Position numbers and translations under genes: made by a program. Shown here piece after piece: positions 1-64,000 of a stretch of 64,000 bases of DNA. The DNA is from an uncultured bacterium (GTDB taxonomy: Bacteria > Planctomycetota > GCA-002687715). The DNA is taken from the NCBI GenBank assembly GCA_902826835.1, contig CADEGH010000003.1, positions 266,083 through 330,082 of the forward strand, in the 5' to 3' direction. Below the pieces are notes generated by a model. The model was given only the letters and a program-made list of their open reading frames with translations, had not been told where the DNA came from and did no database searches. Numbering within the stretch: position 1 is the first letter of the stretch; every line of letters begins with the position of its first letter.

Positions 1-594
1 TGTGTAGGTCGCGTGCCAGTTGAACACGGTGCTGATGATGAACGCCCACACGAAGAGCTGCGGCCCGTTGGTGCCGAGGCTCGGGGCTACGCGCTCGAGG
101 AGAGCGCCGAGGCCGAACACGAAGGCTCCGAACAAGACCGGCACGACCAAGTCGTTCTTGTCGAGCCAGCACAGCTCTTTGAACCGCGCGAGGTCGGGAA
201 TCTCTTTCCAGTGCGTCTTCCAGCCTCCGCGAGTCAAGAACCAGCCGCAGTGACTCATCCAAAAGCCGCGCAGGCGCGGCGAGTGCTCGTCCAAGGGTTC
301 GTCGGAGTACTTGTGGTGGCGACGGTGGTGGGCCGCCCACCAAAGCGGGCCGCGCTGCACCGCGGTTTCTCCCCACACCGCCATCACGAATTGGAAGGCG
401 CGCGACGTCTTGAAGGTGCGATGCGAGAAGTACCGGTGATAAAAGCCGGTGATCGCGAACATGCGACCGACGTAAAACACGAAGGCGAGCGCGAGCGCAA
501 AGTGGCTGTAGCCGACCCAGATCGGGGCGATACACGCGGCATGGATGAGCAGGTACGGCGAGCTGCGCAGCCAGTCGATCTTGGGATCGGGCAG
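1..594 (-). CDS. Membrane acyl-CoA/acyl-lipid (delta-9-type) fatty-acid desaturase. The 3' end is cut by the window edge and the start codon is uncertain.
   Basis: Own reverse translation; it is absent from the ORF track because it runs off the window. Sequence reads ..PDPKIDWLRSSPYLLIHAACIAPIWVGY..GFYHRYFSHRTFK..LWWAAHHRRHHKYSDEPLDEHSP.., showing the HRxxSH and HHRxHH histidine boxes. No in-frame ATG/GTG/TTG lies between 594 and 816. A CTG at 592-594 is preceded by GGGAGG (complement of about 606-611). Confidence 0.75.
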   Translation of the reverse strand, partial: MPDPKIDWLRSSPYLLIHAACIAPIWVGYSHFALALAFVFYVGRMFAITGFYHRYFSHRTFKTSRAFQFVMAVWGETAVQRGPLWWAAHHRRHHKYSDEPLDEHSPRLRGFWMSHCGWFLTRGGWKTHWKEIPDLARFKELCWLDKNDLVVPVLFGAFVFGLGALLERVAPSLGTNGPQLFVWAFIISTVFNWHATYT

Positions 595-645
595 AGGTTG
601 TTCCTCCCTCTCCCGATCGGCGGCTCCACTCGGTAGAACCGCCCG

Positions 646-1326
646 ATGACCGGCCAGCGCCCCACCCTGAACATCGACCCCGAGGCGCTCCGCCTCTACC
701 GCCTGGCCCTTCCCGAGGGTGGTCGGACGCTCGACCTGGCCGAGATCTTCGGGAATGTCCGCCCCGTCGAGGCCGAGATCGGCTACGGGAAGGGGAACTT
801 TCTCCTCGAGGCCACGCAAGCTTTCCCGTTGACCAACTGGCTGGGCTTTGAAGTGAAGCCCAAGCTCATCGGCTACGGCTGCCTTCGACTCTGGAAGCGC
901 CGTCTTCCGAACGCCCGCATCGTGGGCGGGGACGCCCTCGCGATCCTGCGAACTTTCTTCCCGGCGGGTTCGTTCCGTTGCGTTCACGTGTATTTCCCTG
1001 ACCCCTGGTGGAAGAAGAAGCACTGGAAGCGCCGCCTCTTCACTCCCGAGTTCTTCGCGGAGGTCACCCGGGTTCTCGAACCCCGTGGGCGCTTGGAACT
1101 CGCGTCCGACGTTGCGGAAGTCTTTGATGCGATGGTGGAAGCCGTGGGGACGGTAGCTCTTCTCACCAGGCACGACGAGGGAGGCCTGGCCGCCCGGCAG
1201 GATTTGCAGTTTTCACCTTCGAACTTCGAGCGCAAGGCGCGACGCAAAGGCGTAGTGATTCGCCGCGGATCATGGGTGAAATGCGCCGATTCGGGCACAC
1301 CCGATGCGCCCTCTGGCGCCGCCTGA
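646..1326 (+). CDS. trmB: tRNA (guanine-N7)-methyltransferase
   Basis: 226 aa. Motifs EIGYGKGNFLLE and VYFPDPWWKKKHWKRRL are typical of TrmB. Confidence 0.88.
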   Translation: MTGQRPTLNIDPEALRLYRLALPEGGRTLDLAEIFGNVRPVEAEIGYGKGNFLLEATQAFPLTNWLGFEVKPKLIGYGCLRLWKRRLPNARIVGGDALAILRTFFPAGSFRCVHVYFPDPWWKKKHWKRRLFTPEFFAEVTRVLEPRGRLELASDVAEVFDAMVEAVGTVALLTRHDEGGLAARQDLQFSPSNFERKARRKGVVIRRGSWVKCADSGTPDAPSGAA

Positions 1327-1341
1327 TCGTGCGACCCACTC

Positions 1342-2232
1342 TCAGCGCGCGAGCAGATCCCGCAGCGCCGATTCGAGCTCGGGATGCCGTGGCCGATAGC
1401 CTTGGTCGCGCAGCACTTGGGGATCGACCCGCGTGCTCGCGAGCAACAGTGCGTCGGCCATTTCGCCAAGAGCGATTCTCGCCATGGGCGCCGGCAGCGG
1501 GAAAATCGTGGGTCGTTTCAGCACCCTTCCCAGCGTCTTCGTGAATTCCTGATTCGTGACGGCTCCGGTGACCCCGTTGACGGCTCCTCGCACCGAGTTG
1601 GTGCAGAGAGCGAACTCGATCTGCCCCACCGCATCATCGAGGGAGAGCCAGCTCATCCACTGTTTGCCACTCCCGAGCCGTCCGCCAGCCCCGAGCTTGA
1701 ACGGAGGCAGCATCTTCTTCAGGGCTCCGCCTTCCTTGCTCAAGATGATGCCGAATCGCAGGTGGACAGTGCGGATTCCCGCCGATTTGGCGGCGGAGGC
1801 CGCCTCTTCCCAAGCCACACAAACCTCTGGGAGGAAACCGGTTCCGGGCGCCGCCGTTTCGCTCAGAGTTTCGTCCCCGCGGTCTCCGAAGTAGCCAATC
1901 GCCGACGCCACCACGAGCGTGGCAGGCGGTCGCGGAAGCCCCGCCAACGTCCGGGCGATCAGTTCGGTCCCCTGAACACGGCTCGTGCGGATCGCGGCCT
2001 TCCTCGCCGCACTCCACCTTCCCGCGGCGATGTTCTCCCCCGCGAGATGGACAACCCCGTCGAACCCCAGGACGGCCGACGGCTCGAGAACTCCGCGGTC
2101 CGGCGCCCAAGTGATCTCGTTCTTCTGTGCCGGTCGTCTCACCAACCGCCAGACTTCGTGGCCGCCCTTTTCCAGGCTCTTAACCAGCGCGGTACCTACC
2201 AGCCCCGAAGCTCCGCTGACCAGGACTTTCAT
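1342..2232 (-). CDS. TIGR01777/YfcH-like SDR-family epimerase (NAD-binding domain plus C-terminal DUF1731-type domain)
   Basis: MKVLVSGASGLVGTALV Rossmann N-terminus. I trimmed the ORF to the ATG at 2232, which has GGAGG 7 nt upstream. The tail is YfcH-like (..DPQVLRDQGYRPRHPELESAL). Confidence 0.75.
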   Translation of the reverse strand: MKVLVSGASGLVGTALVKSLEKGGHEVWRLVRRPAQKNEITWAPDRGVLEPSAVLGFDGVVHLAGENIAAGRWSAARKAAIRTSRVQGTELIARTLAGLPRPPATLVVASAIGYFGDRGDETLSETAAPGTGFLPEVCVAWEEAASAAKSAGIRTVHLRFGIILSKEGGALKKMLPPFKLGAGGRLGSGKQWMSWLSLDDAVGQIEFALCTNSVRGAVNGVTGAVTNQEFTKTLGRVLKRPTIFPLPAPMARIALGEMADALLLASTRVDPQVLRDQGYRPRHPELESALRDLLAR

Positions 2233-2271
2233 GGTGCAACCTCCGACCCAAGGTAACGCCGACTCAGCCTG

Positions 2272-2292
2272 TGTCAAATTATTTACCTGGAC
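2272..2292. promoter_or_regulatory. Operator-like motif TGTCAA-N10-TGGAC in the divergent SDR/carH intergenic region
   Basis: tgtcaaattatttacctggac. Read on the minus strand the motif gives TTGACA, a possible -35 for the SDR gene. Read on the plus strand it gives TGGACA, followed 16-17 nt later by TAACCT and then 9 nt to the carH ATG. It has the same architecture as the sites at 9904-9924 and 14178-14198. Confidence 0.45.
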
Positions 2293-2324
2293 ATCAAGGC
2301 TTGGATTGCTAACCTCAGCTTCCT

Positions 2325-3224
2325 ATGGAGACACTTGCCATGGAAAGCACCTCAGGTCTTGCGATCGGTGACGTGGCGGCGGCGACCGGTCTGACCGTCG
2401 AGACGATCCGCATCTGGGAGCGGCGCTACGGTCGACCCAAGGGCATCCGCCTACCCTCGGGCCATCGTCGGTACTCTGACGCCGACGTGCGGTGGCTGCG
2501 TCGAGTCGCCGAGGCCCTCGCCAACGGCTTTAGGCCGGCCAAAATCGTCCCCCTCTCCGATCAGGACTTGGACCAGGTCCTGATCAAGAAGTCCCCGGCC
2601 CCGCCGATCTCGCCGGAGGTCGCCACCCTTCTCGAGTCGGTGCGCCGCTTCGACCGGGACCGCGTCCTGGAACTCCTCGACCAGGCCCACCAACGCCATG
2701 GCCCGATCGGCCTGCTCCAAACCGTGGTGTCCGGCATGATCGAGAGCATCGGCCGCTCCTGGGCAGATGGGGCACTCTCGATCCGTCACGAGCACTTTGC
2801 GTCGGAGGTTCTCGAAGACTTCCTCCGCCGCATCCGCGGCCAGGTCTCCCTCCCGAAGGCCGCCCCCACGATCATCATCTGCACCCTGCCGGCTGAGACC
2901 CACGGTCTCGGCCTGCAAATGGTGGGCGTGGCCGTGGCTGCCCAAGGAGTTCGCCCGCTGATCCTCGGCACCGGCACCCCGGCCTCGGAGATCGTCCACG
3001 CGGTGCGCGAGACCCAGGCCAAGGCCGTCGCCATCAGTGTGTCGCTCGCGACCGGTGGCGTGAGCTCGGATCGTCTCCTCGCCGACCTGCGGCGGGAGCT
3101 GCCCGCGGAGATCGCGCTGCTCGTGGGCGGTCGCGGTGCGCGCGGGGTGCGCCGGGGGCCTCGCGGCATCACCTACACCGCGGACCTCAACGAACTCGCC
3201 GCCTGGATCAAGGCGAATCTGTGA
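2325..3224 (+). CDS. carH: CarH/LitR-family MerR regulator with a B12-binding photoreceptor domain
   Basis: N-terminal MerR HTH (IGDVAAATGLTVETIRIWERRYG..SGHRRYSDADV). Wx9EH motif present (WADGALSIRHEH). Cobalamin-binding signature E-x-H-x-x-G ... SxL ... GG present (ETHGLG / SVSL / VGGRG). Confidence 0.82.
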   Translation: METLAMESTSGLAIGDVAAATGLTVETIRIWERRYGRPKGIRLPSGHRRYSDADVRWLRRVAEALANGFRPAKIVPLSDQDLDQVLIKKSPAPPISPEVATLLESVRRFDRDRVLELLDQAHQRHGPIGLLQTVVSGMIESIGRSWADGALSIRHEHFASEVLEDFLRRIRGQVSLPKAAPTIIICTLPAETHGLGLQMVGVAVAAQGVRPLILGTGTPASEIVHAVRETQAKAVAISVSLATGGVSSDRLLADLRRELPAEIALLVGGRGARGVRRGPRGITYTADLNELAAWIKANL

Positions 3225-4701
3225 ACAGGCCGGCGCCGGAGTCGCCGTAGCGCGCGATGTAATTCTTGACGGAGACTTTGCGCGCGGTGTTCGTCGAGCT
3301 CATGTAGCGAATCGAGCCGAAGATCGGCCGCTTCGGTGCCCAAGGTCGATCAAAACGACCTAGGGTCCAGAAGATCCCCGAATAGGAATTGGGATTGCGG
3401 CCATCGACGGCGTATTTGTTGTTCAAGTGAATGAGATGATGCAAGGCGTCGCGGGGATGGGCGCTCCACTCCAGGATTTTCTTGCCCCAGAGCATCCGCA
3501 GATAATTGTGCAGACGACCCTCGCGCACGAGTTGGCGCTGCGCGGCATTCCACAAAGGGTCGTGAGTGCGCCCGCTTTCAAGGTCGTCCAACGCGTAGAG
3601 ATGAGGCCGCGGATCGACACTGTGTTCGTCCAGGGTCGCCTGCGACCACGGGGGTAGCGATTCGTAGCGATCGTAATCCTTGGGCCGATGATGGGAAAAC
3701 ACGTAGCCGAGTTCCCGCCAGGTCAGAACCTGATCCAAGAAGCCCTCGGCCGACGCCGAGAGTCCCCACCATCCTTCCCGTTGCCCGATTCCCTTGGTGG
3801 TGAGCCGGTCCAAACTCCAGCCTTCTAGCTTGAACACCGCGTCCATGATCGTGTGCGGCCCGATGTGGCCGAAGTGCAGATAAGGAGAGAGACCCGAGGC
3901 GACCTCCTCCTCGGGTTGATTGCGTTCCTCCGCATACCGGGGCAACCGGGCGGTGAATTCGCGCAGCGACTTGCGGGCTTCGCCAGCACCGCCGACAAAG
4001 GCCGCCCGCCCCACGGAGTGATCGATCCGCAGCGCGGACACGCCGCCTGAACTCAGGAACTCTGTCGGATCTGCGAGAGGGGCGAAGGCTCCTTTCAGGC
4101 AGCTCGGCAGGGAAGCTAAGCGCGGGAGTTCCACACCTCGGAAGGGGTCGGTTTTCGGCCGCTCTCCCCACGCTGATGCCAGTTGTTTTTGCACGAAGCG
4201 GCGGAACGCGTAGGCCGTGGGAAACGGGCCGGGGGTGATCTGGAGCGGAAGAACACCATTGGCATCGACGGTGACGAACTTGACCTTCAGTTGCTCGGCC
4301 GCTGCCGCCACCATCCGAGGAAGCATGAAGCAGGGGAAGTGGTCGCCCACCACCAAGCAGGCGTCTTTCGCGAGAGCCGCGAGCAAGCCGCGCCCGTCGT
4401 CGAGCTCGCGCTCGATCCAGGGCACGTAAGTGGCCGGGGCGGAGGCGAAGTCGGCCTGATTGGCGGCCATACCCTCGATCACGAAGCGGTGCATGCGATC
4501 ACTCGCCCACTCGTAACCGAGCCGCAGCCCTTCGAAGACCAGGAGCGGTCGCTGAAGCCGCCGGGCCTCTTCCACCGCGTACTCGAGCGCGAAGTTGGAG
4601 GCCCGTCTACGGAAGGCGGTCATCCAATAGAGAACGTACTTCCCATCCTCCCGAAGCGGACGGTCGTTGCGCACGAAGAGTCTAGATTGCGGAACCGCCA
4701 T
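3208..4701 (-). CDS. phr: Class II CPD deoxyribodipyrimidine photolyase
   Basis: 497 aa. KYVLYWMTAFRRRASNFALEYA near the N-terminus and NPNSYSGIFWTLGRFDRPW near the C-terminus are class II photolyase hallmarks. It is the last gene of the minus-strand operon. Confidence 0.88.
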   Translation of the reverse strand: MAVPQSRLFVRNDRPLREDGKYVLYWMTAFRRRASNFALEYAVEEARRLQRPLLVFEGLRLGYEWASDRMHRFVIEGMAANQADFASAPATYVPWIERELDDGRGLLAALAKDACLVVGDHFPCFMLPRMVAAAAEQLKVKFVTVDANGVLPLQITPGPFPTAYAFRRFVQKQLASAWGERPKTDPFRGVELPRLASLPSCLKGAFAPLADPTEFLSSGGVSALRIDHSVGRAAFVGGAGEARKSLREFTARLPRYAEERNQPEEEVASGLSPYLHFGHIGPHTIMDAVFKLEGWSLDRLTTKGIGQREGWWGLSASAEGFLDQVLTWRELGYVFSHHRPKDYDRYESLPPWSQATLDEHSVDPRPHLYALDDLESGRTHDPLWNAAQRQLVREGRLHNYLRMLWGKKILEWSAHPRDALHHLIHLNNKYAVDGRNPNSYSGIFWTLGRFDRPWAPKRPIFGSIRYMSSTNTARKVSVKNYIARYGDSGAGLFTDSP

Positions 4702-4707
4702 GAAGAA

Positions 4708-5754
4708 TCACCCCGGCTTTTGAAAGAGGTGATGGACCACCAACCACTGCCGTCCGCGATCGAAGCCGAAGAGCTCGGCGCAGGCGAGGAAGAAGATGCG
4801 CCACCGATGGAACCAGCGGTTCGCCTCGACCTTGGTCATCGACCGCAGGAAAATCGCCTTCACGCGGTCGCGATTGCGGTCGAGATTGCGCAGCCACGCT
4901 TCCGCGGTCTTCTGGTAGTGGGTTCCGTCCCACTCCCACGACTGAACGGGTCGCAAGGGGTCAGAGACCCGCAGGAGCAGGTCGCGCGCGGGCATGATGC
5001 CGCCGGAAAAAAAGTGCCGCGCCATCCAGTCGGTGCCGTCTTCGTTCTCGAAGGCGTAGGTCCAGTCGCGATGACAAAAGACATGGGCGAACAAATGGCC
5101 GCCCGGCCGAAGCCAGCCGGCGAGGCGCGCAAACAACTCCGCGTGATTCCGAACGTGCTCGAACATCTCGACCGACACGATGCGATCGAACCGGTCTTCC
5201 AGTTGGAGCTGATTGATGTCGGCGGTGATGACCCGCAGGTTCGTGTGGCCACGGCGCCGCGCCTCGGCTTCGATGAATTCCCGCTGCGGACGCGAATTGG
5301 AAACCACGGTGAGGCGCGAGTTCGGATAATGAGCCGCCATCCACAGGGAGAGCGAGCCCCACCCACATCCGAGTTCCAAGACGTCCTGACCGTCTTCGAG
5401 CCGGGCTCGCTCGCAGGTCGCCGCCAAGGCGGCTTCTTCCGCTTCGCCCAGAGTCTCCGAGCCGCGGGGAAACCACGCACTCGAGTACTTCCGATGCGGG
5501 CCCAGCACCGCCCTAAAAAACTCGGGCGGAACCTCGTAGTGCTGTTCGTTGGCTTTGTCGGTGAGAACCGCCAGCGGCCCTCGGCGGAACATCGCCTGAA
5601 GTCGTTCCTCATGGGCACGGCCTTCGGCCTCCGTCTTCGGCAGGCTCTGCTGGCGCTCGCGGCACAAGCGACGAATTCCCGCCCGCAGGGCAAAATCGGG
5701 AACCCAGCCCCGTTCCGCCCACGCCATCGCGCCCCGTTCGACCTCGACCGTCAT
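4708..5754 (-). CDS. Cyclopropane-fatty-acyl-phospholipid synthase family SAM-dependent methyltransferase
   Basis: 348 aa. EQHYEVPPEFF plus SAM motif VLELGCGWGSLSLWMA. Its start overlaps the stop of the upstream gene by 4 bp. Confidence 0.82.
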   Translation of the reverse strand: MTVEVERGAMAWAERGWVPDFALRAGIRRLCRERQQSLPKTEAEGRAHEERLQAMFRRGPLAVLTDKANEQHYEVPPEFFRAVLGPHRKYSSAWFPRGSETLGEAEEAALAATCERARLEDGQDVLELGCGWGSLSLWMAAHYPNSRLTVVSNSRPQREFIEAEARRRGHTNLRVITADINQLQLEDRFDRIVSVEMFEHVRNHAELFARLAGWLRPGGHLFAHVFCHRDWTYAFENEDGTDWMARHFFSGGIMPARDLLLRVSDPLRPVQSWEWDGTHYQKTAEAWLRNLDRNRDRVKAIFLRSMTKVEANRWFHRWRIFFLACAELFGFDRGRQWLVVHHLFQKPG

Positions 5755-6539
5755 GACGATTTCTCCTTCCTGGGTGGAAGCGGAATGAACGCGCTCACGC
5801 GCCGTTGGTAGGCGCGGTAAGGCTCGCCGCGGGACCGCACCATCGCCTCCTCAAGGATGGGAATTCCCGTGACCTTGAAGAGGAACAAAGCCATCAACGC
5901 CGGCCCGAGCAGGAGCAGGTAACCCATGGGCGCCGACCACCCGATGAGGACATAGCTCCACCAGTGGAGCCACTCGAAAAAGTAGTTGGGGTGACGAGAC
6001 CAGCCCCAGAGTCCAACATCGCAAACCGAGCCCGGCGGCGCGCTCTTCACGAAGCTGCGGAGCTGGCGATCCGCCACACTCTCTCCGAGCAACGCAATTG
6101 CGGCGACGGCGGCACCCGCCACATCCGTCCATTGCCATCCGGGGACGGTCGAACGCGCCGCCCAAAACGCCGGCAGCGCGAAGAGCACGGCCCACAGACC
6201 CTGGATCTGATACAGAACGAAGAATCGCGAGTTGGCGGCTTCGCCCCACCCTGCGCGGAAGCCTGCGTAGCGACGGTCCTCCTTCCCCCCGCGGATGCGC
6301 AAGATGAGGTGGACCGCGAGGCGAAGGGCCCAGAGGCCAACGATCCCCGCGATCAAGTGTCGGCGATGGGTCGGAGCCGGCCCAAAGAGCGCCCACGTCG
6401 CGCCGAGAACGCCGACGCCGACCGTCCAGGCCACATCCACGTCGCTGGCGTTGCGGGTTCCTCGCTGCCTGACCCACAGGAGCAGCATCATCACCAGCAT
6501 GACCGCGAGGCCGAAGAGGATCAGCATACCCTCGGTCAT
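5751..6539 (-). CDS. DUF1295 membrane protein (steroid 5-alpha-reductase / ICMT-like fold)
   Basis: WGWSRHPNYFFEWLHWWSY motif and multiple TM segments. Trimmed to the ATG at 6539, which forms an ATGA overlap with the upstream stop at 6536. Confidence 0.75.
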   Translation of the reverse strand: MTEGMLILFGLAVMLVMMLLLWVRQRGTRNASDVDVAWTVGVGVLGATWALFGPAPTHRRHLIAGIVGLWALRLAVHLILRIRGGKEDRRYAGFRAGWGEAANSRFFVLYQIQGLWAVLFALPAFWAARSTVPGWQWTDVAGAAVAAIALLGESVADRQLRSFVKSAPPGSVCDVGLWGWSRHPNYFFEWLHWWSYVLIGWSAPMGYLLLLGPALMALFLFKVTGIPILEEAMVRSRGEPYRAYQRRVSAFIPLPPRKEKSS

Positions 6540-7819
6540 GACCCGCCGCCGTAACCCGGAGCCGGGCAGGTGGCGGCAGTGAAGCCACCCCGTGCAAACA
6601 GGGCTTGGACGAGACCGAGCTGGCCCTCCGCGAAGCCGCCTTCGCAGTACGCGAAGTAGAACTCCCACTGGCGGAGCATCCGCCGCGGGAAGCCCTGCGC
6701 CAACGCCCGATCCGTGGCGGCCCGCAAATTGGTGCGCCACTCCGCGAGGGTGCGTGCGTAGTGCGATCCAAACTCGGCCAAGTCGGCGAGCACGAAGTCG
6801 GTCGCCCGACGGGCCGCCGCCAGCATGGAACCCACCGAGGGGATACTCGAGCCCGGGAAAATCGAACTCTGAATGAAGTCCACGTTTTTCAGGGCTCGGG
6901 CGTGGCGGCGTTCGGTGAGCGTGATTCCCTGCACCATGAACACTCCCCCGGGTTTGAGGAGGCGCGACACGGTCCGGAAGTACTCGGGCAGGTTCTCATG
7001 TCCCACCGCTTCAATCATCTCGACGCTCACCGCCTTGTCGAACTGTCCCTCGAGATCGCGATAGTCGGAAAGCAGAACCGTGATTCGATCCGAGAGCCCC
7101 GCGTCCCGCACACGCTCGGTTGCCAAATAATGCTGCTCTTTCGAGATCGTCGTGGTGGTCACTCGGCAGCCGTACCGCGCCGCGGCGTGGAGTGCAAAGC
7201 TCCCCCAGCCGGTGCCGATCTCAAGGAGATGATCGTCGGCGGTGAGCGCCAGTTTTTGGCAGATGCGATCCAGCTTGGCAGTCGACGCTTCTTCGAGCGT
7301 CGTCTGCGCCGAAGGGAAGATCGCGCTTGAATAGGTGAGCGAGCGATCCAGGAACAGCCGGAACCAGTCGTTGCCAAGATCATAATGGGCCGCGATGTTC
7401 TTGCGACTACCGATCTTGGTGTTGCGAGCGAACCAACGATGGCTCAAATAGCGCACCCGATTCGCGAAGGCCGCAAAGCCCCGCTCCAGACGGTCGGTGA
7501 TCTCCTCGTTCCGCACCATGAGACGCACGAGATTCGGTAGCGGATGGCAATCCCAAGTCCCGTCCGCGTAGGTCTCGGCCGCGCCGATGGTGCCGCCCCG
7601 GAGCACCCGCTGGTAGAAATCCGGGTGATGGACGGTGAGTGTCGCGTGCAACGGGCCGCCGCTTCCGAAGTGTTCTTCGGAATGGCCATCGCGCAAAGTG
7701 ACTCGCCCGCCCTGGAGACGAGCGAATGCTCGCCGCAGGGCCTCTTTGCCGAGTCGTTGTCCCCAGAGCAGACGCGATGTCCGAGGCGCCCCGATGGAAG
7801 TGTGAGTGGGACTCGTCAT
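6536..7819 (-). CDS. cfa: Cyclopropane-fatty-acyl-phospholipid synthase
   Basis: HYDLGNDWFRLFLD, LLEIGTGWGSFALHAA, and C-terminal YFAYCEGGF. Trimmed to the ATG at 7819 (ATGA overlap with DUF1365). Confidence 0.85.
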   Translation of the reverse strand: MTSPTHTSIGAPRTSRLLWGQRLGKEALRRAFARLQGGRVTLRDGHSEEHFGSGGPLHATLTVHHPDFYQRVLRGGTIGAAETYADGTWDCHPLPNLVRLMVRNEEITDRLERGFAAFANRVRYLSHRWFARNTKIGSRKNIAAHYDLGNDWFRLFLDRSLTYSSAIFPSAQTTLEEASTAKLDRICQKLALTADDHLLEIGTGWGSFALHAAARYGCRVTTTTISKEQHYLATERVRDAGLSDRITVLLSDYRDLEGQFDKAVSVEMIEAVGHENLPEYFRTVSRLLKPGGVFMVQGITLTERRHARALKNVDFIQSSIFPGSSIPSVGSMLAAARRATDFVLADLAEFGSHYARTLAEWRTNLRAATDRALAQGFPRRMLRQWEFYFAYCEGGFAEGQLGLVQALFARGGFTAATCPAPGYGGGS

Positions 7820-8622
7820 GCCGGAGTTCTCGATGAAGGAGAATAGGTCTTCGGGTGATCGTGGAACGGTGCCCCCTTGAGCCAAAGAAGGAGGGCATGC
7901 CAGTAGATCGCGAGTACGATCCTGAACGTCTGAAGTGGATGGCCGAGACACGCTCGCGCCGCGGTGCCGGCGCTGAATCGCTGTTTGTCGAGATGAAGGC
8001 GGGCTTCGAACAGGCGTTCGCCCTCCCGCCAGTTTTCCATGTGCACGTCGGTGGTCCGCTGCCCCCGTTCGAAAGCCCAGGCATAGCTCAGGTCCATCGG
8101 CAGGAACGGGGACACGTGAAACCGCTTTGGAAAGCGATGCGCGGCGGACAGGGTGCGCGGCGAAAAGTCGGACGCAGTGCCCTCGCTGCGCAGATGGTCA
8201 TTCCGTTGATCCAGAATCTCGAGATGCCGCTCCCCCCACGGAGTGTTGTGGATCTCCGCGATGACGGCGGCGAGTCGACCCTCGCTATCGAAGCAGTGAA
8301 AGAAGCTCACGGGATTCATGACGTAGCCCAGGGTGCGGGGCTGCGTCAGAAGTTCGATGCGCCCTTGCGGAGTGAATCCGAGTTCCGCGGCTACGGTCTC
8401 CCGCACGACCTGGGCCCATGGCCGAGAGGGGTCGCCGAAGTGATCCCGGCGCCGAATCCAAAACGGAGCTGGCCTTCGAGCCGACCAAAACCACCTTCTT
8501 CGCAAGCCCGACTCCAAGTGATCGAGGTCGAGGCCCACGAGAAAGAGGCGGTAGTGAAATGCGTGTGGGACGGGCGCAAAGCGGCGGTGCCACACTCGGC
8601 CTTTCCAGATCCGGTGACTCAT
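7816..8622 (-). CDS. DUF1365 family protein
   Basis: 268 aa. G.VWHRRFAPVPHAFHYRLFLVGLDLD is the characteristic DUF1365 N-terminus. 4-bp overlaps on both sides. Confidence 0.8.
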   Translation of the reverse strand: MSHRIWKGRVWHRRFAPVPHAFHYRLFLVGLDLDHLESGLRRRWFWSARRPAPFWIRRRDHFGDPSRPWAQVVRETVAAELGFTPQGRIELLTQPRTLGYVMNPVSFFHCFDSEGRLAAVIAEIHNTPWGERHLEILDQRNDHLRSEGTASDFSPRTLSAAHRFPKRFHVSPFLPMDLSYAWAFERGQRTTDVHMENWREGERLFEARLHLDKQRFSAGTAARACLGHPLQTFRIVLAIYWHALLLWLKGAPFHDHPKTYSPSSRTPA

Positions 8623-9875
8623 CCGAGTCGATCTCCCCCGAGCGCGGCCGCCACGCGGACGGCGCTTTGCACACCGTCTTCGTGGAACCCGTAACCGAAG
8701 TAGGCTCCGGCGAAGGAGGTCCGGTTTTGGTTGATGAGCTTTCCGTGCTCACGCTGCGCCGCGAGCGCGCGGGCGCGATACGCGGGGTGTCGGTAGTGGA
8801 AGCGACGCACCACCTTCGACTCCGCCAGACGCTGGCCGGCATTCAGAGAAACGAGCCAGGGAGTGGATTGCGGAAGCCCTTGCAGGAGATTCATCGAGTA
8901 CGTGCAGATCGGGATCGCCTCCGAATCGCGAGGCAAGAAGGAATTCCACGCGGAGACCGCGCGCTTCGCACGAGGCAGGATGCCATCATCCTGATGCAAG
9001 GTCACGTCGTTCCCGGTGTAGGGGAAGGCCTGGAGGATACGACGCTCATCGTCGGAAGGATGATCGAGAAGACGCAGGGCATCGTCGGCATGGCACGCCA
9101 GAATCACATGGTCCGCCCGAACCGGAGGCTGACCGGCAAATTCCAGGACAACATGATCTGGAAGCCGCCGTACCCTCGTGACCTCGTGCTGCGTGCGGAT
9201 CTCGCTCGCGAGGGTGCGCCGGAGTGCCTGCACGTACTGGTCAGAACCACCCTGCACCGTCCGCCACTGCGGCCGGTCGTTGCCCGCCTGCAGCATGCGG
9301 TGGTTGTTCAAGAACCCGAGCAGAAAGTGCGCGGGGAACTCCATCAGAGTGTGCGCTGGACAAGACCAAAGCGCGGAACCGAGCGGCACCAGGTAGTCGC
9401 GCACGAAGCGCTCGCTGAAGCGATGCTCGCCGACCAGATCTCCGACCGACCGGTCGTCGCGCCCCGTGGCCAAGTCCTGCCCCCCGACCTCGTGAAAGCG
9501 GACGATCTCCTTCAAGAACCTCAGGTAGGACCAGTCCAAGAGGCGCCGCTTCTGCGCGAAGAGGGCGCGGACATCGGTGCCGCCATACTCGAGGCCCGTC
9601 GCCTCGCTCCTCACCCCGAAGCTCATGGTGGTGGGTCTCGAGGCCACCCCCAACTGCTTCAAGAGCGCGGTGAATCCCGGGTAGTTGTGCTCATTGAACA
9701 CGATGAAACCGGTGTCCACGCGCGCGGCGGATCCATCCCGGTTCGCGACTCCCACCGTATGCACATGGCCGCCCACCCGGCTGTCCGCCTCAAAAACCGT
9801 GACCCGATGCCCACCCGCCAGCAGGTAGGCCGCCACGAGGCCCGAGACTCCGGATCCGACAACCGCGACGTCCAT
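8619..9875 (-). CDS. NAD(P)/FAD-dependent oxidoreductase (amine-oxidase / desaturase-like); first gene of the operon
   Basis: MDVAVVGSGVSGLVAAYLLAGGHRVTVFEA dinucleotide-binding N-terminus. This is the conserved partner of DUF1365 and CFA synthase genes. Confidence 0.82.
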   Translation of the reverse strand: MDVAVVGSGVSGLVAAYLLAGGHRVTVFEADSRVGGHVHTVGVANRDGSAARVDTGFIVFNEHNYPGFTALLKQLGVASRPTTMSFGVRSEATGLEYGGTDVRALFAQKRRLLDWSYLRFLKEIVRFHEVGGQDLATGRDDRSVGDLVGEHRFSERFVRDYLVPLGSALWSCPAHTLMEFPAHFLLGFLNNHRMLQAGNDRPQWRTVQGGSDQYVQALRRTLASEIRTQHEVTRVRRLPDHVVLEFAGQPPVRADHVILACHADDALRLLDHPSDDERRILQAFPYTGNDVTLHQDDGILPRAKRAVSAWNSFLPRDSEAIPICTYSMNLLQGLPQSTPWLVSLNAGQRLAESKVVRRFHYRHPAYRARALAAQREHGKLINQNRTSFAGAYFGYGFHEDGVQSAVRVAAALGGDRLG

Positions 9876-9880
9876 GTCAA

Positions 9881-9924
9881 AAGATACGAAGCCCGCCCGT
9901 CAATGTCCAGAATATTTTTTGGAC
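9881..9924 (-). promoter_or_regulatory. Putative promoter plus palindromic operator of the FAD-oxidoreductase...photolyase operon
   Basis: Minus-strand reading: GTCCA-aaaaatattc-TGGACA, then a 17-nt spacer, then TATCTT, then 5 nt (ttgac), then ATG at 9875. The -35-like TGGACA lies inside the palindrome GTCCA-N10-TGGAC (9905-9924). There is no Shine-Dalgarno sequence, so the mRNA may be leaderless. Confidence 0.5.
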
Positions 9925-10079
9925 GTACGGCAAGGGTGGACCAGAACCCCGGAACTCTCACCTCCCGCGCGCTGCCACCCCCAAATGGGCATTCCCCCCT
10001 TATGCTGACGGGTGCGGATTGGCCGTGCAGGCCGGTCCCGTCGTTTTCCTGACGCTCTCGAGAACTTGGAGTCGCCACG

Positions 10080-11267
10080 ATGTGCGCAAGGATCCTGCTC
10101 ACCGCGTTGGGTTTTTGCCGGTTGGCGTGCGCCCAGCCTTGGCTGGATGCCTACGACCCCACCGTCGTTCGAGTCTTCAACTTTTCCCTCTCGGGCGCCG
10201 ACTGGACGCTCATCAAGTCCGACCCGACATTCGAGATCGAAGTGCCCGCGATGTTCTCGGAGGCGGGAGAGGCGCCCATTCTTGTCGGTCTTCGACGCAA
10301 GTCGGGTACCGCCCTTGGACCCACGGGCCAGAAGATCAGCCTGAAGGTCGACATCAATCAGTTTGTGGCAGGGCAGTCGTGGCGAGGAATGAAGAAGCTC
10401 AGTCTCGAAAACGGCGACGACGAGGACGTCCTGGCCGAAGGCATGGGATGGCTCTTGCACCGCCTCGCCGCTCTGCAACTCACGGGAAGCTGGATTCCCA
10501 CCTCCGGCATTTATCGCCCGGGAATGGCGGCGTGGTGTGCGGTAGTCGTGAACGGCGAATACCTGGGCTGCTACGTCAACGTCGAACAGCCCGACAAGTC
10601 TTTCCTCCAGAATCGCGGGATGTGGACTCCCGGGGCGAGCTGGCTCTACAAAGTCGACGATCCGGCCTTGGTGACCCGCGAAGAGGGGACCGGCGACAGC
10701 CCCGCCTTTCAATGCCTGTGCTTCAGTCCTTTCGAGAGTCCGGCCCCATGCCCCGCCCCATCGGCAACGACCCTGGAGAGCCTCGTCGCCGGACAAGTCG
10801 ATATGACGGCCTGGATGCACTACGCCGCGGTCAGCGCCTTCCACGGGGGCTCCGACCAGCTCTTTACCCACGGGAAGAACTGCTTTTTCTGCGATCGCCT
10901 CGGATTGCCCCGCATGTATTTGCCGTGGGACTTGGACAGTGTGTTCAAGGCGAGCCGCGTGAACTCCGGCATCTACGGACAAATCACTCCCACCGGACTC
11001 ATCCAGACCCTGTACCAGCAGGTCATCATCAACCACCCGACCTTCCGCGCGGAGTTCAACTCCACGGTCGATGCCCTGTTGGCGGGATACCTGAGCGCGG
11101 CCACGCTCAACGCCGTCGTCACCCATATCCAGGTCTACACGGCGGTTCCCCTCGCGATCCAGCTCGACCCGAACGGGAACCTCTCCGGATCCTCCACTGC
11201 GCGCTTCCAATCCCTTCGCACCTGGATCTCTCAACGTGCCGCCAACATTGCGGCTCAAACGCCTTAG
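10080..11267 (+). CDS. Secreted CotH-kinase-family protein
   Basis: Signal peptide MCARILLTALGFCRLACAQP. CotH-like layout (..ISLKVDINQF..MKKLSLENGDDEDVLAEGMGWLLHR..YVNVEQPDKSFL..). Assigned from memory of the family pattern only. Confidence 0.55.
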   Translation: MCARILLTALGFCRLACAQPWLDAYDPTVVRVFNFSLSGADWTLIKSDPTFEIEVPAMFSEAGEAPILVGLRRKSGTALGPTGQKISLKVDINQFVAGQSWRGMKKLSLENGDDEDVLAEGMGWLLHRLAALQLTGSWIPTSGIYRPGMAAWCAVVVNGEYLGCYVNVEQPDKSFLQNRGMWTPGASWLYKVDDPALVTREEGTGDSPAFQCLCFSPFESPAPCPAPSATTLESLVAGQVDMTAWMHYAAVSAFHGGSDQLFTHGKNCFFCDRLGLPRMYLPWDLDSVFKASRVNSGIYGQITPTGLIQTLYQQVIINHPTFRAEFNSTVDALLAGYLSAATLNAVVTHIQVYTAVPLAIQLDPNGNLSGSSTARFQSLRTWISQRAANIAAQTP

Positions 11268-11286
11268 GTCTTCGGCACCCGGCTCT

Positions 11287-11317
11287 GCGGAGACGCCGTC
11301 CTATCGGAGGTCTCCGC
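11287..11317. terminator. 8-bp GC hairpin between convergent genes; possible bidirectional terminator
   Basis: gcggagac-N15-gtctccgc lies between the CotH stop (11267) and the TIR-PFK stop (11365). There is no flanking U-tract. Confidence 0.3.
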
Positions 11318-11364
11318 TGATTCGGTCCCAGATCGTTCCTGCACCGGACGAGTCTACACCCGTC

Positions 11365-13407
11365 TCAGGTCTGCTCGGCTTCGCTCTCTCCGGGGTAGGA
11401 GGAACCTACCGTCCGTGCACCGGAAGTCCCGGTAGCGGTCGAGCCCGACTCCTGGCCGGTGTTCGCAATCACCGACTTCCAGAAAATTCCGCTCGGCGGG
11501 ACGCGCTTGCGTCCGAGGACCACCAATTCGAGCGGAACCAACACGTACTCGGTGAGCCACTGGCTGACCATGAAATCGGTATACCCGGCCATCGCATTGT
11601 CGACCGCCAGGTTCCCCAGCCGACGGGCAAAAGTCACGTCGATGGAGCTCGGCTCCATACTGCGGATGAGATGGCGAGGTTCGTTGGAGAACACTCTGAA
11701 GCTGTTCCAATACGCATCGTGGGTGCCCTCTTTCCTGATCAAGAATTGGAGTCCAAAAGAAACCAATTTCAGCGCCGCAGAACGCAAGTCGTCAGGTGTC
11801 TGGCCAATCACCCGACGGCCGTTAGCGTCGAAATGCTGCACGGCCATAGTCTCAGCGGCGCTGAGGCGGGCAACCGTTACGTAGTTATTCCAATCCCGCG
11901 GGATGGCGGTCTCCGCCATCATCACCAGGCCGAAGGGCCGTCGCTGGGACTTTTTTCTTTCTTTGAGCTTTCCGATCAGTCCCTTCGCGATCTGAACCAA
12001 ATTGAAATCAACTTCCGGGATCAGGGCTGCATCGCAATCCCCGGAAGCGAGGGCCGCATGGGACACGACAAATCCCGAGTCCGACCCGAAGAGCTGCATC
12101 ACACACAACCTGGGGTTCGAAAAGCTCTCCTGGTGCAATTGCCTCGAGAATCGGGTTGCCATCTCCACGGCTGAGGCAAATCCAAAGGATTGCCAGACCC
12201 AGAGAATATCGTTGTCCATCGTCTTCGGAATGCCGACCACGGAGAGGCAGGAGCTCGTGTTCTCGGACGCACGGGTTGCCAAGGCGTGAGCCGCTCTCAT
12301 GCTCCCGTCGCCACCGATGACATAGAGAATGTCGATGTCTTGAAGAAAGCCGATGATCCGATCGAGGATCCTGATGCGATCGACGCCGCGGCTGTTCAAC
12401 AGTTCATCGAAACGCGCCGTGGCCACGCAAGATCCGGCAGTCCGAGCCAGCTCTTTGACCTTGGCATCCGTCCAGTCGACGATTTCGAAATTGTCCGCTC
12501 CATCGTGAAGTCCCTGAAAGCCCCCGTGGTACACCCGGATGAGCGCATCCTGGCCCGAATAGAGCCGATGGCGTTCGATCAAACTGGCGAGCACGGCATT
12601 GATGCCCGGCGCAATACCTCCGGAGACCACGATCGCGACGCGAACCCCCGGCCTTCCGCGGTGCGGAAGCGACAGTCGTCGGCGAGGCCGGGCTTCGAGA
12701 AAAGACAACTTGGAGGGAATGGACTGGCGGGCATCCACGGAAATCCGGGCTTCGGAATCGCCGTAGCTCCCAATGACAGACTCGTGGATTTGATTCTCGT
12801 ACCATGGGGGCACGCCCACCCGAGCGGAAGGCCAACTCGCCGGACATCCGAGGGTGACGAGATCGAGGCGGTGGCTCGCGATATCACCGCTCGTGGGATC
12901 GAACGCCTTGATCAAATCCTTCTCGTAGCCAAAAGGGTATCCTATCGGGAGCCCGTCGATCTCGACCCAAGGCGGAGGGGCTTTGTGAGAACCCCACAGC
13001 AAGGTCCAGACTTGGCGACCTACACCGCACCAAAATCCGGCGCCTCCCCCCTTGGCCAAGACGCGAGCCGCCGACAATTCCAGTGGCGCCAACGGCAACG
13101 TGAATGAAGGCAGATCCTCCGTCAGTTGAACAATGATGAAGCGTTTTTTTGTCTTGAGAACATGGCGGACCTCCGACTCTTGCGTGGCGCCCACCGTCTC
13201 TCCGAGCACGATCAGGACGGTTTCACAATCATCCAAGGCGCGTTGGACTTGCTCCGGCCATGTTCCAATCTTGCGATTCTCGATGAAAAAGTAGACCTCG
13301 ATGTGATCCTGCCGCCGAAGTTCTCGGACAAGCTGGGCGACGAGAGCTTCGTCGCCGAACCGATAAGAAACGAAAACTCGATGCAGCGGCTCAGTGGATT
13401 TCGACAT
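11365..13407 (-). CDS. Fusion protein: N-terminal TIR-like domain, about 150 aa of unknown sequence, and a C-terminal phosphofructokinase-family (PFK-like) domain
   Basis: 680 aa. N-terminus: VFVSYRFGDEALVAQL..IGTWPEQVQRALDDCETVLIVLGE (TIR_2-like pattern). PFK signatures: VVSGGIAPGINA, YVIGGDGS, GIPKTMDNDI, MMAET, and RHLIRSMEPSSID. The MGR motif is replaced by LFG. GC is lower than in neighbouring genes. Confidence 0.7.
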   Translation of the reverse strand: MSKSTEPLHRVFVSYRFGDEALVAQLVRELRRQDHIEVYFFIENRKIGTWPEQVQRALDDCETVLIVLGETVGATQESEVRHVLKTKKRFIIVQLTEDLPSFTLPLAPLELSAARVLAKGGGAGFWCGVGRQVWTLLWGSHKAPPPWVEIDGLPIGYPFGYEKDLIKAFDPTSGDIASHRLDLVTLGCPASWPSARVGVPPWYENQIHESVIGSYGDSEARISVDARQSIPSKLSFLEARPRRRLSLPHRGRPGVRVAIVVSGGIAPGINAVLASLIERHRLYSGQDALIRVYHGGFQGLHDGADNFEIVDWTDAKVKELARTAGSCVATARFDELLNSRGVDRIRILDRIIGFLQDIDILYVIGGDGSMRAAHALATRASENTSSCLSVVGIPKTMDNDILWVWQSFGFASAVEMATRFSRQLHQESFSNPRLCVMQLFGSDSGFVVSHAALASGDCDAALIPEVDFNLVQIAKGLIGKLKERKKSQRRPFGLVMMAETAIPRDWNNYVTVARLSAAETMAVQHFDANGRRVIGQTPDDLRSAALKLVSFGLQFLIRKEGTHDAYWNSFRVFSNEPRHLIRSMEPSSIDVTFARRLGNLAVDNAMAGYTDFMVSQWLTEYVLVPLELVVLGRKRVPPSGIFWKSVIANTGQESGSTATGTSGARTVGSSYPGESEAEQT

Positions 13408-13529
13408 AAGGATGTGAGGTTCGGACCGACCGCAAGAGAACCATCGCCCACACTCGGGCCGCGCAACGAGGGCCTGGCAACCCTGGGTGACCGTGATTCC
13501 CTGTCGGATGGCGAACTGATCCCGGGGTG

Positions 13530-13558
13530 ATTAGACCCGTACGTGGAACTGCTGTCAA
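13530..13558 (-). promoter_or_regulatory. Sigma70-type promoter for the TIR-PFK gene
   Basis: Minus-strand reading: TTGACA (13558-13553), 17-nt spacer, TCTAAT (13535-13530). This is about 120 nt upstream of the ATG at 13407. Confidence 0.5.
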
Positions 13559-14177
13559 GCGACCGCTGCATCCCGCAAGAACCCGGATCCGAGTCTCGAT
13601 TACCGGGACCATCCTCCTGCCAAAATGGTGGGTCATTCCAATGGGCCCGAAAAGAGTGGCCCTGTATTGGCAGTCAGTCGCCCCCGCTACCCTCCACAGG
13701 AAAGACCGGTGCGCTGGGCGCGGATTGTCACCTCTCCTGCTCGGGAAGCGAGAGAAAAACCACGGCTGGGACCCGAGGACTGAGTTCTACACCACGCTGC
13801 TCCGCTCTCCGCGCTGCCCCAGTTCAATCGTGATTCCGGGTCATGATGCCGGACGGAATTCGACCTTACCGCATTGCCATCGATCTCATGAGAAAAGGGA
13901 TGGAATTCACGCCCGCCATAGGCCAGGCCTCGACGAGGGCCGACATGCCATCGGGTTGGATTCGACTGCGGCCACCGCCCGGCATGTCCTACCGGGGGCG
14001 GGTGCTTGCGCCACCCCTCATCTGGGTGCTGCCGAGGGTGCTCCGAATCCTCGGAACTCGGCCATCAGGGAGAGCACCCACTGGTGCTCACGCGGGTTGA
14101 GGAGGCGAACAAGTCCGACGCGGCGATGGCCATCACTGCACGGCTACTCGGAGAGAGGCGAACTTGAACTCGCACGA

Positions 14178-14198
14178 TGTCCAGATAATTTAAAGAAC
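14178..14198 (+). promoter_or_regulatory. Third, degenerate copy of the TGTCCA-N10-xGxAC motif, immediately upstream of the SRPBCC gene
   Basis: tgtccagataatttaaagaac is 15/21 identical to the site at 9904-9924. It contains a GATAAT -10-like hexamer 11 nt before the ATG at 14201. No Shine-Dalgarno sequence. Confidence 0.35.
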
Positions 14199-14200
14199 AA

Positions 14201-14746
14201 ATGACCATCCAGGCTTCATCAGTGCCCACACGGGTTCCACCGCTCTCCAGGCAGCTGATACCCCCTATCACCTTCGCGGCGGACCCCGACTTCAGGGGGG
14301 CCTGGCGGCTCGACACCGCGATTTTTCTTCCGCTCACTCCGGAGGCGCTCTTTCCGTTTTTTGCCGACGCCCGGAACTTGGAGGAGATCACCCCGCCGTG
14401 GCTGCGGTTCGCGCTTGTCGATGCGCCGGCCGGACCCCTCGCGAGCGGAGCGCTCATCAACTACCGGTTGCGGATACGAGGGGTACCGATTCGTTGGCAA
14501 ACCCGGATCGATGATTGGGACCCCCCGCGTCGATTCACCGACGAACAGAAGAAGGGCCCCTACCGCCGCTGGCACCACGAGCACCGGTTCTTTTCGATGG
14601 AAGGTGGAACCCTCATGACCGATCGAGTTTCCTTCGCGGCGATCGGCGGCCCCTTGGTCCGCCGTTTTCTCATCGAGCCCGATCTGCGGCGGATCTTCAC
14701 CTACCGACACGAGCGCATCCGGGCTCGCTTCGGAGGCGCGGAATGA
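14201..14746 (+). CDS. SRPBCC-superfamily (cyclase/dehydrase-like) ligand-binding protein
   Basis: 181 aa. ..FPFFADARNLEEITPPWLRF..YRLRIRGVPIRWQTRIDDWDPPRRFTDEQKKGPYRRWHHEHRF.. is the typical SRPBCC pattern. Confidence 0.75.
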   Translation: MTIQASSVPTRVPPLSRQLIPPITFAADPDFRGAWRLDTAIFLPLTPEALFPFFADARNLEEITPPWLRFALVDAPAGPLASGALINYRLRIRGVPIRWQTRIDDWDPPRRFTDEQKKGPYRRWHHEHRFFSMEGGTLMTDRVSFAAIGGPLVRRFLIEPDLRRIFTYRHERIRARFGGAE

Positions 14747-15288
14747 GCGCGCTCGGAAGTCTCCCCGCGGCGGCGGCAACCCTCCCGGTTTTGGGTCGCA
14801 ATCTCCGCGACGGTTCGCTCCGAGACCAGCTCGACGAGCGCCCAACGCTCCTTCTCTTCGTGCGGCACTTCGGGTGAATCTTCTGCCGCGAGCAGGTGCG
14901 CGAGGTTCGCGCCCGCAGTGAGCGAGATCCCCAGTTCCCCCCCACCTTGATCGTGCATCCTTCGGACCAAGCTTCGGGCGAGGCTTTCTTCGCGGCCGAA
15001 TGGCCGGCCGCACGTTCGATCAGCGATCCCGATCTCGAAATCTTCGAGGCCTTCGCGTTCCGACGCGGTTCGATCGGCGCGCTGCTCGGCCCGAAGGTGC
15101 TCGCCGCTTCCATCCGAGCGATGCTGCGCGGCCACGGCATCGGAAGACCGCGCGGAGACATCCTGAGGGAAGCCGGGGCACTGATCCTCGATCGCTCCCG
15201 TGTCCTTTGGGAGCACCGACCGGCGCACATCGGGGTGCATCTCGATCTCGACGAAGTGGCCGGGATCGCGGCTCGCAGCGCAGGCTGA
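14743..15288 (+). CDS. AhpC/TSA_2 (PRXL2/SelU-like) thioredoxin-fold redoxin with an in-frame TGA at 14875-14877; candidate selenoprotein with a UxxC motif
   Basis: ORF-track ORFs 14515..14877 and 14896..15288 are in the same frame. The joined reading is ..RPTLLLFVRHFG-[TGA]-IFCREQVREVRA... The ATG at 14743 overlaps the SRPBCC stop (ATGA). A hairpin lies 21 nt downstream of the TGA. Confidence 0.6.
14895..14915 (+). promoter_or_regulatory. Candidate bacterial SECIS-like stem-loop
   Basis: gcgcga-GGU-tcgcgc (14898-14912). It can be extended by G95/G96 pairing with C913/C914, leaving U97 bulged. The apical loop contains GU and lies 27-29 nt from the UGA. Confidence 0.4.
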
Positions 15289-15326
15289 GTTGCCAGAACT
15301 CACGGGCTCGTAGACACTGCCCGCGC

Positions 15327-18300
15327 ATGTTCCGGATCCGATCTCGATTCTTCGGTCTTTGGTTGCTCCTCGCCTCCACGCTGCTCGCCCAGGCGGAGCC
15401 GCCGCCGGTCAGGGCGCTGTTCTTGGGCGACCGCGGCCACCATCGACCTGAGCAGAGGTGGCGGGAGAGTCGCGAGTCGTTCTTGGCAGAGGGAGTCGAA
15501 CTCAACTACACCGAGGACCTCGCCGCCCTGACAACGGAGCGGCTCGAGCCCTTCGATGCACTCCTCGTGTACGCCAACCTCGAGTCGCTCCCGGCGGCCG
15601 CGATGGTGGCCGTCCTCGACTTCGTGCGCAGCGGAAAGGGCTTTGTCCCGCTCCACTGCGCATCCGCTTGCTGCCCTTCGGAACCGGCGTGGACGGCCTT
15701 GGTCGGAGGTCAATTCGATCGCCACGGCTTCGGCCTCGTGCGCGCCACCGTGGCCGATCCGAGCCACGCCTGCCTTCGTGGATTCATGCCCTTCGCGTCT
15801 CCGGACGAGACCTACGTCCATCGTGCGCTGACCGAGGACCGACACGTTCTCCAGTGGCGCACCGAAGGAGAGGAGCGCGAGCCGTGGACATGGGTACGCG
15901 CCGATGGGAAGGGACGGGTCTTTTACACCGCCTCGGGCCACGACGAACGCACCTGGTCACATCCGGGCTTCATCGAATTGGTCACTCGCGGGATACGGTG
16001 GGCCGCCGGAGATCGGTTCTCGAAAGTGCCGGCGCCTTACCCGCAGCTCCAATACTTCGAGGCGGAGATCCCGACTTACGGACACCAAGGGGAGGAGCGC
16101 GCGGCCCGCGGCAAGCCGAAAGGGCTTGTCCAGGGCGCACTCTCCGTGGAGGACTCGATGTCCCTCGCGGCCGTTCCCCCCGGGTTCGAACTTCGGTGCT
16201 TCGCGGCGGAGCCGAACATCACCAACCCCACCGCGATGGCCTTCGACGCCCGCGGACGGCTTTGGATCACGGAGACTCTGGACTACCCGAACGAACTCAA
16301 GCCGCAGGGGGAAGGCAGTGACCCCATCAAGATCTGCACCGACCAGGACGGTGACGGAACCGCGGATGGGTTCTCGATCTTCGCCACCGGATTGAGCATC
16401 CCCTCGAGCCTCGTGCTCGTGAAGGGGGGAGTGATCGTGACTGCCCAGCCGGACACCCTCCTTCTCTTAGACCGGGACGGCGATGATCAGGCCGATGAAC
16501 GCCGCGTCCTCTTCACCGGGTGGGGCAAGGGTGACACCCATGCCGGACCCAGCAACTTGCGCTGGGGTCAAGACGGGTGGATTTACGGCACCGTGGGTTA
16601 CTCCGGCTTTCGCGGCCGGGTCGGAACGAAGGAGCATCGATTCGGGTCCGGCGTGTTCCGTTTCCTGCCGGACGGATCGGAACTCGAATTCCTCGGATCG
16701 AGCTCCAACAACACCTGGGGGCTCGGGCTCTCGGAGTCCGGAGAGATCTTCTATTCCACCGCCAACAACGACGTCTTCAATCACGTCGCGATCAAGAACC
16801 GTCTCTTCGAGCGTGTGGATGGTTGGCACGCCCAGGGCACGGCCTTCATTGCCGATTACCGGGAGATGCACCCCGCGACCGAAGATGTGCGGCAGGTGGA
16901 CTGGCACGGGCGTTACACCGCCGCAGCCGGGGCCTCGATTTACACCGCGAGGGCATTCCCACCGAACTACTGGAATCGCATCGCCTTCGTGTGCGAACCG
17001 ACGGGACACCTCATCGGCCAAACGGTCATTGCTCCCGAAGGCAGCGGATTCGTGGCGCGCGACGGTTTCAATCTGTTCGAAAGCCGCGACGCATGGACGT
17101 CGCCGGTGGCCGCCGAAATCGGCCCCGACGGAGCGGTGTGGTTCATCGACTGGTACAGCCCGGTCATCCAACACAACCCCACGCCCCACGGTTTCGAAAC
17201 CGGTCCCGGAGCCGCTTATGTCACGGCGCTGCGCGACCAGGAGCGAGCAAGGATCTATCGCATCGTCCGACGCGGGACGTCCGACCGCGGCGCTCCTGCT
17301 CTCCGCACTCCGGATGATTGGTTGACCACGCTCGAAGACCAGAACCTCCTGTGGAGACAGCACGCCCAACGCTTGATCCTGGAGAATCCAGTTCCGGAAA
17401 TGCTCGGGCGCGTGGCGACGAGACTGACCCTGACCGCGCGGAGTCCGAGCACGGAGGCGTCGGTTCTCGTGAGCTTGATCGCGACGCTCGGCTGTCTCGC
17501 CGAAGGCCGCACCGACGAGATTGCCCCCGTGCTTCTTCCTCTTCTCATGGATGCACGCCCTGAGGTAAGGGTCGCGGCCCTGACCAGGCTGCTCCCAACG
17601 ACCAGCACCCTGCACGCGATTCTCGCGGCCAAGCTCACGCAGGACTCCGATCTTTGGGTGCGCCGCCACGCCTGGCAAGCGCTGAGCGAAGTCCCCGCCG
17701 AGGAGAGACTCGGTGAGCTCGCATGGAAGGCGCTCGGCGACGAGTCCAACGCTCGCGACCGATGGCTCCCGCTCGCCATCACGGCCGCGGCGGTGCAGCA
17801 CGCGGAGGGATTTCTGGTCGGAGCCCTGAGCGAGCCTCGCCCCACCTCGCCGGCGGTGCCGGACTCGCCCAATCTCCTCCCAAATCCGTCCTTTTCCGCG
17901 AGCGTCGATTCACCGGTGCCGGCAGCTCCACCGTGGAGAGTCCGAACCTACGGCGGGCAAGCCACCCACCGTGTGTCCGAGAGCGGGCGCAGCGGCGATA
18001 CATGCTTGGAGATCAGCTCCGAAACCGGTTCCGACACCAGCTACTTCGTGGATGTGAAGGTCGAACCCAAGACCACCTACCGCTTGAGCGGCTGGATCCG
18101 CACGCAAGGCCTGAAGACGAGGGGAGGCGCGCTCGGCGCCCTGCTCAATGTCCATGGGCGAAGCCCGGCCGAGGGCGCGACGACGGTCGCAAACCCGAGC
18201 GAGGAGTGGAATGAAGTCGAACTGACCTTCGCGACCCACCCCGGCGAAACTGAAGTCAGCATCAACTGCCTGTTCGGCGGGTGGGGATTTGCGACCGGCA

Positions 18301-19547
18301 CCGCCTGGTTCGACGACGTGAAGCTCACGAAGATCGGATCCGGCTCGGACGAAGCGGCCCGCGCGGTCGCGCGGGAGCAGGCACTGCGTCTCGCAACCAG
18401 GGCGCTGGCGTCCGCCGGGGTGAGCGCCGCCTGGGCCAATCTCCTGCCACGGCTGTCCGCGGCCGACGAGAGGTTGCGTCACTCGATTCTTGGCGGGCTC
18501 GCGAGCGGCTGGCCGAAAGGCAAGTCGTCGCAATTTTCGGAGGCCGAACGAAATCGGCTGCGGAATTTCGAGTCCACCCTCGACACCTCCGCGCTCTCGG
18601 AGTGGGTAGAAGTCACCCGGGCATGGAGCGACGAGGCATTGATTTCTTCGGCCGTCGCACGCGTTCGCACTGAACTTCAAAGAACACTCTCCGATACCAC
18701 CACTCCGCAGGCAGCGAGACTAAAATCCCTCGGCCGTCTGCTCCGACTGGAAGATTCGGCAGAGAATCGAGCCAAAGTCCGCGCTGAACTTTCGCCCCTT
18801 CTCGAGCCGACGGCGGCGAAGCAGGTCCTCGATCTGCTGGCCAAGTGCCGCGCTGACGAAAATGGACCGGAGCTGGTCGCCCTGTGGCCCGAGCTGACAC
18901 CATCGCTACGACAGCACTTGGCCCCGATATTCCTGAAACGCCCGGCCTGGCAGCAAGCCCTCGCCGAAGCGCTGCTTTCGGGCACTACGACCCGCGCCGA
19001 ACTCGGGACTGAGGTAACCGAGAAGCTGATTTTGTCCCTCCCCGCGGATCTGGCCGATCGCCTCCGGAACGCCGCCACCAACCATGCAGTCGCGAAGGAC
19101 CGGCAGGCCGCGCTCGATCGACTGCTCCCTCTGATCGGAGGACCGGGTGATCCCGCGCGAGGCCGCCAGCTATTCCGCACTCTCTGCTCGTCTTGTCACC
19201 AAAAAGACGGGCTGGGCGCCGCCGTGGCCCCCGCTTTGGATGGGCTTGGATCCAAGGCCCACTCCGACTTGTTGCTTGAAATCGTCGACCCGAACCGCTC
19301 CGTGGAAGCCACCTACCAGCTCTGGTTGGCCTTCACCAAAGAGGGCGAGTCGTTCTCCGGGCGCATGCTCTCGGAGTCGAGGACGACGATCGAACTTCAA
19401 GACTCGGGCGACGTTCGGCACGTGATTCCGCGCGAGGCGATCGACACCCTTCGCGCCACTAACCGTTCCCTCATGCCGGAGGGCTTGATCGATCACTTCA
19501 GCGCCGACGACCTCCGCTCGTTGCTCACCTATCTGACGGGAAAGTGA
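15327..19547 (+). CDS. Secreted multidomain protein: ThuA-like domain, beta-propeller membrane-bound-dehydrogenase-type domain, HEAT repeats, CBM-like module, and C-terminal c-type cytochrome
   Basis: Trimmed to MFRIRSRFFGLWLLLASTLLAQA (signal peptide). ThuA-like segment: ALFLGDRGHH..LLVYAN..FVPLHCAS. Propeller segment: ITNPTAMAFDARGRLWITE. C-terminal heme motif: CSSCHQKDG. Confidence 0.7.
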   Translation: MFRIRSRFFGLWLLLASTLLAQAEPPPVRALFLGDRGHHRPEQRWRESRESFLAEGVELNYTEDLAALTTERLEPFDALLVYANLESLPAAAMVAVLDFVRSGKGFVPLHCASACCPSEPAWTALVGGQFDRHGFGLVRATVADPSHACLRGFMPFASPDETYVHRALTEDRHVLQWRTEGEEREPWTWVRADGKGRVFYTASGHDERTWSHPGFIELVTRGIRWAAGDRFSKVPAPYPQLQYFEAEIPTYGHQGEERAARGKPKGLVQGALSVEDSMSLAAVPPGFELRCFAAEPNITNPTAMAFDARGRLWITETLDYPNELKPQGEGSDPIKICTDQDGDGTADGFSIFATGLSIPSSLVLVKGGVIVTAQPDTLLLLDRDGDDQADERRVLFTGWGKGDTHAGPSNLRWGQDGWIYGTVGYSGFRGRVGTKEHRFGSGVFRFLPDGSELEFLGSSSNNTWGLGLSESGEIFYSTANNDVFNHVAIKNRLFERVDGWHAQGTAFIADYREMHPATEDVRQVDWHGRYTAAAGASIYTARAFPPNYWNRIAFVCEPTGHLIGQTVIAPEGSGFVARDGFNLFESRDAWTSPVAAEIGPDGAVWFIDWYSPVIQHNPTPHGFETGPGAAYVTALRDQERARIYRIVRRGTSDRGAPALRTPDDWLTTLEDQNLLWRQHAQRLILENPVPEMLGRVATRLTLTARSPSTEASVLVSLIATLGCLAEGRTDEIAPVLLPLLMDARPEVRVAALTRLLPTTSTLHAILAAKLTQDSDLWVRRHAWQALSEVPAEERLGELAWKALGDESNARDRWLPLAITAAAVQHAEGFLVGALSEPRPTSPAVPDSPNLLPNPSFSASVDSPVPAAPPWRVRTYGGQATHRVSESGRSGDTCLEISSETGSDTSYFVDVKVEPKTTYRLSGWIRTQGLKTRGGALGALLNVHGRSPAEGATTVANPSEEWNEVELTFATHPGETEVSINCLFGGWGFATGTAWFDDVKLTKIGSGSDEAARAVAREQALRLATRALASAGVSAAWANLLPRLSAADERLRHSILGGLASGWPKGKSSQFSEAERNRLRNFESTLDTSALSEWVEVTRAWSDEALISSAVARVRTELQRTLSDTTTPQAARLKSLGRLLRLEDSAENRAKVRAELSPLLEPTAAKQVLDLLAKCRADENGPELVALWPELTPSLRQHLAPIFLKRPAWQQALAEALLSGTTTRAELGTEVTEKLILSLPADLADRLRNAATNHAVAKDRQAALDRLLPLIGGPGDPARGRQLFRTLCSSCHQKDGLGAAVAPALDGLGSKAHSDLLLEIVDPNRSVEATYQLWLAFTKEGESFSGRMLSESRTTIELQDSGDVRHVIPREAIDTLRATNRSLMPEGLIDHFSADDLRSLLTYLTGK

Positions 19548-19576
19548 TGCGCGCAGCGAGTGTCGCCGACACGCGC

Positions 19577-20470
19577 TCAATTTCGCTTCGCCGGCCTTGA
19601 GCGGGCGATCCGTGCCCGCTTCGCAGGTCGCAAAGAACCTTGAACGAACGCGAAGGCGTCGGCGGCGAGTCCCACTTCGGAGCCGAACATCGGACGCCAA
19701 ATCTTGGTCGCCGCCGCTAAGGCCGGGAGGCCTTGGCCAAACGCTTCGATCGACAGCGCACCCTGATAGTCGACCCGCGCTAGCGCCGCGAAGACCCGCT
19801 CCCACGGCACTCCCCCGGCTCCCGGCGTGCTCCGGTCGTTTTCCGAAAGCTGGACACTGACGAGGAGATCGTGGTGGCGAACAATCGCCGCTTCGATGTC
19901 CTTCTCTTCAATGTTGGCGTGGAAAGTATCGAATGCGAGGCGCAGGCGAGGATGATCGACCGCGCGCACGAGGCGGGCCGCGTCCTCCGCACAGTTCACG
20001 AGATAAACTTCGAAGCGATTCAGGTACTCGAGCGCCAGTCCGACTCCGGCCGAATCGGCGTGCTCGGCCGCGGCGCGCAAGCCGCTCACCGCATACTCCC
20101 ACTCTCGCCTCGTCGGAGGTTTGCCGCTGAACACGCCGAGCCCCGCGAAGAGCGGGCCCGCAAGAAGCGTCCCGCCGAGCGCCGCCGTTGCGTCGATGGC
20201 TCGTCGCAAGTGATCGACTCCCCGCTCGCGAGTCGGCTTCGAGTCACTGATCAGGTGTTGGTCGGGCAGGAGTGCAGTGACCCCGGACGCTGCGAGGCCA
20301 AGACCGTCCAAAGTGCGCCTAAGCCCGCGATACCGACGCTCGCCGGTCTTGAAGATGGGGACGTCGACGCGCGTATACCCGATTCGCTTCAGTTGCCGCA
20401 GGATCGGAATCCAACGCTTGCCCACCGCGTCATCCGTCCACAGCAACAAACACATTCCGAGTTCGATCAT
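19577..20470 (-). CDS. Sugar phosphate isomerase/epimerase (xylose-isomerase-like TIM barrel)
   Basis: 297 aa. ..LAFDTFHANIEEKD..VQLSENDRSTPGAG.. is the pattern of the AP_endonuc_2 family. Confidence 0.7.
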   Translation of the reverse strand: MIELGMCLLLWTDDAVGKRWIPILRQLKRIGYTRVDVPIFKTGERRYRGLRRTLDGLGLAASGVTALLPDQHLISDSKPTRERGVDHLRRAIDATAALGGTLLAGPLFAGLGVFSGKPPTRREWEYAVSGLRAAAEHADSAGVGLALEYLNRFEVYLVNCAEDAARLVRAVDHPRLRLAFDTFHANIEEKDIEAAIVRHHDLLVSVQLSENDRSTPGAGGVPWERVFAALARVDYQGALSIEAFGQGLPALAAATKIWRPMFGSEVGLAADAFAFVQGSLRPAKRARIARSRPAKRN

Positions 20471-20499
20471 GGCGCCGCGAGCATATCCGCCCCCCCGCG

Positions 20500-20520
20500 A
20501 ACGCGGATCACCAGATCCGC
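20500..20520. repeat. 21-nt hairpin-forming element, copy A (AACGCGGATCACCAGATCCGC)
   Basis: It contains the palindrome GCGGATC-N4-GATCCGC. Its reverse complement matches copy B at 20/21 positions. Confidence 0.6.
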
Positions 20521-20684
20521 CTGCGACCCGAGCCGGTAGTCCAGGGCACCATCACGAAGCGCCACCGACGGCCTGATGACCTCGTCTCCGCTTCCGACTC
20601 TTCTCTTGGAAGGAAAAAGAGCCCCTTTGGCTTGCAGCGAAACTTCCGTTCCTGAGCTTCGCCCCGCCCCCCAGTCGGCAGCGT

Positions 20685-20705
20685 GCGGATCTGGCGATCC
20701 GCGTT
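20685..20705. repeat. 21-nt hairpin-forming element, copy B (GCGGATCTGGCGATCCGCGTT), inverted relative to copy A
   Basis: Same 7-bp stem. The two copies bracket about 164 bp of the isomerase/ADH divergent intergenic region. Confidence 0.6.
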
Positions 20706-20810
20706 TCCACCGACCCACGGTCCTTCACCCCGGGGCCTCCCCCCTTCCCACGCGATCAACCACCTATCCACTCTTGACGCTCCCCACCCGAGGTCCGACC
20801 ATAGACCACT

Positions 20811-21863
20811 ATGAACTCCGCCAAGGCCTACGCTGCCCAGAGTCCGACCTCGCCCCTCACGCCGCTCACGATCCCGCGCCGCGCCCCCACCGAAAGCGAC
20901 GTCCAGATCGAGATCCTCTACTGCGGGATCTGCCATTCCGACGTGCACTCCGCCCGCAACGAGTGGAGTGCGTTCATGGCCACGAGCTACCCCATCGTGC
21001 CCGGCCACGAAATCGTGGGCCGCGTGACCCACGTCGGCAGCGCCGTAAAGGGGTACCGCGTCGGTGATCTCGCCGCCGTCGGCTGCCTCGTCGACTCGGA
21101 CCGCACCTGCACCCACTGCCAGGCCGGGAACGAGCAGTTCTGTCCCAACATGGTGTTCACCTTCAATGCTCCGGATTCCCACCTCGGAGGCATGACTTAT
21201 GGTGGTTACTCGCAGAGCATCGTCGTCGATCAGCGATTTGTCCTCCGAGTCCCCCAGAACCTCAGCCTTGCCGGCGTGGCTCCGCTGCTCTGTGCCGGCA
21301 TCACCACCTACTCCCCGCTGCGTCACCACAAAGTTGGCAAGGGCCAGCGCGTTGGCATCGTCGGACTCGGTGGACTCGGCCACATGGGTGTGAAATTCGC
21401 CCACGCCTTCGGCGCCCACGTCACCGTCATCACCACCTCCGCACGAAAAAAGGAGGATGCGCACCGACTGGGAGCCGATGCCGTCATCCTCTCCAGCCAA
21501 CCGGACGAAATGGCTCGACACGCGGGCACCTTCGATTTCCTCCTCGACACCGTCTCGGCCGACCACGACATCAACGCCCTCCTCGGCCTCCTGAAGCCCG
21601 ACGGCCACCTCACGCTCGTGGGAGCGCCCGCCAAACCGCTCGAAGTCGCCTCCTTCAGTCTCCTCATGGGGCGCCGCACCCTTTCGGGTTCGATCATCGG
21701 CGGACTGCCGGAAACCCAGGAGATGCTCGACTTCTGCGGGCAGCACGGGATCACCGCGGACGTCGAGGTGGTTCCCATCCAATCCGTCAACGAAGCCTAC
21801 GAACGGCTGCTGCGCGCCGACGTGAAGTACCGCTTTGTGATCGACCTGTCCACGCTCCGTTAG
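20811..21863 (+). CDS. Zn-dependent NAD(P)-alcohol dehydrogenase (YahK / cinnamyl-ADH type)
   Basis: 350 aa. CGICHSDVH, GHEIVGRV, and GLGGLGHMGVKFA. Confidence 0.88.
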   Translation: MNSAKAYAAQSPTSPLTPLTIPRRAPTESDVQIEILYCGICHSDVHSARNEWSAFMATSYPIVPGHEIVGRVTHVGSAVKGYRVGDLAAVGCLVDSDRTCTHCQAGNEQFCPNMVFTFNAPDSHLGGMTYGGYSQSIVVDQRFVLRVPQNLSLAGVAPLLCAGITTYSPLRHHKVGKGQRVGIVGLGGLGHMGVKFAHAFGAHVTVITTSARKKEDAHRLGADAVILSSQPDEMARHAGTFDFLLDTVSADHDINALLGLLKPDGHLTLVGAPAKPLEVASFSLLMGRRTLSGSIIGGLPETQEMLDFCGQHGITADVEVVPIQSVNEAYERLLRADVKYRFVIDLSTLR

Positions 21864-22020
21864 TGAAGGGTGGAGAGTCATGGCCGCATGAGGAGTAGTC
21901 GAACCCGCCAGGAACTAGCCCTGAAACTCCTCGCAAATGGCCGCTGATTCGAGATCCAGCGCGACGAGACCCCCCGACCGCAATTCGCGGAAGCGCGGCT
22001 GTTAGTCTCACCCGCCGTCG

Positions 22021-24447
22021 GTGCGCCCGTGTGGAAATGCCCGATTGGCCATCGAGAGGATGCCGCTCATGGAGTCGACACCGATAGACGGGGCGTTGAC
22101 GCCGCCCGCTTCGACCCGGGAGCGTAGTGGCGCAGCCTGCGGCCCAGGTCGAGCTTGGGCGGCCGCCCTCGGCATGGCGACCGTGGCGTGGTTCGGAAAT
22201 GCCTGGACTCGCGATCTAGGATTCTATGCCGACGATTACGCCCAAATCGCAATGGCCCGTCCGCTCTTGGAGCGGGACCTCGGCATGTCGGACCGCCAAC
22301 ACGAGCACCACCTAGGGGTGCCCGAGACCTTTTTTCGCCCCGCATTATGGGCCTGGTTCGTCCTACTTCGGCAGATCCAAGGGACACCCAGTCCGTCATC
22401 CCCCTCGGACCTGAATGCCACTCCCAAAGGTGCGGACCAGTTCTACGCCGTGGTCTCGCCTCGGCTATTCCACGATGCCAGCCTGCTCGTGCACACCCTG
22501 GTCGTGATGCTCCTGACCTATTCTCTCGCGCGGAACTTGGGCCTCGGTCCGAGTCTGCTCGGGGGGATCATCGCCAGTTTTTGGCCTGGCGGCAGCCAGG
22601 CAGTGAGTTGGATTGCCGCCAGCTACGTGTTGCTCATCGCCGCCTTGGGGCTCATCGCCGTCCTTTTGTCCCTCGGCGCTCGCGGTTGGCCGCGGAGCTT
22701 GCTCGCAGGCGTGATCGCCTCCAGCACTCTGCTGCTGCACGAGGCCGGCGCCATCGTAATCATGATCTGCCTCGGGATCGGACTCCATCATCTGTTCCGG
22801 CGGCGCTCCCGAGCGGCCATTGGCCTCACCGTGGGGCTGATTCTCGGAGTCCTCGCGGTGGTGGTCCTGCGAGGCTACGCCAAATCCGAAGTACCCGGCT
22901 ATTACTTGGGTGGAGTTGGTCTCGAAGCCGCTGTCCGATCCGACCGCATCGACCCCCTCTGCCGCGCGGCGGGATTGGCTCAGGATCCGGGATTGCAGAA
23001 TAGCCAAGCCATCGGGCACCTCCCGGAGAGGATCCAATCGATCCTCATGGACACGGGACACCGCCGGCAGATCCGAGGCGTCGTAGGCTTGGTCATTCTC
23101 GGGGCCGCACTGCTCATTGCGTTCCGACGCGCCGCTGGCCATGTTCTCGTCGGCACCCTGACCCTCGTCATCACCGTCCTTCCGGCCAGCCTCGTCTTGG
23201 TCCAGGAGAATGGCGGAACGGAGCGATTTTTCTACTGGGCTCGTCTCCCCCTGGCGCTTCTCGCGGCCTCCCTCCTCGCCATTTTCGTCGCAGGACGACG
23301 CCACGAGACAAGACGCATCCGGAGGCTCAGCCGACTCGGGCTGATTCTCTTGGTCGGATGGACGGTTAGCGCCGTGCCGAGCCTCTGGCTGTGGATCATC
23401 ACCCAGCGGGACGCGGATGCCGCCGCACGGAGTAGCCTGGCCAATCTCGATCGGGTGACGGACGACCTTGCCGCGGAAGCCGAAGTCTTGGTCGCGGAGT
23501 TTCCGCGCGAGCGCAGTGGCTTGCCCCTCATTGGCAACTTCCTGGGTTTCGCGGCGAACCCTCCCTTTCGCAAGCACGCCCGCCGATTTCACTTGGTCAA
23601 TTCTGTCGACGAGGCATCGGCAATTGCCAGCGGACCTCTCGGGGTCGCCCCGCTCCAGATCGTCAACTGTCGGTACTCGGAGCCACAACTTTGGGGGCCT
23701 CTTCTGCCGGGTATCCCGTCCGCCTATCCCAAGCTCTTCCTCTCTTCGATTTCGAGCCACGCGCAAACCTACGATGTCGAACCACCCGTGGCGACTCGCT
23801 TCGTGCGGTCAATCGCAATCGACCTTCCGAGGGGGCCCGAAGATCGGGTGTCGGTGATCGTCGAGACAACCGGGCAGGAGATACGGCTCGAAGCGCACGC
23901 GCCAGCTCGCAATGAGGAGCGCAGGGTCACTCTCTGCTTCCCCGAGACCGAGGAGTGGCTGTTCGTGCCCATGCTCGATCGTCTCCGGGTGGAGAGCACC
24001 ACGAAGACTCGACCGCTTCGGGCACCCACTCTCTCGGAAAAGTCCCCGGAGTTGGAGGTGGACTTCCGGGTGGACGGCGAGGGTCGCGACACCACGCTCA
24101 CGGTCTTTGGTCAGCACCCGGGTACCCCGGGAGTCTTGCGCCTTTGGTGGTGGGCCCGGCGCTCCAACCTCGAGACGGTCCCCTCCCTATACGTGTTCCC
24201 AATTCCCGCGGCCACTGATGAAGTCGATGTCAGGTGGACCTGGCGCCTGGAGGAAAACCAGGAGGCCAGCCACGAATTTCAAGGCCTCCCGCTCCGCTGG
24301 CTCCGCTGGAAGAACGACATCCTGGCCCGCGAAGGCATCCGGTCCATTCGCGTGGAATTCTTGGTTGAGCTTTGGAACATCGACAGCACCTGCATGCTTC
24401 AGCGTTCGAAGCGACTTGGATTCGACTGGAAGATCACGCCTCCCTGA
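22021..24447 (+). CDS. Polytopic membrane protein (about 12 TM) with a large C-terminal soluble domain; possibly a GT-C-fold glycosyltransferase. Start uncertain.
   Basis: TM-rich first 470 aa or so, with an early loop FYADDYAQI (DD motif as in GT-C enzymes). No recognisable catalytic signature otherwise. Confidence 0.35.
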   Translation: MRPCGNARLAIERMPLMESTPIDGALTPPASTRERSGAACGPGRAWAAALGMATVAWFGNAWTRDLGFYADDYAQIAMARPLLERDLGMSDRQHEHHLGVPETFFRPALWAWFVLLRQIQGTPSPSSPSDLNATPKGADQFYAVVSPRLFHDASLLVHTLVVMLLTYSLARNLGLGPSLLGGIIASFWPGGSQAVSWIAASYVLLIAALGLIAVLLSLGARGWPRSLLAGVIASSTLLLHEAGAIVIMICLGIGLHHLFRRRSRAAIGLTVGLILGVLAVVVLRGYAKSEVPGYYLGGVGLEAAVRSDRIDPLCRAAGLAQDPGLQNSQAIGHLPERIQSILMDTGHRRQIRGVVGLVILGAALLIAFRRAAGHVLVGTLTLVITVLPASLVLVQENGGTERFFYWARLPLALLAASLLAIFVAGRRHETRRIRRLSRLGLILLVGWTVSAVPSLWLWIITQRDADAAARSSLANLDRVTDDLAAEAEVLVAEFPRERSGLPLIGNFLGFAANPPFRKHARRFHLVNSVDEASAIASGPLGVAPLQIVNCRYSEPQLWGPLLPGIPSAYPKLFLSSISSHAQTYDVEPPVATRFVRSIAIDLPRGPEDRVSVIVETTGQEIRLEAHAPARNEERRVTLCFPETEEWLFVPMLDRLRVESTTKTRPLRAPTLSEKSPELEVDFRVDGEGRDTTLTVFGQHPGTPGVLRLWWWARRSNLETVPSLYVFPIPAATDEVDVRWTWRLEENQEASHEFQGLPLRWLRWKNDILAREGIRSIRVEFLVELWNIDSTCMLQRSKRLGFDWKITPP

Positions 24448-24484
24448 GCCAGGGCGGCGCTACACTCCGCCCGCGGAGAATCCG

Positions 24485-25387
24485 ATGCCGAAGGCCAAAC
24501 CGCGATCCACCGGGATCGCACCCTCGACGCGACCGTCGAAAAAACCCGCCGCGAACGCGAGCGGATCCAAAAGCGATCGCCGGTACGCCCCCCACCCCGC
24601 GTTGAAGATGCTCGCGAGCTTCGAGTCGAAGCTCCTCGAACGAACCGGCAAGAGCAGCGAGGAGTGGATTGGTATTGCCGCGAAGCGGGGTCCCAAAGAG
24701 GAAAAGACCCTCGCCGCCTGGTTCGCCACCGAACACGGTTTCACTACCAACTACGCCGCATGGATGGCGGGCAAGACGCTCGGAGGCCCCGCATTCGACG
24801 CCTACGATCCGGAGTCCTTCGTCGAAAATCTGTTTCGCGGAAAACACGCGGGCCTTCGGCCCCTCTACGAGTCGGTCGTCGACTTTGCGCTCGAGCTCGG
24901 GGACGATTCCAAAGCCTGCCCCTGCCAGACCATGGTTCCGCTGTACCGGAAACACGTCTACGCGGAGATCCGCCCGACCTCGGGCGCCCTCGTGATCGAC
25001 CTCGTGCTCGAGGGTTATCCACCCACCCGAAGACTGCTCGCGGCCCAGAAGAGCCGCGCGGTGGGCAATCGGGTGACTCACCAGGTCCGCATCACGAACC
25101 GCCATGAGTTCGACGCGGAATTGAAGGCCTGGCTGCGAGCGGCTTACGAAGCATCGAACAAGAAGCGAACGCGCACCCCGACAAAGGCCAATCTCGAGCT
25201 TCCCGCCGATCTTTCGAGCGCCCTCGCCAATTCCAAGGCTGCGCGCGCGACCTACGACACTTGCACGCCCCGCATGCAAGCCGACTGGATCGCGTGGATC
25301 GAACAAGCCGCGAAGGCGGAGACGCGCACACGGAGAATTGCGACGACCATCGAAAAGCTGGCGGCTGGCAAGAAGAAGGCCTACTGA
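24485..25387 (+). CDS. DUF4287 / DUF5655 / YdeI-like domain protein
   Basis: Trimmed to the ATG at 24485. FESKLLERTGKSSEEWIGIA..WFATEHGFTTNYAAWMA is DUF4287-like. The C-terminal segment PRMQADWIAWIEQAAKAETRTRRI is YdeI-like. Confidence 0.6.
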   Translation: MPKAKPRSTGIAPSTRPSKKPAANASGSKSDRRYAPHPALKMLASFESKLLERTGKSSEEWIGIAAKRGPKEEKTLAAWFATEHGFTTNYAAWMAGKTLGGPAFDAYDPESFVENLFRGKHAGLRPLYESVVDFALELGDDSKACPCQTMVPLYRKHVYAEIRPTSGALVIDLVLEGYPPTRRLLAAQKSRAVGNRVTHQVRITNRHEFDAELKAWLRAAYEASNKKRTRTPTKANLELPADLSSALANSKAARATYDTCTPRMQADWIAWIEQAAKAETRTRRIATTIEKLAAGKKKAY

Positions 25388-26661
25388 TGAGGGTGGGCCC
25401 GCAGATGCCGACCGAAGCCGCACGCCGCACCACGACCTGCGCCGGCCGCGTGCGCTTCATCATCTCGATGCTGCTCGCCGCCGCGACTTCCAACGCGCAG
25501 GGCGCGCCGCCGACTCGCGATGAACTCCTGGACTTCTGCCTGCGCCCCGCCGACGACCGCCTTGAGACCGACGCCGCTCGCCTCGCCCTGCTTTTCACAA
25601 ATCCCGAGGACATCGATTCGGCCCTCGCCGCCCTGCAGCGCCCGAACTCGGAAGTGCGTGCGGGGCACCGGAGCCTGCGAGTCGGCGCGATCACCCCGTC
25701 GGTCTTTGCCGGAGTGGTGGTTCCCAAGCGCCCGCCTCCCGAGGCCGGATATCCGATGGTGGTCACCTTTTCGAATCAAGTGCGCGGCGGCGCCGACGAG
25801 CTCAATATTCGAACCCGTGACGGGGGATGGCTCGATGCCGGTTGGGTCGTGGCTACCGCAGTCGTGGTGAGGGAACCGCAGGAGCCACAACCCTGGGAGC
25901 TCCGAGGTCGGCACGCTCCGCTCCAAAGTTCGGTGATCGCTCGCGTGGCCGCCGAGGTACCGATCGATCGTGATCGCGTGGTGATGCTCTGGAGTGCCCT
26001 CCCAAGCCCGGGGCGTGATCGCCCCGTTCCGGTGGCCAGTTCGCCGGTGTTTGATCCGACGCCGCTCGCCGCCCTCATTCTCAGTTTGCCGGGATCGCGC
26101 CCGCCACCTCCGCTGTTGGGCGGCCTCCCCCGCTGGCAACACCGAACCCTGATCCTTCATCACGCCCCGTCCCCGGCCGAGGAGGTTCGGAGGCTCGCGG
26201 TCGAAATCGCCCATCACTCGGGTTCGCTCTCGCTGCAAAGCGCGTCCCTGCCCGACCCCTGGCTCGAAGACCCTCAATTCCCACCTCCGGCCATCGCCAC
26301 CCAAGAGCCCCTCCCATCCTTGCGGCGGCCTGCAATGGCCGCCGATTTTTGGGCTGATCTCTCGGACCTCTTGCCCAGGCACGAGCGGTTTGAGCGCGCC
26401 ATCGGGCTGTCCCCCCTCCGTTTCCGAGCCAAGTTCTCCTCCGGCGAGCTCGACCTCGAGAGCCCTGATCTCCCCGACCAGGCGACTCCCCAACTTGCCA
26501 TCTATTGGGAACCCGGAGTGGAAAAGGTCGCCATCACGTGGAATGGTCGCCCCCTCGGGGAGCATGGCGTACGCCGCGATGGTGTCGCCCGGCTGCTCGC
26601 GGCCCGCCACTCGCTCCTGACCGGGCGCCGTTTCGACGGAATCATCGTGCTTGGCCCCTGA
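25387..26661 (+). CDS. Hypothetical secreted protein
   Basis: Hydrophobic N-terminus RFIISMLLAAATSNAQG. The ATG overlaps the previous stop (TGATG). No motif recognised. Confidence 0.4.
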   Translation: MRVGPQMPTEAARRTTTCAGRVRFIISMLLAAATSNAQGAPPTRDELLDFCLRPADDRLETDAARLALLFTNPEDIDSALAALQRPNSEVRAGHRSLRVGAITPSVFAGVVVPKRPPPEAGYPMVVTFSNQVRGGADELNIRTRDGGWLDAGWVVATAVVVREPQEPQPWELRGRHAPLQSSVIARVAAEVPIDRDRVVMLWSALPSPGRDRPVPVASSPVFDPTPLAALILSLPGSRPPPPLLGGLPRWQHRTLILHHAPSPAEEVRRLAVEIAHHSGSLSLQSASLPDPWLEDPQFPPPAIATQEPLPSLRRPAMAADFWADLSDLLPRHERFERAIGLSPLRFRAKFSSGELDLESPDLPDQATPQLAIYWEPGVEKVAITWNGRPLGEHGVRRDGVARLLAARHSLLTGRRFDGIIVLGP

Positions 26662-26701
26662 ACCTGCAAAACTTCCCAGTCTTCGCCCGAATCCGGCAGC
26701 G

Positions 26702-27967
26702 ATGCCCGCCGGCCCGCGCTTTTCCGCCAAAGCTCTCCTTGGTTGCGGCTTCCTTCTGGCGGCAGGAACCACGACCGGCGTTCTCTTCTCGCGGGTCGAA
26801 GGCGCCCCGACTCTCCTCCGCCGACTCTCACACCACATCACCGGCTCGATGGACCGGCTCGTGGTAGTCCTCCCGACCCGTCCTGCTCTGTACGCCACCG
26901 ACCCCGTCTACACCGTAGAAGTCACCGCGCTGGCGCTGCAGGGTCGGGTCCTCTCGATCGAGGGCGACAGCCCGTGTCGCGTCACGATCTCGATCGACCC
27001 CAGTCTGCGACGTCGGCTGGGCCAGGCGAGCGAAGTGATCGCCATGGCGCCGGGATACGACCTCGGTTGGGTGCTCAAAACCTTGGTCCCCCCCGACCTG
27101 CGCCAGTACGTCCTCGCCGAAGTCGACAAACTCTGGTCCATGCACGGCGCGGAGACGATCGAACAGATCAAAGGCCCGGGCCTGGCCGCCTTGGCCGACA
27201 TCCTCGCGACGTTGGCGGACGAATTTCCCCGCGCCCTCGCGGCCGAAAAGGCGAGTTTCGACGCGTTCACGGAGGCCTTCTCGCGCGAGATCTTCCCGAT
27301 CCATCTCGAACCCGCACTGAAGGACATCGTGCTCGCTCGGGTGCAATCGAAGTTGGGGCCCGCCCTCGGGGACCTCGGGACCGCGATCTGGTCGAACATC
27401 AGCATCACCGACATCCTCGCGATCTTCTGGACTGCGTCGCAGGAGACCATCGGATTGGTCGCCCGCGAGGAACAAGCCGCGAGGCTCACGAAGGTGCTCG
27501 AAGCTCGGGCCGTACCGGTGCTGCGCGAGAAAGCGCCTGGCGTGCTTCGCTCCTTCGGGGAGGCTCTGGGCGAATCCCTGGCGGACCCAAGAGTGGTGAC
27601 GGCCTTGCACAAGACCGCCCAGGAAATCTCCGCCCACCCGGCCTTCGTGACCTTCCTCGAAAGACTCTTGGGCCGCTGGATCGGCAACAACCCGGTCGTC
27701 GGCGCGCAGGTTCAGGCGGCATTCGCAAACAGCACCCTCACCGCTCCGCTCACCGAGTTCTACAAGCTCGCCGAGCCCCTCTTGCAGGAAGCCTTGAACG
27801 AAATGCTCACGCGCCCGGATCGCCTGGGCATGGACCATCAACTCGTCCGAGTCCTTCGGCATGTGGTCCTTTTGAAAGACGACCGGTATTTGCTCGTCGT
27901 TCCGCAAGGCTCGGCACCCCGCACTCCGATCACGGAACTGGTCGGGCGCATCGGAGTCGATCCCTGA
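26702..27967 (+). CDS. Membrane-anchored hypothetical protein, possibly MCE/MlaD-like. The start could alternatively be the TTG at 26651.
   Basis: N-terminal TM segment ALLGCGFLLAAGTTTGVLF. This is followed by a beta-rich segment (VEVTALALQGRVLSIEGDSPCRVTISIDPS) that resembles an MCE domain, then a long helical tail. It sits directly upstream of the MlaF-MlaE fusion. Confidence 0.35.
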   Translation: MPAGPRFSAKALLGCGFLLAAGTTTGVLFSRVEGAPTLLRRLSHHITGSMDRLVVVLPTRPALYATDPVYTVEVTALALQGRVLSIEGDSPCRVTISIDPSLRRRLGQASEVIAMAPGYDLGWVLKTLVPPDLRQYVLAEVDKLWSMHGAETIEQIKGPGLAALADILATLADEFPRALAAEKASFDAFTEAFSREIFPIHLEPALKDIVLARVQSKLGPALGDLGTAIWSNISITDILAIFWTASQETIGLVAREEQAARLTKVLEARAVPVLREKAPGVLRSFGEALGESLADPRVVTALHKTAQEISAHPAFVTFLERLLGRWIGNNPVVGAQVQAAFANSTLTAPLTEFYKLAEPLLQEALNEMLTRPDRLGMDHQLVRVLRHVVLLKDDRYLLVVPQGSAPRTPITELVGRIGVDP

Positions 27968-29511
27968 AGCCCCTCGCGATCGAAGTCGATCAACTCTCCG
28001 TTCAAGCGGGCGGACGCACCCTCCTCACCGGTTCGCAAGCACGCGTGGAGGTCGGTGAGCTCGTGCTGTTGGTCGGCGGCAGCGGCACCGGAAAGTCCCT
28101 CTTGCTCGGAATCCTCGCGGGACTCTGGCGTCCCGGGTCCGGCGTCGAGGTCGCGGGTCACGTGCGGGTGTTGGAGCAGGACGCCTTGGCGCCCCACGGC
28201 GACCGAGGTTTGCCCGGAGTCGGCATCGTCTTCCAAGACTTCGCGCTCTTCGACGACTTGCCGACCGAGGACAACGTGCGCTTTGGGATCGACCACCGGG
28301 CCCCCGGTCGCCCTGCGGCCTCGAGCGATCATCTACTGACGGAATTCGGTCTGCCGAAGAAGGTCATCCCGGCCCGTCTCTCCGGAGGCATGCGCCAGCG
28401 TTTGGCGCTGGCACGCCTGCGCGCCCAGTCTCCTGGCCTCGTGCTCTACGACGAACCGACTTCCGGCCTCGATCCGGCGATGAAATTGCGCGTGGCGAGC
28501 CGCATCCGGGAAGTGCACGACCAGAGTGGACAGACGACGGTCATCGTCACGCACGATCTCGAGTCATGCCTGGAGATCGCAGACAAGATCATCCTGCTCG
28601 ACCCCACCGAGAAGTCCCTGGTGGAGATCCCGAAGAACAAGATCGCCAAGGCGCTCGCCACCCTCCGCACTCCCGCGCCTGAGGATGCGCTCGAAGGCCC
28701 GACGCCCCGAGGCCTCCTCCGCTTTCTGATCGGCCGATTCGAGTCGATCGGGGACTTTGTCTTGGCCTCCTCGCGGACGGTGGTCTCGATCTTGCCCCAG
28801 TGGCCCGCGCCCCGCTGGGGGTTCCATTTCTTGAGGCGCGCGCTCCGCCTCACCACTCTGGGCTCGGCGCTCCCCTTTCTCGGGCTCTCGGGCTTGATTG
28901 CCGGGTTTGTGACGTCCTTCTTCATGTTCGCGCTCATGCCGGTGAAGACCTATACGGAACCCGTGCTCGCCGAGGAGTATGGTGGTTCGCTCGGGTTTGC
29001 GCTCTTCCGCGTGGTCATCCCCGGTATGACGACGCTCCTGTTCGCGAGCCGCTCGGGAGCCGCCCTCGCCGCCGACATCGGCAACCGTGCCCTGACGCGC
29101 CAACTCGATGCTCTGCGCAGTTTCGGAATCCCCCCGGCGCGGTACCTCCTGACCGGAGCGGTGTGGGCGAGCCTCCTAGGCATTCCCCTGCTCAACGCCT
29201 TGGCCTACATCCTCGCACGATTTGCCGCCACCGCGGTGTTCCTGGGCACCCATCCCGGCCACGGTCCCTACGCTTTCAACGAGGATTTTCTTCGGCTCAC
29301 CGGCCAGGGCGCATTCTTCCCAGGCGGCGTCGGCTTCGTGGTCGCGAAGTTGCTGCTTTGTGCCCTCGGGACGGCGGGCATCGCCTACCATGTCGGCGCA
29401 CGGCCGAAGACCTCCGGGGCGGCAGTCGCCGACGCGGTGACCGCCACCATCATCCGGGCCACGATCTTCACGCTGGTCGTGCACCTCATCTTCGCGTTCT
29501 TCGAGTTCTGA
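27964..29511 (+). CDS. ABC transporter with the ATPase fused to an MlaE-type permease (MlaF-MlaE fusion); start codon unresolved
   Basis: Walker A GGSGTGKS, signature LSGGMRQRLALAR, Walker B LVLYDEPTSGLD. The C-terminal half is MlaE-like (VIPGMTTLLFASRSGAALAADIGNRALTRQLDALRSFGI). Only a CTG (27964) lies between the upstream stop and the conserved N-terminal strand. Confidence 0.7.
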   Translation: MKPLAIEVDQLSVQAGGRTLLTGSQARVEVGELVLLVGGSGTGKSLLLGILAGLWRPGSGVEVAGHVRVLEQDALAPHGDRGLPGVGIVFQDFALFDDLPTEDNVRFGIDHRAPGRPAASSDHLLTEFGLPKKVIPARLSGGMRQRLALARLRAQSPGLVLYDEPTSGLDPAMKLRVASRIREVHDQSGQTTVIVTHDLESCLEIADKIILLDPTEKSLVEIPKNKIAKALATLRTPAPEDALEGPTPRGLLRFLIGRFESIGDFVLASSRTVVSILPQWPAPRWGFHFLRRALRLTTLGSALPFLGLSGLIAGFVTSFFMFALMPVKTYTEPVLAEEYGGSLGFALFRVVIPGMTTLLFASRSGAALAADIGNRALTRQLDALRSFGIPPARYLLTGAVWASLLGIPLLNALAYILARFAATAVFLGTHPGHGPYAFNEDFLRLTGQGAFFPGGVGFVVAKLLLCALGTAGIAYHVGARPKTSGAAVADAVTATIIRATIFTLVVHLIFAFFEF

Positions 29512-29519
29512 TCGCGACC

Positions 29520-31112
29520 ATGCGGTCGCGTGATTCCGACTCCGGTGCCTCCTCCATGAAGACGACCTCTGCATTCGTGCTGGTGTTGCTCCTGTCCGTC
29601 GCCGCCATCGGGCAAGATCGACTCGTGCCCTCGAACCTGTTCACCGACCATATGGTACTTCCCCTGGGCCGTATGTGCTCGGTGTTCGGGGAAGCCCCTC
29701 CGGGGGAAGAAATCACGGTCTCCATCGCCAAAGCCCAATCGAGCGCCAAGACCGACGAGCAGGGACGCTTTCGAGTGGTGCTTCCCCCCCAACCGCCCGG
29801 TGGCCCACACCGCCTGACCATCTCCGGCGCCGGCAGCACGAAGGTCATCGAGGACGTGCATTTCGGCGAGGTGTGGATCTGCTCCGGCCAGTCCAACATG
29901 GAGTGGAGCGTGCGGGCCAGTCGAGACGCCGAGCAGGAAATCGCCGCCGCCAACGTGCCCACGATCCGACTCTTCACCGTCCCCAATCGCGTGGCTCGCG
30001 AGCCGCAAACCTCGGTCGACGGCCAGTGGAGAGTCGCGAGTCCGGAGACTGTCCCGGAGTTCTCGGCGGTGGCGTGGTTCTTCGCCAAAGACGTGGTCGG
30101 CAAGACGGGACTTGTGGTCGGCTTGATCGACGCAACTTGGGGCGGAACGCCGATCGAAGCGTGGATGCGGGACGAGGCGTTCGCGCCGATCCCGGAGGCT
30201 GACGGACTCGTCGCCCGTTGGAAGAAGGCCGAAGGCGAGTTTGATCCTGCTGCGGCCAAGAAAACCCACGATGCAGCGCTCGAGAAGTGGAACGCCGAGG
30301 TGGCGGCCGCGAAGCAGGCGGGCAAACCGGAGCCGGAAAAGCCCCGCCCTCCCCGCAGCCCCTATGACTCACCGGCTCGACCGGGATCCTTGTGGAATGG
30401 CATGATCGCGCCACTCCTGCCCGGCGCGATCACCGGTTGCATCTGGTACCAAGGAGAGTCCAACGAGCAGCGCGCGCACCAATATCGCCACCTCTTCAGC
30501 GGCATGATTCGCGATTGGCGCATCGCCTTCGAACAGGGTGACTTCCCATTCCTCTGGGTGCAGCTCGCGGGATTCCGCGCACCGCCCAAAGAACCCGGCG
30601 AAAGCCTGTGGGCGGAGCTTAGGGAGGCGCAGCAATTCGCCTTGCACCTGCCACGCACCGGCCAGGCCTTGGCCCACGATCTCGGAGAGAGCAACGACAT
30701 CCATCCGCGGAACAAACAGGAAGTCGGGGCACGCCTCGCGATCGCGCGCAGCCGCGTGATGGCGGAGTCCGACAACACCGCCTCCGGACCGGTCGTGGAG
30801 TGGTGCGACATCGCCGCTCCCCACGCGGCCCTTCTCGTCCGCGGCGCCACGGGTGGGCTCCGCACCAAGCGCGGGATGCCCCCGATTGGTTTCACCATGG
30901 CCGGCGTCGACCGGAAGTTCTATCCCGCGCAGGCGGAGATCCAGGGATCTCTGATTGCTCTGCACTGCGACGCCGTGCCCCATCCCGTGGCCGTCCGCTA
31001 CGCCTGGGCCGACCACCCCGAGACCAATCTCGTCGATCAAGACGGACTTCCCCTCGCCCCCTTCCGCAGCGACGGCTGGCCCGGACTCACCACCCGACCC
31101 GAGTCCAAATAG
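29520..31112 (+). CDS. Sialate O-acetylesterase (SASA-family carbohydrate esterase)
   Basis: Signal peptide present. GEVWICSGQSNMEWSV, IDATWGGTPIEAW, and GCIWYQGESN. Confidence 0.8.
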   Translation: MRSRDSDSGASSMKTTSAFVLVLLLSVAAIGQDRLVPSNLFTDHMVLPLGRMCSVFGEAPPGEEITVSIAKAQSSAKTDEQGRFRVVLPPQPPGGPHRLTISGAGSTKVIEDVHFGEVWICSGQSNMEWSVRASRDAEQEIAAANVPTIRLFTVPNRVAREPQTSVDGQWRVASPETVPEFSAVAWFFAKDVVGKTGLVVGLIDATWGGTPIEAWMRDEAFAPIPEADGLVARWKKAEGEFDPAAAKKTHDAALEKWNAEVAAAKQAGKPEPEKPRPPRSPYDSPARPGSLWNGMIAPLLPGAITGCIWYQGESNEQRAHQYRHLFSGMIRDWRIAFEQGDFPFLWVQLAGFRAPPKEPGESLWAELREAQQFALHLPRTGQALAHDLGESNDIHPRNKQEVGARLAIARSRVMAESDNTASGPVVEWCDIAAPHAALLVRGATGGLRTKRGMPPIGFTMAGVDRKFYPAQAEIQGSLIALHCDAVPHPVAVRYAWADHPETNLVDQDGLPLAPFRSDGWPGLTTRPESK

Positions 31113-31279
31113 GCGGATTCCCGGCTTCCGAAGAATAATCGGAATCTCCTTCCGGTCCGCGCTTCCCGGCACATCTACCAGTGTCGGCCCGATCCGCGGC
31201 CGATATCCCGCGGGGGTAGCTCCGCGAGGATCTCACAGGGAACGGCGTGAGGCTCGGTCACGGTGGCCGGGCCTCGCGT

Positions 31280-32005
31280 TTATTTTTTCGGGGGTCCCCG
31301 CCGCGGAGCGGTGGGAGGTAGCGGGCGGGGTGCTCCCCCGGCCTCCAACTTCGCTACCAGTTGGCTGAGATCCAAAGCCAAAGGCGCTTCGACCTCCAAC
31401 GGAGCATCGCGCCACGGCAACGTGAGCCGCAACTTGGAGGCGTGCAGCGCGCAGCGTCGGTGCTTCGCGATCGCATCACGCCCGAATGCGTACTTACGTT
31501 CGCCCACCAATGGATGGCGAATGTGCGCGAGGTGGATGCGCGCCTGGTTGTGTCGACCGGTGTGGAGTTGGAGTTCGAGGAGAGCGCAGGCCCCCACGAG
31601 CTTCACGGTTCGGTAGTCCGTGTGCGCCGCCTGGCCCCTTGGCGACACCTGCGCGTGCGCACCGAGGTCTTGAATCGGAACTCGGATCGATCCATCCGGT
31701 GGTCGCAGGTGGCCCTGCGCGATCGCCAAGTAGCGCTTCTCTTGGACGACATCCTTCCAGATTGCCATGAGTTGGTCCCGGATTTCCGTGCTCTTCGCGA
31801 ACACGCACAGGCCGGACGTCTCCCGATCCAAGCGATGCACGGGGAACACGGGATAGCCCTGTTCCCGAAGCCGGTCTTTCAGAGTCGGCTCCCCCGAGCG
31901 TTCACCCTTGGGGGGAGCCACCGTCAAGAGGCCAGCCGGTTTGTCGACGATGAGAAGGTGCTCGTCTTCAAACAAAACCGGAATCGGGCGCACGCTCGCA
32001 GCCAT
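31280..32005 (-). CDS. RluA-family pseudouridine synthase
   Basis: 241 aa. LIVDKPAGLLT, HRLDRETSGLCVFAK, and a C-terminal RQHQIR-like motif (GRHNQARIH). Confidence 0.85.
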   Translation of the reverse strand: MAASVRPIPVLFEDEHLLIVDKPAGLLTVAPPKGERSGEPTLKDRLREQGYPVFPVHRLDRETSGLCVFAKSTEIRDQLMAIWKDVVQEKRYLAIAQGHLRPPDGSIRVPIQDLGAHAQVSPRGQAAHTDYRTVKLVGACALLELQLHTGRHNQARIHLAHIRHPLVGERKYAFGRDAIAKHRRCALHASKLRLTLPWRDAPLEVEAPLALDLSQLVAKLEAGGAPRPLPPTAPRRGPPKK

Positions 32006-32011
32006 AGAGAC

Positions 32012-32812
32012 TCAGCGACGCCACAGCAGGCGCTGCAACCCACTCGCTTCCTCACGTCGGGAGTGGAAGCGGTGACCTTCCGAGGTCTCGAAGCCTTCGA
32101 GGTCACGGGGATCGTCGATGCCGTTATCGAGCATATGGCGGAGGACCTCGCCGGAGAGGCGACCGCTCCCGGCCGACTCGGGGTGAATTTTCCCCGACGC
32201 CCCCTTGCGTTCGAAGGCGAAGCCCACGACTTCCTTGGGGGAACTCGGAGCATCCCACAGCGCTTGTAACCGTGCGGGAAGAAATGTGAACACGCGGCGC
32301 CCTCGGCACAGCCGTTCCAAGAGAGGCGGTAGCCGCTCTTTCCACCAAGCGTGCACGGAACCGAACTCGGGGATCTGCGCACCGATCGGGCAACGGTACT
32401 CCGGCACCATGTCGCGAACCCCGAGGAGCCCGAAGAGTGGGCAGACGACCAACACGTCGTCGCGCATCCGCTGCTTCGCCTTGGGTTTCAAAGGTTCGGA
32501 CTTGAGCACTTGGAACAGCGGCCCGCCTTCCCGCTCGATCACCGGAGTGGTGGGAGCCGTGCGCAACTTTAGGTTGGTGGAACAGGCTTCCTTCAACGCG
32601 GCGCCGTGGAGACGAAGCACTTCTTTTCCGTGCCCGGCTCCGTTCACCGCGTGCAAGAACGCGGTCACCACTTCTTCACGAGGTTCGACCAACGAAGGAA
32701 ACCGATTCGTTGCCCGCTCGCCCTGGGCTTCACTGAAGGAGAAGAGTCGCGAGCCTCCGGCTAGTTTGCGCTCGGAGGACGGAATCAGGAAGCGGGCTCG
32801 GGTTCGGGTCAT
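32012..32812 (-). CDS. yaaA: YaaA-family (DUF328) peroxide-stress protein
   Basis: 266 aa. The N-terminal ..IPSSERK.. and the central ..GLLGVRDMVPEYRCPIGA.. are typical DUF328 patterns. Confidence 0.7.
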   Translation of the reverse strand: MTRTRARFLIPSSERKLAGGSRLFSFSEAQGERATNRFPSLVEPREEVVTAFLHAVNGAGHGKEVLRLHGAALKEACSTNLKLRTAPTTPVIEREGGPLFQVLKSEPLKPKAKQRMRDDVLVVCPLFGLLGVRDMVPEYRCPIGAQIPEFGSVHAWWKERLPPLLERLCRGRRVFTFLPARLQALWDAPSSPKEVVGFAFERKGASGKIHPESAGSGRLSGEVLRHMLDNGIDDPRDLEGFETSEGHRFHSRREEASGLQRLLWRR

Positions 32813-33070
32813 GGCGCCTCACGTCGAACTGAAGGGCGGTATTGTTAGATGGACTCGCGCGGATGGTCAAGGAATTTTTTTCACGCGTCCCACTCGGATC
32901 GCAAGTGCGGGCACCGCCACGAGATGCTCGTTCGTGGTTCGCGCGCGCCGAGGCCTGAGCATGCACGCGGGGGGCGCGCGCGTCAACATGGATTCGAAGG
33001 CCCGCCGACGAAGATCCGCGGCACGAGAATGTTTAGCCGGATGCAAGCCGCTCGAACGGTGGTGGGATCC

Positions 33071-34225
33071 TCAACGAGACTCGATCACGCGCAGTCCCCG
33101 CACCCGCACCGACGCGAGCAATTCTTCGGCCGGAACTCCCCGCTCCGGCGTGTGTGCGCCGACCGGAACTTGGCCCCGAACTTGCAGGTGCAGCGTGGCC
33201 GCCGCGGGAAAGGAAGTCGTACGCTCCATCGCGGTGAAGCCTGTTGTTTCATGGTGGAAATCGAGGAGTTCGAAGTTCACTCGATCGTCCGCATTCTCGC
33301 CTTGGCCTACGACGCGCAAGATCACGAGATCTCTCTCTTCGGGGTGATGCCAGCGTGGCTCCGCACATGCATGAAAGAGCTCCCTAGGCACCACCGGCAC
33401 CCCCCGAACCAAGACCGGATCGGTTTCGAGTAGACCGAGTTCACGGAGGCCTCGAATCACCTGGACATGGCCGGGGTAGCGCACCGTCTTGTAGTCGTAA
33501 GTCTGGAGTCGCCCCACCCAGGTCTCGCAAGCCGTAGAAGTGCCACCACTCGTGGTGAAGGCCTCGCAGCGCCCAAGGGGCGGTGAGAGTTCGAGGGTCT
33601 CCACCTCCTGCAGGGTGGGGATCCGCACGAGCTGCCCATTGCGAAGCGCTTCCGCCTCTCCGGTGTACTCATTGGTCAAGCCTCCGATATGGAACAGGAG
33701 CTTGTATCCCAATGGCAGTCGTGGGTTGACTGGCAGACCACCACAACGGATATGGATGTGTTGCGGGCGACGCAGGCGGGCAACGGCCAGCGCGCCGAGG
33801 ACGTTGCACAGACCAGGGGCCAGGCCGCAGTCCGGAACGACCGAGACGCCGCGCGACCTCGCGACCGGGTCCAAGCGGAGGATCTCCCGCACGATGCCGG
33901 TGTTTCCTCCGAGGTCACAGAAGTGGGCCCCCACCTGCACCGCGGCCGCGGCCGCCTTGGGGTTCAAGGCGTAGGGGAGCGCCGAAAAGACCCCCTGCAC
34001 TCCCCGAAGGGCCTGGGTGAGGGCGGGACCGTCGGTGGCATCGACGCCTTCGCCCAGGACGTTGGCCCCGGGGACCAGGGCCCGAACCCGCGACGCCGCC
34101 CGGACTGCCACCCCCTCATCCCGATCGAGAAGTCGCACCGAGGCCCCTTCGCCGAAGCTCAAGAGGTCGAACGCTGCGGCCGTGCCCTGCATCCCGGCGC
34201 CCAAGACTGCGTAGTGGTAGCTCAT
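33071..34225 (-). CDS. Saccharopine-dehydrogenase-family NAD(P) oxidoreductase
   Basis: Trimmed to MSYHYAVLGAGMQGTAAAFDL (Rossmann fold). ..CDLGGNTGIV..VVPDCGLAPGL... The remainder of the 721-aa track ORF is antisense to ispH. Confidence 0.7.
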   Translation of the reverse strand: MSYHYAVLGAGMQGTAAAFDLLSFGEGASVRLLDRDEGVAVRAASRVRALVPGANVLGEGVDATDGPALTQALRGVQGVFSALPYALNPKAAAAAVQVGAHFCDLGGNTGIVREILRLDPVARSRGVSVVPDCGLAPGLCNVLGALAVARLRRPQHIHIRCGGLPVNPRLPLGYKLLFHIGGLTNEYTGEAEALRNGQLVRIPTLQEVETLELSPPLGRCEAFTTSGGTSTACETWVGRLQTYDYKTVRYPGHVQVIRGLRELGLLETDPVLVRGVPVVPRELFHACAEPRWHHPEERDLVILRVVGQGENADDRVNFELLDFHHETTGFTAMERTTSFPAAATLHLQVRGQVPVGAHTPERGVPAEELLASVRVRGLRVIESR

Positions 34226-34294
34226 GTTTCCTTCTCGATCCGTCGGGGATTTGTTCGGCTCGCCCGCCGGAGGTAGGAAGATAGCGGAGCTCCC

Positions 34295-35242
34295 ATGAAG
34301 GTCACCCTTGCCAACCCCCGCGGATTTTGTGCCGGCGTCGAGCGCGCGATCGAAATCGTCGAGCGTGCCCTCGAACTTTTCGGTCCGCCGGTGTACGTCC
34401 GCAAGGAAATCGTGCACAACCACCACGTGGTCGAAGATCTGCGCAGCCGGGGCGCGGTGTTCGTGGACGAGCTCGACCAAGTGCCGAGCGGCGCGGTCAC
34501 GATTTTCAGCGCCCACGGAGTCTCCCCGGCAGTGAGGGACGACGCGCAAAGCCGCGGCCTGCGCATCATCGACGCCACCTGCCCGCTCGTGACCAAAGTC
34601 CACCTCGAGGCCATCCGCTTCGCGCGCGAGGGATACACGATTCTGCTGATCGGACACGAGGGACACGAGGAAGTCGAAGGCACGATGGGCGAAGCGCCCG
34701 CGCGCATGATCCTCGTAACCTCCAAGGCCGACGTCGAGAGATTGGTGTTGCCTGCCGACGCGAAGATCGGAGTCCTCACCCAAACCACACTCTCCGTGGA
34801 CGACACACGCGACATCATCGACGCGATCCGGCGCCGATTCCCGCAGGCTCACCTGCCCAAGCGGGATGACATCTGTTACGCCACCCAAAACCGCCAGTCC
34901 GCGGTCAAAGAACTCGCACCTTTCGCCGATCTCCTCATCGTCATCGGCGCCGAGAACAGCAGCAACAGCCAACGCTTGAAGGAAGTGGGACTCGGCCAAG
35001 GCATCCCCGCCTACTTGGTCCCCGACCACCACTCGCTGAAACCGGAGTGGTTCGAGGGAAAACCCCGCGTGATGGTGACCGCCGGAGCATCCGCTCCCGA
35101 GCGACTCGTGCAGGACCTCGTGACCCGCCTGCGGGAATTGGGGGCCCGCGACGTGCAAGAGCACATCCACGTCACGGAGGACGTGCGCTTTCCGCTGCCC
35201 GCCGAAGTCGAGCGCCCGGGCCCGGCCAGATCCCACTCGTGA
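34295..35242 (+). CDS. ispH: 4-hydroxy-3-methylbut-2-enyl diphosphate reductase
   Basis: 315 aa. MKVTLANPRGFCAGVERAI, SAHGVSP, DATCPLVTKVH, and NSSNSQRL. Confidence 0.92.
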   Translation: MKVTLANPRGFCAGVERAIEIVERALELFGPPVYVRKEIVHNHHVVEDLRSRGAVFVDELDQVPSGAVTIFSAHGVSPAVRDDAQSRGLRIIDATCPLVTKVHLEAIRFAREGYTILLIGHEGHEEVEGTMGEAPARMILVTSKADVERLVLPADAKIGVLTQTTLSVDDTRDIIDAIRRRFPQAHLPKRDDICYATQNRQSAVKELAPFADLLIVIGAENSSNSQRLKEVGLGQGIPAYLVPDHHSLKPEWFEGKPRVMVTAGASAPERLVQDLVTRLRELGARDVQEHIHVTEDVRFPLPAEVERPGPARSHS

Positions 35243-36636
35243 GCCCAGATGCGCTCGCGGCGTGTGTCGGCCGCTTCTGGCTAGTCCTGCTCCCCATCAT
35301 CACTTTGTCCCCGTTCGAAGTGCATTTGGTCCCGGACTGGGCATGGCGGGAGTTCGCACCCGTCGACTTCCTGCGCAACCTCGTCCTGTTCCTGCCCCTG
35401 GGGCTTCTTATGCCACGGCGACCCGCGTGGGCCCTGCTGGTGGGAGCCGCGATCTCCGCCGTCATCGAGCTCGCCCAAGTGTGGCTCTACCGGGGACCTT
35501 CGTGGTTTGACGTCGTAGGAAACGCCCTCGGAGGGTGCTTGGGCACGATCCTCTTCGACCGCCGATTCGGCCAACGGCTGCTTCGGGGCGCGGTAGCACG
35601 CTTGAACGTCGTCACCGTGGGTCTCGCCTACCTCGCGCTCGGGACCCTCGTGGTGCTGAGCCTTCGCACGCTGCGCCCCGCCGACTTCCGAAACTGGGAG
35701 GACTACGCGCTCGTTTTGGGCAACGAAGCCGAGGTGGATCGCCCGTGGCGTGGCGTGCTCCACGAATTGCGGATCTACGATCGCAGCCTCGATCCGCGGT
35801 ACGAATCGGTGCCGAACGACGAGTCGCGCACGTTCCACGAAGGCGGCCCGATTCTCATGCTCGGTGGGGCTTCGCCCAATTTCGGCGTCATCGACGGACC
35901 GGCTGGCCGTGTCCCCTTTCCCTTGGAGCCCACCCCCGCCTCCGGGGTGCGTCGAGTCCCCGGCGGTTTCCAATTGGATCGCAGCCGCTGGATCTTGCCT
36001 GCCTTCGTCGCCACTCACGTGCGCAACATGCTCATGGCTTCGAGCCAGGTCTCCGTCTACGTGGTGGTGACCCCCGCGGAATCCGGGCACGGAGGCCAAG
36101 GGCGCATCGCTGGCATGGGAAAAAACTGGACCCACCGCAATTTCGGGCTCGGCCAAAAGGGACGCGACATCCACTGGCGAGTGCGTACTCCCGCCACCGG
36201 CGACAACGGCGACCGACCCCAGATCATCACCAAACGGGGGCCGCTCGCCCCGAAGCGCACCCAGGTTCTGGCGACATTCGACGAGCATCGCTCTCGCCTC
36301 TATCTCGACGGCAAGATCGAAGGTGACCTGCTCCTATCCGCCACCCGTCTCGAAGGCACGATGTTGGCGGGGCAACATCGCACTCTCCTCGCCAAGGACA
36401 TCACTCTGACCGTGGTAATCCTCTCCCTTCTGGGCGCGAGCCTCACCACCCTACTCGCGGGCGGTCGCAGCCTCTTCGGCCTGGTCGGCCTGGGCCTCAC
36501 TCTCGGCTCCCTCCACTACCTCGGCGCCTGGAATCACTTCCACGCCTACACTCCCCTCGCCGTCGGCGTCACCCTCGCCGCCCTCCCCAGCGCCTGGTCC
36601 CTCCTCCGTGGCCACTACATCCTGAATGACCGGTAG
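35239..36636 (+). CDS. VanZ-like membrane domain fused to a LamG/concanavalin-like domain
   Basis: The GTG start overlaps the ispH stop (GTGA). VanZ pattern: LRNLVLFLPLGLL..AVIELAQVW..DVVGNALGGCLG. LamG-like segment: LHELRIYDRSL. C-terminal TM helices. Confidence 0.55.
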   Translation: MSPDALAACVGRFWLVLLPIITLSPFEVHLVPDWAWREFAPVDFLRNLVLFLPLGLLMPRRPAWALLVGAAISAVIELAQVWLYRGPSWFDVVGNALGGCLGTILFDRRFGQRLLRGAVARLNVVTVGLAYLALGTLVVLSLRTLRPADFRNWEDYALVLGNEAEVDRPWRGVLHELRIYDRSLDPRYESVPNDESRTFHEGGPILMLGGASPNFGVIDGPAGRVPFPLEPTPASGVRRVPGGFQLDRSRWILPAFVATHVRNMLMASSQVSVYVVVTPAESGHGGQGRIAGMGKNWTHRNFGLGQKGRDIHWRVRTPATGDNGDRPQIITKRGPLAPKRTQVLATFDEHRSRLYLDGKIEGDLLLSATRLEGTMLAGQHRTLLAKDITLTVVILSLLGASLTTLLAGGRSLFGLVGLGLTLGSLHYLGAWNHFHAYTPLAVGVTLAALPSAWSLLRGHYILNDR

Positions 36637-36656
36637 AAGCCCGCCCCTACCCTTGA

Positions 36657-39449
36657 TTAGTCCCGATTCGGCATTTCCTCAGCCGTCGGAATCGATAGAC
36701 GCATTTCATGATTCGATTCCACCGCGTAACGCGCCGGAGGCGAGCCTCCACGCCAACCTACCGAAACCCAATACCTGCCTCTCGGTATCGAGAGTGTGAA
36801 GCCGAAGCCCCCGACCTCGTCATTGAGCGGTAAATCGGACTCGATCGGAGATCCGGTCTGATCCTCCACCGCAACGATGAGGCGACGACTCACCTCGGCC
36901 CGTTGCGCGGGACTCAAGGACCTTCCGCTCCGGAGCGCCCGCTCCATCGACTCGGGCCAGGGAAGTACGCCCTTCATCCGATCGAACCGGCTCAGCGGGA
37001 TATCCAAGGAAGCGCTTGCCTGGCGGTAGTGAAACGCCACACTCCGAGGGGATGCCCAGGCCTGGGCACCAGCCGCGGAATGCCCAGCGCTGGCGACATA
37101 GCCCCCCGGTGCCAAGCCTCGGATGTGAAACTCCCCGCTCGAGTTCGTGATTGCGGTTGCGCACACTCGGCGGTTGGAATCGCGGATTGCGATCGCGATC
37201 CCACTTCGTTCGCTCTCCGGCGGACCAGAGACCTGGCCGGTCAATGCGTCCCCGGGAGGAAGTACGATCTTCAGGTCGGCTTCCGCGTCACCAATTTCGA
37301 TGGACCGTTCCAAGATGGCATAACCCTGGACTGCGATTCGGGCCTCGTAGCTTCCAGGATAAAGCCGGCCGATGCGAAGCTTTGGACCCACTCCTTCCGC
37401 CGACCTGACGGTTGCCCCCGATTGCGCGAGTTCGACCCGCGCTGAGTGTGCGACACCAGGAGCGCCGTCCTCGACCAATTCGATCGTCAAGTCTTGAGGG
37501 CTCGTCCCCACTACTGCCACAGGAATCTCCCAGTCCGCGCGCTCCGTGATAGCGAGATGAATCTCGCGCTCGTAGCAGAGCTCGGACTCCCCCACTCCTC
37601 CCACTCGGGCTCTTACGATGACTAGATTAGGCAGACCCGTGAGGACTGCAAATCCCGACGAGTCGGTCATGCCGGAGGCTATTGGGGAACGCTCAGTGGC
37701 CGAAGATCCAGCATCGACCGGAGACCGTGCGGTCAGCCAAACTCGAGGAATCGGCCGACCTGCGGCGTCTCGAACACACAGTCTCAGGTCGCGGGCCGGG
37801 ACGAGTTTGATCCTGAGATCGCTGACCCCCTCCTCAGGGTAGTCCAGAATTCGGGTGAGGAAGCCGGGGGCAGTGCAGCGCAATTGACCGGAGCTGGATC
37901 GACGGGTGACCTGCAGTTCGAATTCCCCGAGTTCATTCGTGCTTGTGTGGTTCATCGCTCCCGCCTGCAGCCGCGCCCCGGCTTGCGGACGGTCATTCTC
38001 GTCCACGACCACGCCACGGATTGACACGAGTCGGTAGTCCGCTCCGGCTATGAGGTCAGGGGCCACCGCCACCTGGCCGGAAAACCCGATTGCCTTCACT
38101 CGAGGCGGACTCATACCCACGAGTGAAATGCCGAGCTGCGTGCCGGAAGCCGTGCACGGGAGGCCTGGGATCTCGTATCGACCATCGTCACCCGTGATGG
38201 CTTCGTGGACTCCGAGAAACGGCAGATCGCCAGGGGCGGCCAAAAAGGCGAGTAATTCCGGAACGAGCAAAACCCGCCGCGGCGCCAACGCGGCGGCTCG
38301 GTGAATCGAAGGACGCAGCGCTTGCAGTTCGGATTCCGCCCAGACTCGGAGACCCCGAACGGGGGCGCCTCGATGGTCGATTACCCGCCCTTTCACCGTG
38401 GCGCAGGGAAAGAGCATCACCGTCAACTCGCTGTCGCATGCAGCCCCACCAAGATCGATGAAGCAGGGCGACCAATCCGGCGAGTGCACCCACAAACCAC
38501 GGATGGCCGAGGAATCGGCTGGACGATTACCCGCCGAATCGGGGAAGGAAAAACGCCCCTCGTCATCACTCGTGAGACGCGCCAGGCATGCGGCGGCAAA
38601 TCCGCGGGCGCCCGGCTCTCCGTCGTCATGCCACACTTCGATGGAAACACCGGCAAGGCCCCGGTTGTCGACTCCCGAGACCACTCTCCCCCCGCGAACT
38701 ACCTGCTCCAGAAGTCGAACCTCGATCAGCTCGGCGGATTGCACGGCGTGTGCGAATTGCCAGCTCGATTCGTATCCCGCCTTCGATACTTCGAGCTGCA
38801 GATCGGGTGGTGAGTCTTCCAAAGCAAACGTCCCATCGGGCTTGCTCCGAGTGGAATCGACCGCCTCCGCCTCCTCCCCCGGTCTTTTCCAACGCACCAA
38901 AGCCCCCTCGATGGGCAATCCTTCCGCCGAGAGGACGCGGCCCCTCCAAGGGTGCGCTCGATCCAGCGTCAATTCTACTCGGCGACCCGGTAATCGAATG
39001 CGAAGTTGCCCGCGAGAAAACCCCGGAGCTTCCGCGGTGACCGTGTGCAATGCCGAAGTCGCGGGTAAATCCATCGCGAAAGAACCCGCCCCGTCCGTAA
39101 TCGCACGGTGATCGCCCACTACGGTCTCCGGCGCAGTCGTGCTTGCTCCGTCAGCACAAACCCGCACTCGCCCCCCCGCGATGGCTTGCCCCCCGCGATC
39201 CCTGAGCATCCCCTGAAACCGGAGGCTGCGGAGCGCCTGCAAAGGAATCTCCTCGTAGGCCCGCGCCTCCGGAGATTCAGGGACCATCACTGACTGAGAA
39301 AGGGGGGGGCCATGCACAGCACCGACTATTTGCGTCGGGAGTGGCGTTTCCCGCTCCCGAGCACAATTCGACAAGAGGGCCCAAATGGCGAGCGCTGAGC
39401 CCAAGCAAAGTCCGAAAATCGCAGTACGGTGCGGCATGACCGCCTCCAA
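36657..39449 (-). CDS. Large secreted protein built from about 8 carboxypeptidase-regulatory-like (CarboxypepD_reg) beta-sandwich repeats
   Basis: Signal-like N-terminus. The pattern G.V.D..G.P..GA.V.....T.dG.F recurs, for example VKGRVIDHRGAPVRGLRVWA, IRGVVVDENDRPQAGARL, and NSSGEFHIRGLAPGGYVA. Confidence 0.6.
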   Translation of the reverse strand: MEAVMPHRTAIFGLCLGSALAIWALLSNCARERETPLPTQIVGAVHGPPLSQSVMVPESPEARAYEEIPLQALRSLRFQGMLRDRGGQAIAGGRVRVCADGASTTAPETVVGDHRAITDGAGSFAMDLPATSALHTVTAEAPGFSRGQLRIRLPGRRVELTLDRAHPWRGRVLSAEGLPIEGALVRWKRPGEEAEAVDSTRSKPDGTFALEDSPPDLQLEVSKAGYESSWQFAHAVQSAELIEVRLLEQVVRGGRVVSGVDNRGLAGVSIEVWHDDGEPGARGFAAACLARLTSDDEGRFSFPDSAGNRPADSSAIRGLWVHSPDWSPCFIDLGGAACDSELTVMLFPCATVKGRVIDHRGAPVRGLRVWAESELQALRPSIHRAAALAPRRVLLVPELLAFLAAPGDLPFLGVHEAITGDDGRYEIPGLPCTASGTQLGISLVGMSPPRVKAIGFSGQVAVAPDLIAGADYRLVSIRGVVVDENDRPQAGARLQAGAMNHTSTNELGEFELQVTRRSSSGQLRCTAPGFLTRILDYPEEGVSDLRIKLVPARDLRLCVRDAAGRPIPRVWLTARSPVDAGSSATERSPIASGMTDSSGFAVLTGLPNLVIVRARVGGVGESELCYEREIHLAITERADWEIPVAVVGTSPQDLTIELVEDGAPGVAHSARVELAQSGATVRSAEGVGPKLRIGRLYPGSYEARIAVQGYAILERSIEIGDAEADLKIVLPPGDALTGQVSGPPESERSGIAIAIRDSNRRVCATAITNSSGEFHIRGLAPGGYVASAGHSAAGAQAWASPRSVAFHYRQASASLDIPLSRFDRMKGVLPWPESMERALRSGRSLSPAQRAEVSRRLIVAVEDQTGSPIESDLPLNDEVGGFGFTLSIPRGRYWVSVGWRGGSPPARYAVESNHEMRLSIPTAEEMPNRD

Positions 39450-39485
39450 GAGCTGGCGCGAGTGCCAGTCTCGACAAGAATTATA

Positions 39486-39857
39486 CTACTGAATCGTCGC
39501 CATGCTCACGGTTGGTGAAACACTCCCCTGGTCGGAACCGCTCGATTGATAGGTGAGTTTGACGATATGCGTCCCGGAAGGCAGATTCAGAGTTTGATTC
39601 CAGGATACGGTGCCATTTTCATCCGCAATGACGGTGTACCCCGGCGGGGTCTCTCCCCAACCTGCCGCTGCATACAGGTTCACAGCGTAGGTGGCACCGG
39701 GCTGAAGCCCGGAGATCACACAGGTCACCTCATCCCCACTCGCAGCCGTGACCGATTGCCCTCCATTGATCGTTCCGGCGGGGGTTTGCGCCTGAATGAC
39801 GCTGACCGAGAAAACGAACGCCACTGCGGCAAACAACAGATTATTCGCGGTGAACAT
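39486..39857 (-). CDS. Small secreted hypothetical protein (123 aa)
   Basis: Trimmed to MFTANNLLFAAVAFVFSVSVIQAQ. AAGGAGG lies 5 nt upstream of this ATG. The composition is beta-rich. Confidence 0.5.
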   Translation of the reverse strand: MFTANNLLFAAVAFVFSVSVIQAQTPAGTINGGQSVTAASGDEVTCVISGLQPGATYAVNLYAAAGWGETPPGYTVIADENGTVSWNQTLNLPSGTHIVKLTYQSSGSDQGSVSPTVSMATIQ

Positions 39858-40125
39858 GTCCACCTCCTTGGTGGGGGCACGCTGCTCGGTCTGCACCTGA
39901 CGCCGCGCACCCATTCCTCTGAGAAACTCATCCGACACCGTCGACCAAGGTGTCTCGACAGGCCGTGACTAACAGGTCGCCGCCTCCGAATCGTCTTGAT
40001 CCAAGTCTCAAAGCCGCGGCTTTCAGCGGCCTTGAGACGCATATAAGACGCTCGGCCTCGCTAAACTGGTCGGAATTCTCGAGCTTTTTTCAGAGCGGGG
40101 CCAGTGGGGCCGTCCGGGTTCCCGC

Positions 40126-42786
40126 TCACGAGCTCATACTGGCGCCGAGGAGCTCGGTCGCGCGGGTCAGGGCAGCATCGATGGCGGAGGGGTCTTTGCC
40201 GCCGGCTTGGGCGAAGTCGGGGCGGCCGCCACCGCCACCGCCCACGAGGGGGGCGAGTTGTTTGACGAGGTCGCCCGCGTGCACCTTGCCCGCGAGTTCC
40301 TTGGCGGCGAATGCGGCCAAGACGACCTTGCCCTCGCTCTCCATCGCCAACACGCCGGCGGTGGCGGGAGGAGTTTGGCGGAGTCGGTCGCACAGCGCGG
40401 CCACTTCGGCCGGGGGAACCGCCGGGATCCGGGCGACGATGAAGCGTCCGTGCGGCCGTGGGGTGGCCTCGGCGAGGAGTTTTTGAGCCAATTGAGCGAG
40501 GTCGGCGGTGGCCTGCTTGGCACCGCCGCGCTGCAACTCCTTGACCTTTTCTTGCAGGGCCTCCACGCGGGCCAACAGATCGGTTTCGCCAGCCTTCAGC
40601 GCATTGGAAAGCTCGCGCAAGACGCGACGGCTCTCCTGCATGCGCGAGACCGCCGCGCCGCGGGTGACCGCTTCGATGCGCCGAACCCCCGCCTGCACCG
40701 CCGATTCGCTCACGATCGTGAACGCCCCGATTTGCCCGGTGTTGGCACAGTGAGTCCCGCCGCAGAGTTCGGTCGAATACCCGCCGATGTTCACGACCCG
40801 CACTTGGTCGTCGTACTTCTCGCCGAACAGGGCGGTGACTCCACGAGCCTTGGCAGCTTGCAGGTCCTCGACGGTGGTGGCAAGGGGCGTCGCCTGACGC
40901 ACCTTGTCATTCACCATCGTCTCGATGCGCTCGACCTCCTCGGCGGTGATGGCACGAGGATGCGTGACATCGAATCGCAACCGATCGGGCGCGACCAAGG
41001 AGCCCTGCTGATTGGCATGGGAGCCGAGCACCGATTTGAGCGCCCAGTGCAGAAGGTGCGTGGCGGAGTGATTGGCCATCAGCGAATGGCGACGCTCGCG
41101 GTCGACCTCCGCTTGGACCGACCGGGGCGGAGCCTCGGCCGAGCCGACTTCCACCGCTCCGATGTGGAGTACGACATCGCCCATTTTCTTGGTGTCACTG
41201 ACGCGGAATCGGAATCCCGGCGCCTCCACGAGTCCGGCATCCCCGAGTTGGCCCCCCGATTCGGCGTAAAACGGCGTGCGGGCCAGGACCAGGAACTTTC
41301 CGTCGACCAGACGCACGAGTTCGGTGGCCAGCGACATCCCGTCGTGGGAAGCGTCGGCGTAGCAGGCGCTCTGCGTAGCCGGCAGTCCTTGCAGCTTTTC
41401 GGGAGAAACGAGCCACTTGCCGGTTCCCTCGCCGCGGCTCGCCTCCTTGTGCGCGGTCAGGGCCTTCTGCCAGCCGGCCTCGTCCACCGAGAGGTCGCGC
41501 TCCCTCGCCATGAGGTCGACGAGGTCGCGAGGGAAACCGAAAGTCGCGTAGAGGTCGTACGCGGCATCCCCGGGGATGACTCGGCTCTTCGAATTCTCGA
41601 CGGAGGTCGCCACGCTTTCGAAGAGCGCGATGCCTTTGTCCAAAGTGAGCAGGAAGGACTTTTCCTCCGCTTCGATGAGGGTCATTACGTGGGCTTCCCG
41701 CTCCCGCATCTCCGGGAACGCCCCGCCGAGCACGCGGCCCACGACCGGCACGAGCCGGTAGATGAAGGGGCTCTCTTGCCCGAGGGCCTGACGGCCGAAG
41801 CGGGCGGCCCGGCGCAGGAGGCGACGCAGAACGTAGCCGCGGCCTTCGTTGCTCGGCAAAGCACCGTCGGAGAAGGCGGCGGTCAGGGCCCGAACGTGGT
41901 CGGCGATCACACGACAAGCGACGTCGCGGTCGTCCATGGTGCCGCCGTGGCGATGTCCGGTCAGCTTGGTCAGTTCCTCGAAAATTGGGGTGAAGAGGTC
42001 GGTGGCGTAGTTCGAGTTTTTCCCCTGCACCACCGCGGTGATGCGCTCGAAGCCCATCCCCGTGTCGACGTGGCAGGCCGGCAATTGCGCCAACGACCCG
42101 TCTTCTTTGCGGTTGAACTGGATGAAGACGTTGTTCCAAATCTCCATGAACCGCTCGTTGCCGGCATTGACGCCGATCGCACGGTTCTTCCCGTCCTCGG
42201 GGTTTTCTTCCGGACCGCCTCGGTCGATGTGGATTTCCGTGCAGGGACCGCAGGGGCCGGTATCTCCCATCTCCCAGAAGTTGTCTTTGCGCCCAAACCT
42301 CAGGATATGGTCCGGCGCGATGTCGGTCACTTCGCGCCACAGGCGTTCGGCCTCCGCATCGGCCGGCAACCCGTCCTTCTCATCGCCGCCGAACACCGTG
42401 ACCCAGAGCCGATGCTTGGGCAGGCCGTAGACCTTGGTCAGCAATTCCCAGGACCAGGCGATCGCTTCTTTCTTGAAGTAGTCGCCAAACGACCAATTAC
42501 CGAGCATCTCGAAGAAGGTGTGATGGTAGGTGTCGCGCCCCACTTCCTCGAGGTCGTTGTGCTTGCCGGAAACGCGGATGCACTTTTGGGTATCGGCCGC
42601 GCGCGTGTACGTGCGCTTGCCGGTCCCGAGGAAGACATCCTTGAACTGGTTCATGCCCGCGTTCGTGAACAGGAGCGTGGGGTCGTCCTTCGGGAACACC
42701 GGCGAGGAAGGAACGATGGTGTGGCCCCGCTCCCGGAAAAAGTCGAGGAAGAGGCGGCGAACGTCGGCGGCGGAATAATGTGGCAT
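40126..42786 (-). CDS. alaS: Alanine--tRNA ligase
   Basis: Trimmed to MPHYSAADVRRLFLDFFRERGHTIVPSSPV. FTNAGMNQFK, HHTFFEMLGNWSFGDYFK, and C-terminal GGGGGRPDFAQAGG. Confidence 0.95.
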   Translation of the reverse strand: MPHYSAADVRRLFLDFFRERGHTIVPSSPVFPKDDPTLLFTNAGMNQFKDVFLGTGKRTYTRAADTQKCIRVSGKHNDLEEVGRDTYHHTFFEMLGNWSFGDYFKKEAIAWSWELLTKVYGLPKHRLWVTVFGGDEKDGLPADAEAERLWREVTDIAPDHILRFGRKDNFWEMGDTGPCGPCTEIHIDRGGPEENPEDGKNRAIGVNAGNERFMEIWNNVFIQFNRKEDGSLAQLPACHVDTGMGFERITAVVQGKNSNYATDLFTPIFEELTKLTGHRHGGTMDDRDVACRVIADHVRALTAAFSDGALPSNEGRGYVLRRLLRRAARFGRQALGQESPFIYRLVPVVGRVLGGAFPEMREREAHVMTLIEAEEKSFLLTLDKGIALFESVATSVENSKSRVIPGDAAYDLYATFGFPRDLVDLMARERDLSVDEAGWQKALTAHKEASRGEGTGKWLVSPEKLQGLPATQSACYADASHDGMSLATELVRLVDGKFLVLARTPFYAESGGQLGDAGLVEAPGFRFRVSDTKKMGDVVLHIGAVEVGSAEAPPRSVQAEVDRERRHSLMANHSATHLLHWALKSVLGSHANQQGSLVAPDRLRFDVTHPRAITAEEVERIETMVNDKVRQATPLATTVEDLQAAKARGVTALFGEKYDDQVRVVNIGGYSTELCGGTHCANTGQIGAFTIVSESAVQAGVRRIEAVTRGAAVSRMQESRRVLRELSNALKAGETDLLARVEALQEKVKELQRGGAKQATADLAQLAQKLLAEATPRPHGRFIVARIPAVPPAEVAALCDRLRQTPPATAGVLAMESEGKVVLAAFAAKELAGKVHAGDLVKQLAPLVGGGGGGRPDFAQAGGKDPSAIDAALTRATELLGASMSS

Positions 42787-42800
42787 GGCTGGGTCCTTCC

Positions 42801-44018
42801 TCACTGGCGGTGGCTGACTTGCAGAGTCACGGAAACGGTTTTCTTCTCCGTACCGCGAACAAATCCGACGTTGATGACATCCCCCGGACGACGACCGTCC
42901 AAGGCCGCCATGTAATCCTCGAGCGACCCGACAGAGTCCTCGCCGATCAGAATGATCCGGTCCTGGGCGAGGAGGCCCGCCTTCTCGGCCGCTCCACCCG
43001 CAGTCACGCCTTGAATGACGACTCCGGGCTCGGACGCCGCGGCGTAGTCGGGCATGATCCCGAGCGCGGGCCGCCCGGTGGGTGAAGGCGTCGCCGCGTC
43101 GGGCTTCGCTACCGGTGCCGCCGCCGGAGCGGGCGCGGAGCCCTCGGCCTTCGGTGTCACAGGTGCGGCGGCATCCGTCTTCTCGGACTCCTTGGCCTTC
43201 GGCTTCGGCGGAAGCACCAAGAGCCAGTGTCCTCGACCGTTCAACTTCGCGAGTTCTTTCGGAGTGGGCTCTTTCCCCAGGAAGGACTCCATCGTGAAGA
43301 CCGCGGTGTTCGTGAGCGGCCGACGTTGGAGGAGGCGTTGAACGGTCCCGTATCCGTAGTCGCTGTGGAACTTGCCGCAGAGGTGCACGACCAACGGACG
43401 CCGGTGGGGACGCCCCTCGAGATAGTCGGCGATGGCCTCGGCCATCCCATCGTCCTTCAGACACTGCGAGGCGTACATCCGCTGTTTGGAGTCGCTGTCG
43501 TCGGCCCCGCCATGGTCCTTCATGGCGTCCATGAACAGGGCGCGGTAGCGATCGTCCGGCGCGCTAGTCGCCCTCGGCATGCCCGCTTGGCCCCGCACGC
43601 TCTTCGTGCCTTGGGTCGCGACCTTGCGCGCGAGCGCGCGGGGCACGTTGCCGGCAATCACGTCGAGTCCGCGGGCCTTCGCGAACTCGATCACCGGTTT
43701 GTAGTGTTTCTCGTAGTTCGGCCAGGGGCGCGACTTCTCGCGGAACGTGGCCTCGTCGATACGGCCCCGCAGATAGTCGTCGACCACTCCCTGGACGTCC
43801 CGCTCGAACATCTCCAAGGACACCACCAGATCGGGCCGTTGGGCGTGCAGCCCTTCGAGCATGCCGAGTTGGAAAGTGTGTCCGTGATCCTGATCGTGCT
43901 CCTCGCCCAGGAACACCACGTCGCGGCGAGCTGCCTCTTGGATCACCGCGTCCGCCGAAACCGACCGACCGGTCGCCAATTCGATGATCAAGAACAAAAA
44001 CGCGGCAGTAGCATCCAT
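42801..44018 (-). CDS. ChaN-like (Cofac_haem_bdg/Tiki-type) domain fused to a C-terminal PDZ domain
   Basis: VVFLGEEHDQDHGHTFQ..VVSLEMFERDVQ..HLCGKFHSDYGYG is ChaN-like. The PDZ segment is GVVIQGVTAGGAAEKAGLLAQDRIILIG. The stop lies 14 nt before the alaS start. Confidence 0.6.
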   Translation of the reverse strand: MDATAAFLFLIIELATGRSVSADAVIQEAARRDVVFLGEEHDQDHGHTFQLGMLEGLHAQRPDLVVSLEMFERDVQGVVDDYLRGRIDEATFREKSRPWPNYEKHYKPVIEFAKARGLDVIAGNVPRALARKVATQGTKSVRGQAGMPRATSAPDDRYRALFMDAMKDHGGADDSDSKQRMYASQCLKDDGMAEAIADYLEGRPHRRPLVVHLCGKFHSDYGYGTVQRLLQRRPLTNTAVFTMESFLGKEPTPKELAKLNGRGHWLLVLPPKPKAKESEKTDAAAPVTPKAEGSAPAPAAAPVAKPDAATPSPTGRPALGIMPDYAAASEPGVVIQGVTAGGAAEKAGLLAQDRIILIGEDSVGSLEDYMAALDGRRPGDVINVGFVRGTEKKTVSVTLQVSHRQ

Positions 44019-44055
44019 GGGGTATCTCCAGGAGAATGAGTCCGGGATACTAAGA

Positions 44056-44706
44056 ATGACCACCACCGGGAACGAGGGCCGCCTTTTCTCAGCCGGGCCG
44101 AGTCCGCAGGACCGGTTCACGCCCGCCGTTCGCGCGGTTTTGGCAGAAATCGACGCGGGGACGGAGCGCCTCTCCCGAGCGTCGGGCCTCCGATGCCCCC
44201 CCAACTGTGGGGCCTGCTGCCTCTCCCCCGAGGTGACGGCCTCGGTGCTCGAGTGCCTTCCCCTCGCAGACCACCTCCTGGCTTCCGGGCGGGCTCAGGA
44301 CTTCTTGGCCAGGTTCGAGGCCGACCCGACTCACCGCCCTTGTTTCCTTTACGAGGCCGACCCTCTGGATCCGGAGCGGGGCCGGTGCGGCGAGTACGAA
44401 CATCGCCCGAGTTTGTGCCGCCTCTTCGGATTCTCCGCGAGGCGCCGCAAGGACGGCTCCGCCGAGCTGATCGCCTGCATCCGGCACAAGAGCGCGATAC
44501 CGGAGGCCGTCCAACAAGCTCAAGTCGCGGCGAGTCGCGAGGAGGGGGTCGCCTTCGCCGGGGACTCCGCCCTGGCCCTCGCAGGCATCGACCCCGCCCT
44601 CGCACGGCCCCTCCTCCCGATCAACGAGGCCGTGGCGAAGGCGATCGAGCGGTTGGCCCTGCGCCACTCTCTTTCAAGCCCTCGTCCCGGTTCCGCATCG
44701 GAATGA
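44056..44706 (+). CDS. YkgJ-family (UPF0153) cysteine-cluster protein
   Basis: The CPPNCGACC motif and a later C..C..C pattern. Start trimmed to the ATG at 44056. Confidence 0.6.
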   Translation: MTTTGNEGRLFSAGPSPQDRFTPAVRAVLAEIDAGTERLSRASGLRCPPNCGACCLSPEVTASVLECLPLADHLLASGRAQDFLARFEADPTHRPCFLYEADPLDPERGRCGEYEHRPSLCRLFGFSARRRKDGSAELIACIRHKSAIPEAVQQAQVAASREEGVAFAGDSALALAGIDPALARPLLPINEAVAKAIERLALRHSLSSPRPGSASE

Positions 44707-45910
44707 CCAACACCAGCGCGGCCGCGACGGCGGCAAAAATCGCCGCCAGCGCCACCCCGGCACCGAGGGTCGCTCCCCCCACTTCGCGCACCAGCACCGG
44801 CGTGAGCAACTGAAACCCTCGCGACACGTTCATGCACGTGCCCGCGGCGGTCGCCCGCACCTCCGGGGGAAAGACCTCGGCGTAGAACGGACCAAAGAAG
44901 GACCACAAGCCCGTGCCCACGCCAGCGACGGCGGCAAACACGAGCACCAGGGAGGGTTGGTGCTGAATGGCCTCCGCGAACACGGTGATCATGGCCACCC
45001 CAGTGGCCATCAGTCCGCAAAACACCACGAAGGCTCGTCGCTGGCCGATTCCGCGGGCCACCACCGCGAACAGCAGATATCCCGCCAACGAGGCGCCCGC
45101 AAAGACATAGGTCCAGTGGGCAGACCCCGAGAGCTCCAGTTTCCAAGTGCCCTTCATGAACTCCGGCAACCAAGTCACCGTGCACCAATAGTTGCCCTGG
45201 CAGGCGAGCGTCAGAAAGAACGCCAACAGAAAGACCGGACGAATCGGTGGGCGCAGGAGAGCCCGAGCTCGCCGTCCAGGGGCCACGAATCGGCCCATCC
45301 GCTGCCAAGCATCCGATTCGGGGATGAGGAAGTACCCGAGCGGAATCAAGAACCCGATACTCGACAGCAGAAAGAAGACCGCCCGCCAGCCTCGATTCGG
45401 ATCGGTGGCCCAATCGAAGGAGAGGAAGGCCGCAGCCGCCAGGCCGAAAGGAGCTCCACTTTGGGCCACGGCCGCCAGGAAGCGGCGGCGCGCGGGAGGG
45501 ATCGTTTCCGAGAGCAGCATCTGCCCGGAGGCCCATTGCCCGCCGACTCCAAAGCCGAGGAGCGCACCACAAACCATGAGCCCTTCCCGGCTCTGCCGAT
45601 AGCCGAGGAGCGACACTGCCGTGGCGGTGACGATCAAGGAACCGAGCATGCCGCTCCGCCGTCCGTAGCGGTCGGCCAACATCCCGAAGAGCAATCCTCC
45701 AAGACCGCTCGCCCCGAGAGCGACGCCGCGAATCCACTTCAGGTCGTGGTCGTCGATCCGGAGTTCGCCACGGTAAAGAGGAGCTAACCAAAAGAAGCAC
45801 ATGAGCGAAGTGAACACGAGGAACCAGCCCGCCCACGCGAACAACACGACCCGAACGTGCGCACCCGAGAGGCGCGGGTGCTGACAGAGCAGGAGGGGTT
45901 CGCTGGTCAA
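44621..45910 (-). CDS. MFS transporter
   Basis: 429 aa with about 12 TM segments. GMLADRYGRR is the MFS loop 2-3 motif. The TTG start overlaps the TerC stop. Confidence 0.8.
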   Translation of the reverse strand: MTSEPLLLCQHPRLSGAHVRVVLFAWAGWFLVFTSLMCFFWLAPLYRGELRIDDHDLKWIRGVALGASGLGGLLFGMLADRYGRRSGMLGSLIVTATAVSLLGYRQSREGLMVCGALLGFGVGGQWASGQMLLSETIPPARRRFLAAVAQSGAPFGLAAAAFLSFDWATDPNRGWRAVFFLLSSIGFLIPLGYFLIPESDAWQRMGRFVAPGRRARALLRPPIRPVFLLAFFLTLACQGNYWCTVTWLPEFMKGTWKLELSGSAHWTYVFAGASLAGYLLFAVVARGIGQRRAFVVFCGLMATGVAMITVFAEAIQHQPSLVLVFAAVAGVGTGLWSFFGPFYAEVFPPEVRATAAGTCMNVSRGFQLLTPVLVREVGGATLGAGVALAAIFAAVAAALVLVIPMRNRDEGLKESGAGPTARSPSPRPR

Positions 45911-46662
45911 GTCTTCTGCCCCGTGGAGGGTGCATCCAGGAAGCGCACGGGGGCGTGTTTGGGCTTCGTGCGCAAGTTGAGCACTTCGACGAAGAGCGAG
46001 AACACCATGGCGGCGTAGATGTAGCCCTTGTCGATGTGCTGCCCGAACCCGTCGGCCACCAAGGTCACGCCAATCAAGAGCAGGAAGGACAGCGCGAGCA
46101 TCTTCATCGTCGGGTGCTTATCGATGAAGCCCGAGATCCGCCCGGCGAACGCCAACATGACACCGATCGAAATGATCACCGCCGCCACCATGATCTCGAC
46201 CCGTCGCGCCATTCCGACCGCGGTGATCACCGAGTCGAGGGAGAAGACGATGTCGAGCAGGAGAATCTGGGTGACCACCGAGCGGAAGGAGGCGAATCCC
46301 TTGGGCTTCGCCTCCGCAGTCTCGCTCGCGCCTTCGAGCTTGTGGTGGATCTCCATCGTGGCTTTGCCGACGAGGAAGAAACCACCAATGATGAGGATCA
46401 GGTCTCGCCCGGAGAAGCTGTGCCCGATGAGGCGGAAAATTTCCCCCTTCAGGGACATCACCCACGAGATCGAGAGCAGGAGGAGGAGGCGCGTGACGAG
46501 GGCGAGGGTCAGGCCCAAGTTGCGGGCCTTCGAACGCTGCTCCGGCGGCAATTTGCCGGCGAGGATCGAGATGAAAACGATATTGTCGATCCCGAGAACG
46601 ATTTCGAGAGCGGTGAGCGTGAGGAGCGCCACCGCGTTGTCGGCCGTAAAGAGCTCGTGCAT
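45907..46662 (-). CDS. TerC-family integral membrane protein
   Basis: 251 aa. LEIVLGIDNIVFISI and LLLDIVFSLDSVITAVG form the duplicated TerC motif. Confidence 0.85.
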   Translation of the reverse strand: MHELFTADNAVALLTLTALEIVLGIDNIVFISILAGKLPPEQRSKARNLGLTLALVTRLLLLLSISWVMSLKGEIFRLIGHSFSGRDLILIIGGFFLVGKATMEIHHKLEGASETAEAKPKGFASFRSVVTQILLLDIVFSLDSVITAVGMARRVEIMVAAVIISIGVMLAFAGRISGFIDKHPTMKMLALSFLLLIGVTLVADGFGQHIDKGYIYAAMVFSLFVEVLNLRTKPKHAPVRFLDAPSTGQKT

Positions 46663-46813
46663 GGCCGAAGCCTATCAGGGTGTCCCGGTCTCCCCGACTC
46701 CCCCGGCCCGAGGGTCGCAGTCGTCCCTGGTTGGATGAGCCGGGACCCAACGAAGCGACCCGGAGCGCGGCGCCCCGGGTCGTCGGTGTCGGATCGATCA
46801 GAGCGAACTCAGA

Positions 46814-47164
46814 TCACATTCCGAGCATCTTCTTGAGCTCGGCCAGCTTGGAGGTGAGACCTCCCATGCTGTCCTTGGCCTTCATGAGGAGCGAGGCGGC
46901 GTCGGCACCCTTGGCCCCCACGAGCTGATTCACGAGGCCCATGGCCGCCTCCTTTTTGCCCATCACTTCTTCGACGAGCTTCAAAGCCTTGTCCTTCATG
47001 TCGCCGCTCATGCCCTCGGCCTTGGTCTTGAGCGATGCCAAGTCCATGGAGGCGAGTTCGGCTTTGAACTTGTCGGCCAATTTGCCGGCGTCCTCGCCGC
47101 AGGCTACGAGGGAAAAGGACACAAAAACGGCAATGCCGAGAACGGCAACCAGATTGCGAAGCAT
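46814..47164 (-). CDS. Small lipoprotein, helical, function unknown
   Basis: Lipobox FSLVAC at residues 18-23. The mature part is Lys/Ala/Glu-rich and helical. Confidence 0.5.
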   Translation of the reverse strand: MLRNLVAVLGIAVFVSFSLVACGEDAGKLADKFKAELASMDLASLKTKAEGMSGDMKDKALKLVEEVMGKKEAAMGLVNQLVGAKGADAASLLMKAKDSMGGLTSKLAELKKMLGM

Positions 47165-47219
47165 AGGATGACTCCTGTCGTTAGGGCTGAGCCGGACGCT
47201 ATCAACTCCGCCCCGACAA

Positions 47220-48257
47220 TCACGTCCAGCGGAACCAACGCAGCGCCAACGCGAATGCGATCCCCCCCACTCCGACCAACATCACGAGGGGGAAGGCGAT
47301 GTCGGACAGTCCCTGACCCTCGAGTATCACTCCCCGCAGGGCGAAGTTGAGCTGGGTGAGCGGGAGCGCGCGGACGAAGGGCTGGATGGCATCGGGAAAG
47401 CGCTCGGCCGAAAAGAAGATCCCCGAGAGGATCCACATCGGCATCATCGCCAGGTTGGTGAGCCCCGACGCGGTTTCCAGACGTTCGGTGCGGCAGGCGA
47501 GGAGGAGCCCCAAACCGCAAAAGCAGATCGATCCGGCCAGGATCACGAGCGCGAGCAAAAGGGGCGCCCCCCCGAGCGGAGCCCCGAACAAGAGCTTCCC
47601 GATCAGCAGAATAGTGAAGACCTCCGGGATCATGAACGCCACTCGGCTGCCGAGTATGGCGAGGAGAAAATCCGACCGCCGCATCGGGGTCGCCCGAAAC
47701 CGCTTGAGCAGCTTGCGGACGCGCATGTCCACCAACACGAAGCCGACGCCCCAAAGACCGCCGCCCATGATGTTCATGCCCACGAGCCCGGGCAGGAGCC
47801 AGTCGATGTAACGGCTGCCCGGCAGCTTCACCGTCTCCCCCCGCGTCATGACGGGGTCCGGACGCCCCTTCGCGCGTTGAATCGCGGAATCCGCCATCAC
47901 CTTGGCGAGGTGATCCTCCGGACGGGACGGGTCGTAGAGATAGACGTACCCCTCACCCTCGGGGATGACGACGAGGTCGGTGCGCTCCGAACGGTGACGA
48001 GCCCTCGCGACCTCGAGGGAGTTCACCACGACATCGATGTCGCCTCCACTCCGAAGCGCCGCAGCGGCGGTCTCGTGCCCGGGCAGCGAGGCCACATCAA
48101 CGGCCGGCCGCGGGGCCTCGTCGGGAAAAGCCAGACCCAAGGCGACGATCAAGAGGATAGGAAATCCGTAGACCCAAAACAGGGCCTCCGGCTCCCGCCA
48201 AAACTCACGCAAGCGTGAAAGGATCAATTCAAAGATGGGGGATCGCGGACTCTTCAC
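47220..48257 (-). CDS. ABC-2-type exporter permease
   Basis: 345 aa. It has an N-terminal TM helix, a periplasmic loop, then 5 TM segments, as in the ABC-2 family. It is adjacent to its ATPase. Confidence 0.75.
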   Translation of the reverse strand: MKSPRSPIFELILSRLREFWREPEALFWVYGFPILLIVALGLAFPDEAPRPAVDVASLPGHETAAAALRSGGDIDVVVNSLEVARARHRSERTDLVVIPEGEGYVYLYDPSRPEDHLAKVMADSAIQRAKGRPDPVMTRGETVKLPGSRYIDWLLPGLVGMNIMGGGLWGVGFVLVDMRVRKLLKRFRATPMRRSDFLLAILGSRVAFMIPEVFTILLIGKLLFGAPLGGAPLLLALVILAGSICFCGLGLLLACRTERLETASGLTNLAMMPMWILSGIFFSAERFPDAIQPFVRALPLTQLNFALRGVILEGQGLSDIAFPLVMLVGVGGIAFALALRWFRWT

Positions 48258-49185
48258 GCAGATGCCTTCCCGTCAATTTGACGAACACGTCTTCGAGCGA
48301 AGCTTGCCGCGTTCGAAGCTCGGCCAGGGTCAGCCCCGCTTCCTCCAACCGGCGCAGCACATCCGGGAGGGTTTCGGTGAGCGACCGCACGTTCCACTCG
48401 AGCGTCGTCCCGCTTCGATGCGCGCTTTGCACCTGCGGCCAGCCCTTTGCCAGGGCCTCGGCCCGATCGCTCATGTCCGCGGAGGGGAAGTCGACCTCGA
48501 TCACGTGATCCCCGCCCACGCTGCCAATCAGGGACTTCGGAGTGCCCAATGCAATCCTCTGACCGCGATCGACGATCGCGATCTCGTCACACAGCCGCTC
48601 CGCCTCGTCCATGTAGTGGGTGGTGAGGACGATCGTCCGCCCCTCGGTCCGAAATGCCCGTAGGACATCCCAGAGCTGGCGGCGCGCCTGCGGGTCGAGC
48701 CCGGTGGTCGGTTCGTCCAAGAAGAGCAACTCCGGATTCCCGACCATCGCGGTCGCCACTGCCAAGCGCTGACGCTGGCCTCCGGAGAGCCGACCGACTC
48801 GTTCCTTCGCCTTCTCGGACAGGCCCACCAACTCCATCGCTTCCGCAGGATCGAGACCACTCCGGTAGAAGGAGCGGAAGAGCCGGAGAGTCTCCAGCAC
48901 CTGGAGCTTCTCGGCCAAGCGTGTTTCCTGGAGGGACACGCCGATGCGCTCCCGAATTTCGCGGGCGGAGTCTTCCCAGCGCCGGCCCAACACCTCCACC
49001 TCCCCGCTCGTTTTTTCCAGCAGTCCCTCGAGGATTTCGACAGTGGTGGTCTTGCCGGCGCCGTTTGGCCCGAGCAGCCCGAAACAACTGCCGCGAGGCA
49101 CCGCCAGATCCAAGCCCCGGACCGCTTCGACTCCCTGCGGATAGGTCTTGCGGAGGCCACGGCAAACGATGGCCGCATCATCCAT
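48229..49185 (-). CDS. ABC transporter ATP-binding protein (DrrA/CcmA-like)
   Basis: GLLGPNGAGKTT, LSGGQRQRLAVA, and LLFLDEPTTGLD. Start taken at MDDAAIVCRGL. Confidence 0.88.
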   Translation of the reverse strand: MDDAAIVCRGLRKTYPQGVEAVRGLDLAVPRGSCFGLLGPNGAGKTTTVEILEGLLEKTSGEVEVLGRRWEDSAREIRERIGVSLQETRLAEKLQVLETLRLFRSFYRSGLDPAEAMELVGLSEKAKERVGRLSGGQRQRLAVATAMVGNPELLFLDEPTTGLDPQARRQLWDVLRAFRTEGRTIVLTTHYMDEAERLCDEIAIVDRGQRIALGTPKSLIGSVGGDHVIEVDFPSADMSDRAEALAKGWPQVQSAHRSGTTLEWNVRSLTETLPDVLRRLEEAGLTLAELRTRQASLEDVFVKLTGRHLREESAIPHL

Positions 49186-49870
49186 GAGGCGCTCCCTTCC
49201 CGGAGGCATCCGTGGATGGGCCCCCGACGTGGCAGTCGAGTACGGACCGCGTCCCCAACTCTGCCCGCACTGGTTGGCCGGGAAGAAGCGGCCCCACTCC
49301 TGAAGGTGTACCCGTGAATATGAGATCGCCGGCCTCCAGGGTGAAGCGCGAGGAAATGAAGCGGACCAGCGCGACCACGCCGTGGATCATGTCCCGGGTG
49401 TTGCCCTTCTGGCGCCAGGTGCCGTCGACGCGGAGCCCAAGGCTCAGATTGCCGAGGTCCCCGACGTCCGAGACCGGCGACCAGTTGCCGAGGGGAGCTG
49501 ATCCGTCGAATCCCTTGGCCACGGCCCACGGATGTCCCTTTACCTTGGCCGCGGTTTGGAGGTCCCGCGCCGTGAGATCCAAGCCAACGGCGACACCATC
49601 GATGGCCAAGGCTGCCTCCGCGGCACTCAAGCGGGCGCCGCCAAGTCCCACGCGCAGCACCATTTCCACCTCGTGGTGAATCTCGCGGCTGAATGACGGA
49701 AGCGCGAGTTCCGCCGGCTCGGAGAGCAGAGCGGTCGAGGGCTTGAAGAAGAGGATAGGTTCTTCCGGAGGTTCCGCCCCCATCTCTCGTGCGTGGTCCG
49801 CGTAGTTCCGTCCGACCGCCACGATCTTGCCCACCGGCAAGACGCGGCCACCCACCACTGTGGTTGCCAT
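49178..49870 (-). CDS. Fumarylacetoacetate hydrolase family protein
   Basis: Trimmed to MATTVVGG... KIVAVGRNYADHAREMG, HHEVEMV, and GDLIFTGTPSGVG. Confidence 0.85.
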   Translation of the reverse strand: MATTVVGGRVLPVGKIVAVGRNYADHAREMGAEPPEEPILFFKPSTALLSEPAELALPSFSREIHHEVEMVLRVGLGGARLSAAEAALAIDGVAVGLDLTARDLQTAAKVKGHPWAVAKGFDGSAPLGNWSPVSDVGDLGNLSLGLRVDGTWRQKGNTRDMIHGVVALVRFISSRFTLEAGDLIFTGTPSGVGPLLPGQPVRAELGTRSVLDCHVGGPSTDASGKGAPHG

Positions 49871-50070
49871 CAGGGCCTCGACTCCCGGGTCCTTCGAACT
49901 TCCGTACTCGCCACGATCTGGCGGCGACGCTTTTCGGATGCGGTCATCCACTCCGCGATCTCGCCACCGGTTCGGGAGCAGCCCACGCACCAATCGGTGG
50001 CGGGGTCGAGTCGGCATACCCCGATGCACGGCGAAGGAGTGGAACCAAATTGATGATTGCCAGGGGCCAT
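49870..50070 (-). CDS. DUF1289 Fe-S/cysteine-motif protein
   Basis: [25 protein letters not shown]. Its stop overlaps the FAH start (TGATG). Confidence 0.65.
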
Positions 50071-50119
50071 GAATCGAACTCCCGGGGGGCCTACCGTTGG
50101 CCGCGCGGAGCGCGGGACC

Positions 50120-50572
50120 TCAGCGATCCAAGACTTCGAAGTCCGCGTCGACAACGCGGCGACCGGCTCGCATCATCGCCTCCGGCGGCACCATTCCCTT
50201 TGCGAACGCACGCTGCGCCAAGTGACTGACGAGCTTGAAGAGGGGTTGAGCAAACGCGCGGCGCACGGGAGGAATGAAAATCGCCAGGGCGATGACATCC
50301 GTGAGGAAGCCCGGAAAGGCCAAGAGCACACCGGAAATCAGAGGAGTCAGAAGCCCGGCGAGCCCGTCCGGGGAAGGACGGCTTCGGCCACTCATCAAGT
50401 TGGCCGGATCGAGCTGGGCCTTCCCCCGGTTGATCAGGGAGAGCCCAACCAGGAATGCCAGGCCCAGCATCCAGATCGCAAAAACCGGGCTTCGAAGAAA
50501 GCGCGACACCAAGAGGAACGCCGCGACCTCCAAGGCGAGCACGAAGAGCGCGACCAATCCGACCCACTTCAT
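50120..50572 (-). CDS. fxsA: FxsA-family cytoplasmic membrane protein
   Basis: 150 aa. [22 protein letters not shown].. and ..[22 protein letters not shown] are the typical FxsA pattern. Confidence 0.75.
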
Positions 50573-50610
50573 GCGCTCACCCTGTCACTCTCCGGGAAAA
50601 AGACCAGACG

Positions 50611-51645
50611 CTAGCTGGAGAGCGCGGCCAGGGCCGCGTCTCGAAGCGCTTGCGATCGGGTGGAATCGGTGGACCAGGTCTGGAGCAGGTTCATGGCATC
50701 GGGAGTGCCGAGGCCTCGCAAGTAGGAGATGGCCAGCGGGCCAAGCACCTCGTGAGTGCCAAAGCGGTCCGCCAAGACCCGGCCCACCCCCCACGACTGC
50801 GGATTCGTCATCGCGAAGATCCCCGGCGCCAGGGCTCCGATGTATTCGCCTTTGCTGCCGGGGTCCTGGACGTAGGCCAGCGCCCTCTCGAAGCCCCGTG
50901 TATCGCCGAGCGCGCAAAGACCGTAGATCGAGTTGAGCCGAACTCCCTCATGCTTCGAACCCTCGGAGAGTTCGAGCAAGGTGCTCTGGGCCTCCGGGCT
51001 TTTCAGGAACGCGAGCGCGTGCGAAGCCATCGACGCGACGCGGATGTCGTCGGACCTGGCCGCTTCGGTCAAAGCCGGCACCGCGCGCGGATCGCCCAGA
51101 TCTTCGAGCAGCTTGGCGGCGAGAATCTTGGCGTTGGGGTCGCCCGTCGCCAACAAGTCGAGCAAGGGCCCCAAACCCTGTGGCCCCATCTCGCGCAGGT
51201 CACTGGACAACTGCGCGATGGCCGCCGGGTCGAGCATGGATGCCAAGCCCTCCTTCTTGATCTTATCGAGCGCTGCCAGGATGCGGCTCACCCGTTCCGA
51301 CTTCGCGAGATCGCCCACCCGAAGTTGGCCGCGCAGCTTCTCGATCTCGCCCTCGAGCCATGCGATACGCTTTTCCATCTCGGCTTCGCGACGCTTCTTG
51401 ACCTCGAGTTCGCCCCTGACTTGATCGAGCTCGGTGCGGAGCTGGCTGGCCCGGGCATCCGCACGGCCGTCGTCCGGCCGCCCGGTGGTTTCGGTCGCCA
51501 GGGGAGCCACCGTCGGGGTCACACCCGACACGGGCTTCCCCGAAGGCGCCGACTGATTCTGACTGAAGTAGTAGAGCGCTCCCGCCCCGAGAATCGCGGC
51601 GGCCAACACGAACAGCGCCGATGGAAGCCACTTGGTATCGCCCAC
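50611..51645 (-). CDS. Membrane-anchored coiled-coil plus HEAT-repeat (PBS-lyase-like) protein
   Basis: N-terminal TM segment. Coiled-coil segment LRTELDQVRGELEVKKRREAEMEKRIAWLEGEIEKLRGQL. This is followed by repeats of the ..GDPRAVPAL.. type. Confidence 0.55.
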   Translation of the reverse strand: MGDTKWLPSALFVLAAAILGAGALYYFSQNQSAPSGKPVSGVTPTVAPLATETTGRPDDGRADARASQLRTELDQVRGELEVKKRREAEMEKRIAWLEGEIEKLRGQLRVGDLAKSERVSRILAALDKIKKEGLASMLDPAAIAQLSSDLREMGPQGLGPLLDLLATGDPNAKILAAKLLEDLGDPRAVPALTEAARSDDIRVASMASHALAFLKSPEAQSTLLELSEGSKHEGVRLNSIYGLCALGDTRGFERALAYVQDPGSKGEYIGALAPGIFAMTNPQSWGVGRVLADRFGTHEVLGPLAISYLRGLGTPDAMNLLQTWSTDSTRSQALRDAALAALSS

Positions 51646-51657
51646 TTTGGTCCTTTC

Positions 51658-53235
51658 TCAGTTGCCCGCCGCGGAAGCCTTGGGGGCCTCCTCACACTTG
51701 CCACCGGGCACCCGCCCAAGATAACTGGGAAGCTCGATGCCGGCTTGTTTGGCCAAGTCGTGCATCGCGGGAAGCGACCCGATCAGGCCCGAGAGGAACC
51801 CGGCGGTGGCTCCCTTCCCGTCCCGTCCGCCCCCGTCCCACACCGTGATCTTGTCGATCTTCAGGCCTTGGATCGCCTTGACCTGTTCGCCCACGACTTC
51901 GGTGATCTTTTCGATCATCAGCAACGTGGGTGCCATTTCGGGGCGATCACCGCAGGCGCGGATGAGTTGCGAATAACCCTCGGCCTTGGCGTCGAGGATG
52001 AGCTTTTGCCCTTCCGCCTCCGCGCGCCGCCGCGCGAGAATCGCGTCGGCTTCGCCGTTGGCGATGCGACGGATCTGATCGGCGCGGGCATCCGCCTCGA
52101 TCTGCATTTTCATGCGGTTGATTTCTTGCTGCGCGACCTCTTCCTTGGTGAGACGGGCGACTTCGCGCTCCTTCTCCGCATTCAAGATCTCACGATCCGC
52201 ATTGGCGCGGGCGACTTGCGACCGACGTCGAGCGTCGGCTTCGCGTTCCGCGAAGTCGGCATTGGTGGTCGCGATCAGCGCCTTGGACTTGTTCTCCCCT
52301 TCGACAGCTTGAGCCTCGAGGCTCGCCACTCCGACTCGGCGCTCGCGCTCCGCATCCATTTGGCCGGTCGCCGCCTCCGCTTCGAGCCGCGCGAGGACCA
52401 CGAGCTGTTCGCGTTCGGCCTTCTTTTGGCCCTGGATCGCGCCCGACTCGAGCGACGCCACGGCAATGCGCTGCTCCGCCTCGGCCCGCTTTTGTCCCTG
52501 GGTCGACTGCGAAGTCTGATCGGCCACGAGGACGTGCTTCAGGCGTACCGCTTCGGCCTCACCCACGGCGCCTTTTTGTTCCGCCTGCGCGACTTCGATG
52601 CGGGCTTGGTTCACCGCTTCGGCGGCCGCCTTCTTGCCGATCGCGTCGATATAGCCGGACTCGTCGGTGATGTCCCGGATGTTCACGTTGATGACATCCA
52701 AGCCGACCTTCGCGAGTTCGGTCCCGACGTTTTGATTCACGAGTTCGAGGAATTTTTCCCGGTCCTGATTGATCTCTTCGATCGAGAGAGTCGCCAGCAC
52801 GAGCCGCATTTGGCCGAGGATGATGTCTTTGCACTGCTCGCGCAACTGCATGTCGCTGAGTCCGAGCAGGCGCTCCGCGGCATTCTGCATGATCTCCGGG
52901 CGGGTCGAGATTCCGATTGTGAAGGTGCTCGGCACGTTCACGCGGATGTTTTTCTTCGAGAGGGCCCCGATGAGGTCGATCTCGATCGTGCGCGGGGCCA
53001 AGTCCAAAAAGGCGTAGTCCTGGATGAGCGGATAGATGAAAGCGCCACCACCGTGGATGCAGCGGGCGGTGCGTTCGGCGCCGACCTTTCCGTAGATCAC
53101 CAGGATTCGATTGGAGGGGCAACGCTTGAAGCGCGTCGCGATGAAGATGAGCACGAAGAAGAACACCCCCACCACGGAAGCGATCACCCCGAACACCAGA
53201 GGGTCGGCCGCGAGAATCGGCAAGCTCGTCATCAC
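51658..53235 (-). CDS. Flotillin-family SPFH/band-7 protein (YqiK-like)
   Basis: 525 aa. N-terminal TM segment plus SPFH domain (RVNVPSTFTIGIS..), then a long Ala/Glu/Arg-rich coiled coil typical of flotillins. Confidence 0.82.
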   Translation of the reverse strand: MMTSLPILAADPLVFGVIASVVGVFFFVLIFIATRFKRCPSNRILVIYGKVGAERTARCIHGGGAFIYPLIQDYAFLDLAPRTIEIDLIGALSKKNIRVNVPSTFTIGISTRPEIMQNAAERLLGLSDMQLREQCKDIILGQMRLVLATLSIEEINQDREKFLELVNQNVGTELAKVGLDVINVNIRDITDESGYIDAIGKKAAAEAVNQARIEVAQAEQKGAVGEAEAVRLKHVLVADQTSQSTQGQKRAEAEQRIAVASLESGAIQGQKKAEREQLVVLARLEAEAATGQMDAERERRVGVASLEAQAVEGENKSKALIATTNADFAEREADARRRSQVARANADREILNAEKEREVARLTKEEVAQQEINRMKMQIEADARADQIRRIANGEADAILARRRAEAEGQKLILDAKAEGYSQLIRACGDRPEMAPTLLMIEKITEVVGEQVKAIQGLKIDKITVWDGGGRDGKGATAGFLSGLIGSLPAMHDLAKQAGIELPSYLGRVPGGKCEEAPKASAAGN

Positions 53236-53285
53236 TGTCTCCTTATTCCCTGACTGAAATCAGTCCCGTGCGATCGTCAAGAGTC

Positions 53286-53834
53286 TTACGCCGCGAGCAC
53301 CACCAGGGTGCCAGTACCGTCGATGGTGTCCACTCGGATGCGGGCGCCGGTTGGAAGCGCTGGCCCGGTCGTCGTGGCATCCCAGGTGACGAGTCGCCCC
53401 TGAACGATGATCTGCACTTGGCCCCGCCCCAGGGCGGGGACCGTCGAGTAGACGGTGCCGGCGCTTCCGACCGCGCGCTTGGGATCAAGGGTTCCCGCCG
53501 ATTCGAGCGCCCGCGCCCTGATCATCAGCGTCCCGAGGAGCCACACCAAGAACAGTCCGAAGACCAGCGACAAGAGGGTCGCTCCCGCGGCCTTGAGCCC
53601 AAACGTGCTCAGCGCCAGGAGGCCCATCCACCCCGTGCCCATCGCCAGCACGGAAAGCGACTGCATCGACAGGAGCTGGAAGGCGTGATCGGAGCTGTCG
53701 ATGTGACCGTCGCCAGTGTCGGCGTCGACGCCGTGGTGATCGGCCCCGAGCAACAGGAGCGCGGTTCGGACCACGAAGATCAGCGAACCCGAAACCGCCA
53801 AAATCCAGAATGCGACGGTGAGCTTCTCTTCCAT
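53286..53834 (-). CDS. NfeD/YqiJ-like membrane protein (flotillin partner)
   Basis: Trimmed to MEEKL... It has 3-4 TM segments plus a C-terminal OB-like segment GRGQVQIIVQGRLVTWDATT. It sits immediately upstream of flotillin. Confidence 0.6.
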   Translation of the reverse strand: MEEKLTVAFWILAVSGSLIFVVRTALLLLGADHHGVDADTGDGHIDSSDHAFQLLSMQSLSVLAMGTGWMGLLALSTFGLKAAGATLLSLVFGLFLVWLLGTLMIRARALESAGTLDPKRAVGSAGTVYSTVPALGRGQVQIIVQGRLVTWDATTTGPALPTGARIRVDTIDGTGTLVVLAA

Positions 53835-54118
53835 CGAGGTGCTCCGATGAGGTTGGAGTGTCTCCCTGAGGTCGAAGGGAGGTGTCAGCAAGTCTACGCC
53901 GCATACGCGCCACCGACGCCTTCATTGCCGTTCTCTCTGGGCTGGATTGTCTGGCGCGGATTGTTAGAAGACTCGGCTTGAAATTGGTCCGTTGGATCCT
54001 GGGAGCCCACGCGGCTCCGACCTGAATCGACCCCTCCGCCCGCCCCGGCGGTCGGGTCCGGTCCGGACCTACCTGCTGAATCCCGACTCCCGAGCGGGCC
54101 TCTCCGTGGAGACCACCG

Positions 54119-55138
54119 ATGCGCCGCTCGCACTTTGCCCTCGCCGCCACTCTGGCCGCATTCACCGGTTGCAGTCACCCAAGTGCGTCCGGGGACGCCA
54201 CCTCCTCGCGGAACGCCCCGAACTCCCGCCGGCTGGCTTTCTCCTACGAAGCCACACTGAAGGAGGCTCCAGCGGGGGCTTCAGAACTGCAGGTTTGGGT
54301 TCCCGCGCCGCAGAACATCGCCGGACTGCAGCAGGTTGAAAGCGAAAATCTCGTGGTGGTGAATCGCCCGGACGCCCGTGTGCAGTTGGTGGCCCCCGCG
54401 GGCGGTCCCAACCGCTGGTGGCACGTCTCCATTCCGTCCCCGCGCAGCGGGGACAGGCTCGTGGCCTCGATCGAGGTCACCCGCCACGAACAGCGGAGCC
54501 CGAGCTTTCGCGGCGCCGGTAAACAGGCCCTCACGAACGAGGAGCGCGCCGCCCTCACGTCGGAACTCGGGCCCTACGAACTCGTTCCCGTCGGTGGCCG
54601 CATGGGCGAGATCGCCTCGTCCGTGGCTTCAGACGAGAAGAACCAACTGAACATCGCCCGCCGCTACTACAATTATGTGCTCGAGCGCATGCGGTACTCG
54701 AAGGACGGCACGGGTTGGGGACGAGGCGACACTCTCTGGGCCTGCGACTCCGGTTTCGGGAACTGCACCGACTTCCACAGCATGTTCATGAGCTTGACCA
54801 AGTCCCAGGGAATCCCCGCGCGCTTCCACATGGGGTTCCCGATTCCGGAAGCCCGCGGAGAAGGCAAGGTCGGCGGATACCACTGCTGGGCGGAATTCTA
54901 TTTGGCCGGAACCGGCTGGGTTCCTGTCGACATCAGCGAAGCCGACAAGTACCCGGATCTCGCGGAGTACTACTTCGGCAATCTGACCGAGGACCGCATT
55001 TCGTTCGTTACGGGAAGAGACCTGGATCTGACCCCGCGGCCCGCGGCAGGACGCCTCAACTTCCTGATCTATCCCCACGCCGAATTGGACGGAAAGACGA
55101 TCACACTCGAGCGGGCATTCGCCTACCGGGACGCTTGA
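54119..55138 (+). CDS. Transglutaminase-like cysteine-protease-fold lipoprotein
   Basis: Lipobox LAAFTGC. Core motif GNCTDFHSMFMSL..GYHCWAEFY..VPVD (Cys-His-Asp triad pattern). Confidence 0.8.
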   Translation: MRRSHFALAATLAAFTGCSHPSASGDATSSRNAPNSRRLAFSYEATLKEAPAGASELQVWVPAPQNIAGLQQVESENLVVVNRPDARVQLVAPAGGPNRWWHVSIPSPRSGDRLVASIEVTRHEQRSPSFRGAGKQALTNEERAALTSELGPYELVPVGGRMGEIASSVASDEKNQLNIARRYYNYVLERMRYSKDGTGWGRGDTLWACDSGFGNCTDFHSMFMSLTKSQGIPARFHMGFPIPEARGEGKVGGYHCWAEFYLAGTGWVPVDISEADKYPDLAEYYFGNLTEDRISFVTGRDLDLTPRPAAGRLNFLIYPHAELDGKTITLERAFAYRDA

Positions 55139-55145
55139 CCCGCGT

Positions 55146-55592
55146 TCATTGGAGGCGTTCGCCGACGAGCTTCGCCACTAGCTTTCCGTCGGCCTGCCCC
55201 TGGAGCTTAGCCATGGCGAGCTGCATGACCTTGCCCTGCTCTTTCTTGCTTGTGGCACCCGATTCTTTCAGAACCGCCTCGACGACCGCCAAGACGGCGG
55301 AGGCATCGAGCTGCTTCGGGAGAAACTTCTCGATGACCGCCAGCTCTTCGAGTTCCGCGGACACGATGTCGTCCCGGTTCTGAGCCCGACCCGCGTCGAT
55401 CGTCTCGCGGCGCTTCTTTTGGCTGCGCTGGAGGATCTGCATGACCTCGGCCTCGGTGGGAGCGCGGCGTTCGTCCACGTCGAATCGCTTCAGCTCCGAA
55501 TTGAGGAGGCGCAGGGTGCGAACGGTCACTTCGTCCCTGGCCTTCATGGCCGTTTTGTAGGCTTCGTTCACGGCATCGCGGGTAGCAGACAT
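55146..55592 (-). CDS. GatB/YqeY-domain protein
   Basis: 148 aa. AMKARDEVTVRTLRLLNSELK..QSQKKRRETI..IEKFLPKQL is typical of YqeY. Confidence 0.8.
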   Translation of the reverse strand: MSATRDAVNEAYKTAMKARDEVTVRTLRLLNSELKRFDVDERRAPTEAEVMQILQRSQKKRRETIDAGRAQNRDDIVSAELEELAVIEKFLPKQLDASAVLAVVEAVLKESGATSKKEQGKVMQLAMAKLQGQADGKLVAKLVGERLQ

Positions 55593-55728
55593 GGGTTGGC
55601 CTCGGGCGCAGTCGGATCGGAGACTCCGCACGTCCCGAAATCCGTGTCCGGGAACGGTGGATCACTCCCCTGCCTTCTATCATGGTAGCGGCCGGTCTCC
55701 GGTGGCCTGCCACCTGCGGAGTTCTCCC

Positions 55729-56340
55729 ATGCTCACTCGGCTGTGGCTCGCCTCGACCCTCCTTGTTCTTTCCTGCCTCGCCCAAGACCCCCCCAAGGGT
55801 TACGGCGTGGGGTCCACGGTCGCCGACTTTTCCCTGGCCGACGCCCAAGGCACGATCAAGAGCCTGAAGGACTACGCCAAGGACAAGAAGTTTGTGGTCC
55901 TCGATTTCTGGTCGAAAAACTGTCCCTTCTCGGCGAGTCACGAACCCCGATTCGTGGCGCTCGATCGCGCCTTTGCGGACAAGGGAGTGCAGTTTCTCCA
56001 CATCGCTTCGAACCGCACAGAGAACGTAACCCCCGAGGCGGTCGCGGAAGTCGCCGAGGCGCTGAAGGCGGCCGGCATCGTCTTCCCCGCCCTCATCGAT
56101 GTGGGAAACAAAGTCGCGGACGCGTTCGGCGCTCAGGTCACTCCGTGCGCTTGGGTGATCGATGCCGTCACTTTGCAAGTCAAGTACACCGGCCTCCTCA
56201 CCGACGATCCGCGCGAGAACAAGAAGGTCTCGGTCGATTACATCGAGGCCGCGCTGACCGCCCTGCTCGACGGGAAAGAACCCGCCGTGACGTCGACGGT
56301 CGCGACCGGATGCCCCATCAAAAGGGTCAAGGGATCCTGA
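55729..56340 (+). CDS. Secreted thioredoxin-fold redoxin (AhpC/TSA-TlpA-like) with a CxxS motif
   Basis: Signal peptide MLTRLWLASTLLVLSCLAQ. VVLDFWSKNCPFSASHEP has a single active-site Cys. Confidence 0.65.
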   Translation: MLTRLWLASTLLVLSCLAQDPPKGYGVGSTVADFSLADAQGTIKSLKDYAKDKKFVVLDFWSKNCPFSASHEPRFVALDRAFADKGVQFLHIASNRTENVTPEAVAEVAEALKAAGIVFPALIDVGNKVADAFGAQVTPCAWVIDAVTLQVKYTGLLTDDPRENKKVSVDYIEAALTALLDGKEPAVTSTVATGCPIKRVKGS

Positions 56341-56474
56341 TCACCGCACGGGGAATTTCTCTTGAGTTCACCCCTCCCCCCTTGAAACCTGCGCGGAGTC
56401 AGACAGAAGTCGTGCGATGAACTTGGCCCTCTGGCCCGGCGCCAGCGGGACGAGCCCCGAAAAGGAGTTGCGCG

Positions 56475-56759
56475 ATGATCCTGGATTCGATTCTCAACGA
56501 TGAGCAGTGGGACGCTGCGCCTGGGCGCCGCGGCGCCGCTGATGACGACAAGAAGGCCCCCAAGAAGTCGAAAGACGAGGAGGGGGAAGAGGAGGAAGGG
56601 GACGAAGAAGAGGACGAAGACGATTGGGATGATGACGACGAAGACGAGGATGAAGACGAAGAAGACGACGAAGACGAGGATGAAGACGAGGACGACGATT
56701 GGGACGATGACGACGACCTCGACGACGACGAAGAGGAAGAGGACGACGACGAAGACTGA
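56475..56759 (+). CDS. Extremely acidic small protein (94 aa; Asp/Glu make up most of the C-terminal 60 residues or so)
   Basis: AAGGAG lies 8 nt upstream of the ATG. MILDSILNDEQWDAAPG.. is followed by a DE-rich tract with spaced Trp residues (DDWDDDDEDEDEDEEDDEDEDEDEDDDWDDDDD). Confidence 0.55.
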   Translation: MILDSILNDEQWDAAPGRRGAADDDKKAPKKSKDEEGEEEEGDEEEDEDDWDDDDEDEDEDEEDDEDEDEDEDDDWDDDDDLDDDEEEEDDDED

Positions 56760-56768
56760 TCGTCGAAG

Positions 56769-57227
56769 TTAGGCCGCGGGGGAGCCACCTCTCGAGGACT
56801 CCTCGTGAGGTGGGACGGCATCCGCGCGCTGCAAGGGACGCCACTCGCCCCAACCCGGACGCCACACCAACTGGCCTTCGACGATCCGTCCGGACAGCAC
56901 GCGCGCTCGCATGTCTTCCGCGGGCAGTGGCCCAAGCGGACGACCCTCTTCCACGTACCACCATTCTCCGCCCGCCGGAGACGGAAGCCCGGACCCCGGC
57001 TTTTCCGGCGGTGGAACGACCGCCGGTGGCCTCGACCGCTCCGCTAGCGGCGCCGGCGGCAGATCCCGCACGAGCACGAGTGGAATCATCGCGAATTGAG
57101 GCACGACTACGCCGATGAAAAACCACGGCGTCGGGCTTCGGCCGCGACGCAGGGCGATCCACGCGCACACTCCGCCCATGAACAGGCGGAAGGGCAGGCG
57201 AACCAGAATCTCGTGCCAAAGGTCCAA
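56769..57227 (-). CDS. Membrane protein with a C-terminal GYF_2 (DUF4339) domain
   Basis: Two N-terminal TM helices. WWYVEEGRPLGPLPAEDMRARVLSGRIVEGQLVWRPGWGEWRPL is the GYF_2 pattern. Confidence 0.65.
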   Translation of the reverse strand: MDLWHEILVRLPFRLFMGGVCAWIALRRGRSPTPWFFIGVVVPQFAMIPLVLVRDLPPAPLAERSRPPAVVPPPEKPGSGLPSPAGGEWWYVEEGRPLGPLPAEDMRARVLSGRIVEGQLVWRPGWGEWRPLQRADAVPPHEESSRGGSPAA

Positions 57228-57279
57228 GGACAGTCTCTCCGTTGGACCTTAGCAGGCTCCCTCGAGGGGGTTACGCATC

Positions 57280-58809
57280 TCAGCCAAAGCGTCCCTTCCC
57301 CACGATTCCCTGTGTGATCAAGCGAGCCAAGCTCATGATCGTCACCTGGGGAGGCACCCCGATCGACTCTGGCAGAAGCGAGCCATCCGCCACCCGGATT
57401 CGCGGCTCGGCCAGAAGCCGGCCCTCCCCGTCGAGGGCCGATGTCGCTCTAGGACCGAAGGGCACCGAGCCCTGCGGATGCACGGAACTGAGGACCATCC
57501 GGTGCGGGCGGAACTGGCCTATCGTGAGCATGCGATCTTCTTCGCCCGGCCGTAGCCAGTCGGCATCCATGAAGGGAGGAAGCACGCGGATCGCACCGGC
57601 TGCGAACCAGATCCGAGCGAGATCCCGCAAGCCTCGTCGCAGGTCGACCTGATCCTCCACCTCGGGCCAGTACCGAATCTGCGGCCGTCCGTCGCGGCGT
57701 CCTCGCACTCGCCCCCGAGTTCGATCGTGGAGGAGGACTCCGGCCATCCCCAATCGGGAGATTTTGGCGATGTCCTCGCTGAGCGCGGACCCGAGGCGCG
57801 GCCACAGGGCCGCTACGGAAGCGGGACCGGCGGCGGCCGCCATGAGGACAAAGCCCCCCACGCCGCCACGGTGGGCTCGGTCCCCGTGGGTAACGAGCAC
57901 CGACTGCGGGACTCCGGACCAGGCATTCACGGGGTCGGCGAATTCCGCGACGAGGGGGGCGAACGGGTGCAGTCTCAGGGACCGACCCACACCGCGGCCA
58001 CCGAGCCCGGAGCGATCCAGAATCAGGGGCGTCGCCACCGCCGAGGCCGCGAGGACGACCTGCTCCGTACGCACCACGAAGCCCGGCCCCTCGACCCGCA
58101 GGTGCCCCGCTTCCCGTCGAATTTGGTGCACCCTCGCCCGAGTCCAAATCGCGAGCCCGGCCCGCGCCGCTTGCACCAGAAAACTCGGGACCACGTGTTG
58201 CTTGCGGTTGTAAGCACAGCCGAGGATGCAGAAGCCGCAGCCTGAACAGGCCGTCCGGTTGTGCAACGGCCGACGCACCTCGAGACCCAATGCCGCCGCG
58301 CCCTCCCGAAGTCGTCGATTGTTCCCGTTTTCGTCGCCGGCCGATATCTCCCGCGCCCCCAAACTCGCGAGCACCCAGTCCGCCGCCGCCAAGACCTCTT
58401 CCGGGGGGATCGCCAGCGTCCCCGCTTGCGCCCACCTCTCCAACATGCCGCGAGGCGGAGGCACACACAGGGCGGTGTTGTGCAAGGTGGAACCGCCCAG
58501 ACCCTCCCCTTGCAGGAGGACCAGCGAATCGTCCTCGGTCTGGAGCAGGCCGGCTTCCGTGTACAGGCGCGCCATCATCGCCCCTTCTCGTTGCGTGAAG
58601 GAACTGGAGTGGTGGGACTCCCCCGCCTCGAGCAGGAGGGTTTCGATTCCCGCGTCGGTCAGAGTCGCCGCCGCGACCGCCCCACCCGCCCCCGAGCCGA
58701 CGACGCACACTGGCACGAACGCCTCGCGAGTCGGCGGGCTCAACCGGAAATCCTCTCGACCGGGAGCTCGGACGGAGGTCCCGCCTCGACGGGAATCCGG
58801 CCCAGCCAC
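57280..58809 (-). CDS. GMC-family FAD oxidoreductase
   Basis: VCVVGSGAGGAVAAATLTDAGIETLLLEAG, and a C-terminal HPQGS..DGSLLPES segment in the GMC_oxred_C pattern. Confidence 0.82.
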   Translation of the reverse strand: MAGPDSRRGGTSVRAPGREDFRLSPPTREAFVPVCVVGSGAGGAVAAATLTDAGIETLLLEAGESHHSSSFTQREGAMMARLYTEAGLLQTEDDSLVLLQGEGLGGSTLHNTALCVPPPRGMLERWAQAGTLAIPPEEVLAAADWVLASLGAREISAGDENGNNRRLREGAAALGLEVRRPLHNRTACSGCGFCILGCAYNRKQHVVPSFLVQAARAGLAIWTRARVHQIRREAGHLRVEGPGFVVRTEQVVLAASAVATPLILDRSGLGGRGVGRSLRLHPFAPLVAEFADPVNAWSGVPQSVLVTHGDRAHRGGVGGFVLMAAAAGPASVAALWPRLGSALSEDIAKISRLGMAGVLLHDRTRGRVRGRRDGRPQIRYWPEVEDQVDLRRGLRDLARIWFAAGAIRVLPPFMDADWLRPGEEDRMLTIGQFRPHRMVLSSVHPQGSVPFGPRATSALDGEGRLLAEPRIRVADGSLLPESIGVPPQVTIMSLARLITQGIVGKGRFG

Positions 58810-59189
58810 GGGCCATCGTAGTCCACGGCAGCCCAGGTCTCCGGGCCGTCAAAGTGGGCAAACAGCACGAGCCGCACGACGACCGCGGCCAGGCGCCGCA
58901 ACATCGGGATGCGGGACCCTCGACAGGCTCGGAGCAACGACTCCACCGCTGGCGTGGGCAATCTCCGCAGCGACTTCCCGCGCCGCAGAATTGCGAGCGT
59001 GTTCAAGACTACGATGCCCGATCCGAGCGCCCGCCGGTCTATGGGTCGCAAACGCCCGAGGAGCATGTCGATACGAGCTGCACTCTGGACGAGCGGCAAG
59101 TCAGGCGAGCTTCCAAGAGCCGCTCGCAGGACGATGACGAGCGAGGCGACGACCCGGGGGGAAACTGCCGGAGTTTCCGGGAAGCTCAT
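58740..59189 (-). CDS. Small hypothetical protein upstream of the GMC oxidoreductase (possible accessory subunit)
   Basis: Trimmed to MSFPETPAV... No motif recognised. The call rests on position only (overlaps the GMC start). Confidence 0.35.
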   Translation of the reverse strand: MSFPETPAVSPRVVASLVIVLRAALGSSPDLPLVQSAARIDMLLGRLRPIDRRALGSGIVVLNTLAILRRGKSLRRLPTPAVESLLRACRGSRIPMLRRLAAVVVRLVLFAHFDGPETWAAVDYDGPWLGRIPVEAGPPSELPVERISG

Positions 59190-59220
59190 GCCCTCCGTCC
59201 TAACAGAAGGCCGTTTTCGC

Positions 59221-62103
59221 TCACCGCAGGCTGGCGAGTTTGCGTTCGAGGCGTTGGAGACTCTCGACGATGGCCGGGGGAGTCTTTGACTCGGGGGTGA
59301 CGAGTCGCAGGCCGGCTCTTGCTGCCTCCAGGCCTTCTTCGATGTCCTCGCGGAAGAGCCGAACGGTGGCCAGGTCGCGCAAGGCACGCGGGGATTTTCC
59401 GCCGGCCAGCTCGTGGGCTTTCGTGGAGAAGGCCAGGAGCTCGTCCTCGTTCACCGATTCACCGTGGTGGACCGCATGCAGCAAAAGCTCCACCGCACTC
59501 TCTTGACAATTCCGGTCGCCAGGCCTCTCCCTGGCCCATTTGCAGGCGGCTTCTCGAGCTTCCCGGAAGCGTTGGGCACCATCCAGGTGTACGAGAATGG
59601 CCCGTCTAGCCGGCCAAAAATCCGCCTCTCCCCGAAGGGACTCGTACCAGTGAGCAAGCGCGTCCTCGAGCCGGCCCTCGTGCGCCAACGCGAGGCCGTA
59701 GTTGTAGCGACATCGCGGCTCGAGCTTCTGCCCGGCCTCGAGTTGGTGGTAGATGCGCAGGCCTTCCTCGCGCCGCCCCTCCGCGATCGCCACGTCCGCG
59801 AGACCACTCATCGCATGCTGATACCCGGGCTGGATCGCGATCGCCCGTTCGTAGGCGGATCTCGCCTTCTCCAGATCGGGAGTCTGATGGTGGAAGCCAC
59901 CGAGACAGGTCCAGGCCGCCGCGTCGTTGGGATTGTGATTCGCGACATGAGTCAAGGCTCGCTCGACCAAGGCGCGATCCCCGAGGGACGCCGAGTTCTC
60001 CACGAAGTAGGAAGCGAAATCGGCGTTGGTAGCCCCGATCTCGATGGCCTTGAGGAGGCTCGGAATCCCTTCGGAAGAGCGGCCCTGCGCCCGCAAGCAG
60101 GCGAAGTGGTAGCGCAGAAGATCAGCGTCATCGCCAAACCGCCGGCGCGATTCTTGAATCAGAACCTCGGCCGCCGGGTAATCGCCCACCGCCAGGACGG
60201 CCTCACAGAGGTTGACGTACATGAGCGGATCTTCGGACCCCATCTGGCGGCAGCGCTCGTAAGCGGCCCGAGCTTCCTTCGGACCCTTGACGCGGCGCGC
60301 GAAGGCGATCCAAAACCAAGCCTTGGTCGAATGGGGCCACAGGGTCTCCACCGCTTTGGCCGCCAGTTCGACGCTGGCGAGGTCGCGGGCATGCCTGGCC
60401 GCGTGGAGGAGCTGAAAGTGAAACAGACCCCGGGCGTGATTCGAGACGCACACGGCGCTGAGGAACGATCTCGTGGCGGCTGCAAACGCCTCCTCTTTGC
60501 CCGAGTGTCCCTCGTTCAAATGGCGATTGCCGTCCAAGAACCACTCGAGGGCACTCTTGGGCTCGAGGAGGGCCGCCTCGATTGCATCAGCGTCGTCGTG
60601 TCGTCCCAGACGGTGCAGAAGATCGAGCCGCACTCGAGAGTAGGCCCGCTTGGCGAAGGCGTCCATCGGGCTCGAATCCAAGAAAGCGAGGGCTTCTTCG
60701 GCGAACCCCTCCTCGGCCCTGGCGAGTGCCCAACCGGCTTTGCACTCGAGGAGATCCGGAGCCAGTTCCATGGCCCGCTCGAACGCTTGCCGCGCCACCG
60801 CCGGGGCTCCTTCGCCCAAGATCAAGAAGCCGTCTTCGAGGTGTCGCTCGACCTCCTCCGCTAGTTGCCTCCTTGCGGCGTCCTCCAGGATCGGTTGGCG
60901 GGCCGAAATGAAGCCCACGGACACCGCCAGGGTGAGAATCAGCAACACCGCCAAGAGAACCAAGCCGAATTTCGCGGGTTCGCGGCGGGTCCAACGGACG
61001 AGGCGGGCAAATGAGCCGAGCGGGCGAGCCGTGATCGGCCGGTGTTCGAGGATCGCGCGCAAGTCGTCGGCAAACGCACGCGCCGTCGGATAACGCTTCG
61101 CGGGGTCCTTTTCGATGGCCTTATCCACGACCACGGCCACATCGGAGGGCAGCCCGGGAACCAAACGCCGCAAGTCGGCCGGACACTTAGTGAGGATGGC
61201 GTGGTAGAGCGCTTCGTGCGAGGACTCTTCGAAGGGGCGACGCAGGGTGAGGCACTCGAAGAGCGTGACGCCGAGCGCGTACACATCGGCCCGCGCGTCG
61301 ACATGGGTCCCGCCACCGCGGATCTGCTCAGGCGCCATGTACGCGGGGGTGCCGAAGCAATCCCCCTCCACCGTGAGCGCAGCCCGATCCGGCGCGGCTT
61401 CGCGGGCCAGACCGAAGTCGAGCACCACCGGAGCCCCGTCGGGCATCACCACGATATTGCCGGGTTTGAGATCTCGATGGACGATCCCAGCGTCGTGTGC
61501 GGCCTGCACGGCGCGGCTGACCTGCTCGATGAGCCGGACCGCCTCGCGATACGAGGCCGCCAGACGCTCGACGATTCCCGCCTCGCTCAACTCCTCGGTC
61601 GGACTTTCGATGTGCGTCGTCGACGCCTGGCGATCGGTGAGTTCGGTGAGGATGCGATCGAGGTTCGTGCCGGGCACGTACCGCATCGCGATGAACGGGA
61701 TGCCGGACTCGATCCCCGCCTCCCAGATCGCGCAGATGCCGGGGTGGTCGAGGCGCGATGCCACTTCGGCCTCGCGTTGGAACCGGGCCAGACTCGAGGG
61801 GTCGAGGGAGCGGAGGCGGTCAAAGACCTTGAGAGCGACCTTGCGGCCAAGCTTTTGATCCGACGCCAAATAGACGGTGCCCTGGCCACCGTGACCGATC
61901 ATGCGCAGGAGTCGGTAGCGTCCGAGGGTGTCCCCCGGACCGAGGCCCACCCGCCGCTCGCCCAAATCTTGGCCGGAGGATCGCTTTCGCAAGATCTGCT
62001 GCGTGGAGGTCGCGACTCCCTTGGGGGGAAGCGGCAGTTCCAAGCGATCCGTGATCTGCTCCCGACGCATAGGGACCTCGACGGTGCCGGGCCGACCAAG
62101 CAC
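59221..62103 (-). CDS. Ser/Thr protein kinase with one TM segment and a long TPR-repeat C-terminal region
   Basis: GHGGQGTVYLA, HRDLKPGNIVV, DFGLA, and TPAYMAPE. A TM segment (FGLVLLAVLLILTLAVSVGFI) follows, then TPR-like repeats. Confidence 0.88.
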   Translation of the reverse strand: MLGRPGTVEVPMRREQITDRLELPLPPKGVATSTQQILRKRSSGQDLGERRVGLGPGDTLGRYRLLRMIGHGGQGTVYLASDQKLGRKVALKVFDRLRSLDPSSLARFQREAEVASRLDHPGICAIWEAGIESGIPFIAMRYVPGTNLDRILTELTDRQASTTHIESPTEELSEAGIVERLAASYREAVRLIEQVSRAVQAAHDAGIVHRDLKPGNIVVMPDGAPVVLDFGLAREAAPDRAALTVEGDCFGTPAYMAPEQIRGGGTHVDARADVYALGVTLFECLTLRRPFEESSHEALYHAILTKCPADLRRLVPGLPSDVAVVVDKAIEKDPAKRYPTARAFADDLRAILEHRPITARPLGSFARLVRWTRREPAKFGLVLLAVLLILTLAVSVGFISARQPILEDAARRQLAEEVERHLEDGFLILGEGAPAVARQAFERAMELAPDLLECKAGWALARAEEGFAEEALAFLDSSPMDAFAKRAYSRVRLDLLHRLGRHDDADAIEAALLEPKSALEWFLDGNRHLNEGHSGKEEAFAAATRSFLSAVCVSNHARGLFHFQLLHAARHARDLASVELAAKAVETLWPHSTKAWFWIAFARRVKGPKEARAAYERCRQMGSEDPLMYVNLCEAVLAVGDYPAAEVLIQESRRRFGDDADLLRYHFACLRAQGRSSEGIPSLLKAIEIGATNADFASYFVENSASLGDRALVERALTHVANHNPNDAAAWTCLGGFHHQTPDLEKARSAYERAIAIQPGYQHAMSGLADVAIAEGRREEGLRIYHQLEAGQKLEPRCRYNYGLALAHEGRLEDALAHWYESLRGEADFWPARRAILVHLDGAQRFREAREAACKWARERPGDRNCQESAVELLLHAVHHGESVNEDELLAFSTKAHELAGGKSPRALRDLATVRLFREDIEEGLEAARAGLRLVTPESKTPPAIVESLQRLERKLASLR

Positions 62104-62180
62104 CGGAACTTGGTCTGGGGGTATGGGAGCCCGTCTTGGCCTGATCGACGGTTTATGAGCCCGGGCTCAAGGCGGGATGG

Positions 62181-64000
62181 CTAAACGCGACCTCGAGCCA
62201 GATCGCAGAGCTGTTTGAGCCGGATCAACGCATCGAGAGGCGTCAGGCGATCCGGCTCCATGCGCAGAAGTTCATCCCGCAGTCGATCGTCTTCGCTCGG
62301 AAAGAGACCGAGCTGGGTGGGTATTTCCTGGCCGGTGGCTGGACCCGCCGCGCGCAAGTCGCGCAGGAGCTCTTCGGCGCGACTCACGACTAGGCGGGGC
62401 AGGCCCGCCAGGCGTGCCACGTGAATTCCGTACGAGCGGTCCGTCCCTCCGGCCACGATCCGGTGGAGGAAAACGATCTGGTCTTGCCACTCCTGTACGG
62501 CCACGCTGAGATTGCGCGCATGCGGCAGATTCTCGACGACTTCGACCAATTCGTGATAATGGGTCGCAAACAGCGTTCGGCAACGGATCTTGCCGGCCAG
62601 ATGCTCGGTGACTGCTCTGGCCAACGCCAAGCCGTCGGTCGTGGACGTGCCTCGCCCGACTTCGTCCAAGATGACCAGGCTTCGGCCGGTGGCGTGGTGG
62701 AGAATCTCGGCCGTCTCGATCATCTCGACCATGAAGGTCGAGTTGCCCCGCGCCAATTCATCGCTGGCCCCGATGCGGGCGAAGATGCGATCGATCAATC
62801 CGAGGCGCATCGACTTCGCCGGCACGAAACTTCCGATTTGCGCAAGCAGGGAGAGCAGGGCGGCTTGACGAATGAACGTCGATTTGCCGCCCATGTTCGG
62901 CCCGGTAATCAGGGCCAACGCCGCGCCTTGGCCGCTCAGATTGACGTCATTGGGGACAATCGGTGTCGCGGAGTGCAACGCTTCCAAGACAGGATGTCTG
63001 CCTTCTTCGATGACCAAGTCGGCCGAGTCGTCGAGTTCGGGCCGCGACCAGCGTCGTTCGCTCGCCACTTCCGCTAAGCCCTGCAGGACGTCGAGCTCCG
63101 CGACGGCGCTCGCGGCCGCCTGGATTTTTCGGAGCCGCTCCTCGACAGCTCGGCGCAAGGTCAAGAAATGTTCGTACTCGCGCTCGTTGATGCGCTCGTC
63201 CGCGCCCAGAACCTTCTCCTCGTAGGCCTTGAGGTCGGGAGTGATGTAGCGCTCGGCGTTCTTGATCGTCTGCTTGCGGATGTAGTCGAGGGGCACCTTC
63301 GCTTGGTGGACGTTCGTGATCTCGATGTAGAAACCGAACACCTTGTTGAAACCCACCTTGAGGGTGGAGATGCCGGTTCGGGCCTGCTCTTTGGTCTGAA
63401 AGTCGGCAATCCACCCGCGCCCGTCTTTTCCGATCGCCCGCAGTTCGTCCAACTCCGGGTCGAAGCCGTCGCGGATGATCCCCCCTTCTTTGACCGTGGG
63501 CGGGACTTCGTCCAACAGCGCGCGGTCCAAGAGTTCCCTGAGATCCGCGAGGTCGGGGAGCTCCTGATCGATCTCGCGTAGGCGACTCGCCGCGAGTGGC
63601 GTCAACTCCGCCCGGAGGACCGGCAGGGCGCGCAGGCTTTGGCGGATGGCGACTAGTTCTCGCGCCGAGGCTCGCCCGGTCGCGATGCGCGACAGGAGCC
63701 GGTCCAGATCCAAGACGAGCTTGAGCGCCCCGCGGAGGCGCGCCCGAATGTCTGCCTCGCTGCGCAGTTCGGCCACGGCTTCTTGACGCGCTCTCAAGAC
63801 CAGAAGGTCGCGAAGGGGCGCCGCCAACCAACGGGTCAAGAGGCGCGCCCCGAGCGGAGTCAGCGTACGGTCGAGCACGGAGACGAGGGATCCTCGGCGA
63901 TCTCCGCCGCGCTCGGTGCGGTGGATCTCGAGCGAGCTTTGGGTCGCCCGATCCAGGTGCATGAACTCCTCGCGCCGCACCCTGCGCAACCCCGTCAGAT
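62181..64000 (-). CDS. mutS: DNA mismatch repair protein MutS (N-terminus lies beyond the window end)
   Basis: ITGPNMGGKSTFIRQ, LVILDEVGRGTSTTDGLALA, and FATHYHEL. The reading frame stays open to position 64000. Confidence 0.93.
   Translation of the reverse strand, partial: LTGLRRVRREEFMHLDRATQSSLEIHRTERGGDRRGSLVSVLDRTLTPLGARLLTRWLAAPLRDLLVLRARQEAVAELRSEADIRARLRGALKLVLDLDRLLSRIATGRASARELVAIRQSLRALPVLRAELTPLAASRLREIDQELPDLADLRELLDRALLDEVPPTVKEGGIIRDGFDPELDELRAIGKDGRGWIADFQTKEQARTGISTLKVGFNKVFGFYIEITNVHQAKVPLDYIRKQTIKNAERYITPDLKAYEEKVLGADERINEREYEHFLTLRRAVEERLRKIQAAASAVAELDVLQGLAEVASERRWSRPELDDSADLVIEEGRHPVLEALHSATPIVPNDVNLSGQGAALALITGPNMGGKSTFIRQAALLSLLAQIGSFVPAKSMRLGLIDRIFARIGASDELARGNSTFMVEMIETAEILHHATGRSLVILDEVGRGTSTTDGLALARAVTEHLAGKIRCRTLFATHYHELVEVVENLPHARNLSVAVQEWQDQIVFLHRIVAGGTDRSYGIHVARLAGLPRLVVSRAEELLRDLRAAGPATGQEIPTQLGLFPSEDDRLRDELLRMEPDRLTPLDALIRLKQLCDLARGRV

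Follow-up and report, generated by a model that had tools for sequence, protein, structure and literature searches.

A TIR domain fused to a phosphofructokinase-like kinase in a conserved bacterial protein family

The TIR-PFK gene and its surroundings

The gene described here lies on the minus strand of the window, by which we mean the whole 64-kb stretch of DNA that was analysed, from an uncultured bacterium. The ORF list and the translation place an ORF of 680 aa at 11365-13407, and all the peptides quoted in an earlier note on this DNA are found in it (VFVSYRFGDE, IGTWPEQVQRALDDCETVLIVLGE, ATQESEVRH, SGGIAPGINA, GGDGS, PKTMDNDI, MMAET and RHLIRS). We call the protein TIR-PFK, after its N-terminal TIR domain and its phosphofructokinase (PFK)-like domain. 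A whole-protein AlphaFold2 model reaches a pLDDT of 86.7 and a pTM of 0.88. The features of the locus are the following:

11365..13407, minus strand: complete TIR-PFK gene, 680 aa plus stop codon (ORF list, translation; identical public protein P0001)
13530..13558, minus strand: promoter-like string TTGACA-17 nt-TCTAAT, about 120 nt 5' of the ATG (weak evidence)
12985..13383, minus strand: TIR domain, aa 9-141, five strands alternating with helices (Pfam TIR_2, domain model, Foldseek)
13363..13374, minus strand: first-strand motif F12-V-S14-Y15, family consensus F-L-S-Y (120-homologue alignment)
13171..13191, minus strand: G73-A-T-Q76-E-S-E79 motif; E79 (13171-13173) is the predicted catalytic Glu (120-homologue alignment, hhalign)
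12643..12972, minus strand: middle region, aa 146-255, with motifs DGLPxGYPFxYEKDII, GCPxxWP and FPEAGPR (family conservation)
11443..12642, minus strand: PFK-like kinase domain, aa 256-655 (Pfam PFK, T. brucei ATP-PFK matches)
12208..12228, minus strand: PKTMDND motif; its catalytic Asp, D398, is the counterpart of E. coli D127 (family site table)
12082..12090, minus strand: F440-G441-S442 in place of the canonical M-G-R (alignment with T. brucei LMGRDSGF)
11662..11676, minus strand: R578-H579-L-I-R582, with H579 and R582 at the places of E. coli H249 and R252 (site table)
11368..11442, minus strand: C-terminal tail, aa 656-680, predicted to be disordered (pLDDT <50), without conservation in the alignment

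A CotH gene ending at 11267 is convergent with the TIR-PFK gene and the next gene, at 14201, is divergent, so the gene looks monocistronic, in agreement with the earlier note. The promoter proposed there exists as a string (13558-13530 on the minus strand), but its -10 hexamer has a C at the key position 2, which is why a promoter scan of 11100-14300 called no site (0.8 expected by chance). The terminator scan found none after the TIR-PFK stop codon, and an Rfam search of the window, including the 790-nt gap upstream of the gene, returned no RNA family. With regard to base composition, no other 2-kb stretch of the window is as low in GC as the gene, but the contrast originally drawn (47-50% versus 63-70% GC) was overstated: the gene has 58.7% GC versus 64.8 ± 1.8% for 29 other window genes (z = -3.4), and only four of its 34 sixty-base lines have 50% GC or less.

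The surroundings of the gene are ordinary. A defence-island setting is absent from the window, as are the partner genes found beside relatives of TIR-PFK (see below), and the 64 kb hold no second pfk gene. We consider the window copy a solitary core gene, probably monocistronic. Sequence identity was tried as a way to separate core from accessory status and was set aside: the closest non-self homologue of TIR-PFK is about 50% identical and the best match of a PVC-type haem neighbour only 48%, and the test is uninformative because the organism has no sequenced relatives.

Conservation of the TIR, middle and kinase regions

By its Pfam match, its modelled fold and an aligned catalytic Glu, the N-terminus of TIR-PFK is a TIR domain, as its TIR_2-like pattern had led the earlier note to propose. 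With Pfam TIR_2 (cut-off 28), aa 11-101 score 38.2 bits in the whole protein, the isolated domain scores 42.2 bits, and 24 of 25 family N-termini match as well; DUF4062 gives weak matches in five of these 25, with the window protein at E 0.14 only. The model of the isolated domain (pLDDT 85) has a flavodoxin-like five-strand alpha/beta fold, for which Foldseek retrieves SARM1, MyD88, AbTir and SPARTA TIRs (E ~1e-4, TM 0.6-0.74), about level with the N-glycosidases NDT (2'-deoxyribosyltransferase), DNPH1, MilB and BcmB. Because NDT, DNPH1 and MilB match equally well, TIR domains and their sister N-glycosidases are inseparable here by fold alone. Sequence models put the domain in TIR_2 and not in the Nribosyltransf families; its profile also retrieves classical multi-TIR_2 proteins.

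Across 120 homologues the mean identity of the TIR domain is only 30%. The E79 column nonetheless contains 118 Glu, one Asp and one gap, and such near-invariance inside so divergent a domain suggests chemistry, beyond binding alone. Q76 is kept in 119 and G73 in 116 of the 120 homologues, as are F12 in 112, S14 in 114 and Y15 in 105, the remainder of these first-strand positions being mostly gaps of truncated sequences. In hhalign, E79 aligns with the Glu of SARM1 DWVHKE and, in a neighbouring TIR_2 protein of the classical kind, with that of WVHQE (the SARM1 TIR and E. coli PfkA sequences served solely as alignment landmarks). TIR-PFK shares with the catalytic TIRs (Thoeris ThsB, SPARTA TIR-APAZ, AbTir, Cat1, SARM1) the fold, TIR_2, the F-x-S-Y first strand and the helix-C Glu. 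Their usual S-x-W-x-x-x-E, however, reads G-x-T-Q-x-x-E in TIR-PFK, and they are joined to STING, SAVED, APAZ or STAND, whereas here the partner is a PFK-like kinase. Judging from these comparisons, the domain is a putative TIR of the NAD-cleaving type, keeps the predicted catalytic Glu and has an active site that looks selected.

The following stretch of about 150 aa, in which the earlier note recognised no motif, turns out to be a family-conserved region. It is present in all 120 homologues with a mean pairwise identity of 39%, and towards its C-terminal end it corresponds to the extension that long PFKs (PRK06830 / T. brucei type) have at their N-terminus.

The PFK-family domain and its nucleotide and catalytic signatures, also claimed from the start, are well supported. 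Pfam PFK (PF00365) covers aa 256-603 at 151.9 bits (cut-off 30.9), and the best PDB match, both by sequence (E 6e-30) and by fold (Foldseek, E 9e-27), is T. brucei ATP-PFK. The 476 aligned columns shared with the long ATP-PFKs (PRK06830; T. brucei PFK, PDB 2hig / 6sy7) include their N-terminal extension. Common to both are GGDGS (with the ATP-type Gly), PKT-x-DND and the equivalents of E. coli R72, R162, E222, H249 and R252. TIR-PFK differs in having Ser for the MGR Arg, GGI for GGD/L and an extra Arg before the conserved His; beyond the long ATP-PFKs it has some 250 more N-terminal residues, TIR included, and an insertion between residues 477 and 574. Every family row of the site table has both Asp of PKTMDND (with T or V at the Met position in some), the exceptions at GGDGS are H for D at GGD in one sequence and G or T at the final Ser, and R332, R433, E499, H579 and R582 are kept family-wide, with single exceptions at most. 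Within the family the PFK-like domain has a mean identity of 59% and a minimum of 52%, which is unusual for an immune sensor and speaks against a signalling role; its slow divergence across phyla suits a core enzyme better.

The most conspicuous change concerns the MGR motif. This was first described as replaced by LFG, but MGR aligns with F440-G441-S442, so that the Gly is kept and the Arg has become Ser. All family members have FGS at this position and the TIR-less sisters (L009-L011) have FGA, while the ordinary PFKs compared have (M/F)GR in all but one case (L025, MGN). The MGR Arg is R171 in E. coli PFK and contacts the transferred phosphate, at the fructose 1-phosphate position; in published mutagenesis, E. 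coli PFK losing Arg171 reportedly still catalyses. Residues 578-579 are RH in all family members and in the same TIR-less sisters, where other PFKs have SY, AY, AH or GY. In the site table R578 is specific to the Arg-less clade, and it may be a relocated active-site Arg. As far as residues can tell, the PFK module retains the ATP site, the catalytic Asp and the sugar-phosphate-binding residues with Ser replacing the MGR Arg, and the kinase active site looks selected in the family. Against the NCBI curated PFK models (PRK06830, PFKA_ATP and others) TIR-PFK falls below every cut-off, its best score being 228.5 bits versus the 400 required by PRK06830. The whole Arg-less clade fails these models: with PRK06830, other family members score 241-251 and the TIR-less sisters 276-288, compared to 636 for an MGR-containing relative (L012).

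TIR-PFK is thus not an isolated fusion but a member of a large cross-phylum bacterial family with a fixed layout, which is apparently undescribed. The order TIR-middle-PFK is found in 119 of the 120 best homologues and the fusion is conserved in more than 200 environmental loci from many phyla. Our full-text literature search found a TIR-PFK protein described nowhere, and the earlier statement that the coupling of a TIR to a PFK fold is undescribed holds to that extent. Effector-type domains (HEPN, metallophosphoesterase, HTH_17) are now and then added or swapped. Frequent effector swapping as a family trait was considered and ruled out, since the TIR is kept in 119 of 120. Akkermansia has a TIR-less, Arg-less sister enzyme and at least two genes annotated as PFK.

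Gene neighbourhoods across the family

Family loci were collected by a second genome scan that used a block specific to the family. In the first scan, run with an alignment of the whole family, ordinary PFKs dominated because generic motifs had been chosen; about 10 of its 80 loci were relevant and the rest were reused as controls. We compared 66 non-redundant family loci with 74 other PFK loci, taking raw ORFs as neighbours. RyR-domain ORFs occur at 8/66 family loci versus 0/74 (p = 0.002), extra TIR ORFs at 10/66 versus 0/74 (p = 4e-4) and the union of RyR, DUF4231, RyR-ATPase and extra TIR at 16/66 versus 0/74 (p = 2e-6), the controls being from another collection and of another taxon mix than most family loci. 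RelA_SpoT and NUDIX genes are additionally present in four of those 16 loci. The neighbourhood statistics are reported with and without 8xMP (PF24838), for which the literature search gave nothing relevant. Neighbour cluster C1 was split by BLAST into true RelA_SpoT proteins (four loci) and other RyR proteins. Cluster C6 had been taken for TIR-STAND in four loci and was rejected as such: its members had been grouped through shared TPR repeats, and L152 alone among them is a TIR-NB-ARC-TPR protein.

The links to RyR, TIR and DUF4231-type neighbours are spread across the family tree, and NAD/ADPR-signalling-type neighbours (RyR, extra TIR, DUF4231, RelA_SpoT with NUDIX) are found at roughly a quarter to a third of family loci. 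Similar part sets appear in separate lineages: L092 has NUDIX / RelA_SpoT-TPR-RyR / RyR / TIR-PFK / TIR, in L085 NUDIX, TrkA_N-RyR and RelA_SpoT-TPR-RyR adjoin TIR-PFK, and L013 (Bacteroidales) reads RelA_SpoT / SLOG-like / RyR / TrkA_N / NUDIX / TIR / TIR-FGE / TIR-PFK. RyR-domain proteins are encoded beside TIR-PFK in eight family loci plus L013. RyR domains act on 2'cADPR and 3'cADPR, both made by TIRs, by binding or cleaving them, as in phage RyDEP (PMC13232231). Compared to RyDEP, the RyR proteins linked to TIR-PFK are bacterial, are fused to RelA_SpoT-TPR, a STAND-like ATPase or TrkA_N, and are putative receivers. An RyR gene beside TIR-PFK resembles the signal-and-receiver logic of Thoeris, with a TIR signal maker and proteins able to bind its product; a ThsA-type effector gene, however, is missing beside TIR-PFK.

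The commonest partner is of another kind. A sugar-1-phosphate nucleotidyltransferase accompanies TIR-PFK at 13 of the 66 family loci, usually directly downstream and often within 0-50 nt, and it lies immediately 3' in at least eight loci. The one representative examined passes the GalU equivalog model, and strict GalU adjacency was found at none of 75 other PFK loci searched. A carbohydrate-metabolism gene (GalU in the case examined) as the commonest partner speaks against a signalling reading. One family locus has an FGGY kinase, a Zn-ADH and a DeoC aldolase upstream of TIR-PFK.

Many relatives are solitary: 20 of 29 well-flanked loci are without the four commonest partners (NTP-transferase, RyR/RelA_SpoT, NUDIX and ThsB-like TIR). 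IS, integrase or toxin-antitoxin genes lie near TIR-PFK in 4 of 13 annotated contexts, and no restriction-modification, CRISPR or CBASS genes are among the Pfam-annotated neighbours. PADLOC-DB 2.0 returned no significant match (the sole match was SAVED_TIR, E 0.0017, 15.5 bits), family members are absent from the viral contigs searched, and a plasmid search with the N-terminal half found no match. The ordinary neighbours in the window, the partnerless loci and the PADLOC result are further observations against a signalling reading. TIR-PFK is not a one-off gene of a defence island; it belongs to a stable family and is solitary in the window and in most well-flanked relatives. Of the test proposed in the earlier note, one half goes against defence, the TIR extension being conserved clade-wide, and the other goes in its favour, as the NAD/ADPR-type neighbours are absent from the 74 PFK controls. 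Of the two alternatives given in that note, an immune or arrest effector and a TIR-regulated kinase, the neighbourhood evidence favours the first.

Possible roles of the TIR-PFK fusion

Our best explanation, to which we would give somewhat less than an even chance, is that TIR-PFK is a two-enzyme protein in NAD+/ADP-ribose-centred stress or conflict signalling. In its favour we count the identity of the TIR, the conservation of both active sites, the stable layout, the RyR, extra TIR and RelA_SpoT neighbourhoods with their enrichment over other PFK loci, the effector-type domains added or swapped now and then, and the low GC of the gene. The TIR would cleave NAD+ or a close analogue into an ADP-ribose-type product, and the PFK-like module would be an active ATP-dependent kinase, probably tetrameric like its relatives. 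One possibility is that the oligomeric or allosteric state of the kinase gates the TIR, so that NAD+ cleavage follows the sugar-phosphate and adenylate status of the cell; the other is that the kinase phosphorylates a sugar phosphate of the same pathway. Partners, where present (RyR, RelA_SpoT pyrophosphokinase, NUDIX, further TIRs, membrane proteins), may read, modify or remove the nucleotide product. We favour such NAD/ADPR-centred signalling over a regulated glycolytic PFK. A narrower version, which we consider unlikely, has TIR and kinase acting in series on one molecule. NAD+ would be converted to an ADPR-type product, whose terminal ribose 5-phosphate can be likened to fructose 6-phosphate, and the Arg-less kinase would add a phosphate to this terminal ribose, the result being a phosphorylated nucleotide derived from ADPR. 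Some lineages might then extend it by RelA_SpoT or a GalU-type enzyme, sense it by RyR and remove it by NUDIX, as a new Thoeris-like signalling branch or the host counterpart of phage NARP1 NAD+ rebuilding.

Alternatively, TIR-PFK could be a glycolytic or paralogous ATP-dependent 6-phosphofructokinase, tuned by a TIR-like module that binds, for example, NAD+, AMP or ADP-ribose, with no immune role. This is a serious alternative that we nonetheless find rather improbable. It would account well for the very strong conservation of the PFK domain with all its catalytic residues, for the layout fixed across phyla, for the ordinary neighbours in the window and at most loci, and for a 64-kb window without another pfk. 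The sugar-1-phosphate nucleotidyltransferase in 13 loci and the FGGY kinase/Zn-ADH/DeoC set of one locus are in keeping with it; the crystal structure of the nearest solved relative, T. brucei PFK, contains bound AMP, and loss of Arg171 is said not to be lethal to E. coli PFK. However, the entire Arg-less clade fails the NCBI models that the MGR relative passes, the almost invariant E79 suggests chemistry in the TIR domain, and RyR, extra TIR, RelA_SpoT, NUDIX and DUF4231 are enriched compared to other PFK loci, among which strict GalU adjacency is missing. Moreover, Akkermansia, with its TIR-less and Arg-less sister enzyme, carries two or more PFK-annotated genes.

The nearly equal Foldseek ranking of 2'-deoxyribosyltransferase, MilB, BcmB and DNPH1 raises the further thought of a nucleotide-salvage or sugar-nucleotide enzyme, in which an NDT/DNPH1/MilB-like N-glycosidase frees a (deoxy)ribose 5-phosphate-type sugar, the kinase phosphorylates it and a GalU-type enzyme or DeoC uses the product. 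A changed substrate would fit the missing MGR Arg and the failed PFK equivalog models, and the nucleotidyltransferase immediately 3' and the single DeoC 5' would have their place. Yet the sequence models say TIR_2 and not Nribosyltransf, and the RyR partner set points to ADPR/cADPR and away from nucleoside monophosphates. We take this option to be slightly less probable than the serial one. The least probable, in our estimation, is a one-gene abortive-infection NADase whose PFK-like part is a scaffold or decoy sensor with irrelevant kinase chemistry. A mere scaffold would have no need of an ATP site, a catalytic Asp and substrate residues that persist from phylum to phylum, the slow evolution of the PFK domain is not what one sees in typical phage sensors, and neither a defence-island association nor a significant PADLOC match was found. 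On the other hand, the gene is solitary in most loci, mobile or toxin-antitoxin genes are nearby in some annotated contexts, and single-gene proteins with a TIR or TIR-like domain and an auxiliary domain are an established defence type (DUF4062/Swarozyc, bioRxiv 10.64898/2026.05.01.722283). Like TIR-PFK, Swarozyc is a single polypeptide with an N-terminal TIR-like NADase-type domain, a catalytic Glu and a large auxiliary domain; this auxiliary domain is portal-binding in Swarozyc and a PFK-like enzyme here, and Swarozyc genes lie in defence islands, whereas TIR-PFK genes mostly do not.

We return to NAD/ADPR-centred signalling as the preferred reading. Catalytic TIRs are a central theme of bacterial, plant and animal immunity, and the coupling partner defines how the NAD+ signal is made and controlled. 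A TIR permanently fused to a kinase of central-metabolism type was not found described. Within the Arg-less PFK clade, the TIR-less Akkermansia enzyme and other relatives included, proteins are labelled '6-phosphofructokinase' by pipelines despite the missing Arg and the failed curated models. Should the TIR be active, the family would either make a new phosphorylated ADPR derivative or couple NAD+ cleavage directly to the state of sugar phosphates and adenylates. Since genes for ADP-ribose-type signals often lie beside its relatives, TIR-PFK may connect NAD-based signalling in stress or immunity with the chemistry of sugar phosphates. To our knowledge the role of RyR domains has so far been established only for phage proteins, and their recurrent linkage to TIR-PFK, together with RelA_SpoT and NUDIX, offers a route to learning what cellular RyR domains do.

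The TIR-PFK gene and its surroundings

The TIR-PFK gene is a single open reading frame of 680 codons, whose translation holds all the peptides quoted in an earlier note made from the sequence alone. The domain make-up described there is recovered by Pfam, with TIR_2 at residues 11-101 (38.2 bits, cut-off 28) and PFK at residues 256-603 (151.9 bits, cut-off 30.9).

TIR-PFK gene and neighbours in the window
6536-9875 (-): tight overlapping same-strand cluster of CFA synthase (CMAS), DUF1365 and flavin amine-oxidase-like genes
11365-13407 (-): TIR-PFK gene
Convergent, ending 97 nt from the TIR-PFK gene: CotH-like gene
13408-14200: 790-nt gap separating the start codon of TIR-PFK from the divergent SRPBCC gene
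Divergent, 793 nt upstream of the TIR-PFK gene: SRPBCC gene
15000-19547 (+): large ThuA-DUF7133-CBM-cytochrome c protein of the 'PVC-type haem-binding' kind
Also neighbouring: xylose-isomerase-like gene

Convergent with the CotH-like gene and divergent from the SRPBCC gene, the TIR-PFK gene therefore looks monocistronic, as had been proposed. Its low GC content stands (58.7% against 64.8 ± 1.8% for the 29 other window genes, z = -3.4; no other 2-kb stretch of the window is as low), but the 47-50% first reported was overstated, as just four of its 34 lines of sixty bases do not exceed 50%. Likewise, the suggested promoter string TTGACA-17-TCTAAT is present at 13558-13530, but its -10 hexamer lacks the critical A and the scanner makes no call. 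In the gap at 13408-14200 no convincing ORF, Rfam match or scanner-called promoter was found, and Rfam gave no match within the window. Neither a second pfk gene nor any of the family's recurring partner genes was found within the 64 kb. PADLOC returned no significant match for the protein, the search of viral contigs turned up no family member, and the N-terminal half had no match on plasmids.

The closest non-self relative of the ThuA-DUF7133-CBM-cytochrome c protein is only 48% identical, so the source organism is without close sequenced relatives. An identical entry for this protein in public sources has 1,406 aa; the true start of the gene therefore probably lies about 109 codons downstream of the first ATG.

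A family of TIR-fused PFK-like proteins

The fusion is genuine and represents a large family in which the architecture is stable. Among 5.8 billion protein sequences searched there were 1,187 matches, of which the best 120 were analysed; these share 40-52% identity with the query, most of them across about 95% of its length. Homologues with the same fusion, which the earlier note had proposed to collect, are the rule: by our own domain profiles, TIR, middle region and PFK occur in 119 of the best 120. The lone exception (protein P0099) has a metallophosphoesterase where the TIR would be, and a few members carry an HTH_17 domain, a HEPN domain, a C-terminal extension or a kinase insertion. Source labels include Thermoanaerobaculia, Acidobacteriaceae, Hydrogenedentes, Phycisphaerales, Sedimentisphaerales, Deltaproteobacteria, Chloroflexota and Bacteroidales, and public labels of the proteins read '6-phosphofructokinase' or 'hypothetical protein'. 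Scanning metagenome contigs with a family-specific motif block yielded 223 loci. A full TIR-PFK gene, with an 8xMP membrane-protein gene directly downstream, also lies on a 5.16-Mb chromosome labelled 'Thermoplasmata archaeon' (locus L005, CP070751.1); the family is otherwise bacterial, and an archaeal label on a 5.2-Mb chromosome looks questionable.

The full-length AlphaFold2 model (38 homologues as input; pLDDT 86.7, pTM 0.88) finds its best PDB matches in the long ATP-dependent PFK of Trypanosoma brucei (E 9e-27, 476 aligned columns). The PFK fold thus corresponds to that clade, and part of the middle region, some 150 residues of which had been described as without a motif, to its N-terminal extension. 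A TIR-like fold had been claimed for the N-terminus, and a separate model of residues 1-145 (pLDDT 85) bears this out, matching the TIRs of SARM1, MyD88, AbTir, SPARTA TIR-APAZ and BtpA (E about 1e-4, TM 0.6-0.74); the N-glycosidases 2'-deoxyribosyltransferase, MilB, BcmB and DNPH1 match about equally, with values in the same range. Sequence comparisons place the domain on the TIR side rather than with these sister N-glycosidases. TIR_2 is matched by 24 of 25 family N-termini, and the N-terminal profile retrieves classical multi-TIR_2 proteins once the TIR-PFK proteins are exhausted. In hhalign alignments E79 coincides exactly with the catalytic Glu of SARM1 (DWVHKE), and also with the Glu of WVHQE in a classical TIR protein encoded by a neighbouring gene. 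Among the proteins matched by the TIR profile, P0265 (1,773 aa) has WD40 repeats after seven tandem TIR_2 domains, and P0319 (1,178 aa) an FGE-sulfatase domain after four, a TIR-FGE-sulfatase pairing that recurs as a neighbour gene in the Bacteroidales locus L013.

Mean pairwise identity is 30% in the TIR, 39% in the middle region and 59% in the kinase (minimum 52%). Of the best 120 homologues, 118 have Glu at E79, 119 retain Q76 and 116 retain G73, all in the fast-evolving TIR, a pattern that would be expected from selection on an active or ligand-binding site.

The kinase, judged by its motifs, departs from canonical PFKs. When about 190 PFK-family proteins were aligned to the family profile, every ordinary ATP- or PPi-PFK had GGD-x-PG (GGLCPG in T. 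brucei-like enzymes) and all but one, with MGN, had (M/F)GR. The TIR-fused family has GGIAPG and FGS throughout; the MGR motif is indeed replaced in the window protein, but by F440-G441-S442 and not by LFG, so that Gly is kept and Arg becomes Ser. Three TIR-less relatives have GG(I/V)APG and FGA.

TIR-less PFK-like genes
L009, 9860-11380: Anaerolineaceae MAG
L010, 2757-4184: Verrucomicrobia MAG
L011, 9521-11239: Akkermansia muciniphila MAG

As these also lack the MGR Arg, its loss preceded the TIR fusion. It coincides with a gained Arg directly before a conserved His ('RH' versus SY, AY, AH or GY), possibly a relocated active-site Arg. With single exceptions at most, the family keeps the ATP-type GGDGS, the catalytic Asp of PKTMDND and the residues equivalent to R72, R162, E222, H249 and R252 in E. 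coli. The NCBI curated models agree in leaving the Arg-less clade outside the defined PFKs: against the ATP-PFK equivalog (cut-off 400 bits) an MGR-containing relative passes at 636, whereas the TIR-less sisters (276-288) and TIR-fused proteins (228-251) fall below. Despite this, proteins of this clade bear '6-phosphofructokinase'-type labels in public sources. In a paper on Akkermansia two or more genes are annotated as PFK, which means that glycolysis there need not depend on the Arg-less enzyme.

Recurring gene partners

In 13 pre-annotated contexts the gene is mostly solitary with varied neighbours, and IS, integrase or toxin-antitoxin genes lie nearby in four. We then pooled 98 family loci, of which 76 were left after removing copies of at least 90% identity and 66 extended 800 nt or more beyond the gene on one side, and clustered all ORFs (raw calls) within 7 kb of the family genes.

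Recurring partners of family genes
Sugar-1-phosphate nucleotidyltransferase: 13 loci; 8 directly downstream on the same strand, closest gaps -34 to +52 nt
Additional TIR-domain ORF: 10 loci
RyR-domain ORFs: 8 loci, often several per locus
RtcR/PspF-like sigma-54 AAA+ ATPase: 6 loci
'8xMP' membrane protein: 5 loci, 40-157 nt away in 4 of the 5
RelA_SpoT-TPR-RyR protein: 4 loci, each with a NUDIX gene
DUF4231 protein, which we take to be SLATT-like: 4 loci
STAND-like ATPase with RyR: 4 loci

The one nucleotidyltransferase representative tested scores above the cut-off of the GalU equivalog model. A neighbour-joining tree built from the kinase domain shows the partner links dispersed and not restricted to a single clade, with that of the nucleotidyltransferase occurring at no fewer than eight separate places. 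Two distant loci (L008:12590-16087 and L119:5408-8643) share a conserved gene pair beside TIR-PFK; one product has about 264 aa and contains two TIR-like segments, the other has 815-899 aa and gives weak TIR-profile matches. Immediately downstream of TIR-PFK, L112:6745-10573 (copy in L115) has two or three RyR-domain ORFs: a pair of about 245 aa each that overlap in different frames, and a third encoding a 908-aa STAND-like ATPase in which the RyR repeat occurs twice.

In about one quarter to one third of family loci the gene neighbourhood is non-random. Controls were the other PFK loci of the first genome scan, 74 once L013 was rejected, the sole 'control' with RyR, TIR and NUDIX matches, which carries a frameshifted TIR-PFK.

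Family loci (of 66) versus control loci (of 74), Fisher p; controls come from another source collection and differing taxa, ORFs are raw calls and p-values are indicative only
RyR: 8 versus 0, p 0.002
Extra TIR: 10 versus 0, p 4e-4
RyR, DUF4231, RyR-ATPase or extra TIR: 16 versus 0, p 2e-6
The same or 8xMP: 21 versus 0, p 2e-8
NTP-transferase: 13 versus 2, p 0.002

Three loci hold larger clusters.

Multi-gene clusters
L013, 2369-11835 of JADJEQ010000039.1 (Bacteroidales MAG), same strand: RelA_SpoT / SLOG-like / RyR / TrkA_N / NUDIX / ThsB-like TIR / TIR-FGE-sulfatase / frameshift-split TIR-PFK at the end
L092: NUDIX / RelA_SpoT-TPR-RyR / RyR / TIR-PFK / TIR
L085: NUDIX, TrkA_N-RyR and RelA_SpoT-TPR-RyR, the last adjoining TIR-PFK in opposite orientation

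In L013 the RyR protein has 93 aa and the SLOG-like call rests on a weak LSDAT_prok match. The cluster looks like a multi-gene NAD/ADPR-centred module, for which no description was found in the literature. Parts of L092 and L085 are much like those of L013, and the RelA_SpoT proteins of L092 and L085 are 39% identical across 869 residues.

Possible role of the family

RelA_SpoT enzymes are pyrophosphokinases acting on ribose hydroxyls, and NUDIX enzymes are pyrophosphohydrolases. [quoted passage not shown] Since RyR domains handle TIR-made signals and adjoin TIR-PFK genes, by analogy they suggest that the TIR half makes an ADPR-type product, and the RelA_SpoT and NUDIX partners would fit the same chemistry.

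The putative active sites of TIR and kinase are both conserved. The TIR half is predicted to cleave NAD+, the kinase half to be active, and the two activities may be functionally coupled. To our knowledge, catalytic TIRs of prokaryotes are conflict enzymes; because of this, and of the enriched partners of that type, we tentatively rank first an NAD+/ADPR-centred role in stress or conflict. The main rival, a regulated housekeeping PFK, appears doubtful, though it draws support from how slowly the kinase evolves, from the GalU-type operon partner and from the ordinary genes that surround TIR-PFK in the window and in most loci. A role in nucleotide salvage we consider improbable, and a pure NADase with the PFK-like part as scaffold the least probable of these readings. 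We also think it unlikely that the TIR product is itself a substrate of the kinase, phosphorylated at its ribose 5-phosphate end.

The earlier note knew of no described system joining a TIR to a PFK fold, and none was found in those texts that our full-text literature searches covered; targeted reading of a TIR domain survey, the preprint on DUF4062 TIR-like NADases (Swarozyc; bioRxiv 10.64898/2026.05.01.722283) and a comparative-genomics survey of NAD+-ADPr likewise brought up no TIR-PFK protein. Catalytic TIR proteins as such are already known; what would be new in this family is an enzymatic partner domain on a predicted catalytic TIR protein.

Follow-up and report, generated by a model that had tools for sequence, protein, structure and literature searches.

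The question raised by this locus is whether a TGA inside a bacterial coding frame ends a short peptide or is decoded as selenocysteine (Sec, U) within one longer redox protein. In the window, by which we mean the whole stretch of DNA that was analysed (64,000 nucleotides), two open reading frames (ORFs), 14515..14877 and 14896..15288, occupy a common frame and are set apart by the TGA at 14875-14877 and six sense codons (14878-14895). The original prediction took this TGA to be a Sec codon in a redoxin of the AhpC/TSA_2 type. That core reading is upheld here by a column of invariant Cys at the TGA, by purifying selection, by the reproduction of the TGA in other data and by its occurrence in at least 120 species. 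On these comparisons of sequence, we consider it highly likely that 14743-15288 is one gene, with the UGA at 14875-14877 decoded as Sec, and that it is a genuine selenoprotein gene. If so, the gene would show that its Planctomycetota host employs selenium in a redox enzyme of the thiol/selenol type.

Reading frame and start of the interrupted gene

From the ATG at 14743 to the TGA stop at 15286-15288, the sole interruption of the frame is the TGA at 14875-14877, and read-through would give a product of 181 aa (MSALG...LLLFVRHFG-U-IFCREQVREVR...). The ATG (14743-14745) overlaps the stop codon of the upstream SRPBCC gene (TGA, 14744-14746) as ATGA (14743-14746). The original prediction had described both the two ORFs of one frame, split by the TGA and six codons, and this overlap; coordinates and frame agree in each case. 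A GGAGG at 14732-14736, which it did not mention, lies 6 nt before the ATG. Its position argues for a start at 14743, so that ribosomes reach the UGA. The features of the locus are as follows.

14201..14746, + strand: SRPBCC / Polyketide_cyc2 gene, 181 aa (31.1 bits against Pfam PF10604, which exceeds the cut-off)
14732..14736, + strand: Shine-Dalgarno sequence GGAGG, 6 nt 5' of the ATG at 14743 (direct reading of the sequence)
14743..15288, + strand: probable full selenoprotein gene, SelL-related redox protein of 181 aa with U45, from ATG 14743 to the stop TGA 15286-15288 (NF040769 match, alignment, dN/dS, AF2 model)
14875..14877, + strand: proposed Sec codon (U45), in-frame UGA at position 1 of UxxC (invariant-Cys column; same letters in four metagenome runs)
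14884..14886, + strand: TGC for Cys48, the resolving residue that closes the UxxC motif (invariant Cys in the alignment of 30 homologues; aligned with Cys47 of the CxxC of human PGFS)
14892..14916, + strand: candidate bacterial SECIS hairpin (RNA folds; core 14898-14903 / 14907-14912, loop GGU 14904-14906, bulged U14897 and A14894)
15327..19547, + strand: ThuA + DUF7133 + CBM_4_9 + cytochrome c gene, 1406 aa (Pfam matches; starts 38 nt past the selenoprotein stop)

Gene callers begin a 130-aa ORF at the GTG at 14896, six sense codons past the TGA, and the standard annotation very probably cuts one real gene in two. The 'hypothetical' fragments of 44 and 130 aa should accordingly become one selenoprotein; the identical mis-call is present in the public JGI record of a related metagenome contig, L001. 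The called ORFs could also be taken at face value. Termination and restart would then yield a 44-aa product and a GTG-started 130-aa product, or the UGA would be read at a low level as Trp or Cys, by a near-cognate tRNA or by Cys-tRNA(Sec). The GTG does open a 130-aa ORF, and a functional fragment of this size would also give selection downstream of the TGA. Against this, the GTG has no good Shine-Dalgarno sequence and lies inside the hairpin, and judged by the AF2 model the 130-aa fragment would be missing strand beta-1 as well as the entire active site, in keeping with the earlier claim that, without read-through, the thioredoxin fold would be cut at its active site. We regard these alternatives as very improbable, and the selection and hairpin data given below also weigh against them.

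Family assignment and the status of the UGA codon

With Cys in place of U, the read-through protein matched the NCBIfam family NF040769 (SelL-related redox protein) at 129.5 bits (E = 1e-37), above the curated cut-off of 120 bits, and the match spanned residues 11-173, or profile positions 3-170 of 173. Pfam PF13911 (AhpC-TSA_2) matched the C-terminal part only, at 24.3 bits (E = 4e-5), under its gathering threshold of 27 bits. Of the 113 proteins obtained in a homologue search, almost all have 175-210 aa and carry precomputed PF13911 assignments, and the profile of an alignment with 30 full-length homologues matched human prostamide/prostaglandin F synthase PRXL2B (PDB 9us9) over its full length (E = 2e-11). 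Since its own PF13911 score is below 27 bits, while the homologues carry PF13911 assignments and the profile leads to PRXL2B, the protein is a relative within the superfamily, but its score does not make it a formal member of the Pfam family.

In the alignment with the 30 homologues, the TGA column coincides with the invariant first Cys of FLRHFG-C-xFC-RE; F39, R41, H42, G44, C45, F47 and C48 are all invariant, and the protein carries the redox motif on a thioredoxin fold. It had been claimed that the TGA falls at the first position of a C/UxxC motif, and this alignment confirms it, the column being that of the active-site Cys in the Cys-containing homologues. The segment LRRFGCVVCR of PRXL2B aligns with VRHFGUIFCR, with the CxxC positions matched. 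The AF2 model of the full protein (pLDDT 92.4, pTM 0.89) has strand 35-39 followed by helix 46-61, with residue 45 capping the helix at its N-terminus, which is the canonical active site of a thioredoxin fold. In a Foldseek comparison, PRXL2B ranked top (TM 0.71/0.79), followed by PrxQ/BCP peroxiredoxins. Because PRXL2B is nearest by both profile and fold, the original description 'PRXL2-like', and with it the PRXL2/SelU assignment, is correct as a statement on the superfamily. Below that level, the curated bacterial family is NF040769, and PF13911 stays under its cut-off. The product is very probably a small thioredoxin-fold redox enzyme, SelL-related, of the PRXL2 (AhpC-TSA_2) superfamily.

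The TGA itself is reproducible. The gene is covered by Logan contigs of four metagenome runs, each from a different study (wastewater, biofilter), and they carry no other letter at 14875-14877, with a depth of ~10 in two of the four runs; the TGA, whose read support the original prediction had marked for re-checking, is thus reproduced in independent assemblies. For a sequencing or assembly error, with TGC or TGT as the true codon, the general prior for MAG-derived sequence is the sole point in favour; the agreement of the four runs and the presence of TGA in L001, which comes from a separate JGI sample, make such an error exceedingly improbable, and the Logan contigs of the four studies rule it out as the source of the TGA.

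Genome-wide reassignment of TGA was also ruled out. TGA is the commonest stop codon of the window, where it ends 22 of 30 long coding-like ORFs, and as the usual stop it shows that the genetic code is not reassigned. A screen of the window for other coding frames interrupted by TGA gave two more candidates, at 49694 (+) and 51660 (-), and both are without a redox motif.

The best match of the homologue search was the 130-aa 'hypothetical protein' of L001, a contig that shares the arrangement of this locus: it has the same SRPBCC gene and ORFs of 44 and 130 aa, and the TGA is kept. Across the gene, the two sequences are ~92% identical and differ by 43 substitutions. By the Nei-Gojobori method, dN/dS between the window and L001 was 0.185 for the whole gene, 0.24 for the 44 codons upstream of the TGA (binomial p = 0.0035 vs neutral) and 0.145 downstream (p = 6e-6 vs neutral); out-of-frame controls gave 2.2 and 3.1. 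An in-frame UGA aligned with the Cys of homologues is therefore embedded in an ORF that is conserved on both sides. Purifying selection on the 44 upstream codons also argues against restart at the GTG.

The same values bear on the possibility that the locus is a recent pseudogene, in which TGY became TGA at the catalytic Cys in the ancestor of the window and L001, in a genome without Sec machinery. One base change turns TGC or TGT into TGA, the nearest relatives beyond the pair are Cys forms, and several consensus motifs of the family are altered in the window protein (for example GDILREAG, where the consensus is GDIWRMPG). Yet dN/dS has remained significantly below neutral on both sides of the TGA over the 43 substitutions since the split from L001, the frame has neither a frameshift nor a further stop, and the strong Shine-Dalgarno sequence and overlapping start are retained. 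Elsewhere, moreover, at least 120 genes with intact frames have TGA at this codon. The probability that we attach to a pseudogene is correspondingly small.

Recurrence of the in-frame TGA and of a probable SECIS hairpin across the family

A DNA pattern for R-H-F-G-TGA-[ILVM]-F-[C/U]-[RK]-[DE] (~41 bits) was run over a collection of named genomes. It matched at least 120 loci, which represent at least 120 species and about ten phyla, with ~0.4 matches estimated by chance, and the matches listed came from Chloroflexota, Acidobacteriota, Myxococcota, Planctomycetota, Verrucomicrobiales, Gemmatimonadota, Spirochaetales, Actinomycetota and others. Every match listed (at least 120) is an in-frame family gene with an ORF intact on both sides of the TGA. 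The encoded proteins have 40-60 aa before U and about 132-142 aa after it, apart from a subgroup with ~470 aa after U; in these long TGA forms, the family protein is fused to an SDR oxidoreductase domain. NF040769 was matched by nine of nine representatives of the TGA-form genes. Although the pattern allowed UxxU, none of the matches listed (at least 120) had this form, and all were UxxC. In a FastTree phylogeny of 192 family members, the U/C state changes at least 18 times, with at least 6 changes forced by well-supported branches. The window and L001 form a pair nested in a clade of ~65 sequences that are mostly Cys forms (15 U); the SECIS of the window probably arose separately. The lineage of the window is isolated, with L001 as its one close relative.

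A hairpin 25 nt past the UGA is common to 75 of 122 sequences, and consists of a 7-bp helix (+22..28 / +33..39) closed by a loop of AGUU or AGGU. Covariation was assessed in an ungapped alignment of 119 sequences, with the window and L001 left out. Helix cells were paired in 80.1%, vs 62.2% when shuffled and 24-52% in slid registers; compensatory changes were present in seven of seven helix pairs, and the covariation score (0.46 vs 0.20) was reached by none of 500 shuffles. The helix is itself part of the coding sequence, so that the amino acids it encodes co-vary with it, as in V-A-Q-L-R-D, A-V-Q-V-H-R and L-A-Q-L-E-Q. As a control, 116 Cys-form genes were collected by the same pattern with TGY for TGA. 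Their best hairpins had a mean dG of -3.1 kcal/mol, vs -9.6 kcal/mol in Sec forms (p = 2e-25), and the four published bSECIS criteria (PMC13188914) were passed by 6% of the Cys forms vs 74% of the Sec forms; the contrast in hairpins is present in all four GC bins. When the 119 Sec-form sequences were folded together as one mixed set, RNAalifold gave no consensus structure, a result explained by the use of other hairpins in about a quarter of them. A Sec-specific hairpin is strongly supported family-wide by these comparisons. It points to SelB-dependent decoding over leaky read-through and, in the window, against insertion of another amino acid at the UGA.

The hairpin of the window's own gene has a core stem of 6 bp, from G14898-C14912 to A14903-U14907, with a GGU loop at 14904-14906 (-8.1 kcal/mol), and extends past the bulged U14897 and A14894 to G14892-C14916 (-12.9 kcal/mol). 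Folding thus reproduces the 6-bp stem with a GGU loop at 14898-14912, extendable via a bulged U, that had been described originally, and the core is identical in L001. The hairpin passes four of four published bSECIS criteria (GGU loop, 6 bp, 26-nt spacing, -8.1 kcal/mol), at a chance rate of 7.5%, this being the share of codon positions in the window's long ORFs that pass the same criteria. They are also passed by 7 of 47 GC-rich Cys forms, and the fold z of the window hairpin is -1.07. The proposed hairpin is therefore real and conforms to the bSECIS criteria, but does not stand out strongly beyond chance.

R1, a covariance model built from other species for the SECIS class that most of them share, scored the window site at 17 bits (E about 0.17), which ranked third in the 64 kb, with the helix out of register; the window hairpin thus lacks positional homology to this majority class. 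Within the window's subclade, mean hairpin dG was -4.8 for Sec forms vs -4.1 for Cys forms (p = 0.15), so that the former are not clearly stronger, and the bSECIS criteria were passed by 4 of 15 Sec forms vs 3 of 49 Cys forms (p = 0.047). The window hairpin is compatible with Sec decoding, not decisive for it. The case for Sec in the window rests mainly on where the codon falls, on the selection seen to either side, and on the repeated occurrence of Sec at this site throughout the family.

Proposed mechanism, genomic context and relation to known systems

In the mechanism that we propose, ribosomes would start at the ATG at 14743, as read from the GGAGG 6 nt upstream and the overlap with the SRPBCC stop. 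The hairpin at 14892-14916 would recruit SelB with Sec-tRNA(Sec) at the UGA, and Sec would be inserted. The U45-I-F-C48 motif would lie at the N-terminus of helix alpha-1, as the AF2 model predicts. By analogy with PRXL2B and peroxiredoxins, Sec45 would be the attacking nucleophile on an oxidised substrate (e.g. a peroxide, endoperoxide or disulfide), Cys48 would resolve the intermediate to give a selenenylsulfide, and a thioredoxin-type reductant would recycle the enzyme. The gene would be co-transcribed and translationally coupled with the lipid-binding-type SRPBCC protein, a coupling that hints at a hydrophobic substrate.

The SRPBCC gene, the selenoprotein gene and the 1406-aa ThuA gene follow one another on the same strand, in an order shared with L001, and the 1406-aa gene is probably in the same operon as the selenoprotein gene. 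Two metatranscriptome contigs cover 14214-14539, within the SRPBCC gene. Of 240 other loci, 17 have an SRPBCC homologue in the vicinity of the SelL-like gene, and in three Cys-form loci SRPBCC is directly upstream on the same strand. As the original prediction had stated, none of selA, selB, selC and selD was found within the window; ARAGORN gave no tRNA in the 64 kb, and no Rfam family matched there. Nor did ARAGORN give a tRNA-Sec in the 241 family loci.

Between 5 and 12 kb upstream, a regulator of the CarH type (MerR + B12-binding domains) is encoded, as is a cluster on the minus strand made up of two CMAS methyltransferases, DUF1295, DUF1365 and an FAD amine-oxidase-like gene. This cluster resembles the singlet-oxygen-responsive furan-fatty-acid genes of Rhodobacter. 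Palindromes of the form GTCCA-N10-TGGAC are found at 9905-9924 and 2273-2292, and only half-site-like sequence precedes the SRPBCC start. The photo-oxidative context suggested earlier is plausible but loose: the CarH regulator and the CMAS/DUF1365/amine-oxidase cluster are present, but 5-12 kb away from the selenoprotein gene.

A broader proposal joins two parts, a light-controlled SRPBCC-redoxin-ThuA module and, separately, NF040769 as a widespread selenoprotein family outside current inventories; that both hold together we think unlikely. The SRPBCC lipid-binding protein, a Sec-containing PRXL2-type redoxin and a secreted ThuA-propeller-cytochrome c protein may form a module under CarH-type light control. 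By analogy with PRXL2B, of which it would be a bacterial counterpart, the module may reduce lipid endoperoxides or hydroperoxides derived from singlet oxygen, beside the furan-fatty-acid-like cluster. The NF040769 family may span at least 120 species, with at least 18 Cys/Sec switches and an in-ORF SECIS that forces amino-acid co-variation.

Among known systems, the Cys forms of NF040769 ('SelL-related redox protein' or 'peroxiredoxin-like family protein') resemble the window protein in length, in the FLRHFG-x-xFC-RE motif and in the conserved C-terminal half. The window protein differs from them in having Sec for the first Cys, a long branch, with at most 46% identity to any member other than L001, and altered motifs at GDILREAG and HIGVHLDL. 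NF040769 was named after selenoprotein L (SelL) by NCBI curators. Eukaryotic and marine-bacterial SelL are said to have been described by Shchedrina et al. in 2007, with a UxxU that reportedly forms a diselenide. SelL proper shares a Prx-like thioredoxin fold and Sec in an xxCxxC-type redox motif with the window protein, but has UxxU, whereas the window encodes UxxC (TGA...TGC), which sets it outside the UxxU group. SelL has been mentioned as a 'Prx-like protein' (PMC2398784).

PRXL2B (PDB 9us9, 9usa) is the nearest solved structure by profile (E = 2e-11) and fold (TM 0.71/0.79), but has ~15% identity to the window protein, which stays below the gathering score of PF13911. In fish SelU, Sec is found at the Cys equivalent to the active-site Cys of PRXL2B. 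Unlike the PRXL2/SelU family, the window protein would use a candidate SECIS within the ORF.

Bacterial selenoproteins of the Prx-like UxxC type were already recognised in the Sargasso Sea and GOS analyses (PMC2398784), whose GOS groups 'Prx-like 2' and 'Prx-like 3' may overlap NF040769. Catalogued examples include a 'Prx-like thiol:disulfide oxidoreductase' (PF00578, UxxC/UxxU) and an 'AhpC/TSA family protein' (PF13911/cd02970, UxxS) (PMC9312934, PMC13188914). These have in common with the window protein a fold of the thioredoxin/Prx-like type, the placement of Sec as the first redox residue and the same comparative logic of prediction. NF040769 (by identifier) and the UxxC form of PF13911 appear in neither the 2022 nor the 2026 inventory of prokaryotic selenoproteins (PMC9312934, PMC13188914), and NF040769 is perhaps worth adding to such inventories. 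The window gene belongs to an already known sort of bacterial selenoprotein, and for a specialist it is routine and ordinary. At the family level, where Sec forms of NF040769 are common across bacterial phyla and a co-varying SECIS lies inside the coding sequence, the addition is modest, and consists of a wide distribution, repeated Cys/Sec switching, amino-acid covariation driven by the SECIS, and SDR fusions.

The upstream SRPBCC gene and its association with the redoxin

14201-14746, plus strand: SRPBCC gene, whose stop overlaps the start of the next gene
14743-15288, plus strand: selenoprotein gene (SelL-related redoxin; candidate Sec codon at 14875-14877)

SRPBCC/Polyketide_cyc2 homologues of the upstream gene adjoin SelL-related genes in 17 of 240 loci from unrelated organisms, lying upstream on the same strand in loci L207, L160 and L236, and downstream in L011 and L190. 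Because this neighborhood recurs in unrelated organisms, it suggests a functional pairing of the redoxin with a lipid-binding-type SRPBCC protein. In a freshwater metatranscriptome (run X17), two 151-nt contigs matched the SRPBCC gene at 99-100% identity (14214-14539), and the selenoprotein gene itself had no coverage in the contigs of this run. These data weakly suggest that the operon containing the SRPBCC gene is transcribed in situ.

Other features of the window

2325-9872: genes of a CarH-type regulator and of a minus-strand cluster encoding a 496-aa protein without assigned family, CMAS, DUF1295, CMAS, DUF1365 and an FAD amine-oxidase-like protein
2273-2292 and 9905-9924: palindromes GTCMA-N10-TGGAC, at two promoters
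14177-14198: half-site TGTCCAGATAATTTAAAGAACA only, ahead of the SRPBCC start
11365-13407, minus strand: 680-aa protein with an N-terminal TIR_2 domain and a phosphofructokinase (PFK) domain

The CarH-type regulator, with a MerR domain and two B12-binding domains, adjoins the minus-strand cluster. Across the window, the palindromic motif occurs 10 times versus 7.2 expected, which is not above chance. The joining of a TIR domain to a metabolic kinase fold is an unusual pairing. In-frame TGAs also occur at 49694 (plus strand) and 51660 (minus strand), with coding-like frames on either side (GC3 of 0.74-0.77 on both flanks) and no redox motif at either codon; the latter is probably the boundary of two neighboring genes in one frame.

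Sec forms of the SelL-related family

In the Sec-form loci L002-L121, the SECIS helix occupies positions +22 to +39 from the UGA, within the coding sequence. Since base pairing is kept there, the residues encoded by the helix co-vary (for example, V-A-Q-L-R-D, A-V-Q-V-H-R, L-A-Q-L-E-Q and A-A-Q-L-R-R), a clear case of protein sequence constrained by RNA structure.

Several Sec-form members co-occur in wastewater and biofilter communities: short contigs of other organisms in metagenomic runs X4, X7 and X10, which map as loose ends to the conserved motif at 14855-14897, run on into majority-class SECIS sequences, such as ...GCGCAGTTGCGCG... and ...GGTGCAGGTGCACC....

A subgroup of Sec forms has roughly 470 aa beyond the U; the following loci belong to it, most of them in MAGs of Myxococcota, 'Deltaproteobacteria' and Spirochaetales:

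L009, L012-L015, L018, L021, L035, L036, L047, L051, L065, L069
L071, L083, L090, L093, L100, L104, L110, L117

In L009, which matches NF040769 at 141.5 bits and SDR models as well, the redoxin is joined to an oxidoreductase domain of the SDR family that makes up the extension. Two family genes lie within a few kb of each other in L021, L082, L126 and L201, the Cys form adjoining the Sec form in the first two, and these paralogue pairs could serve the study of Cys/Sec exchange.
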